Origin: Candidatus Dormibacteria bacterium
GTDB taxonomy: Bacteria; Chloroflexota; Dormibacteria; Aeolococcales; Aeolococcaceae
NCBI GenBank assembly: GCA_046263035.1
Contig: JBHELP010000203.1
Span: forward strand, 1 to 35,278
DNA length: 35,278 nt
Reading direction: 5' to 3'
The notes beneath the pieces are model-generated. The model searched no databases. It saw nothing but the letters and a program-made list of their open reading frames with translations, and had not been told where the DNA came from. Within the stretch, counting starts at the first letter, position 1. Each line of letters begins with the position of its first letter. Of the stretch, positions 1-35,278 are shown piece by piece. The translations under genes and the position numbers were made by a program.

Positions 1-297
1 TAACCCATGAGACCGTCATTGCGTCCCTCGGGAGGCAACTTGACGCCGTCGGTCCGCCCGTGCCGAGGGAGTTTGAAGGCATAATCTCGGCGACCAGTTT
101 CCACATCGCAGAGGCGGCTACAACGACAGTGGCTGCTCGCCGCGGGCATGACCCGCCGGACTCGGTCGATATGCTTCTCGGTCTGTTATCCCTCTCGGAG
201 GGCCCGTCGGGGCTCCTCTTGGCAGATTGGGACCAGCGAATCGGCCGTCTCCCGCGCGCTCGCCGAGACCGGTGTTCGTGACGCTGAGCGCATCGCC

Positions 298-969
298 ATG
301 GCGATCCCGAATCCACTCATCGTTGCAGCTGAGAACGAGGCAGTCCGTCGAGGGTATGGCTACATCGGTGGGCATGAGGTGCTCCTGGCGCTGTTGTCGG
401 GATCGCCTGACGATCTTGCGCAGCGCGCACTGAACAGCGTCGGCATCACCTACCAGCCCTACTCCGACCGCTTCGACGAGTTCCTGGCGACGTGCTATCC
501 ACCGAGCAGGCCTCCCGATCCCAATGTCACCGTGGCGAAACCAAACTCGGCCACCCGCCAGCTCTTTGGACGAGCCGAGGGTTTTGCCGCGAGGTCGGGC
601 GTTGAAAGTGTTCGTTCGGAGCACGGATTGCTCGCATGGCTGTGGGAGCCCGGAGGAAATTCCGTCGTCGAATTGGAGCAGCTGTCGACGTCTGCAGAGC
701 ACCTGCTGGAGGCGCTGAGCGCCCTTGGGGTGAATCCACCGCCGCTCGAACTTCCCCAGCCCGACCGGACTCCGCGGGGGGAAATGGTTTTCCTGCCCCC
801 GGAACGCCTATCGGATGTCATCGCCGAGTTGCAAAAGCTGCAGCTCCCGCCGGGTAGCTGGGGCTTCAACACCTACCAGGATCGCGCTTGGGTTAGAGGA
901 TATGCCCACATCGACCTGCAGGCAGTCGTCGACCGTGTGCTGGCAACGGCATCGGCGCCGGCACCCTGA
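298..969 (+). CDS. Clp_N (Clp amino-terminal) repeat domain protein
   Basis: The ORF is 148..969; I prefer ATG 298 (MAIPNPL...). It has two Clp_N-type repeats (AAENEAVRRGYGYIGGHEVLLALLSG and GRAEGFAARSGVESVRSEHGLLAWLWE) followed by a ~100-aa C-terminal region. A further Clp_N-like repeat lies upstream in a different frame (see finding). Confidence 0.6.
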   Translation: MAIPNPLIVAAENEAVRRGYGYIGGHEVLLALLSGSPDDLAQRALNSVGITYQPYSDRFDEFLATCYPPSRPPDPNVTVAKPNSATRQLFGRAEGFAARSGVESVRSEHGLLAWLWEPGGNSVVELEQLSTSAEHLLEALSALGVNPPPLELPQPDRTPRGEMVFLPPERLSDVIAELQKLQLPPGSWGFNTYQDRAWVRGYAHIDLQAVVDRVLATASAPAP

Positions 970-994
970 CTCGCGGCTGTGATGACTTTGAAAA

Positions 995-1070
995 TGGCGC
1001 CCCTTGCAGGACTCGAACCTGCGACCTGCCGCTTAGAAGGCGGTTGCTCTGTCCGCTGAGCTAAAGGGGC
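995..1070 (-). tRNA. tRNA-Arg (anticodon TCT)
   Basis: The reverse complement reads GCCCCTT-TA-GCTC..GAGC-A-ACCGC-CTTCTAA-GCGGC-AGGTC-GCAGG-TTCGAGT-CCTGC-AAGGGGC-G-CCA. This is a clean 76-nt cloverleaf with anticodon TCT and an encoded CCA. Confidence 0.93.
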
Positions 1071-1173
1071 CGGAACCCCTGACTCTAGTCCCGTGGCCGA
1101 GTGTCGCCGAGGGGTGGTGCGGCAGCGGCGGCACATCACCGGCCGCCAATCGCTGATAATCACACCTCTCCGA

Positions 1174-1251
1174 GGTGGCCATAGCTCAGCCAGGTAGAGC
1201 GCCAGGTTGTGGCCCTGGAGGTCGCGGGTTCGAGCCCCGCTGGCCACCCCA
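1174..1251 (+). tRNA. tRNA-His (anticodon GTG) with encoded G-1
   Basis: It reads G(-1)-GTGGCCA-TA-GCTC..GAGC-G-CCAGG-TTGTGGC-CCTGG-AGGTC-GCGGG-TTCGAGC-CCCGC-TGGCCAC-C-CCA. The extra 5' G pairs with discriminator C, which is the His identity feature. Confidence 0.93.
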
Positions 1252-1256
1252 CCGTT

Positions 1257-1287
1257 CGACCCCGTGCGCCCCGCGGTGCAGGGGTCG
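1257..1287. terminator. GC-rich hairpin between convergent tRNA-His and M23 peptidase gene
   Basis: CGACCCC (1257-1263) pairs with GGGGTCG (1281-1287) around a 17-nt GC-rich loop. There is no clear U tract, so it is only a candidate bidirectional terminator. Confidence 0.35.
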
Positions 1288-1292
1288 AGGCG

Positions 1293-3233
1293 CTACTTGC
1301 GGATCTGTCCCGACAGGTATGGCTGGGGGTCGACGATGCCGCCGCTCAACCTCGTCTCGAAGTGGACGTGGGGACCGGTGGAGTTTCCCGTCGAGCCCTC
1401 GAGGCCGATGGCGTCCCCCTGGTGCACCGTTTGCCCCGGTTTGACGGCGATGGTGTCCAGGTGTCCGTACACCGTGGTCAGGCCCCCGGCATGGGCGATG
1501 GCCACGTAGTTGCCGTAGCCCACCAGGCGCCCCTGCTCGTCAACGCTGGCGGTGGCAAGGATGACCCGGCCGTCCGCCGCCGCATGAACCGGCGTGTCCA
1601 GCGGGGCGGCGATGTCCAGGCCGGTGTGAAAGTGCGGATAGAAGATCCCGTTGTGGGTGGCGGGAGCCTCGAAGGGTAGATCGTTGGGTCCGAAACCAAG
1701 GGTGAGCGCACCTCCCAGGGGAGTGATAAGAGTGGGCCGGCCTGCGGCCTTCAGCAGCTTCGACGCCGGCGGGGGGCCCTGTGCCTGTGAGAGGCTCTCA
1801 GCGGCTTTGATCGCGTTCTCCTGCGAGAGCTGCGACTCGACGACCGAGAGGTTGAAGGCGACCGCAGCTCTGGCCTCCGGAGGGCCGGAGGCCGCGGCGG
1901 CGAGCAGCTCGACCCGCTGCGCCGGGTCCGCGGCCGCGGCGGCGAACAGCTGGTACTCGCTCTCCAGCGCCCTCTGATACGCCACCAGCGCGCTCTGATG
2001 ATCACCGACAACGCGTGCAAGGTCGGCCGTGGCTCCGGGGGAGGGGGCGGCGAGGGCGGTCGGAGCCGGCGACGGGCTGGGTGGCATGGGCGTGGTGGTG
2101 GGCGAACTGACGCCGGGGCTGGGGCTCGTGCTGGTCGGGGTCGCCGGGGCGGCCCCCGGGGCGGCCCCCGGGGACCCGGGGACGGCTGCTGCTCGTGGAT
2201 CGCCAAGGCGCTGGGTGAGGGTGGCGACCCGCGCTTCCTGGCGGGCCAGCTCCTGCTGGTGGGTGTCCAGATTCTGCTCGATGCTGACCAACCGGGCCCA
2301 CGTCGAGGAGGCGGACGACGCCGGAGCGTGCAGGCGCGTGACGAAGAGCGTCTGGACACTGGGGACCCGGGCTGATGCAACTGGTGGGACGCGGGCTGCC
2401 TGGATGAGATCTCCGGCGGCACGAACGCCGGTCACCAGGAAGACTCCGACGGGGGCTGCGAGCGAGACCAGAGCCAGCCGCGCCGTCCACAGTCGAGCCG
2501 CGCGCAGGTCGACGAAGCGGTGCATGAGGCTTCGGGCGGCCGTCGGCACGGCGCTCGGCGAGCTCATTGCCTCCTCGGGCCGCCGGCGCCTGCGCCGAAG
2601 TACCAGCCCTGCGCCCACGAGTGCAAGGGCCGCGCCACCACCGCTTATGTATGGCACCAGGCTTGTGGCGCGGGCCGCCACGGAAGCCCCACCGCCGGCT
2701 GCCCTTTCGGAGGCATGCTTGATCAGGAAATGGCGCAGGAAGGGCCGGTCGGCGGTGGCCGGGTGCTCGATGATGGCGCTGACCTGTCCGGCCAGCACTG
2801 GGTCATCGACGATTCCCAGGATCGCCAGACGAGCGGCCGCAACCGCCGCCGTGGGCGGCGGTGAGGGAGCGCCGGGTGCCTTGGCTGCCTCCGGAGGTGC
2901 GCCTGACGGCCCAATGGTGGCGGGAGCCGGGGCACCGGGTGGCGGTTGGCCGGCGGCCACCGCCGGCGCGGGACCGCTCGAGGGTGCAGCCGTCGGCGTG
3001 GGGTTTGCTGCGGCGGTGGGTTTGGCAGTGGGGGGCGGAGTCGATGGGGGAGCAGTGGGCGGAGGGGTCGGTGTGGGCGTGGGGCAGGGGATCAGTGGGT
3101 TGCAGGGCAGCTGCGCGTGTCCCGTCAGCGCACCGGAGAGGGGTAGGACGCAGGCGATTGCCCACACCGCCACCGCTCCGGCGGCCCTGGCGGGGCGTGC
3201 CGAATTACCTCTCCACATACGTCCCCTTCTCAT
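1293..3233 (-). CDS. membrane-anchored coiled-coil M23 (LytM) metallopeptidase, paralogue 1
   Basis: The ORF runs to ATG 3287. I prefer ATG 3233 (MRRGRMWRG..), which has GGAG 9 nt upstream and is followed directly by a signal-like helix. The C-terminus carries M23 motifs HTGLDIAAP, GYGNYVAIAH and GSTGNSTGPHVHFE. Confidence 0.85.
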   Translation of the reverse strand: MRRGRMWRGNSARPARAAGAVAVWAIACVLPLSGALTGHAQLPCNPLIPCPTPTPTPPPTAPPSTPPPTAKPTAAANPTPTAAPSSGPAPAVAAGQPPPGAPAPATIGPSGAPPEAAKAPGAPSPPPTAAVAAARLAILGIVDDPVLAGQVSAIIEHPATADRPFLRHFLIKHASERAAGGGASVAARATSLVPYISGGGAALALVGAGLVLRRRRRRPEEAMSSPSAVPTAARSLMHRFVDLRAARLWTARLALVSLAAPVGVFLVTGVRAAGDLIQAARVPPVASARVPSVQTLFVTRLHAPASSASSTWARLVSIEQNLDTHQQELARQEARVATLTQRLGDPRAAAVPGSPGAAPGAAPATPTSTSPSPGVSSPTTTPMPPSPSPAPTALAAPSPGATADLARVVGDHQSALVAYQRALESEYQLFAAAAADPAQRVELLAAAASGPPEARAAVAFNLSVVESQLSQENAIKAAESLSQAQGPPPASKLLKAAGRPTLITPLGGALTLGFGPNDLPFEAPATHNGIFYPHFHTGLDIAAPLDTPVHAAADGRVILATASVDEQGRLVGYGNYVAIAHAGGLTTVYGHLDTIAVKPGQTVHQGDAIGLEGSTGNSTGPHVHFETRLSGGIVDPQPYLSGQIRK

Positions 3234-3310
3234 GATGTCCGACTCCATGGTAGGGGACGATCGCCCTCTGGAGTCACCGGTGCGCATCCGGTGACGGCGG
3301 CGTCACGCTC

Positions 3311-5152
3311 CTATCGGAGGTGGAGAACGCCTCTCAGATAGGGGGCGGGATCCACGGCCGACCCGTTCACCCTGGTCTCGAAGTGGAGGTGGGGACCGGT
3401 CGAGTTGCCGGTGGAGCCCTCATGGCCGATCACGGCCCCCTGCTCGACGGTCTGCCCTGGCTTGACGTTGATGCTGTCCAGGTGGCCATACACCGTGGTG
3501 AACCCGTTGCCGTGCGAGATGGCCACGTAGCGACCGTAGCCCACGAGCTGGCCTCCATCTCCGACGCTTGCCGCTGCCAGGATCACCCTGCCCCCCGCCG
3601 CGGCATGCACTGGAGTGCCCTCCGGCGCGGAGATGTCGATGCCGGTGTGGAAATGCTCGAAGAAGCGGCCGTTGCGGCTCACCGGCGGCTCAAAGGATAG
3701 CGAGGTGGGTCCGAAGCCCTGCTCGATGGCTCCGCCCATTGGCGAGATCAGCGTGGGACGGCCGACTGAGCGCAGCAGGGAGGTGATCGGGTCGGTGCGG
3801 GGCGCGGCGGCCTCGGCCGCGGCCAGGGCCGCCTCCTGGTTCTTCTGCGCCTCGACCACATCGAGGTCGTACTTCACCGCCGGCGCCGCATCCGGGTGGC
3901 CGGACGCCGCAGCCACCGCCACCAGATTGTGGCGAACGGGGGGGCTCTGAACCGCCCCCTGGAAGAACTCGTACTCGGACTGCAGCAGCTTGTCATAGAC
4001 CGCGACGGCGACCTCATGCGCGCTCACCAGCTGCTGCAGCTGGGCCTGCAGCTGGGGTGCCCGAGGTGAGTTGGGAGGTTCGGACTGGAGGGCGCCGCTC
4101 AGCCGGCTCACGCCGGCCTCCTGGGCGGTGAGATCGTTGCGCTGCTTCTCGAGGTTCTGCTCGATGGTCACAAGCTGGCTCCAGTCCGCCGACAGGGCCG
4201 CCTGGGTGATGCCCGCGGTCAGGGCGCCGGCATTGACCACCGGCGCCTGGGTGGGGAGGGGTGCTCCACGGTGGCCGAAGCTGCCCACCCTGGATGCCGG
4301 GACAGGTGAGGAAGAGGAACGGTTTGACACGGACACCGCAAACCCGGCGACGATAACGGTGGCGGGCACCAGCACACCTACCACGGTCATAAGGCGGCTG
4401 CGCGATTGCAGGCGCGGTCGGGCGATGACCGAGGGGCGACGCCCCCACCAGGCCGGCGCAGACAGCTGTGGCAAGCGTCGACGGGCGACCGGCGTTCGCG
4501 CTGGTGGCTCGGCTCCCGCCGGCGCCGCAGCGGCCCGCAGGACAAGCCGCCGAAGGCGCACCGGGAGGCACGCGCGGAGCAACGACAGATGACCTGCAAG
4601 GGCACCGGCGCCGCCGAGGCGGAGGACGCGGCGGCTGGTGCCCCGGATATACAGAAGCGCCCCGAGCAGACCGCCGACAAGCAGGGCCATCGTCACCAGG
4701 GCGGCGACCGACGAGCGGGACGTGCCGCCGCTGGCGGTGGGCTTGGCGGTGGCGTGGGTGGCGGCCGTGGGCATGGCCTTGAAATGAAGGAGCGACGGCC
4801 GTTCGGCTGCCACGGGATGCTGGAGAACCTCGGTGACCTTCCTGGACAGCGCGGGGTCGTCGATGACGCCCGTGACCCCGAGGGCGCCGCGAGCGACCGG
4901 TTTCGGACTGGGTGTGGGTGAGGCTGTTGGGGGGGTGGGCTTGGCCGCGGTGGTGGTCCCTGGCGGTGGCTTGGCGCCCGGTGCCGCCGTTGGCGGGGGG
5001 GCGGCCGTGCACAGCGGGGGGGCCACCAGGGGCGCACATGGTATGGGCAGATCCGCTGCCCGCGGTGTGGACGTGGCGGCGAGCGCAAGCCCCGATGCCA
5101 GCACGATGCCGGCCACCGCCACCGACCCCCTCGGCCTGGCGGCGCGCCTCAA
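3311..5152 (-). CDS. membrane-anchored coiled-coil M23 (LytM) metallopeptidase, paralogue 2
   Basis: It has the same architecture as the neighbouring gene, with motifs HTGIDISAP, GYGRYVAISH and GSTGNSTGPHLHFE. The start is TTG at 5152 with GGGGGGAA about 8 nt upstream, and the N-terminus is signal-like (MRRAARPRGSVAVAGIVLASGLALAA). Confidence 0.85.
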   Translation of the reverse strand: MRRAARPRGSVAVAGIVLASGLALAATSTPRAADLPIPCAPLVAPPLCTAAPPPTAAPGAKPPPGTTTAAKPTPPTASPTPSPKPVARGALGVTGVIDDPALSRKVTEVLQHPVAAERPSLLHFKAMPTAATHATAKPTASGGTSRSSVAALVTMALLVGGLLGALLYIRGTSRRVLRLGGAGALAGHLSLLRACLPVRLRRLVLRAAAAPAGAEPPARTPVARRRLPQLSAPAWWGRRPSVIARPRLQSRSRLMTVVGVLVPATVIVAGFAVSVSNRSSSSPVPASRVGSFGHRGAPLPTQAPVVNAGALTAGITQAALSADWSQLVTIEQNLEKQRNDLTAQEAGVSRLSGALQSEPPNSPRAPQLQAQLQQLVSAHEVAVAVYDKLLQSEYEFFQGAVQSPPVRHNLVAVAAASGHPDAAPAVKYDLDVVEAQKNQEAALAAAEAAAPRTDPITSLLRSVGRPTLISPMGGAIEQGFGPTSLSFEPPVSRNGRFFEHFHTGIDISAPEGTPVHAAAGGRVILAAASVGDGGQLVGYGRYVAISHGNGFTTVYGHLDSINVKPGQTVEQGAVIGHEGSTGNSTGPHLHFETRVNGSAVDPAPYLRGVLHLR

Positions 5153-5250
5153 ATAGGTTTCCCCCCGATCATCTGTGTGCTCTCCGGTTGTACGCCTCCG
5201 GCCCTCCTGCGGGGAGGGGAGGGGGCGGCAAACGTGCGAACGTCGGGCCG

Positions 5251-5282
5251 ATCCTACCAGCCCCCGGCGCCCCTTGTGTCAA
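5251..5282 (-). promoter_or_regulatory. candidate promoter for the M23 peptidase pair
   Basis: The minus strand reads TTGACA (5282-5277) then a 20-nt spacer then TGG-TAGGAT (5256-5251), an extended -10-like element. The spacer is longer than canonical. Confidence 0.3.
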
Positions 5283-5333
5283 GCGGCGCAGGGATGTCAC
5301 ATGGCGAAGGCTCACGAGTCCCATCGCGCGGCC

Positions 5334-6766
5334 TCAGCGGAGCCGGGTGCCACCCATGAGGATCTCATCACAGCCGCGAGCGGCGTTGCGTCCCTCGGCA
5401 ATCGCCCAGACGATGAGCGATGCTCCGCGGTGCGCATCGCCGGCAGCGAAGACCCCGGGCACCGAGGTCTGGAAGTGTTCGTCGACAGCGACGTTGCCGC
5501 GGCCGTCCAGGGTGGCCCCGAGCTCTTCGAGCAGCCCGGTGTGCACCGGATGGACGAAGCCCATGGCCAGCAGCACGAGGTCCGCCTCGACGGTGAACGC
5601 AGTGCCGGGTACCTCCACCAGCCCCCGCCGACCGTCCACCGTGCGCGGCTCCACGCGGACGCCGTGAAGCCGCTCCACGTGGCCATCGTGACCACTGAAC
5701 CGGACGGTCTGGATGCTGTAATCGCGAGAGCCGCCCTCCTCGTGCGCCGAGGATGTGCGCATCACCAGGGGCCAGCTCGGCCAGGGGTTGCCGAAGGGGC
5801 GCTCATCGGGAGGCCGGGGCATGAGCTCGTACTGCTCCACGGACCGGCAGCGCTCGCGAAGGACGTTGCCCAGGCAATCAGCGCCGGTGTCCCCGCCACC
5901 CAGGATGATCACGCGCCTGTGCCGGGCGGTGATCTCATCGGCGCCGGGAATGTCCTCGCCGGCAACACGGCGGTTCTGCTGCGAGAGGTAGTCCATGGCG
6001 AGATGGATCCCCTGGAGCTGCCGTCCGGGAACGTCCAGCTCACGCGGCTGACCCGCGCCGATGGCAATGATAAGGGCGTCGTGGCTGCCGCGCAGATCGT
6101 CGAGGGCGACGTCGACGCCCACCTCGCACCCCGTCTCGAATAGCACCCCCTCGGCCCGCATGAGCTCCAGGCGCCGATCAACCAGCCATTTCTCGATCTT
6201 GAAATCCGGTATTCCATAACGGAGGAGGCCGCCAATCCGGTCCGATCTCTCGAGGACGGTGACCGTGTGTCCGGCGGAATTGAGTTGCTGCGCGGCGGCC
6301 AGGCCCGCCGGCCCGGAACCGATGACGGCGATCCGGCGGCCGGTGCGATGCGCAGGGGGCTGGGGCGTCACCCATCCCTCGGCAAAGGCCCGGTCGGCAA
6401 TTGACTGCTCGATGCGCTTGATGGTCACCGGCTCGTCGTTGATCGAGAGGACGCAGGCCGGCTCGCAGGGCGCAGGACACAGCCGTCCCGTGAACTCCGG
6501 GAAATTGTTGGTCAGATGGAGGCGATCGATCGCGCCCCGCCAGTCGTCCCGGTAGACGAGATCGTTCCACTCCGGTATGAGGTTGCCGAGCGGGCAGCCG
6601 CTGTGGCAGAACGGCACACCGCAGTCCATGCAGCGGGCACCCTGGTCCCGAACCGCCACCGGTGCGTCGGGGAGATACACCTCGCGGTAATCGCCCACGC
6701 GCTCATCGATGGGTCGCCGGGGCTGCGCCTGGCGGTGGATCCTGACGAAGCCTCCCAGCTCCCCCA

Positions 6767-6767
<1 letters not shown>
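5334..6767 (-). CDS. gltD: glutamate synthase (NADPH) small subunit
   Basis: It shows the GltD hallmarks RCMDCGVPFCHSGCPLGN, RLCPAPCEPAC and VIGSGPAGLAAA, with a C-terminal FAAGD. The start ATG shares one nt with the gltB stop (TGATG at 6765-6769). Confidence 0.93.
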
Positions 6768-11308
<4,541 letters not shown>

Positions 11309-11394
11309 TGTGGTGATGGTGAAGGGCGCTCGGATCCGGGACCAGCCCCTGTATAGCCCCCCGGCCGGTTCCCCCGGGGACACCAACTGGACAG

Positions 11395-11411
11395 CTAACA
11401 CTACCGAAAAC
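11395..11411. promoter_or_regulatory. GlnR-box-like element upstream of gltB
   Basis: The plus strand reads cTAAC-actacc-GAAAAC. This resembles the actinobacterial GlnR a-site/b-site pattern gTnAc-n6-GaAAc and lies about 90 nt upstream of ATG 11308. Confidence 0.25.
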
Positions 11412-11503
11412 CGGTCTCGGCAGCGCACCGTGGCCTCCGCCAGGGGCTACCATGCCGCCCGACGCCCACCACCGATGCACCGCCCACGCCACCCCGGCCC
11501 GCG

Positions 11504-11637
11504 CCGGCGCCACTTCGGGAGACCTCGCGCATGGCTCAGAACCCGCCCCCGGTGGCTGCTGAGCCGCCCGCCGGCGCCACCTCGGGAGACCTCGCGCAGC
11601 GCTCAAACCTCGCCGCCCATGTCCGCTGAGCCGTCCG
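11504..11637. repeat. imperfect 67-bp tandem duplication (2 units)
   Basis: Unit 1 is 11504-11570 and unit 2 is 11571-11637. I hand-aligned 55 of 67 identical positions without gaps, and the first 28 nt differ at one base (ccggcgccacYtcgggagacctcgcgca). Confidence 0.8.
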
Positions 11638-12401
11638 CGGGCCGCCGTACCGCGCCCGTGCGGCCGCCCGGTCGGCAACGGGCATCCCTACGGCCGCCGG
11701 GTCGGCTGCGACCCTGGTGGCTGTCACCCCTCAGCGTCCTGGTGGCGCTCGGTGGCTTCGGTCTCTACGGTGTCTGGACGGCTCTCGTCGCCGGCCGCTC
11801 GGAGTTCGGACCCTACCTGTCACCCTTTTTCTCGCCCCGGCTGGGCGGCATGGGCAGCGTCTCACCCGCCCTGTGGATCCTGCCCATCCCGCTGCTCTTC
11901 CGCACCAGCTGCTACCACTACCGCAAGGCCTACCACCGATCGTTCTTCGGCCATCCGCTGGCCTGCGGCCGTCCGGAGGGGCGGCGGCGGAGCTACCGTG
12001 GCGAGACGCGACTCCCGCTGTCCCTCAACAACCTTCATCGCCTGGCCCTTTATCTGTCACTTATCGTGCTCGCCTTCCTCTGGGTGGATGCACTGGAGTC
12101 GTTCTCCAGCGGAGGCCGTGCCCGTGTGGGGCTTGGATCCCTTCTGATGCTTCTCAATGTCATCCTGCTCAGCGGCTACACCCTGGGATGCCACTCCCTG
12201 CGCCACCTGGCCGGTGGCGGCCTGGACTGCTATTCCCGTGCCCGTTGCGGGACCGCTCGGCGCGGCGCCTGGCGGGGGGTCACTGCGCTCACCGCCCGGC
12301 ATGGGGTGTGGGCCTGGTCCAGCCTTGCCGGCGTTGTGGCCGTGGATGTCTACATCCGCGCTCTCCAGCATGGTCTGGTCGACGCCCACATCGGCGGCTG
12401 A
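11619..12401 (+). CDS. sdhC: succinate dehydrogenase/fumarate reductase membrane anchor (about 5 TM)
   Basis: This is the in-frame ATG 11619 of ORF 11181..12401. It has about five hydrophobic helices and sits first in a C-A-B gene order. Its stop overlaps the flavoprotein start (TGATG at 12399-12403). The family call rests on context and size. Confidence 0.6.
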   Translation: MSAEPSAGRRTAPVRPPGRQRASLRPPGRLRPWWLSPLSVLVALGGFGLYGVWTALVAGRSEFGPYLSPFFSPRLGGMGSVSPALWILPIPLLFRTSCYHYRKAYHRSFFGHPLACGRPEGRRRSYRGETRLPLSLNNLHRLALYLSLIVLAFLWVDALESFSSGGRARVGLGSLLMLLNVILLSGYTLGCHSLRHLAGGGLDCYSRARCGTARRGAWRGVTALTARHGVWAWSSLAGVVAVDVYIRALQHGLVDAHIGG

Positions 12402-14158
12402 TGGGGGAGCCTCACGACACGCATGACTGCGACGTCCTGGTGATCGGTGCGGGGGGCGCGGGATTGCGAGCCGCCATTGCGGCGGCGGAGTCCGGTGCCA
12501 GCACCACCGTGGTCTCCAAGTCCCTGCTGGGCAAGGCCCACACTGTGATGGCGGAGGGGGGCATAGCGGCGGCGCTCGGCGGGGTCGACGCCGAGGACGA
12601 TTGGGAGACCCACTTCGCCGACACCATGCTCGGTGGCCAGATGATCAACAACTGGCGCATGGTGGACATCTATGCCCGGGAGGTGATCGAGCGGGTCCAC
12701 GAGCTGGAGCGGTGGGGCGGCCTCTTCGACCGCACCGATGTCGGCCGGATCCTCCAGCGCGCCTTTGGCGCGCACAGCTGGAGACGGCTATGCCACGTCG
12801 GCGATCGCACCGGCCTCGAGCTCATCCGCACCCTGCAGGACCGCGTCGTGGCCAGCGACGGAGTGCGCATCCACATGGAACACACGGTCACCACGCTGCT
12901 CAGGGAGGGCGAGACGATCGCCGGCGCCCTCGCCTATCGGCGCGGGGACGGCGGCTTCGTGGTCTACCGGGCGGGGGCGGTGGTCCTCGCCGGCGGAGGG
13001 TGGGGCCGCATGTACCGGCACACCTCCAACTCGTGGGAGGGGGTCGGCGATGGTGCCGCCCTGGCTCTTGAGGCTGGCGCCGAGCTCATCGACATGGAGT
13101 TCGTGCAGTTCCATCCCACCGGGATGATGTGGCCGCCCGGGGCGCGGGGCATCCTCGTCACCGAGGCCGTCCGCGGTGAGGGCGGTCACCTCTACAACGC
13201 GGAGGGCAGGCGGTTCATGGCCGACCACGACCCCGAGAAGCTGGAGCTCAGCAGCCGGGACGTCGTGGCTCGGGCGATCCACCGTGAGGTTGAGGAGGGC
13301 CGCGGCAGTCCCCACGGGGGCGCCTTTCTGGACATCCGCCATCGAGGCCCAGAGCACATCCGGCGCACGCTTCCCTCGATGTGTGAGCAGTTCGAGGCGC
13401 TGGCGAGCGTCGACATCACCCGTGAGCCCATGGAGGTGGGACCCACCATCCACTACACCATGGGGGGTGTACGCGTGGATCCCGAGACCGCGGCCACCCG
13501 CGTCGCCGGCCTATACGCCGCCGGCGAAGTGGCCGGCGGCCTCCACGGCGCCAATCGCCTGGGGGGCAACTCGCTCGGCGACATCCTTGTGTTCGGCCGC
13601 CGGGCGGGTCTGGCCGCCGCCGAGTGGGCGACAGCACGGCGGCGGGGCCGGGGGCGGCACGACGCTCAGGCCGTTGCCGCCGGCCAGGCCTCCATGCTGG
13701 CCCCGCTGGACACGTCTCCGCGTGTCGAACCACCGGAGAGCCCGCACCGCCTCCATGAGGCCCTCCAGGATGTCATGCAGGAGGATGCGGGCATTGCCCG
13801 GACGGGCGTGTCCCTTCAGCGCTCGCTCGAGCTCATCGGCGAGCTGGCCGAACGCAGTCGCCGGCTCAGCGTCAGCGGGGGACGCACCTTCAACCCCGGC
13901 TGGCAGGCCTGCCGCGACCTCGCCTGCATGCTCATCGTCTCAGAGGCCATCGTGCGCAGCGCTCTGGCCAGGACTGAGAGCCGTGGAGCCCACTGGAGAT
14001 TGGACTACCCCCAGCGTGACGACGCCGATATGCACAACAACGTGGTCGCCCTGGACACTGTGATGTCGGTGACGGCGGTGGCCGTGGAACCCATGCCGGC
14101 GGAGATCCGATCGCGGCTCTCCAGAAGCCGACTCGCACCTGGGGGCGAGCACCGGTGA
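12401..14158 (+). CDS. sdhA: succinate dehydrogenase/fumarate reductase flavoprotein subunit
   Basis: It has a DVLVIGAGGAGLRAAIAAAE FAD fold plus HPTGM, RGEGG and HYTMGGV motifs. I use the internal ATG 12401 of ORF 11717..14158, because the upstream extension overlaps sdhC. Confidence 0.9.
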   Translation: MGEPHDTHDCDVLVIGAGGAGLRAAIAAAESGASTTVVSKSLLGKAHTVMAEGGIAAALGGVDAEDDWETHFADTMLGGQMINNWRMVDIYAREVIERVHELERWGGLFDRTDVGRILQRAFGAHSWRRLCHVGDRTGLELIRTLQDRVVASDGVRIHMEHTVTTLLREGETIAGALAYRRGDGGFVVYRAGAVVLAGGGWGRMYRHTSNSWEGVGDGAALALEAGAELIDMEFVQFHPTGMMWPPGARGILVTEAVRGEGGHLYNAEGRRFMADHDPEKLELSSRDVVARAIHREVEEGRGSPHGGAFLDIRHRGPEHIRRTLPSMCEQFEALASVDITREPMEVGPTIHYTMGGVRVDPETAATRVAGLYAAGEVAGGLHGANRLGGNSLGDILVFGRRAGLAAAEWATARRRGRGRHDAQAVAAGQASMLAPLDTSPRVEPPESPHRLHEALQDVMQEDAGIARTGVSLQRSLELIGELAERSRRLSVSGGRTFNPGWQACRDLACMLIVSEAIVRSALARTESRGAHWRLDYPQRDDADMHNNVVALDTVMSVTAVAVEPMPAEIRSRLSRSRLAPGGEHR

Positions 14159-15036
14159 ACGGCCCGTCGCGCCCCCGCCACGCCGCCCGTCGCATGGACC
14201 TCACCGCGACCGGCACGCCCACCCCGGTGGAGCCGTTTGCGGGCTCGCCGGACGCGGTCCACCTGCGCATATTCCGGGGCATCCCCGGCGCCCCGGGCGC
14301 AGAGATCGACTATCGGGTGCCGGCGGTCACCGGCATGGTGGTGCTCGACGCCATCCACTACATCCAGCACCATCTGGACACCGACCTCGCCTGCCGGTGG
14401 AACTGCAAGGCCGCCAAATGCGGATCATGCGGCGCCGAGGTGAACGGCCGGCCGGTGCTGCTCTGCAAGACGCGCGTCGACGCACTTCCCCCGGGCCCGA
14501 TCACGGTGGGGCCGATGCAGGCCTTTCCGCTGATCAAGGACCTGGTCTGCGATGTGTCGGCAATGTACGAGCTGAATCGGACGATCCGCCCCTTCAGCGC
14601 CGAGGACGGGGATGGCGGCGATGCGACCGAGCCCTGGCGCATCGCACCCGGGGACATCGGGCGGCTCTACGAGTTCCGCCGATGCATCGAGTGCTTCCTG
14701 TGCCAGGACGTCTGCCATGTGCTCCGTGACCACGACGCCGGGGAGCGATTCCTGGGACCGCGCTACTTCGTCCGGGTGGCGGCGCTGGAGATGCATCCCC
14801 GCGACCTGGGCGACCGCATCGAGCAGACCCGGACGTCGGGAGGGCTGGGCTACTGCAATGTGACCAGATGCTGCACCGAGGTCTGCCCGGAGCACATCAA
14901 CATCACCGATGACGTCATCATCCCGCTCAAGGAGCGCGCCGCCGACAGGCACTGGGACCCCTTGCGCCTCATCGGCCGCCGTCTTCGTAAACGGGGCCTG
15001 GGAAGGCGGCCGCATCTTCCCACCGCGCCGCCATGA
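14155..15036 (+). CDS. sdhB: succinate dehydrogenase/fumarate reductase iron-sulfur subunit
   Basis: Cys clusters are CRWNCKAAKCGSCG..C, CIECFLCQDVC and CTEVCP. There is a GTGA overlap with sdhA at 14155-14158. Confidence 0.88.
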   Translation: MNGPSRPRHAARRMDLTATGTPTPVEPFAGSPDAVHLRIFRGIPGAPGAEIDYRVPAVTGMVVLDAIHYIQHHLDTDLACRWNCKAAKCGSCGAEVNGRPVLLCKTRVDALPPGPITVGPMQAFPLIKDLVCDVSAMYELNRTIRPFSAEDGDGGDATEPWRIAPGDIGRLYEFRRCIECFLCQDVCHVLRDHDAGERFLGPRYFVRVAALEMHPRDLGDRIEQTRTSGGLGYCNVTRCCTEVCPEHINITDDVIIPLKERAADRHWDPLRLIGRRLRKRGLGRRPHLPTAPP

Positions 15037-15347
15037 CCGGCGAGCTGATCATGGTGCTCGTCGCGTTGGGCCTGCTCGCCGCTTTCATCGTCTTCTATCG
15101 ATATTCGCGCACCCCCGCCTGGGAGACGTCGGAGACACGGCAGGCATTGCTCAATGTGATCGTCGCCGTCGGCCCGCTTCTGGGCATGCACTACAAGCCG
15201 CCGCGGCCACCGCTACCGGGGATCATGACCCCGGGGCCGGAATCCGCTGACGAGGACCCCTTCCCGGGCCCGGAGGCGGAGCTCAGGAGTCCGCCGGAAA
15301 CCCCTCACGGAGTGGACCGGCCAGGTCAGGGAGGTGACCGGCAATGA
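15033..15347 (+). CDS. small membrane protein coupled to sdhB (2 predicted TM plus Pro-rich tail)
   Basis: There is an ATGA overlap with the sdhB stop (15033-15036). Third-position GC is high in the first ~60 codons. Hydrophobic helices are LIMVLVALGLLAAFIVFY and LLNVIVAVGPLLGM. Its 3' end overlaps the mdh 3' end by 65 nt. Confidence 0.45.
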   Translation: MTGELIMVLVALGLLAAFIVFYRYSRTPAWETSETRQALLNVIVAVGPLLGMHYKPPRPPLPGIMTPGPESADEDPFPGPEAELRSPPETPHGVDRPGQGGDRQ

Positions 15348-16260
15348 TGTCGACGACCTCGCGGACGGCGGCGACGGAGGCCTTGAGCGCCGCAACCTCC
15401 TCCTCGACGAGCTCAATCTCCACCACCTCTATCAGCCCACCTGCGCCGAGGCGGCAGGGAACTCCGGTGAACACCCCTTCGATCCCGTATTCCCCCTGGA
15501 GCCGCACGCTGCAGGGCAATACCCGCCCCGTGTCGAGAAGGATGGCGTCGGCCATCTGAGCCACCGCCGCGCTGGGGGCGTAGTGGGCGCTCCCGGTGCG
15601 CAGGAGCTCGACGATCTCGGCGCCCCCGTCACGGACGCGCTGGACGATGGCTTCGAGCCGCGGACCCGGGATCAGCTCGCTGACCGGGACACCGGCGACG
15701 GTGGCCAGGCGGGTGAGGGGCACCATGGTGTCGCCGTGGCCCCCGAGCACATGAGCGTGCACGTCGGTCACCGAGGCGTCGAGCTCCATCGCCAGGAAGG
15801 TGCGGAAGCGAGCGGTGTCCAGGATCCCCGCCATCCCGATGACCTGCTCGCGGGGGAGTCCACTGGCGGCGTGGGCGACTTGGGCCATGGCGTCGAGGGG
15901 GTTGGTCACCACCAGCAGCACGCACTCGGGAGAGCCCCTGGCGATCTCCGCGGCCACCGTCCGGACCACACCGGCGTTGACCGTGACCAGCTCATCGCGG
16001 GACATGCCCGGCTTTCTGGCCACGCCCCCGGTCAGGACGACCAGATCGGAGCCCTCGGAGTCGTCATAGCCGTTGCTGCCGGTGATGATCGTGTCATACC
16101 CGCAGATCGGTCCCGCCTGGCGCATGTCCAAGGCCCGACCCTGGGGCAGCCCCTCAATGATGTCGACGAGGACGATGTCGGCGTTGTTGCGCTCCGCCAG
16201 GCGTTGGGCGACCGTCGAGCCGACATGGCCGGCCCCGGCGACGGTGATCTTGGCGCGCAT
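15283..16260 (-). CDS. mdh: malate dehydrogenase (LDH-like type)
   Basis: The N-terminus MRAKITVAGAGHVGSTVA is a Rossmann fold, followed by GVARKPGMSRDEL, VVTNPLD and GGHGDTMVP. GGAG lies 5 nt upstream of ATG 16260. The longer ORF to 16980 is antisense to nth. Confidence 0.92.
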   Translation of the reverse strand: MRAKITVAGAGHVGSTVAQRLAERNNADIVLVDIIEGLPQGRALDMRQAGPICGYDTIITGSNGYDDSEGSDLVVLTGGVARKPGMSRDELVTVNAGVVRTVAAEIARGSPECVLLVVTNPLDAMAQVAHAASGLPREQVIGMAGILDTARFRTFLAMELDASVTDVHAHVLGGHGDTMVPLTRLATVAGVPVSELIPGPRLEAIVQRVRDGGAEIVELLRTGSAHYAPSAAVAQMADAILLDTGRVLPCSVRLQGEYGIEGVFTGVPCRLGAGGLIEVVEIELVEEEVAALKASVAAVREVVDIIAGHLPDLAGPLREGFPADS

Positions 16261-16344
16261 GGAGACTCCGTACGGTTGACGGCTCTGGGAACCACACCCT
16301 GGAGGGGCGGCGCCGGGCAGCATAGGTGAGAGCATCATCGCCTC

Positions 16345-17046
16345 ATGGTCATCCCCTCCGCGCGCCGCCGCCAGGCCGCTCGCGGTTCTCGCCGGCGCCG
16401 TCCCGCAGGGGCATCGCGGCGCCTGCCCCTGGTGGTCGAGCGGTTGGCCGCCGAGTACCCGGCGCCCGAGTGCGCGCTCATCCATAGGTCGCCCCTCCAG
16501 CTGCTCGTCGCCACCATCCTCAGCGCCCAGTGCACCGACGAGCGGGTCAACCAGGTCACGCCGGTTCTCTTCGCCCGGTACCCCGGCGCCGCCGAACTGG
16601 TCGGCGCCGGTCGCGCCGAGTTGGAGGAGGTCATCCGCCCCACGGGCTTCTTCCATGCCAAGGCGCGTGCCATCCAGGAGATGTGTCAAGACGTGGTGAC
16701 CCGCTACGGGGGATCGGTGCCGATGCGCATGGAGGAGCTGGTCACCCTTCGCGGGGTGGGCCGCAAGACCGCCAACGTGGTGCTCGGCGTGGCCTTCGGC
16801 ACCCCCGGGTTCCCCGTGGACACCCACGTCACGCGGCTCACCCACCGGCTGCGCCTCAGCGCCGGCACGGACCCGGTGGCCATCGAGGAGGACGTCTGCG
16901 GCATGGTCCCGGCGGAGCACTGGACGGATCTGGGACTGCGCCTCATCCTCCACGGCCGCCGCGTCTGCACCGCCCGGCATCCCGCCTGTGCCCGCTGTGT
17001 CCTCAACGACCTCTGCCCGAGCGCAGACCTGGGCCCGGCCCCCTGA
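16345..17046 (+). CDS. nth: endonuclease III
   Basis: It has LLVATILSAQCTDERVN, the HhH-GPD motif LRGVGRKTANVVL with VDTHV, and the C-terminal 4Fe-4S cluster CxxxxxxCxxCxxxxxC (CTARHPACARCVLNDLC). Confidence 0.92.
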   Translation: MVIPSARRRQAARGSRRRRPAGASRRLPLVVERLAAEYPAPECALIHRSPLQLLVATILSAQCTDERVNQVTPVLFARYPGAAELVGAGRAELEEVIRPTGFFHAKARAIQEMCQDVVTRYGGSVPMRMEELVTLRGVGRKTANVVLGVAFGTPGFPVDTHVTRLTHRLRLSAGTDPVAIEEDVCGMVPAEHWTDLGLRLILHGRRVCTARHPACARCVLNDLCPSADLGPAP

Positions 17047-17069
17047 GGGACACGCCCTCGGGCATGCCG

Positions 17070-17378
17070 CTAGGCGGGTGCGCCCCCTATCCGGAGGGCC
17101 CAGGATCGTGCCTGGTCGTCGGGCACCGGAGTGTGGCCGTCGAGGGACTGGGCCAGGCGCTTGGCCTCGATGGGGGAGAGACGGAGCCGCCCCGCCGCCT
17201 CGGGGGTGATGAACTCCGCCTCGATGCAGAGATCGATGAAGGTGGTCAGCTGGGCCGGGTCCAGAGGGTCCAGGGCACGGATCTTGCGCACCAGCCGCTC
17301 CCGCTGGCTGGGGAGATAGACACCCAGATCGGCGAACGCGAGCAGGACGGCTTTGGCGAGGTCCAGAAGATCGTCCAC
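17070..17378 (-). CDS. hypothetical protein (102 aa)
   Basis: It has a GTG start, high third-position GC and a protein-like helical composition. I recognise no family. It lies 60 nt downstream of the oxidoreductase gene on the same strand. Confidence 0.5.
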   Translation of the reverse strand: MDDLLDLAKAVLLAFADLGVYLPSQRERLVRKIRALDPLDPAQLTTFIDLCIEAEFITPEAAGRLRLSPIEAKRLAQSLDGHTPVPDDQARSWALRIGGAPA

Positions 17379-17438
17379 GGCGTGCGGCTCAGCTGGTCGG
17401 GGTGAGACGCTGCACGGCGACGCGGGTGACCATCGCCG

Positions 17439-18503
17439 TCATGGTACCTGGCCGACCGCGGGAGTCGACACATCTGCGCGATCGCCGGAGCCCGCGGCCA
17501 GGGCCGCGGCCAGCAGGCCGGCGACGCCCACCGTCTCAGCGCTCCGTGCCGCCCGCCAGCGGCCGTCGTCGAGGTTCTCCAGCAGCTCATCGTAGAGAGA
17601 GACGTAGAGGTCGTTGACCATGCCCCGGTCGCTGAGGGCCTCAACGCGGCTGGCCACCTCATCAGGGCCGGGGTTACCCACGAAGAGACCATCGTTCTCC
17701 CAGTGGAGCCGCAGACCCTCGGCGCGGTGTTCGAAGGTGATCAGGTTACGGCGGGAGCGACCCTGGTAGGTGACATGGATCTCGGCAGTTCCCCTGCCCA
17801 GCGAGAGGGTCACCGTGGCGCTCTCGGCGCCGCCGTCGCCGGAGCGCGCGCAGCCCACCACCCGAGCTGCGGGGTCCAGGCCCCAGCAGAGGGCCAGGTA
17901 GTGGACGGCGTGGTCGCCGAGGATGCCGCCCTCCCGGAGTGGCTGGGCGCGCCAGCCGCCGGCGCTCAGGGGATCGGTGCCGGGCCGCTCCACCAGCACG
18001 CTCAGCGAGAACTCCTCGTCGCGGCGGCGGGCCTGGCGCACGGCCTCGGCGAAGAGACGCCAGGTGGGCGCATGGCGGTACTGGAGGACGGTGGCCATCA
18101 GGGTCTCGGGGTGGCGCCTGCGCAACTGTCTCAGGGAGGCCACGTCGGAGGCGTCGAGACCGACCGGCTTCTCGCACAGCACGTGGATGCCGCGCTCCAC
18201 AGCGGCGGCGATGGCGCGCCTGTGGGCGCTCGGCGGGGTGGCCACCACGAGGATGGTCGGCGAGGTGGCGTCGAGCATGGCCTCCACAGCGTCGAAGGCC
18301 CGGGCGCGGGGGAGATGGCCCAGCGCGGCGTCCAGTCGCGTGCCATCGTGATCGGCGATGCCCACAACCTCGGGTGGGGCCGGGCGGCCCGGGTGGCCGA
18401 GGGCGGGAAGGTGCGCTCGCATGGCGGCGGAACCAACCCCGCAGATGGCCAGCCGCACTCCGGAGCCGTCAGTGGCTTCCCCGACGGCCGCGGAGGCCGT
18501 CAA
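17439..18503 (-). CDS. Gfo/Idh/MocA family oxidoreductase
   Basis: The N-terminal Rossmann fold is RLAICGVGSAAMRAHLPAL, with the family EKP motif in HVLCEKPVGLD. The TTG start overlaps the aminotransferase stop (TTGA at 18500-18503). A GTG at 18485 is an alternative start. Confidence 0.8.
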   Translation of the reverse strand: MTASAAVGEATDGSGVRLAICGVGSAAMRAHLPALGHPGRPAPPEVVGIADHDGTRLDAALGHLPRARAFDAVEAMLDATSPTILVVATPPSAHRRAIAAAVERGIHVLCEKPVGLDASDVASLRQLRRRHPETLMATVLQYRHAPTWRLFAEAVRQARRRDEEFSLSVLVERPGTDPLSAGGWRAQPLREGGILGDHAVHYLALCWGLDPAARVVGCARSGDGGAESATVTLSLGRGTAEIHVTYQGRSRRNLITFEHRAEGLRLHWENDGLFVGNPGPDEVASRVEALSDRGMVNDLYVSLYDELLENLDDGRWRAARSAETVGVAGLLAAALAAGSGDRADVSTPAVGQVP

Positions 18504-19815
18504 CCGGCGAGCGCGGCCGACAGAGCTTCGAGTGCCTGATCAGCCTCCGCCTCAGTGAGAACGAGAGGGGGGTTGAGCCGCACCGAGGGAACGTCACCCA
18601 CCGTCAGCAGGCCCCTGTCGAGGCAGCCCCGGAACAGGCGGCGGCAGAGGTCGGGCGACGCGGCGCTCCCGGATTCGGGATCCACCAGGTCGAAGCCGAG
18701 CATCATGCCCGCCCCTCGTGAGGCGGCCAGGTATGGGGAGCAGCGTTCGATCTCCTTGAGTCCCCGGGCCAGCCGGCCGGCGACGGTACTGACATTGTCG
18801 AGGAAGCCGGGCGCCGTGATGATGTCCAGCACGGCAATGCCGGCGACGCAGGCCAGCGGGTTGGCTCCGTAACTGCTCGAGGTGGCCGACGGCTCGGCAA
18901 AGATGCTGCTGTCCCAGAGCCGCGAACCGGCCGCCACGCCGCTGAGCGGGAATCCACCGCCAATGGCCTTGCCGAGCACCAGAATGTCGGGGACGACATC
19001 GAAGTGGTCACACGCGAAGTTGGTGCCCAGACGCCCGAAGCCCGTGATGGACTCGTCGGCGATGAGCAGCCAACCATGCCGGGTGCACGTTTCGCGGAGG
19101 GCCTTGAGGAATCCGCGTTCGGGAGGGCGGTTGCCGGCAGTGCCCAGCACGGGTTCCACCATCACGGCGGCCACGCCGTCGAGCCTGGCGGCAAGACCCT
19201 CGATGGCGACCACTGCCCGGTCTCCCGACTCGGCACAGGCCGGGTAGCTGGTGGCGTCATGGTCGGAGCAGACCGGATAGGGGACGTCGTGCACCCAATC
19301 GATGCCGAGCGCGGCCCGTTCCTCGGGAAAGCGATGCCCGGTGAAACGGACGGCCGCCGTGCGGCCGTGGAAGCCGTCGGTGAAGGAGATGACGTGGCGG
19401 TTGCCGGTGTGGGACTGGGCGAGGCGCACGGCAACCTCGACGGCCTCGGCGCCCCCGGAGTACAGCGCCACACGCTCCAGGCCGGGCGGGAGAAACTCGG
19501 CCAGCGCGGCCAGGTACTCGGCGTGTTCGGGGGTGTGCAGGACGCAGGCGGTGAGACGGGACGCCTGATCTGCCAGCGCCCGTGCGAAGCGCGGATGGCC
19601 GTGGCCGATGGCCGCCACCCCATCGCCGTGGCGAAGTCCAGATATCGCCGGCCTCGCACGTCGACCAGATACGACCCCTCACCGTGGCCGATGATGATGT
19701 CCGCCGACTCGGCGATGCGCCGGGGACCGCCTCCACCGAGACGGCGGATGGTGTCTGGAACCGCCTCGGGGGCGATGGGATCGGTGGACGAGGCGATGTG
19801 GAGCGCTGAATTCAC
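18500..19815 (-). pseudogene. class-III (PLP) aminotransferase, frame-broken at 19618-19621
   Basis: The N-terminal part (GHGEGSYLVDVRGRRYLDFATAMG) is in the frame of ORF 19162..19944. The remainder (AAIGHGHPRF...FHGRT...DESITGFGRLG...LVLGKAIGGG) is in ORF 18500..19618. One extra G in the GGGG run would join them as DFATAMGVAAIGHGHP. Confidence 0.75.
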
Positions 19816-19992
19816 TGGATCTCGCTGGGGCGGGACGGCCGCGCATGGATGGAACCGCCGCAGTGTACGGGGCGTTGCACGTTTCCCGGCCGTCGTCGCG
19901 GACACGCGCATCCAGCAGCGATCATTGGGTACGATGGTTGCCAAGGGGGCGCATCACCGTCAATCTGGCGCTCCCGGCCCAGTTTTCATCGA

Positions 19993-20754
19993 GTGACCGT
20001 CACCTCCTCTGCAAAGCCTGCCCCTCCGGCTGAGACCGGAGAGTTCGCCATTTTCAGCGACCGCCCGGGGGGCGGTGCGGTGCCACAGGCACCGCCGCAG
20101 CGCGCCCAGCTCCCCAACCCGCGCATCACGCGGCCTCAGAACCTGCCCCGTGCCGTCCGCCCGGGAACCGTCCCGGCACCGGACCATCACCACCTTCCCG
20201 GCTGGGTCCGCCGTGCCCACGGACAGGCGCAGCCCATCCTCGCCGACCTGATGGGCGCGCTCGAGGGGGAACGCCGCACCGAGATGAGTGCCAGACTGGA
20301 GGCGTTGGTGGGCAGCATCAGCGCCGGTAAGTTCAGCCAGGCATGGCACTACCCGCGTCTGATCGAGGAGGGCCGGTCCCTGCTCGAGGCGCAGCAACGT
20401 GACAACGCCGAGGCGGCCCGGGCGCGCACCGCTGTGGAGCAGTCCCGGCGCCGCGTGTCCGACCAGCTCCGCGACAACGCCGATCGGCTCCCCTCGGACA
20501 CGGCGGGGCGCCTCGGCCGTGCCCTTCGCTCGGCCACGGACCGCGAGACCGTGGCCGCCGTCGCCCGTGAGGTGGAGGGGGCCGTCGGCAGCGTTCGCAC
20601 CCTGGAGGAGCGCCGTCGGGACCGTGAGATCGGACGAACACGAGCCAAGATCCGCAAAGCGCTTCCCAAGTCCGCTCCTCTGGAGTCCTCGGCTGAGACA
20701 TGGCAGGAAACGCTGCGCCGCTTCGCCGAGCAGCAGGCCGCGCAGGGTTCGTGA
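19993..20754 (+). CDS. hypothetical Arg/Glu/Ala-rich helical protein
   Basis: I use the in-frame GTG 19993 of ORF 19849..20754, because third-position GC is high from about there. The C-terminal ~170 aa look like a coiled coil. The stop overlaps the next start. I recognise no family. Confidence 0.5.
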   Translation: MTVTSSAKPAPPAETGEFAIFSDRPGGGAVPQAPPQRAQLPNPRITRPQNLPRAVRPGTVPAPDHHHLPGWVRRAHGQAQPILADLMGALEGERRTEMSARLEALVGSISAGKFSQAWHYPRLIEEGRSLLEAQQRDNAEAARARTAVEQSRRRVSDQLRDNADRLPSDTAGRLGRALRSATDRETVAAVAREVEGAVGSVRTLEERRRDREIGRTRAKIRKALPKSAPLESSAETWQETLRRFAEQQAAQGS

Positions 20755-21263
20755 CCACAGCCGCGCCGCTCTCCTCGCTCGACCCGGATCGTCTGGCGCC
20801 CGACGCCTCCAACCCCGAGGTGTCGCGACTGATGAGGCCCGAGGTTGTCTTCTGCCTCCCCAGCACCAATATCGACGCCGTGGCAAAGCTCATGGCCGAC
20901 AACGACCTCGGTGAGGTGGCGGTGATCATCGACCGCCGGCCGGTGGGCTTTGTCGAGGCCGGCGATATTCTCGACCGGCTGGCCACCGGTGACGTTGTCA
21001 TCCGCGGCAGCGATTTCGCAGTCCGCCCACCTGTGACCGAGGTGCAGGCCAGGGACCTGCTGCGCTCGCCTCTCGTCCTGGTTGACGAGCATCAACGGAT
21101 CGGCGAGGTCGTCTCCCTGATGCGGCGGCGCGGGCGCAGCCTGGCGCTGGTGATGCACGAGGACGAAACACCCGTGGGCATGGTGACGCCGCGCGAGCTG
21201 GCCGCCTTCTTGGCGGCCGCCCACACCGCCGGGAGCACCATGGCCGGGGCCGGGCATGGCTGA
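20751..21263 (+). CDS. stand-alone CBS-pair (Bateman) domain protein
   Basis: There are two CBS repeats (MRPEVVFCLPSTNIDAVAKLMADNDLGEVAVI..GFVEAGDIL and LLRSPLVLVDEHQRIGEVVSLMRRRGRSLALVM..VGMVTPREL). GTG 20751 overlaps the upstream stop (GTGA). Confidence 0.75.
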   Translation: MTTAAPLSSLDPDRLAPDASNPEVSRLMRPEVVFCLPSTNIDAVAKLMADNDLGEVAVIIDRRPVGFVEAGDILDRLATGDVVIRGSDFAVRPPVTEVQARDLLRSPLVLVDEHQRIGEVVSLMRRRGRSLALVMHEDETPVGMVTPRELAAFLAAAHTAGSTMAGAGHG

Positions 21264-23484
21264 CCTCGAACGGCTCGCCGCGCCGCTGGGCGCCGAATGC
21301 GACCCGAGGGACACCCTCAACGATGTTCTTGGCGCGATGATCGCCCAGCATCCGCTTCCGCTTCTGGTGGTTGGCGATGAGGGGGTCTCCGGAACCATCA
21401 GCCTCGATGCGATCGTGAAGGTGTTCGGCTCCGACCTTGACGCGGTCACCGTGGGTGAGCTGATGCGGCCCGCGCCCAGCCGGGACGCCGGTATCAGCGT
21501 CGACACCGCGGTCACCGCCATGCGCGAGGCGGGGGGGGACACCATGATTGTCACCGAGATCGAGGGAGGCCTGTTCTCGAAGAAGACCCGACCGATCGGG
21601 CTTGTGGGCACGGCCCAGGTGCTCGCCGCCATCGGCAAGAACGTGGTCGACAAGGCGCCCATGAAAATCCTGGCCGGCCACCGCGACTTGGGATTCAACG
21701 TTCCGGTGAGTCCCTGCCAGCGCAACTGTCCCATCAAGCAGGACATCGCCACGTACGTCGATTACGTCAGCCAGGGGCGTTATGTCGATTCCTGGTCGGT
21801 CATCCATGAGACAAACCCCTTCCCGAGCATGCTCGGACGGCTCTGCAACCATCCGTGCGAGACCGACTGCAAGCGGGGCTGGGACCCCAGCGAGGACCCG
21901 GTGACGATCCGGTCGCTGAAGCGGTTCTCCACGGACTTCGCCTTTAAACAGGGGCTGTGGATCGACTACAAGATCGCCGAGAAGAAGGGCCGGCGCGTCG
22001 CCGTGGTGGGGGCGGGTCCCGCGGGGCTGACCGCGGCGCTCGACCTCCAGGTGCAGGGGTACGACGTCACACTCCTCGAACGGGAGGCCAAGGTGGGTGG
22101 CCTGCTCACCACCAGCATCCCGCCGTTCCGGTTCGACCACCACCAGCTCAAGTGGGAGCTGGACATGATCCTGGCCACCGGGATCGAGGTGCGCTGCAAC
22201 AGCAACGTCGGCGAGGGGCCGGACGATGTCAAGCTCGCCGATCTCCTCGAGGAGTTCGACGCTGTGTTCGTCAGCGTGGGCATGATGAAGGGGCGCATCC
22301 TTCCCATCCCAGGGTCGGATCTGCCTCAGGTGACCGACGCCATGACCTTTTTGCGGGTGGTCTCCTACGACACCATCCCGGAGCACTTCCCCGTCCGGGG
22401 ACGGGTGGTCGTCGTGGGTGGCGGAGCCGTCGCCACCGACGCCTGCCAGACGTCGATCAAGATGGGCGCCGCCGACGCCTGGATGTGCGCCATCGAGCCC
22501 GAGGACAAGCTTCCTGCCTTTGGCAATGAGCTTCACGAGGCCAAGGAGATTGGCCTGCACATCGAGTGCGGGATCATCGTCAAGGAGATCCATGCCGATG
22601 CCAGTGGCAATGTCAGCGCCGTGTCCTTCGCGCCCCTGCAGGAATTGGAATTCGATCCCCTGACCGGCAAGCTGATCTTTTCCTCGGTCAAGGAGGCCGA
22701 GGGTGCGGAGCGCCGCCGCATCGAGTGCGACTATGTGATCTTCGCCTCAGGTCAGATCATGGAGAGCCCCGACGAGATGATGCCGCTCACGCCGCGCAAG
22801 CTCATCGCCGCCGATCGCGGTGGTCACACGGGTGTGGGAAAGCTCTTTGCCGGCGGCGATTGCGTGCAGGGCCCGTCGTTCATCGTGGACGCCGTGGGAT
22901 GGGGCCATCGTGTCGCCCGCTCCATCCGTGAGTATCTGGGCGAGGACATGGAGCGTGCCGGCAACCGGCTCTACCAGACGGTCGTCGAGAGGACGGATGA
23001 TCATCGCCAGTCGGAGGTGTTCGTTCGCACCGAGCCCGCCATCCTCCAGGCGGAGAAGCGTTACGACATGTCGGAGTGCGAACTGCCCTGGAGCGATCGC
23101 GAGGCGATCGTTCAGGCCATCCGCTGCTTCCAGTGCGACTCCGTGCACCACTATGACGAGACGGTGTGCGTGCTCTGTGGTGCCTGCGACGACGTCTGCC
23201 CTGAGAAGGCCATCGACGTCGTGGTATTCGGCGAGGATCGCGAGCGGGCCTCGGGCGGGGAGACCCTCGTCTGTGACACCACTGTGGGCGATCCCGTCGC
23301 GGGTGGCGTTGGCGGTGAGATCTACATCAACTACGACCGCTGCACCAACTGCAGGATTTGCGAGGACCATTGCCCGGTGAACTGCATAACCTTCGAGCGG
23401 GTTCGATTCGTGGATGACGCGATGCGCGTTGTCGAGAAGCCGCGGGTGAGCATGGAGCTCCCGGTCGTCGCCTCCGTTCACTGA
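21256..23484 (+). CDS. fusion of a CBS pair, a GltD-like FAD/NAD(P)H oxidoreductase and a 2x[4Fe-4S] ferredoxin
   Basis: The N-terminal CBS pair covers aa ~1-135. The GltD-like core has CQRNCPIKQDI, RLCNHPCETDC, VAVVGAGPAGLTAA, VVVVGGGAVA and FAGGDC. The C-terminus has CVLCGACDDVCP and CTNCRICEDHCP. It overlaps the upstream gene by 8 nt. Confidence 0.85.
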   Translation: MADLERLAAPLGAECDPRDTLNDVLGAMIAQHPLPLLVVGDEGVSGTISLDAIVKVFGSDLDAVTVGELMRPAPSRDAGISVDTAVTAMREAGGDTMIVTEIEGGLFSKKTRPIGLVGTAQVLAAIGKNVVDKAPMKILAGHRDLGFNVPVSPCQRNCPIKQDIATYVDYVSQGRYVDSWSVIHETNPFPSMLGRLCNHPCETDCKRGWDPSEDPVTIRSLKRFSTDFAFKQGLWIDYKIAEKKGRRVAVVGAGPAGLTAALDLQVQGYDVTLLEREAKVGGLLTTSIPPFRFDHHQLKWELDMILATGIEVRCNSNVGEGPDDVKLADLLEEFDAVFVSVGMMKGRILPIPGSDLPQVTDAMTFLRVVSYDTIPEHFPVRGRVVVVGGGAVATDACQTSIKMGAADAWMCAIEPEDKLPAFGNELHEAKEIGLHIECGIIVKEIHADASGNVSAVSFAPLQELEFDPLTGKLIFSSVKEAEGAERRRIECDYVIFASGQIMESPDEMMPLTPRKLIAADRGGHTGVGKLFAGGDCVQGPSFIVDAVGWGHRVARSIREYLGEDMERAGNRLYQTVVERTDDHRQSEVFVRTEPAILQAEKRYDMSECELPWSDREAIVQAIRCFQCDSVHHYDETVCVLCGACDDVCPEKAIDVVVFGEDRERASGGETLVCDTTVGDPVAGGVGGEIYINYDRCTNCRICEDHCPVNCITFERVRFVDDAMRVVEKPRVSMELPVVASVH

Positions 23485-23515
23485 GGTGCCCATGGCGCCG
23501 CCCTGAGGGTCGCTG

Positions 23516-23974
23516 ATGCCCGTCCCTGACCTGGCGCTCATGCGCCATGCCCTGAGACTTGCGCGTTCCGGCGCCCGGCGCGGTGAGGTGCCGGTCGGCG
23601 CGCTGGCGGTTCGCCAGGGCACGGTGATTGCGGCGGCTTCCAACCGTGTGGAGAGGAGCGGCGACGCCACCGCCCATGCCGAGATGCTGGTGCTGCGGCG
23701 GGCGGCGCACGTGATCGGCGACTGGAGGCTGAGTGGGGTCACCCTGGTGGCCACCCTGGAACCCTGCCCGATGTGCGCCGGTGCCATCATCGCGGCCCGG
23801 GTGGATCGATGCCTGTACGGTGCCCGCGACACCCGCAAGGGGGCTGACGGAAGTGCCTACGACGTCCTGCGTCGCCCGGCCGGTGACCACCGGGTCATGG
23901 TTGCGGAGGGCGTTCTCGGGCCTGAGTGCGGAGCCTTGCTGAGCGACTTCTTCCGGAGCCTACGGCGCCGGTGA
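23516..23974 (+). CDS. tadA: tRNA-specific adenosine deaminase
   Basis: It has the CDA-fold zinc motifs HAEM and PCPMCAGA, is ~150 aa as expected, and has GAGGG about 7 nt upstream of the ATG. Confidence 0.9.
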   Translation: MPVPDLALMRHALRLARSGARRGEVPVGALAVRQGTVIAAASNRVERSGDATAHAEMLVLRRAAHVIGDWRLSGVTLVATLEPCPMCAGAIIAARVDRCLYGARDTRKGADGSAYDVLRRPAGDHRVMVAEGVLGPECGALLSDFFRSLRRR

Positions 23975-24066
23975 GCAGCTCTGGAGCTCAAGGCTCTGGA
24001 ACGCGGAGTTTCATCCGCCGGCCGCTCGGGAGCAGCTTGCTCCTCAACGAGGCTGCTGGTCACCCA

Positions 24067-26010
24067 TTAGGACGCTGAAGGGGCGGCAGCCGCGCGGCCG
24101 CCGGCGAGGATCACCCCATCCTCACAGCGGGCCTCAACCTGGCCGCCCTGGAACTGTTCCTGGTACAGCCGCGAATACAGGCCACCTTGTTCGAGCAGCT
24201 CGCCGTGGGTCCCGCGCTCGACCAGCCGGCCCCGATCGATGACGAAGATGACATCCGCGGCGAGGATGGTGGAGAGGCGATGGGCGATGGCGATAGTCGT
24301 CCTTCCCGCCATGAGCGGCCGCAACGCGGCCTGGACGAGCCGCTCGTTGGCGGTGTCCAGAGCGGAGGTGGCCTCATCGAGGATGAGCACCCTGGGCGCC
24401 TTGAGGACCAGTCTGGCTATGGCCAGGCGCTGCTTCTCGCCACCAGACATCCGGTAACCACGCTCACCCACCACACTGTCGTAGCCGTTGGGGAGCTCAG
24501 CGATCCGCTCATGGATGAATGCGGCGCGGGCGGCTGCCTCGAGCTCGTCGTGGGTGGCGTCGGGCTTGGCATAGAGGAGGTTCCGGCGCACCGATGCGTT
24601 GAACAGGTACGTCTCCTGGGTAACCATCCCCACAGCATCGGAGAGGGAATCCAGAGTGAGCTCCCTCACGTCCACGCCGTCCAGCTCCACGGCGCCGACG
24701 CTGACGTCGTACAGGCGGGGGATGAGATAGGAGATGGTCGTCTTGCCTGCGCCGCTGGGGCCCACGATGGCCGCCAGCCGGCCGGGAAGCACGGTGAAAT
24801 CCACGTCTTCGAGAGCCCACGCCCGCGCCCCGTCATTGTCGGGCGTGGCCTGGGCGGCCTCATCGGTGCCGTACCGGAAGTACACATGGTTGAAGCGGAC
24901 CCTGCCGCCCTGGGAGGTGCGCGGCAGAGTCACCGCCGCCGCTGACTCCGTGATGTCTCGGGGCAGCTTCAGGTAGTCGAAGATTCGCTCGAAGAGTGCC
25001 ATCGACGACTGGATCTCCACTGACATGTCGAGGATGCGCCCGAAGGGAAAGAACATCCTGGTCTGGAGGGTGGTGAATGCAACGATCGTCCCGGCGCTCA
25101 GGTGGGTGTCGAGCCTTCCCGCCAACGCCACTCCCGCTGCCAGATAGACGAAGGCGGGGGAGACGGCGAAGAGGCCGTGGATGATTGCGCCCACTCCCCG
25201 CCCGATCATCTCGCGGCGGATTGCCAGACGAGCCAGCCGCTCGTTCTCCTCCTGGAAGCGGCGCATCTCGTCGCGCTGCCGGCCGAAGACCTTGGCGAGG
25301 AGCACCCCCGACACGGAGAGCGTCTCCTCGGTGATCGCCGTCACCTCGGCGCGTGATTCCTGCGTTCTGGTGGTGATGGTTCGGCGCGCCTTGCCGGCCC
25401 GGTAGGTGAAATACATGAAGAGGGGAACGAGTCCCAGGGTGAGCACGGTGAGCTGCCAGGAGATGATCACCATGGCGATCACGGTGCTGATCACGGTGAC
25501 CAGGTTGGAGAAGATGCTCGAGGCGGTGTCCGTCACCACCTGCTGAACCCCGGCGACGTCGTTGGTGAGGCGGGACTGTATGTCGCCCGTCCGGGTGTCG
25601 GTGAAGAAGCGCAGCGACATGCTCTGCAGATGGCTGTACAGGCTGTTGCGGAGGTCCTGCATCACCCGTTGGCCCACCCTCGTGGCCAGGTAGGTCTGGG
25701 CGATGTCGATGATCCCGCTGACGATGGGGATGGCCACCATGACGGCCACGAGCGGATAGAGGAGGCTCAGCTTGGGGCAGCCGGCTCGGCAGAACAGGGC
25801 CTGGTCGAAGACCACCTTGATGAGCACCGGGCTGGCGATGCCCAGGGCGGTGGTGACCAGGATGGCGACCATGACCAGGACCACCTCACGCCTATAGGGG
25901 CGGAAGAGGGCGCTGATCTGGCGGACGAGCACGCCTGTCGGGATCCTCCCGCTGGGCTTCTGGGGCGGCCCGGACTCACCACTGCCGAACCTGCTCCAGC
26001 GCATTCCCAT
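24067..26010 (-). CDS. ABC exporter, fused permease/ATPase (MsbA-like, type I exporter)
   Basis: It has a six-helix TMD followed by Walker A GPSGAGKTT, signature MSGGEKQR and Walker B LILDEATSALD. I prefer ATG 26010 (MGMRWSRF), although the ORF is open to 26235. Confidence 0.88.
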   Translation of the reverse strand: MGMRWSRFGSGESGPPQKPSGRIPTGVLVRQISALFRPYRREVVLVMVAILVTTALGIASPVLIKVVFDQALFCRAGCPKLSLLYPLVAVMVAIPIVSGIIDIAQTYLATRVGQRVMQDLRNSLYSHLQSMSLRFFTDTRTGDIQSRLTNDVAGVQQVVTDTASSIFSNLVTVISTVIAMVIISWQLTVLTLGLVPLFMYFTYRAGKARRTITTRTQESRAEVTAITEETLSVSGVLLAKVFGRQRDEMRRFQEENERLARLAIRREMIGRGVGAIIHGLFAVSPAFVYLAAGVALAGRLDTHLSAGTIVAFTTLQTRMFFPFGRILDMSVEIQSSMALFERIFDYLKLPRDITESAAAVTLPRTSQGGRVRFNHVYFRYGTDEAAQATPDNDGARAWALEDVDFTVLPGRLAAIVGPSGAGKTTISYLIPRLYDVSVGAVELDGVDVRELTLDSLSDAVGMVTQETYLFNASVRRNLLYAKPDATHDELEAAARAAFIHERIAELPNGYDSVVGERGYRMSGGEKQRLAIARLVLKAPRVLILDEATSALDTANERLVQAALRPLMAGRTTIAIAHRLSTILAADVIFVIDRGRLVERGTHGELLEQGGLYSRLYQEQFQGGQVEARCEDGVILAGGRAAAAPSAS

Positions 26011-26073
26011 CCGTCCACCGTATCGAAAACCCGGACGCCGCTGTCCGCGCCGATTCCCGCGTCGAGGAGGTGA

Positions 26074-26118
26074 CCGGCTCCCATGGGAGCCGGGGACCGT
26101 TGCCACGGGAGCGCTCCC
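26074..26118. promoter_or_regulatory. cluster of perfect palindromes built from GGGAGC half-sites
   Basis: CCGGCTCCCATGGGAGCCGG (26074-26093) is a perfect 20-nt palindrome and GGGAGCGCTCCC (26107-26118) is a perfect 12-nt one. Both lie in the divergent ABC / M50 intergenic region. Confidence 0.5.
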
Positions 26119-26220
26119 AGGGGCCCTTCCCGCGAGCCGGGACCGGTTCCGCAGGGCATCGTGTCCCCAGCCGGTGCGAAGATGGTTGGCCAACCCGCAG
26201 TCGGGGAGATACTGATCACC

Positions 26221-27198
26221 ATGGACGACAAACAATCGGCTCCACCTCCCCCTCCACCTCCACCTCCGTCACCGACCTACGCTCTGCAACCGGCCACCGC
26301 TCATGCGACCGCGTATGGCTGGCAGCCCGGGTCGCCGCAGCTGCCGGCGCCATCTTCGCCGGCGTCGAGGGGAGGGGCCGGGCGGAGGTCCCGTGGCATC
26401 ACCGGCGCCGCCGCCGGAATTGGGCTGGCCGTCTTGAAGTACGGGTTCATCGTGCTCAAATTGCTGAAGTTCGGCACCCTGATCTCCTTCGCGCTCTCCT
26501 TCCTGTTCCTGGCGCAGGTCTTCGGCTGGCAATTCGGCCTGGGGTTGCTGCTCCTTATCGCCGTCCACGAATTCGGTCATGTTCTATTCGCCAAATGGGA
26601 GGGGCTACCGGTGAGCGCCCCGATATTTTTGGGGCCGCTGGGCGCGCTGATCACCATGAAGCGGCCACCCGCCGACCGTCGTCAGGAGGCGGTGGTTGCC
26701 ATAGGCGGCCCGGTGATCGGCACTGCGGGAGCGCTTGCCTGCTTCGGCGCCTCGCAGCTGATGAGCGGGCAGGTGTCGTATCTGCTCATCGGCCTCGCCT
26801 ATTTCGGCTCTTTCCTCAACCTGTTCAACCTGATACCCCTCAGCCCGCTGGACGGCGGCCGCGTGGCGGGCGCTCTCTCCAAGTGGGCCAACGTCGCCGG
26901 GCTGGCGATCTTCAGCGCCCTCATCGTCGGTTCATTGGGATCGCACCGCCTGTTCAATCCACTGTTGCTGATAATTCTGCTCGTCGGTGGCTACGGCACC
27001 ATCAAGCGCTTTCAGCGTGACCGTCGCGGTGAAGAGCCTCCGCCGCTACCCGCCCGGACGCGTCGCTGGATCGCCGTCGCCTACGTGGCCATGCTCGCGA
27101 TCACGTCTCTGGGTATGAGCGTCGCTCACAACGCGCTGGTGGACGGAAACTACGTGCCCGCGCCCTCCAGCAGCACGGTCGACTCGGGCGATCTGTAA
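26221..27198 (+). CDS. M50 site-2 protease family zinc metalloprotease
   Basis: It has HEFGH inside a TM helix and the downstream NLFNLIPLSPLDGG motif, in a multi-pass membrane protein. The N-terminus carries a run of 9 Pro. I prefer ATG 26221; ATG 26182 is possible. Confidence 0.82.
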   Translation: MDDKQSAPPPPPPPPPSPTYALQPATAHATAYGWQPGSPQLPAPSSPASRGGAGRRSRGITGAAAGIGLAVLKYGFIVLKLLKFGTLISFALSFLFLAQVFGWQFGLGLLLLIAVHEFGHVLFAKWEGLPVSAPIFLGPLGALITMKRPPADRRQEAVVAIGGPVIGTAGALACFGASQLMSGQVSYLLIGLAYFGSFLNLFNLIPLSPLDGGRVAGALSKWANVAGLAIFSALIVGSLGSHRLFNPLLLIILLVGGYGTIKRFQRDRRGEEPPPLPARTRRWIAVAYVAMLAITSLGMSVAHNALVDGNYVPAPSSSTVDSGDL

Positions 27199-27321
27199 CG
27201 GTCTTCCCCCGGGCGCGCTGGGACTCCGATCGTGATCGCTCGCAGCTGGGTGCGAGCGGTGAGTCTCATGTAGGCTATAGGCTCATGGCCGTCTTGGCCG
27301 TCCACATCCGCGGGCGAGGAG

Positions 27322-27696
27322 TCACGCGTTCTGCATGGGCTGCATGTTCTTCATGATCGTCTCCGAGACCACGCGGAGCTCCTCTTTGGGGCTGAACTGA
27401 ACGTATTCGCAGCCGGCTGAGGCCACCGGGCTATGACCGGGGGGGACGTAGAACGCGTCCCCTGGCTCGAACACCTCCTCGTGGTCCGCGAAGCGAAACG
27501 TCATCGTTCCCTTGAACACGTAGCCCCAATGGGGGCACTGACAGCGATCATCCGGTAGCCCGCGGAATAGAGGGGCGTGATCCATCTCCTGGCGAAACGT
27601 GACGAAGTTGATGGTGTAGCCGTCGGCGTCTCCACTCCAATCCTCCACAGGGCCGTGGTCAGCGCCCTGCACGCTCTGTTTCGATACCCTGGGCAT
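27322..27696 (-). CDS. cupin domain protein
   Basis: It is 124 aa with a beta-barrel-like cupin signature (CPHWGYVFKGTMTF...GDAFYVPPGH). A strong GGGAGGA lies 7 nt upstream of the ATG. Confidence 0.7.
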   Translation of the reverse strand: MPRVSKQSVQGADHGPVEDWSGDADGYTINFVTFRQEMDHAPLFRGLPDDRCQCPHWGYVFKGTMTFRFADHEEVFEPGDAFYVPPGHSPVASAGCEYVQFSPKEELRVVSETIMKNMQPMQNA

Positions 27697-27728
27697 AGCT
27701 GGTCCTCCCTGCTACCGATACTGGCCGC

Positions 27729-27758
27729 AGGCTACGTCGAAGGGCACTCTGCAGTCAA
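27729..27758 (-). promoter_or_regulatory. candidate promoter for the cupin gene
   Basis: The minus strand reads TTGACT (27758-27753), an 18-nt spacer, then TAGCCT (27734-27729). Confidence 0.35.
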
Positions 27759-27975
27759 GGAGGGTTGGCGGCACCTTCGAGCGCACCGGCCTGCACTCAA
27801 GCGTGTCACATGGCACCGCACCGAGTGCGCCGGCGGCTGCCGTGGTGGCGTGCGCGGTGGCCCGACGATCGGAGCGCCAGTTGTAACCGCCAGTTCGAAT
27901 GGGTCAGCGGCACGCGCTATCGCCGATCCTGGACCAAGCGGGCCACCCGAAAGTCGGCGGTGTGGCGGCTCCCTG

Positions 27976-29394
27976 TCAGGGACGATCAATCCGCCGGCCT
28001 ACGGTCTCGGTGACTGCCGGCGTCGCGGCGAGAGTGCGACGCTGCGAGCGACCATGGGCGGTCGTGCCCGTGGCCCTGTACCAATCTGCTCGGGTCAGTG
28101 GAAGCTCGCTTCGACCGTCCGAGTCGGGCCGAACCACCAGGGATTGATGGATGGAGACCGACCCAGCACCGAAGGCCAGCTGTGACCCGCTCATGTACAG
28201 CCGCCAGATCCGGGCGCGCTCGGGACCGGCGATGCGGACAGCCTCTTCCCAATTGCGCTCCAGTCGCTCGACCCACATCCTCAGGGTTCGCGCGTAGTGC
28301 TCGCGGAGGCTCTCAACGTCTCGGAGCTCGAGTCCCGCGAGTTCGAGTGAGGAGTCGACGAATCCGATATCCTCAAGCTCCCCGTCGGGAAAGACGAAGG
28401 CCTGGGTGAAGGATGCCCGGCTCCAGCGCAGCCGCGGAGAGAGCGTGATGCCGTGGATGAGTGCCCGCCCTCCCGGCCGCAGCAGCTCGTGAACTGAGCG
28501 GCCGAAATCCCGCATCTTCTCGCGTCCGACGTGCTCGATCATCCCGATGCTGGCGATGGCATCGAAGTGCTCGGCGATGGGATCGCGATAGTCGGCGATG
28601 CGGATCTCAACCTGGCCCGCCAAGCCCTCATCGACGACGCGCTGCATGGCGAACTCCGCCTGGGCGGCGCTGAGGGTGATCCCCACCACACGCACCCCAT
28701 GATTACGCGCAGCGTGCAGGGCGAGGCTGCCCCAGCCGCACCCGATGTCGAGGAGGCATTCGCCGGCGCGGAGGCGCAGCTTGCGACAGACGTACTCCAG
28801 CTTGGCCTCCTGTGCTTCATCGAGAGACATGTCGGGTTGTTCGAAGTAGGCACAAGAGTAGGTGAGGGTGTCATCAAGGAAGAGCCGGTAGAACGCGGGC
28901 GGAAGGTCGTAGTGGTGCGCGATTGCCTCGGCGTCCCGCTGTCGACTGTGGCGCCGGCCATGCAGCCGGGCCTCGACGGCTGCGACGGGAGCCCTCTCGG
29001 GTCGCACACCGAGCGCAAGTGCTGACCGGAGCAGGACCGGGGCCGCCGTGATCATCCGTCGGGGCACCATGGTCGAGAAGGTGGAGAGGAACGCACTGAG
29101 CGGTTCCACCTCGATGCTGCCGCTCGCGTAGGCGCGCCCGAAGCCACGTGTAGAGAGCGATCCGATGAGCTGATCGAGGCCCCGCCGGTCGCGGATGGTC
29201 AGGGTGAAGGTGGGCGATGCTGCGCCGTACCGACGCCCGTCCCAGAGCACCAGGGCCCAGTCGCGATCGCCGATGAGCCGAGCCACGGTGGCGTAGAAGC
29301 GCTCACCTGCCGCATCGGGGGAGAGGTTGGCCCGCCCAAGCAGACGCGGCACCACCGACCGCAGACCTCTGGCGGAATCAGTGGGTGTCTCCAT
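27976..29394 (-). CDS. cfa: cyclopropane-fatty-acyl-phospholipid synthase family SAM methyltransferase
   Basis: CMAS-family motifs are HYDLPPAFYRLFLD, TYSCAYF and LLDIGCGWGSLALHAA. Its start overlaps the marR 3' end by 17 nt. Confidence 0.85.
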   Translation of the reverse strand: METPTDSARGLRSVVPRLLGRANLSPDAAGERFYATVARLIGDRDWALVLWDGRRYGAASPTFTLTIRDRRGLDQLIGSLSTRGFGRAYASGSIEVEPLSAFLSTFSTMVPRRMITAAPVLLRSALALGVRPERAPVAAVEARLHGRRHSRQRDAEAIAHHYDLPPAFYRLFLDDTLTYSCAYFEQPDMSLDEAQEAKLEYVCRKLRLRAGECLLDIGCGWGSLALHAARNHGVRVVGITLSAAQAEFAMQRVVDEGLAGQVEIRIADYRDPIAEHFDAIASIGMIEHVGREKMRDFGRSVHELLRPGGRALIHGITLSPRLRWSRASFTQAFVFPDGELEDIGFVDSSLELAGLELRDVESLREHYARTLRMWVERLERNWEEAVRIAGPERARIWRLYMSGSQLAFGAGSVSIHQSLVVRPDSDGRSELPLTRADWYRATGTTAHGRSQRRTLAATPAVTETVGRRIDRP

Positions 29395-29881
29395 GCGTCA
29401 CCTCCTTGGGTAAGTTCGGCACCCCGTCGCTCGCGGCCTCAACCGATGTGACCAGTCGCTCGAGGAGCGGAAGCGCGGCTGCGAGCGCCTCTCGGTCCGA
29501 CCTTCCAAGGGATTCGAGCGCCTGGTCGATCAAGCGGGTTCCGTTCCGGCGCAGATCCTCGAGAACGGCGGCGCCTCTGACTGAGATGGCCACCCGACAG
29601 GCACGGGCATCGTGCGGATCAGCGGTCCGGTTGACCAGGCGACCGCTTGCCTCCAGCGAGTCGATGAGACGGGAGATGGTCGATACGGCGATCCCCTCTC
29701 GGGCCGCGAGTTCGCTCATGCGCATAGGCCCTCCTGACTGCAGGGTGACCAGGGCAGACACCTGGGTCTGGGTCAACTCACCAGTCGCAGTGCGGCGCAG
29801 CCGCCGGGCTAGACGGCCGACCGCCGTCCGGAGCCTGGCAGCGTCCTCGGCTCCGGCAGCTCCCGGCACTTTGCTTGCCAC
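29378..29881 (-). CDS. MarR family transcriptional regulator
   Basis: The winged HTH is LTQTQVSALVTLQSGGPMRMSELAAREGIAVSTISRLIDSLEASGRLVNRTADPHDAR. I prefer GTG 29881; the ORF runs to 30052 but that extension would overlap the MFS gene. Confidence 0.8.
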   Translation of the reverse strand: MASKVPGAAGAEDAARLRTAVGRLARRLRRTATGELTQTQVSALVTLQSGGPMRMSELAAREGIAVSTISRLIDSLEASGRLVNRTADPHDARACRVAISVRGAAVLEDLRRNGTRLIDQALESLGRSDREALAAALPLLERLVTSVEAASDGVPNLPKEVTHGDTH

Positions 29882-29887
29882 AAGGAA

Positions 29888-29907
29888 ACTATAATGGCCC
29901 AGGGCCA
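29888..29907. promoter_or_regulatory. back-to-back -10 elements plus palindromic operator candidate (marR / MFS)
   Basis: The plus strand has TATAAT (29890-29895) and the minus strand has TATAGT (29893-29888), which sits 6 nt before GTG 29881. The perfect palindrome TGGCCC-A-GGGCCA (29895-29907) abuts them. Confidence 0.5.
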
Positions 29908-29942
29908 ATGTTGTGAGTTCGGGCCCTGCTGAGGTGCACACG

Positions 29943-31475
29943 ATGGCGACGGAAGGGAGGGCGGCAGCCCGGAGCAGGGGTCCGGCGGCGGAAGCCGCGG
30001 TTCCTGCTGCCTCAGCGCGCCGTCGGATCGGTGTGGAGGGCGGCCACGACACCTACAAGTGGTGGGCACTCTCCTGCACGAGCTTGGGGATGCTGCTCGC
30101 CACCATCAACTCGGGGACCCTGGTGATCGCTCTGCCCGACCTCGAGCGAAGTCTCCACACCAGTCTGCTCGAGCTGGTCTGGGTAATCCTCGCCTACATG
30201 TTCGCCTCGACCGTGTTGGTGCTCAGTGTCGGACGGTTCTCGGATCTCTTTGGCCGGAAGCGTGCCTACATCGGCGGATTCATGCTCTTTGGCCTCGCCT
30301 CCCTCGGGGCCGGCTTCTCGGGCGATGCGACCCAGCTCATCCTCTGGCGGATGGTTCAGGGGATCGGTGGGTCGCTGCTCTTCGCCAATGCCCCCGCCAT
30401 CGTCACCGATGCCTTCCCCAGCCATCAGCTGGGTGTCGCCATGGGCACGAACACCATGATCGCCGCAGTGGGGCTCGTCCTCGGCCCCGTGCTGGGGGGC
30501 GCTCTGGTCGCGATCTCGTGGCAGTGGGTGTTCTGGTTCAACGTCCCGCTCAGCATCGCCGGCGCCGTCTGGGCGGCGCTGGTGCTTCATGAGCTGGGGC
30601 GACGCGACACCCAGCGCGGTCTCGACCCACTCGGGTCGCTCTGCTTCCTCATAGGGCTGACCGGCTTTGTCTTTGCCATCTCACGCGGCGGCCTCTCGGG
30701 GTGGGTGAATCCACTCGTGATCGCTGGCTTCATCGCGGCGGCGGTACTGTTGCCCCTGTTCCTCCTCGTCGAGGCACGCCAGCGGGCGCCCATGCTGGAT
30801 CTGTCGCTGTTTGGCAATCGCCTCTTCTCAGCGTCGTGTGGCGCCGCCTTCCTGAACGGTCTCTCGCGATTCGCCCTGATGTTCGTCTTCGTCTTCTACT
30901 TCCAGGGGCCGGAAGGGGACAGCGCTATCGGTGCTGGGCTGAAGCTCATCCCCATGGCGATGGGCATGCTCATCGCCTCGCCTCTCGCGGGCGTGATCGC
31001 CGATCGACGCGGCTCGCGCAGTCTGGCGACCGGCGGCATGCTGCTCAGTGGCGCGGGACTCGCTCTCATGACAACGCTCCAAGTCTCCTCTCCCTACTGG
31101 CAGGCGGCGCTCTGGCTGTTTGCGGTGGGCGTCGGTTCGGGAATGTTCAACTCGCCGAATACCGCGGCGATGATGGGTGCCGTCCCGGCGCACCGACGTG
31201 GTGTGGCCGCCGGAGCGCGCACGCTGATCACCAATTCTGGAGCGGTGATCTCCATCGCCTTCGTGCTCGCCGTCATCACGGCGGCGGTCCCCAAGCCAGT
31301 TCTCTTCGCGATCTTTTCGGGGCTGGCCAGCGGGCTATCCGCGCAGCAGCTGGAGCCGTTCATCTCCAACATGCATCTGGCGCTGTGGATCCTCGCCGGG
31401 GTGTCGGTGCTCGGCGCCGCCGTGTGCATGCTGCGACCGGGGGCCAACACTGAGGCTGTTCCCGTCATGTCCTGA
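29943..31475 (+). CDS. MFS transporter, DHA2/EmrB-like (14 TM)
   Basis: It has YKWWALSCTSLGMLLATINSGTLVIALP and GRFSDLFGRKR motifs and about 14 hydrophobic segments. GAGGTG lies 8 nt upstream of ATG 29943; GTG 29913 is an alternative start. Confidence 0.85.
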   Translation: MATEGRAAARSRGPAAEAAVPAASARRRIGVEGGHDTYKWWALSCTSLGMLLATINSGTLVIALPDLERSLHTSLLELVWVILAYMFASTVLVLSVGRFSDLFGRKRAYIGGFMLFGLASLGAGFSGDATQLILWRMVQGIGGSLLFANAPAIVTDAFPSHQLGVAMGTNTMIAAVGLVLGPVLGGALVAISWQWVFWFNVPLSIAGAVWAALVLHELGRRDTQRGLDPLGSLCFLIGLTGFVFAISRGGLSGWVNPLVIAGFIAAAVLLPLFLLVEARQRAPMLDLSLFGNRLFSASCGAAFLNGLSRFALMFVFVFYFQGPEGDSAIGAGLKLIPMAMGMLIASPLAGVIADRRGSRSLATGGMLLSGAGLALMTTLQVSSPYWQAALWLFAVGVGSGMFNSPNTAAMMGAVPAHRRGVAAGARTLITNSGAVISIAFVLAVITAAVPKPVLFAIFSGLASGLSAQQLEPFISNMHLALWILAGVSVLGAAVCMLRPGANTEAVPVMS

Positions 31476-31597
31476 GACATGGCTCCGCCCTCACCGCCGG
31501 CGTCTGGCGGAATTCGCCCCGGTTGGCGTCCGGGTTGGCGTCAAAAATCGGCCTCACTCACGGCTGCCGCGCCGGCCCGCTTCGGGACGATGACCGG

Positions 31598-31958
31598 TTA
31601 CCGAAGCCATACGATGTCAGAGCCCAGAGAGTCAACTCTCGGATGGGACGCGAGAAAGAGGTCCAGCGCTCTTGCCAGAAGCCCCAGGCCGTCCCGCGTC
31701 CGGGGAAATCGCCGTGGTGATGTGAGCACCAGTCCCGCGTGGCTCTCCGGACACCATGAATTGCCCATGAAGCGGCAGGAAATGGCGGACATTCTCAGTG
31801 AGTAGCGCCCGTTCATTACGGAAGGCCCATCGCAATAGCTCGTCGTCGGGCACCTGTCGAAGCTCCGCCGTCTCCGTTACGGCGATAACATCGTGGCCCC
31901 TGTCGCGCAGCCGGACGGCGAGAATCAGCGAAAAATGCTCGTCCAGAAGCAGCTTCAC
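31598..31958 (-). pseudogene. PIN-like (DUF5615-type) toxin, apparently frame-shifted
   Basis: The N-terminal part (VKLLLDEHFSLILAVRLRDRGHDV..LLTENVRHF) is in ORF 31632..31958. The family-like C-terminal part (SHAGLVLTSPRRFPRTRDGLGLLARALDLFL) is in the +1 frame of ORF 31598..31816. Confidence 0.55.
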
Positions 31959-32377
31959 CGACGCAGGCGTTCTTGGCCCTCGGTCCAGGTCGCCTCGGCT
32001 TCCTCGGCAAGCTTTGCGTTGGTCTCGATCCAGCGGTCGATCTCCTCTGGATAGTCGCTGTAATAGCCGAGCGCCACACGAACCAGGCCCGCCGGGACGT
32101 TCAGGTAGGCGGCGGTTGCTGCAACATCACCCTTCTCGCCCTTGGCGGTCTCGATGACCTGCCAGACGGTGAGCCGGGTTCCGGCAAGAGCCGGATACCG
32201 GCCGGCGGGGCCGTCGTGAAAGACGATCCCGCGGTGATCCACCATTCGGACCGATTCGTCCAGGTAACGTTCCGCCAGGTTCGTCTTCGCCTCTCCGGCT
32301 CGATCGGCCTGGGTGGTGAGGCGGCTGATGGTCTGGGGGTTGACCCTCAGGGAGAAGGTCTGCTTGCGTATTGCCAT
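31955..32377 (-). CDS. antitoxin-like protein, RHH N-terminus plus DUF433 domain
   Basis: I prefer ATG 32377 (MAIRKQTFSLRV..). The DUF433-like core is GRYPALAGTRLTVWQVIE..AATAAYLNVPAGLVRVALGYY. Its stop overlaps the toxin GTG (GTGA at 31955-31958). Confidence 0.65.
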   Translation of the reverse strand: MAIRKQTFSLRVNPQTISRLTTQADRAGEAKTNLAERYLDESVRMVDHRGIVFHDGPAGRYPALAGTRLTVWQVIETAKGEKGDVAATAAYLNVPAGLVRVALGYYSDYPEEIDRWIETNAKLAEEAEATWTEGQERLRR

Positions 32378-32384
32378 GCAATAC

Positions 32385-32442
32385 AGTGTACTGCTAGGCC
32401 CAATGGAGTGTGGGCATTTCGACACTGAGGACACCGTAGAGT
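32385..32442. promoter_or_regulatory. divergent leaderless-type promoters
   Basis: The minus strand has TACACT (32390-32385) 7 nt before ATG 32377. The plus strand has TAGAGT (32437-32442) with 6 nt between it and ATG 32449 (start A is the 7th nt downstream). Neither start has a Shine-Dalgarno sequence. Confidence 0.4.
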
Positions 32443-32448
32443 AGGCGC

Positions 32449-32658
32449 ATGACCTACGAACTCTGGGATCTCCGTCATCGGAACAGCCTGGGCATCTTCG
32501 CCTCGAGAGTTGAGGCTATCGACGCTGTGCGTTCGATTTCACGCATGAGTACTCTGACCTTTCAAGGTAACGCGTACGTAACATTTGAAGCCGAGAAATC
32601 CGGGCCATGCCCTGTCAAGTGGTGTAAGAACGACCGACGCCATCGGTGCGTCGTTTGA
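32449..32658 (+). CDS. small hypothetical protein, 3' end supplied by the IS terminus
   Basis: The protein is MTYELWDLRHRNSLGIFASRVEAIDAVRSI.. and the region is about 50-58% GC. The last 11 codons (32626 onward) lie inside the IS inverted repeat, so the native C-terminus is probably lost. Confidence 0.4.
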   Translation: MTYELWDLRHRNSLGIFASRVEAIDAVRSISRMSTLTFQGNAYVTFEAEKSGPCPVKWCKNDRRHRCVV

Positions 32659-33946
32659 CTCGATCACGCTGCTGTCTCCGTGAGTGTCGGCGGGGCTTCG
32701 GTGTCGACGGTGGTGTATGACCGGCTGAGCGACTCCACGCCCATGTAGCGTCGGGCGACAGCCCACTCGTCGTTCTGCTCGGCGAGCAGGGCTCCCACCA
32801 GGCGGATGATCGCTTCGCGGTTGGGGAAGATGCCAACCACGTCGGTGCGCCGGCGTACCTCCTTGTTGAGCCGCTCCTGAGGGTTGTTGGACCAGATCTG
32901 TCGCCAGTGCTCCTTGGGGAAGCTGGTGAAGGCGAGGATCTCCTCGGCGGCGTCGCCGAGCATCACCGCGGCCTCCGGGAACTTCTCCTCGAGCTGCTCC
33001 ACCACACGACGGAGCTGGGCCCAGGTGGTGTCGCCATCGGGCTGGGCGAAGATGGACCGCACGATCGTCGCCACCACCGCGTGCGCCGACTTGGGCACGC
33101 GGGTGAGGAGATTGCGCATGAAGTGGGTCCGACACCGCTGCCAGCCGGCTCCGGGAAGGGTGGCGGCGATGGCGTTCTTGAGCCCCTCGTGAGCGTCGGA
33201 GATCACCAGTCGGACGCCACTGAGCCCACGGGCGACCAGGCCGCGGATGAACGCCGTCCAAGCGGCACCATCCTCGCTGGTAACCACGTCCACACCAAGA
33301 ACTTCGCGCTTGCCGTCCGTGGTGACGCCGGTGGCCAGAACGACGCAGACGTTGACGATGCGACCGCCCTCACGGACGCGCTGGGTGAGGGCGTCGATCC
33401 ACACGTACGGGTAGCCGGCAGGACCGAGGGGACGACTCCGAAAGCTCTCCACCATCTCGTCGAGCTCTTGGGCCATCACGCTCACCTGGGACTTGGAGAG
33501 CCGCTCGATGCCCAGCGTCTGCACCAGGCCTTCGACCCGCCGAGTCGAGACGCCACGCAGGTAGCACTCCGCCACCACGGCCACCAGAGCACGCTCCGAG
33601 CGTCGCCGTGGCTCGAGCAGCCAATCGGGGAAGTAGCTGCCCGTGCGCAGCTTGGGAATGGCCAGTTCGATGCTGCCCGCCCGGGTATCCCAGGTCCGCT
33701 CCCGGTAGCCGTTGCGCGAGTTCACCCGCTCGGGCGTGCGCTCGCCGTACTGGGCGCCGCAGAGGGCGTCGGCCTCAGCGTTCATGAGCGCTCCCGTGAA
33801 GGTGGAAACCATCTCGCGAAGCAGGTCGACGTCCGCCGACTCCACCTGCTTGCGAAACCAGGTCAGATGGTCCATGCTGGTCGTGGCCACTGTTGTCTCC
33901 TTGAGGTTGGTAGAGCTTCATCAAGGATGGCGCAGTGGTCGTTCTT
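32626..33946 (-). mobile_element. IS256-family insertion sequence (~1.32 kb)
   Basis: The transposase gene is flanked by imperfect terminal inverted repeats. The left is AAGAACGACCGACGCCATCGG (32626 onward) and the reverse complement of the right is AAGAACGACCACTGCGCCATCC (33946 downward). The size fits the family. I found no direct target duplication. Confidence 0.7.
32664..33890 (-). CDS. IS256-family (mutator-type) transposase
   Basis: It is 408 aa. Family-typical blocks are ALCGAQYGERTPERVNSRNGYRERTWDTRAGSIELAIPKLRTGSYFP, VWIDALTQRVREGGRI and LVISDAHEGLKNAI. AAGGAGA lies 5 nt upstream of GTG 33890. Confidence 0.9.
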   Translation of the reverse strand: MATTSMDHLTWFRKQVESADVDLLREMVSTFTGALMNAEADALCGAQYGERTPERVNSRNGYRERTWDTRAGSIELAIPKLRTGSYFPDWLLEPRRRSERALVAVVAECYLRGVSTRRVEGLVQTLGIERLSKSQVSVMAQELDEMVESFRSRPLGPAGYPYVWIDALTQRVREGGRIVNVCVVLATGVTTDGKREVLGVDVVTSEDGAAWTAFIRGLVARGLSGVRLVISDAHEGLKNAIAATLPGAGWQRCRTHFMRNLLTRVPKSAHAVVATIVRSIFAQPDGDTTWAQLRRVVEQLEEKFPEAAVMLGDAAEEILAFTSFPKEHWRQIWSNNPQERLNKEVRRRTDVVGIFPNREAIIRLVGALLAEQNDEWAVARRYMGVESLSRSYTTVDTEAPPTLTETAA

Positions 33947-33979
33947 TGTGGGCCTCCCGGCTCCTCATACACCACGCCC

Positions 33980-34225
33980 ATGGACGCTAACGGCGTAGAC
34001 TTTGGGGCCATGGATCCGTCGAGGAAGGACAAGGTTAGCAAGGTGATCCGGATGGTCACCTCCGGAGGGTGGGCTTCAGGTGACCTGGAAATCGCCGCCG
34101 ACTGGCACGATCGGGCCGTTCGTCTGGTACACCTCGTCGCTGCCAATCAGGGCAGCGACAAAGAGGCACGGGAGCTTGCGAAGGACATGCTGGATGACCT
34201 TGACGCTGTCGACGGAGGCGGATGA
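33980..34225 (+). CDS. hypothetical small protein (or C-terminal part of an IS-split gene)
   Basis: ATG 33980 lies within ORF 33935..34225. The second half is protein-like (DKEARELAKDMLDDLDAV). I recognise no family. Confidence 0.3.
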   Translation: MDANGVDFGAMDPSRKDKVSKVIRMVTSGGWASGDLEIAADWHDRAVRLVHLVAANQGSDKEARELAKDMLDDLDAVDGGG

Positions 34226-34417
34226 TTCAGCTCCAGGGAAGATAGGCAACTTCGTAAGCCCACATGCAGATCTCCGCCGGCGGCCCATCCGTCAGGGCGA
34301 CAGAGAATCCGGTGGTCACCGCGCTTTGGCGGCCTGGAAGAGCAGGTTGCCATTGCCATCCTAGTTGTGCTGACAGCCTGTCACCGACGCCCGACCCGTC
34401 CACCGTCCCGGCCTCAG

Positions 34418-34714
34418 TCAGCCGGTCGAACTGACCCGCACGGCTTTGGCACCTATGATGAGGCCAAGCAAGATCATCGAATACACGAACACACTGCCTC
34501 CGGTGGACAATCCCGCAGCTACCCCGGCGGCGACGAGGATGGCGCCAAGGGAGCCCAGGTTCACAACAAGTCCGCGCCGGTAGCGCCTCTCCACATCCGA
34601 TTCTCCTCGTGCTCGCGCCTCCTGCAGACCCAAGAACTTCATGCGATAGCGCAACCCAACGGTCACGACCATCACAAGGCTCACGGCTATGCCCGCAATC
34701 CAAACGTCGCTCAT
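34418..34714 (-). CDS. small 3-TM membrane protein
   Basis: It is 98 aa: TM1 VWIAGIAVSLVMVVTVGL, a charged loop QEARARGESDVERRYRRG, TM2 LVVNLGSLGAILVAAGVAAGL and TM3 VFVYSMILLGLIIGA. Confidence 0.6.
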   Translation of the reverse strand: MSDVWIAGIAVSLVMVVTVGLRYRMKFLGLQEARARGESDVERRYRRGLVVNLGSLGAILVAAGVAAGLSTGGSVFVYSMILLGLIIGAKAVRVSSTG

Positions 34715-34857
34715 AAAGCGCCGCTCAGAAGGTCGTTAACGCCACGCCCCGGCCGTGTGCCCCCTCCAAGGGCCACACACCGATCGGTCACCCGCCGCCC
34801 ATGCATATCCCCGTCATATGTCAAAGCGAGCCTTTGATAAGCGCACCGCTTGTCGAT

Positions 34858-35181
34858 TCAAGGCCGCCTCATTTTACGCCAATGGGCGGCGTTTGGAAGT
34901 CCCGCGGCGACGACAGCAGCCAGCCAGAACCACGGAGTATAGGTCCCAGACGCGAGCAGCGCGCCGCCAAGTGCGAAGACCAACACAAATAGCGTTAGGG
35001 CCGTCAGCTCGAATTTATCGAAGCTGCTCGAACGCCCATCCTTCGATCGGCTTCCCTCCGAAGCTCCACGTCGCAAGATGCGCTGGGCGCCGAAGATTCC
35101 CAGCGCACCCCCGAGAGTTGCTATGAGCAGCGTGAAGGCGACAGCTGCCGGGTCGAGTTGACCAACCACGTTGGTCGCCAT
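34858..35181 (-). CDS. small 3-TM membrane protein
   Basis: I prefer ATG 35181, which has GAGGA 8 nt upstream in an AT-rich stretch. TM1 is AAVAFTLLIATLGGALGIFGA, the charged loop is RRGASEGSRSKDGRSSSFDKFE, TM2 is LTALTLFVLVFALGGALLASG and TM3 is WFWLAAVVAAGL. Confidence 0.6.
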   Translation of the reverse strand: MATNVVGQLDPAAVAFTLLIATLGGALGIFGAQRILRRGASEGSRSKDGRSSSFDKFELTALTLFVLVFALGGALLASGTYTPWFWLAAVVAAGLPNAAHWRKMRRP

Positions 35182-35278
35182 TTTTATGTCCTCATATATT
35201 GCATAACTGGAACAGCGGCCGGCGCCTATGAGTGCCGCCCCTGGCCACCACAACTATGCCACCCATCCGCCGCCCGGA

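Follow-up and report, generated by a model that had tools for sequence, protein, structure and literature searches.

CBS pairs (Bateman modules) bind adenosyl ligands and regulate the enzyme to which they are attached or with which they are partnered, acting in cis in AMPK gamma, IMPDH and CBS-PPase and in trans in plant CBSX proteins, which act on thioredoxins, and they are also found as stand-alone proteins such as Rv2626c/Hrp1. Plant CBSX proteins are free CBS pairs that have been proposed to modulate redox enzymes (PMC7921703, PMC10643993). Electron transfer between NADP(H) and ferredoxin has been shown for NfnB/Cac_0764-type enzymes, and stand-alone NfnB-like proteins are biochemically established as monofunctional Fd:NADP+ oxidoreductases (PMC12221290). 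For the NAD(P) oxidoreductase subunit of anammox Rieske/cytochrome b complexes, a role has been proposed only (PMC12954380).

In the window (the whole 35,278-nucleotide stretch of Dormibacteria DNA that was analysed), three genes at 19993-23484 lie on the + strand with successive overlapping stop and start signals. Dormibacteria are soil bacteria. The locus and the genes relevant to it were as follows:

19993..20754, + strand: gene 1, GTG start, 253 aa
20751..21263, + strand: gene 2, GTG start, 170 aa
21256..23484, + strand: gene 3, ATG start, 742 aa
23516..23974, + strand: tadA, tRNA adenosine(34) deaminase (NCBIfam TadA), 31 nt 3' of gene 3
5334-6767, minus strand: canonical gltD, elsewhere in the window
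6767-11428, minus strand: canonical gltB, elsewhere in the window

Direct reading of the sequence showed that the stop of gene 1 overlaps the start of gene 2 in GTGA (20751-20754, + strand) and that gene 3 starts within the end of gene 2, in the 8-nt overlap ATGGCTGA (21256-21263, + strand). All three are conserved coding genes with gene-like GC contents by codon position in the + frame (0.76/0.58/0.82, 0.74/0.48/0.85 and 0.66/0.43/0.85 for genes 1, 2 and 3, respectively; 0.74/0.49/0.83 for the gltD of the window, for comparison), in line with the preliminary description of three overlapping same-strand genes. Its statement that no GltB-, NfnA- or PreA-like gene adjoins the trio was also correct for the window, the upstream neighbour being a class-III aminotransferase gene and the downstream neighbour tadA, whose product scored 155.8 bits with NCBIfam TadA (cut-off 150). 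The explanation that we favour, with slightly better than even confidence, is that of a translationally coupled gene 2/gene 3 pair forming an NAD(P)H-linked iron-sulfur flavoenzyme gated by a CBS assembly, with gene 1 as an accessory and TadA as a passenger.

Within Dormibacteria, gene 3 showed 75-79% identity, and its identity to Limnocylindria-type proteins was 56-58%; the CBS-fused form fell into a single 50%-identity cluster in a set of 1.84 billion representatives. The architecture first read from the sequence, a Bateman module followed by an FAD/NAD(P)H core and two ferredoxin motifs, was borne out by Pfam, profile searches, the structural model and the cysteines, which delineated the following parts of gene 3:

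21256..21639, + strand: divergent Bateman module, residues 1-128 (family profile, AlphaFold)
21709..21954, + strand: Fer4_20 domain with two core [4Fe-4S] clusters, residues 152-233 (Pfam, 69.8 bits)
21985..22941, + strand: FAD and NAD(P)H Rossmann domains, residues 244-562 (Pyr_redox_2, 81.3 bits)
23098..23139, + strand: EAxxQAIRCFQCD, residues 615-628, a GltD-type 'EAxRCxxC' cluster-ligand motif
23152..23394, + strand: 2x[4Fe-4S] ferredoxin domain, residues 633-713 (Pfam Fer4, Fer4_7)

The N-terminal CBS pair gave a weak Pfam match (E 0.036, 14.8 bits, cut-off 24); the family profile (A3) matched solved CBS proteins over positions 5-125 (E 3.6e-9), and AlphaFold placed two beta-alpha-beta-beta-alpha units at the N-terminus (pLDDT 85-91, about 88). 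In Dormibacteria, CBS2 of this module carries S-x-x-Q and not the canonical S/T-x-x-D ribose motif, suggesting that the fused module may bind no ligand. Within the Fer4_20 domain, which aligns with NfnB, StnC and NfnABC, C154, C158, C197, C201 and C205 were conserved in at least 99% of the sequences and E202 was invariant. The Rossmann domains contain the motifs VAVVGAGPAGL, VVVVGGGAVATDA and FAGGDCV, with the FAD and NAD(P) glycine motifs intact. At the NADP 2'-phosphate site, NfnB has Y-R-R and gene 3 has I-E-P (beta2 end A-I-E-P, E414 invariant); since an acidic residue occupies this position in canonical GltD too, a preference for NADH or NADPH is not callable from the I-E-P of gene 3. The EAxRCxxC motif, N-terminal in canonical GltD, sits after the flavin core in gene 3 and aligns with the same motif in StnC and all PRK12771-type relatives, its C624 and C627 being 100% conserved. 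The ferredoxin domain comprises two CxxCxxCxxxCP motifs (C638/641/644/648 and C696/699/702/706) and a 37-aa insert with the invariant C673; C710 is conserved as well. All 8+8 cluster ligands were accounted for and conserved in 112 homologues, and the Fe-S regions of the AlphaFold model were of low confidence. The core matched NfnABC, StnC, NfnB and GltD with E values of 1e-40 to 1e-65, and the same proteins were the top Foldseek matches.

Judged from this sequence evidence, the product most likely belongs to the NfnB/GltD/PRK12771-like enzymes and transfers electrons between NAD(P)H and iron-sulfur clusters under the control of a ligand. FAD would be reduced by a hydride from NAD(P)H, and single electrons would then pass through the two core [4Fe-4S] clusters, probably ligated by the Fer4_20 domain and the relocated EAxRCxxC motif, to the C-terminal 2x[4Fe-4S] ferredoxin domain, the putative exit to an external partner; electrons may also flow in the opposite direction. 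This domain resembles a docking site or exit for a partner not encoded nearby, as neither the window nor 66 of the 67 related loci contained a gene for a ferredoxin-dependent enzyme, a Rieske protein or cytochrome b, and the 'self-contained' enzyme of the preliminary description is unproven.

Among the next relatives of gene 3, which are devoid of CBS modules and 33-36% identical to it over residues 151-718, is the NAD(P) oxidoreductase subunit of the Rieske/cytochrome b complexes known from anammox bacteria and Nitrospirae. In six of nine sampled contexts, the closest of these relatives had a cytochrome b gene as immediate neighbour, accompanied or not by a Rieske gene, and one context had the exact kuste4569-4574 gene order. 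Several carried a sensor at the same place: a receiver domain fused to the same core (P0267), a free CBS protein gene immediately upstream in a Rieske/cytochrome b-type cluster (L069/L070) and a free cNMP-binding protein encoded alongside the core (L076), which argues that the N-terminal or upstream module of gene 3 is regulatory. These contexts, and a like proposal for Kuste4570 and Kustd1483 of the anammox Rieske/cytochrome b complexes (PMC12954380), would also be consistent with gene 3 serving a membrane cytochrome b-type complex, encoded at another place in the genome, as its peripheral arm for reducing NAD(P)+ or oxidising NAD(P)H; the CBS modules would then regulate the diversion of electrons from a quinol-oxidising complex to NAD(P)+. 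We consider this unlikely, as Rieske and cytochrome b genes were absent from the 35-kb window and from the flanks of 66 of the 67 related CBS-fused loci, and the anammox subunit role is itself a proposal. Moreover, the CBS-fused clade is distinct and tight and may therefore have been recruited to another partner.

Gene 2 proved to be a bare Bateman module, as initially described, with a Pfam CBS score of 69.3 bits (cut-off 24) in two stretches:

roughly 20820-20984, + strand: gene 2 CBS1 (Pfam CBS)
roughly 21030-21221, + strand: gene 2 CBS2 (Pfam CBS)

It matched solved CBS proteins, e.g. MJ1225, MgtE and the stand-alone Rv2626c, and has the conserved motifs G-h-V-x-x-x-D-I and G-M-x-T-x-R-E; its ribose-binding motifs are more canonical than those of the gene 3 module. 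Its start lines up with the 'MTTTP...' of homologues, indicating that the GTGA overlap at 20751-20754 is real. The gene 2 product of Dormibacteria is extended at its N-terminus (LDPDRLAPDAxNP) and carries an insert between the two CBS stretches; Limnocylindria-type gene 2, whose loci are also without gene 1, has neither. From gene coupling and the general pairing habit of Bateman modules, we infer a contact between the modules of genes 2 and 3, which most likely would form one heteromeric CBS assembly. This assembly would bind an adenosyl ligand (AMP/ADP/ATP, SAM or NAD-type) and gate electron flow by energy or metabolite status; throughout this model we infer cofactor preference, direction of electron flow, partner and ligand identity.

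The free CBS-pair gene 2 adjoined the CBS-fused gene 3 in every one of the 67 related loci, and in about 62 of 65 the junction was either an overlap or a gap of no more than 3 nt, falling into classes of -8 nt (A/GTGCCTGA-type), -1 nt (TGATG) or +2/+3 nt. The GTGA overlap between genes 1 and 2 was confined to a subclade (the window and about 14 related loci); outside it, the gap was about 0-150 nt, with two more distant outliers. The operon is class-typical for Dormibacteria, and its functional core is the translationally coupled gene 2/gene 3 pair, which, rather than the trio, is the conserved unit. The trio's conservation, raised in the preliminary description, held for Dormibacteria loci but not for the seven Limnocylindria-type loci, all of which retain the pair without gene 1, and the claim that the trio is made in fixed stoichiometry failed, since a conserved overlap or near-overlap is limited to the junction of genes 2 and 3. 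TadA was encoded 3' of gene 3 in each of the 49 Dormibacteria loci whose downstream sequence reaches 600 nt or more, and in 46 the distance was no more than about 270 nt. TadA is a conserved fourth member of the gene block in Dormibacteria, as tightly linked to the pair as gene 1, a linkage missed earlier; it would be a co-located housekeeping passenger.

The gene 1 product is Arg/Glu/Ala-rich and all-helical, with a variable, Pro/Ala-rich N-terminus. The gene caller places the start at GTG 20080 (224 aa, P0121), and the N-terminus 'MTVTS' is common to the homologues P0123, P0147 and P0197, which favours 19993. Conservation at the coding level was evident from 201 homologues at E<=1e-3 (294 by profile search) and 34 invariant residues; among the matches listed, all were Dormibacteria 'hypothetical' proteins without a Pfam domain, and no relatives beyond Dormibacteria were detected. 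The AlphaFold model (mean pLDDT 86) has helices across residues 70-252 and gave no Foldseek match in the PDB at E<=0.001. As noted at the outset, gene 1 matches no family (no Pfam or NCBIfam family, solved-structure sequence or known fold). It contains one invariant non-helical motif:

20161..20214, + strand: P-x3-P-x-P-x-H-x-H-L-P-G-W-V-R-R, gene 1 residues 57-74

In this motif (model pLDDT 87-96), P57, P61, P63, H65, H67, L68, P69, W71, V72, R73 and R74 were invariant in 28 sequences. Gene 1 may be a lineage-specific helical accessory added in Dormibacteria, perhaps an adaptor, scaffold or modulator. That genes 1-3 instead form an obligate three-subunit complex of fixed stoichiometry, and with it a new module for sensing redox state or ligands, would fit the stop/start overlaps in the window, the same-strand position of gene 1 in every Dormibacteria locus with sufficient upstream DNA (directly beside the pair in 54, 0.7-2.2 kb off in two) and the gene 2 extension and insert that are missing where gene 1 is missing. 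We regard it as quite improbable, because the pair persists without gene 1 in 7/7 Limnocylindria-type loci, the gene 1/gene 2 overlap is restricted to a subclade and translational coupling does not fix stoichiometry; as TadA is equally linked, synteny throughout the class is by itself no sign of a complex.

In the five distinct Limnocylindria-type loci examined, a bona fide ccsA/resC (NCBIfam TIGR03144, 234.9 bits, cut-off 187.6) lay directly 3' of gene 3, overlapping it or separated by a few nt, which could mean that cytochrome c biogenesis receives reductant from the pair, for haem or thiol reduction at CcsA/ResC. Such a role is very doubtful, as the synteny is limited to one class (ccsA adjoined gene 3 in 0/58 Dormibacteria loci) and we know of no precedent for a reductase feeding this step. 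The automated annotations of gene 3, as formate dehydrogenase beta subunit (among the JGI names) or as an alternative glutamate synthase small subunit (199-251 bits with NCBIfam GltD-type models), have next to no probability and were rejected, as these scores are far under the curated cut-offs of 447-946 bits, FdhA, molybdopterin or GltB genes adjoin gene 3 in 0/67 loci and the window holds canonical gltBD elsewhere.

Compared with known systems, the coupled pair is set apart by its sensors: no described system with free and fused Bateman modules on an Fe-S flavoenzyme was found in the literature, nor any characterised named family with the CBS fusion of gene 3. To that extent the preliminary view that the locus fits no described system stood; it did not for the core, which maps onto the proposed Rieske/cytochrome b NAD(P) oxidoreductase subunit (PMC12954380) and is also NfnB-like (PMC12221290). 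GltD has the same fold and cofactors, but gene 3 scores under the family cut-offs and has no adjacent GltB, the canonical gltBD lying at 5334-11428, and it is not a glutamate synthase, as originally argued. NfnB/Cac_0764-type enzymes, unlike gene 3, lack both a CBS module and a fused ferredoxin domain, carry their CxxC ligands N-terminally and, in the case of NfnB, require NfnA, which is absent from the gene 3 locus. The best solved-structure matches (E 1e-58 to 1e-65) were the GltD-like domains of StnC/NfnABC (8oh5, 9bov, 9n5u), Bfu-type bifurcating transhydrogenases whose alignment with gene 3 covers the post-flavin 'RCxxC' segment; in these proteins, the GltD-like domain is joined to a formate-dehydrogenase-like module and operates together with NuoE/F-like subunits, all of them absent from the gene 3 locus. 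With the PRK12771-like Kuste4570 and Kustd1483 (33-36% identity over core residues 151-718; gene 3 itself scores 386 bits with NCBIfam PRK12771, under the cut-off of 516), gene 3 has in common the C-x3-C-P Fer4_20 half, the FAD/NAD(P) domains, the post-flavin EAxRCxxC and the C-terminal 2x[4Fe-4S] domain. Unlike gene 3, the Rieske/cytochrome b-complex subunits carry no fused Bateman module, and their genes adjoin those of a Rieske protein and cytochrome b; like this operon, some of these relatives have a sensor protein encoded alongside.

The three genes were found where the preliminary description had placed them, with both overlaps as it had reported, and the features of the region are as follows:

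19993–23484 (+), three ORFs from the ORF listing of the window: gene 1 (19993–20754, 253 aa, helical), gene 2 (20751–21263, 170 aa, free CBS pair) and gene 3 (21256–23484, 742 aa, CBS-fused flavo-iron-sulfur oxidoreductase)
20751–20754 (+), GTGA at the gene 1/gene 2 junction, read from the sequence
21256–21263 (+), ATGGCTGA at the gene 2/gene 3 junction, read from the sequence
23098–23139 (+), relocated EAxRCxxC motif, gene 3 residues 615–628, placed by alignment
23516–23974 (+), tadA, coding for a tRNA adenosine(34) deaminase, 31 nt 3' of gene 3

These gene calls are correct because the junction sequences, the codon-position GC and the starts of homologues all support them. The G+C content of the window was about 68%, and its best protein matches came from Candidatus Dormibacteria. 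The forward frames of genes 1–3 showed the codon-position GC pattern of real genes; the long antisense ORFs (19960–20886, 20349–21752 and 20998–22593) did not and were rejected as high-GC artefacts. The GTG start of gene 1 at 19993 yields an N-terminal "MTVTS" common to homologues at 52–62% identity, an alternative GTG at 20080 being the gene caller's choice (protein P0121), and the GTG start of gene 2 at 20751 aligned with the "MTTTP..." of a homologue. Scans for promoters, terminators and Rfam families around the operon gave no matches. Elsewhere in the window, a Mutator-family transposase (Pfam Transposase_mut, E 1e-136; 32664–33890, -) was found near the 3' end, where the local G+C is about 62%, and two tandem paralogous large proteins ending in M23 peptidase domains (1293–3287 and 3311–5152, both -) adjoin a tRNA-Arg (995–1070, -) and a tRNA-His (1175–1251, +). 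The ORF of a succinate dehydrogenase/fumarate reductase flavoprotein (11717–14158, +) is 813 aa as listed with the FAD domain beginning at residue 239; the protein probably begins far 3' of the listed start, or else the ORF takes in an upstream membrane subunit by read-through.

Conservation of the operon was assessed in one genome per species with the fusion-specific linker (DKAPMKIL-type) of gene 3 as a probe, which yielded 62 loci (58 Dormibacteria-type and 4 Limnocylindria-type, the latter from relatives outside Dormibacteria), and exact look-ups added five. Gene 2 lay directly 5' of gene 3 in all 67 loci, and the junction measured -8, -1, +2 or +3 nt in about 62 of 65, the exceptions resembling frameshifted assemblies. 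Gene 1 was present upstream in every Dormibacteria locus with enough DNA (54 directly, two at a distance of 0.7–2.2 kb), and was absent from all seven Limnocylindria-type loci; its GTGA overlap with gene 2 was shared by the window and about 14 loci, the remaining loci having gaps of about 0–150 nt. A TadA gene followed gene 3 in 49 of the 49 Dormibacteria loci with room for it (L006–L063), usually within 6–141 nt, so that tadA is linked no less tightly than gene 1, and the operon transcript may extend into it. The Limnocylindria-type loci carried ccsA/resC directly 3' of gene 3 (5/5; L003 and L064–L067, e.g. L066 8201–9199), overlapping it or a few nt apart; this is a bona fide system II cytochrome c biogenesis gene (TIGR03144, 234.9 bits against a cut-off of 187.6), and its position is a hint that the reductase may be connected with haem handling. 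What is conserved as a translationally coupled unit is gene 2 plus gene 3, with gene 1 and tadA as class-specific additions: the trio proposed earlier is adjacent in Dormibacteria, but it is really a pair with lineage-specific neighbours. Most Dormibacteria relatives (30 of 58 loci, e.g. L001 4384–6573) also had a divergent amino-acid permease gene between an aminotransferase gene and gene 1; this gene is missing from the window, where the aminotransferase abuts gene 1 (19619–19992).

Gene 2 encodes a plain Bateman module (Pfam CBS PF00571, 69.3 bits against a cut-off of 24, in two stretches) which matched solved CBS proteins and resembles the stand-alone MJ1225 and Rv2626c. Residues 1–128 of gene 3 scored below the threshold of the same family (14.8 bits against 24, E 0.036), but a profile built from 18 homologues matched solved CBS proteins over positions 5–125 (E 3.6e-9 to 1e-3) and the full-length AlphaFold model showed two beta-alpha-beta-beta-alpha units (pLDDT 85–91); the second Bateman module suspected from the sequence is thus real, if divergent. 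Motif inspection showed that gene 2 has kept G-h-h-x-x-x-D and T-x-x-E and that CBS2 of the fused module has S-x-x-Q, the ribose-contact motifs of gene 2 being the more canonical. A recent duplication giving rise to both modules was rejected, as BLASTP (E 0.4) detected no paralogy beyond the shared fold. An equivalent cysteine in strand beta1 of CBS1 (C35 of gene 2, 20853–20855; C15 of gene 3, 21298–21300) is at least 95% conserved, and a thiol or redox role for it is conceivable.

The remainder of gene 3 carries a flavo-iron-sulfur core of the NfnB/GltD/DPD type, with motifs aligned to solved structures. Pfam domains above their cut-offs were Fer4_20 (69.8 bits, cut-off 25.8), Pyr_redox_2 (81.3 bits, cut-off 26.1) and two Fer4; the core aligned with the GltD-like domains of NfnABC, StnC, NfnB and GltD, and the same proteins were found by Foldseek. 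The FAD motif (VAVVGAGPAGL), the NAD(P) motif (VVVVGGGAVATDA) and FAGGD are all present. Among 112 homologues, C154, C158, C197, C201, C205, C624 and C627 were 99–100% conserved, as were the eight ferredoxin-domain cysteines, C673 and C710. The EAxRCxxC motif was not found before Fer4_20, its usual N-terminal place in GltD (and its place in the canonical GltD of the window), but after the flavin core, as REAIVQAIRCFQCD. The same placement was common to StnC and to every PRK12771-type (NCBIfam NF009410) relative examined, and on the alignment it amounts to a circular-permutation-like move of two cluster ligands. From alignment to DPD, GltD and StnC, we infer that C154, C158, C197, C201, C205, E202, C624 and C627 are the eight ligands of two core [4Fe-4S] clusters; all eight, E202 included, are 99–100% conserved. 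With the ferredoxin domain included, the predicted cofactor load should be FAD and four [4Fe-4S] clusters. The Y-R-R of NfnB binds the 2'-phosphate of NADP; gene 3 has I-E-P at this beta2 position, with an invariant E414, and relatives have YRR or LE(S/T). As the NADPH-dependent GltD of the window is also acidic there (Y-E-L), no choice between NADH and NADPH was made from this motif. A 37-aa insert between the two ferredoxin motifs (residues 659–690, roughly 23230–23325; GEDRERxSGGxxxVCxT...GG) is highly conserved, contains the invariant C673 and occurs in the CBS-fused clade only.

Gene 1, which the preliminary description could assign to no known family, remained an orphan: no Pfam or NCBIfam family matched at E<=0.1, the best match of a profile search against PDB sequences was ATP synthase b at a non-significant E of 0.43, and a Foldseek search of folds gave nothing significant (best E 0.25, coiled-coil adhesin fragments at E>=0.25). 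These results also led us to reject PspA/Vipp1-like, phasin, ATP synthase b and anti-sigma assignments. Homologues numbered 201, or 294 with a profile, and all those listed were unnamed Dormibacteria proteins; a profile of the core without the low-complexity N-terminus, used for remote homologues, likewise listed Dormibacteria proteins only. An alignment of 28 sequences showed a variable, Pro/Ala-rich N-terminus, followed by the invariant motif P-x3-P-x-P-x-H-x-H-L-P-G-W-V-R-R, and a conserved ETWQDVLRRFAE at the C-terminus, and the AlphaFold model is confident and all-helical (mean pLDDT 86, helices over residues 70–252). In Dormibacteria, gene 2 carries an extension at its N-terminus and an insert between its CBS domains; where gene 1 is absent, so are both, a correlation between two clades that weakly hints at an interaction.

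In an exhaustive HMMER search of 1.84 billion representatives of 50%-identity clusters, P0241 (58% identity) was the sole other full-length representative to match gene 3 from residue 4. The following matches, at 36% identity, begin at about query residue 150, and the next-best relatives therefore lack the CBS module; these are PRK12771-like proteins of anammox Planctomycetes, Nitrospirae, Tectomicrobia and Alphaproteobacteria, all generically named. Residues 151–713 of gene 3 cover positions 47–562 of the 566 in the NF009410 profile with 386.1 bits, below the curated cut-off of 516, which places gene 3, by sequence score, as related to the PRK12771 family but outside it. Cytochrome b adjoined the PRK12771-like relative in six of nine sampled contexts, and the gene orders recorded at related loci were as follows:

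L077 (Brocadiaceae-type): Rieske, gene 3 relative, cytochrome b, subunit-IV-like, two multihaem cytochromes, the order of kuste4569–4574
L069/L070 (Nitrospirae): free CBS (L069 5439–5834), gene 3 relative, Rieske, cytochrome b
L074: histidine kinase and response regulator (2448–4797), gene 3 relative, Rieske, cytochrome b, cytochrome c
L075: gene 3 relative, Rieske, cytochrome b, cytochrome c
L076: free cNMP-binding protein (146–649), gene 3 relative, cytochrome b
L068 (Dehalococcoidia): gene 3 relative with fused receiver domain (1429–3621), cytochrome b

Of the three other relatives, one was found beside a 2-oxoacid:ferredoxin oxidoreductase and one beside c-type cytochromes, and one stood alone. 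For the CBS-fused clade, tblastn with eight Rieske/cytochrome b queries gave no match in the window and one non-adjacent match in 1 of the 67 loci. Within this clade, L052 alone is flanked by a cytochrome b-like gene (655–1239, +, about 3.5 kb 5' of gene 1), which is not conserved elsewhere.

Most likely, gene 3 would encode an NAD(P)H-linked electron-transfer enzyme whose ferredoxin domain would give single electrons to, or take them from, a partner encoded elsewhere than nearby. Its relatives have a sensor slot N-terminal to or just upstream of the core, filled by CBS in trans, a cNMP-binding protein in trans or a receiver domain in cis, and genes 2 and 3 fill this slot with CBS both in cis and in trans; that interchangeable sensors occupy the same slot argues that the CBS modules regulate the enzyme. 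Bateman modules normally pair, and since genes 2 and 3 are translationally coupled and gene 2 has the more canonical motifs, the simplest model is that gene 2 and the fused module would assemble into a CBS heteromer, serving as sensor of an adenosyl ligand and as gate for the flow of electrons; we infer here the CBS contact, the ligand, the direction of electron flow and the partner. The recurrent attachment of sensors to one electron-transfer core suggests ligand-gated electron flow, a form of control for which no description in this enzyme family was found in the literature. A further-reaching and, taken as a whole, rather doubtful reading would have a heteromeric four-CBS sensor switch a four-cluster flavoenzyme according to adenylate or adenosyl-metabolite status; the enzyme's ancestor would be the arm of Rieske/cytochrome b complexes that acts as NAD(P) reductase, the family as a whole would act as a regulated "valve" through which electrons pass between the pool of NAD(P)(H) and carriers of low potential or in the membrane, different lineages having equipped it with CBS, cNMP-binding or receiver sensors, and gene 1 would be a Dormibacteria adaptor to a new partner, possibly tied to persistence physiology. 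Both Dormibacteria and Limnocylindria abound in soil; hardly any of their members have been cultured, and to our knowledge their redox physiology is known from gene inventories only. The pair was kept throughout the CBS-fused clade and is 75–79% identical across the class; this universal retention and strong conservation suggest that it probably has a central function, and annotations call its enzyme no more than "FAD-dependent oxidoreductase" or, in error, "formate dehydrogenase beta subunit".

Among known systems, the closest is the Kuste4570 type, a putative NAD(P) oxidoreductase subunit on the cytoplasmic face of unusual anammox Rieske/cytochrome b complexes, for which production of NAD(P)H by bifurcation has been proposed (PMC12954380). 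The enzyme regarded as unmappable in the preliminary description does map onto this described family of PRK12771/Kuste4570-like proteins, although, unlike the Kuste4570 type, gene 3 has no Rieske and cytochrome b cluster in the window and none adjoining it in the 67 loci. This kinship ties gene 3 to the bioenergetic question of whether these complexes form NAD(P)H by bifurcation, and the CBS-fused version, which looks soluble, could be more tractable for probing the redox chemistry and regulation of the module. Stand-alone NfnB-like proteins have been shown to be monofunctional ferredoxin:NADP+ oxidoreductases (PMC12221290), and gene 3 putatively works like an NfnB/Kuste4570-type NAD(P)H:Fe-S oxidoreductase. 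It differs from bifurcating NfnAB in that no NfnA gene (PyrK-like, FAD/[2Fe-2S]) occurs in its neighbourhoods, and from the glutamate synthase small subunit in scoring below TIGR01317 (207 against 447.7 bits) and TIGR01318 (199 against 483), the GltB of the window being 10 kb distant, with a GltD of its own as partner. The JGI name NADP-dependent formate dehydrogenase beta finds no molybdopterin/tungstopterin FdhA near gene 3 or in related loci. Glutamate synthase, NfnAB, formate dehydrogenase beta and DPD were accordingly rejected on scores below curated cut-offs and absent partner genes; with PRK12771, GltD, AegA and YgfK all below cut-off, gene 3 belongs, by these scores, to no curated family tested. 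No description of a CBS-fused GltD/NfnB-like enzyme, or of such a PRK12771 member, was found in the literature, and automated annotation already flags the CBS domain in places (P0039). Compared with the described systems, the chemistry of the core is as would be expected; the novelty lies in the Bateman module being present twice, once in cis and once in trans, in the orphan helical protein as partner, and in the swapping of sensors on the core.
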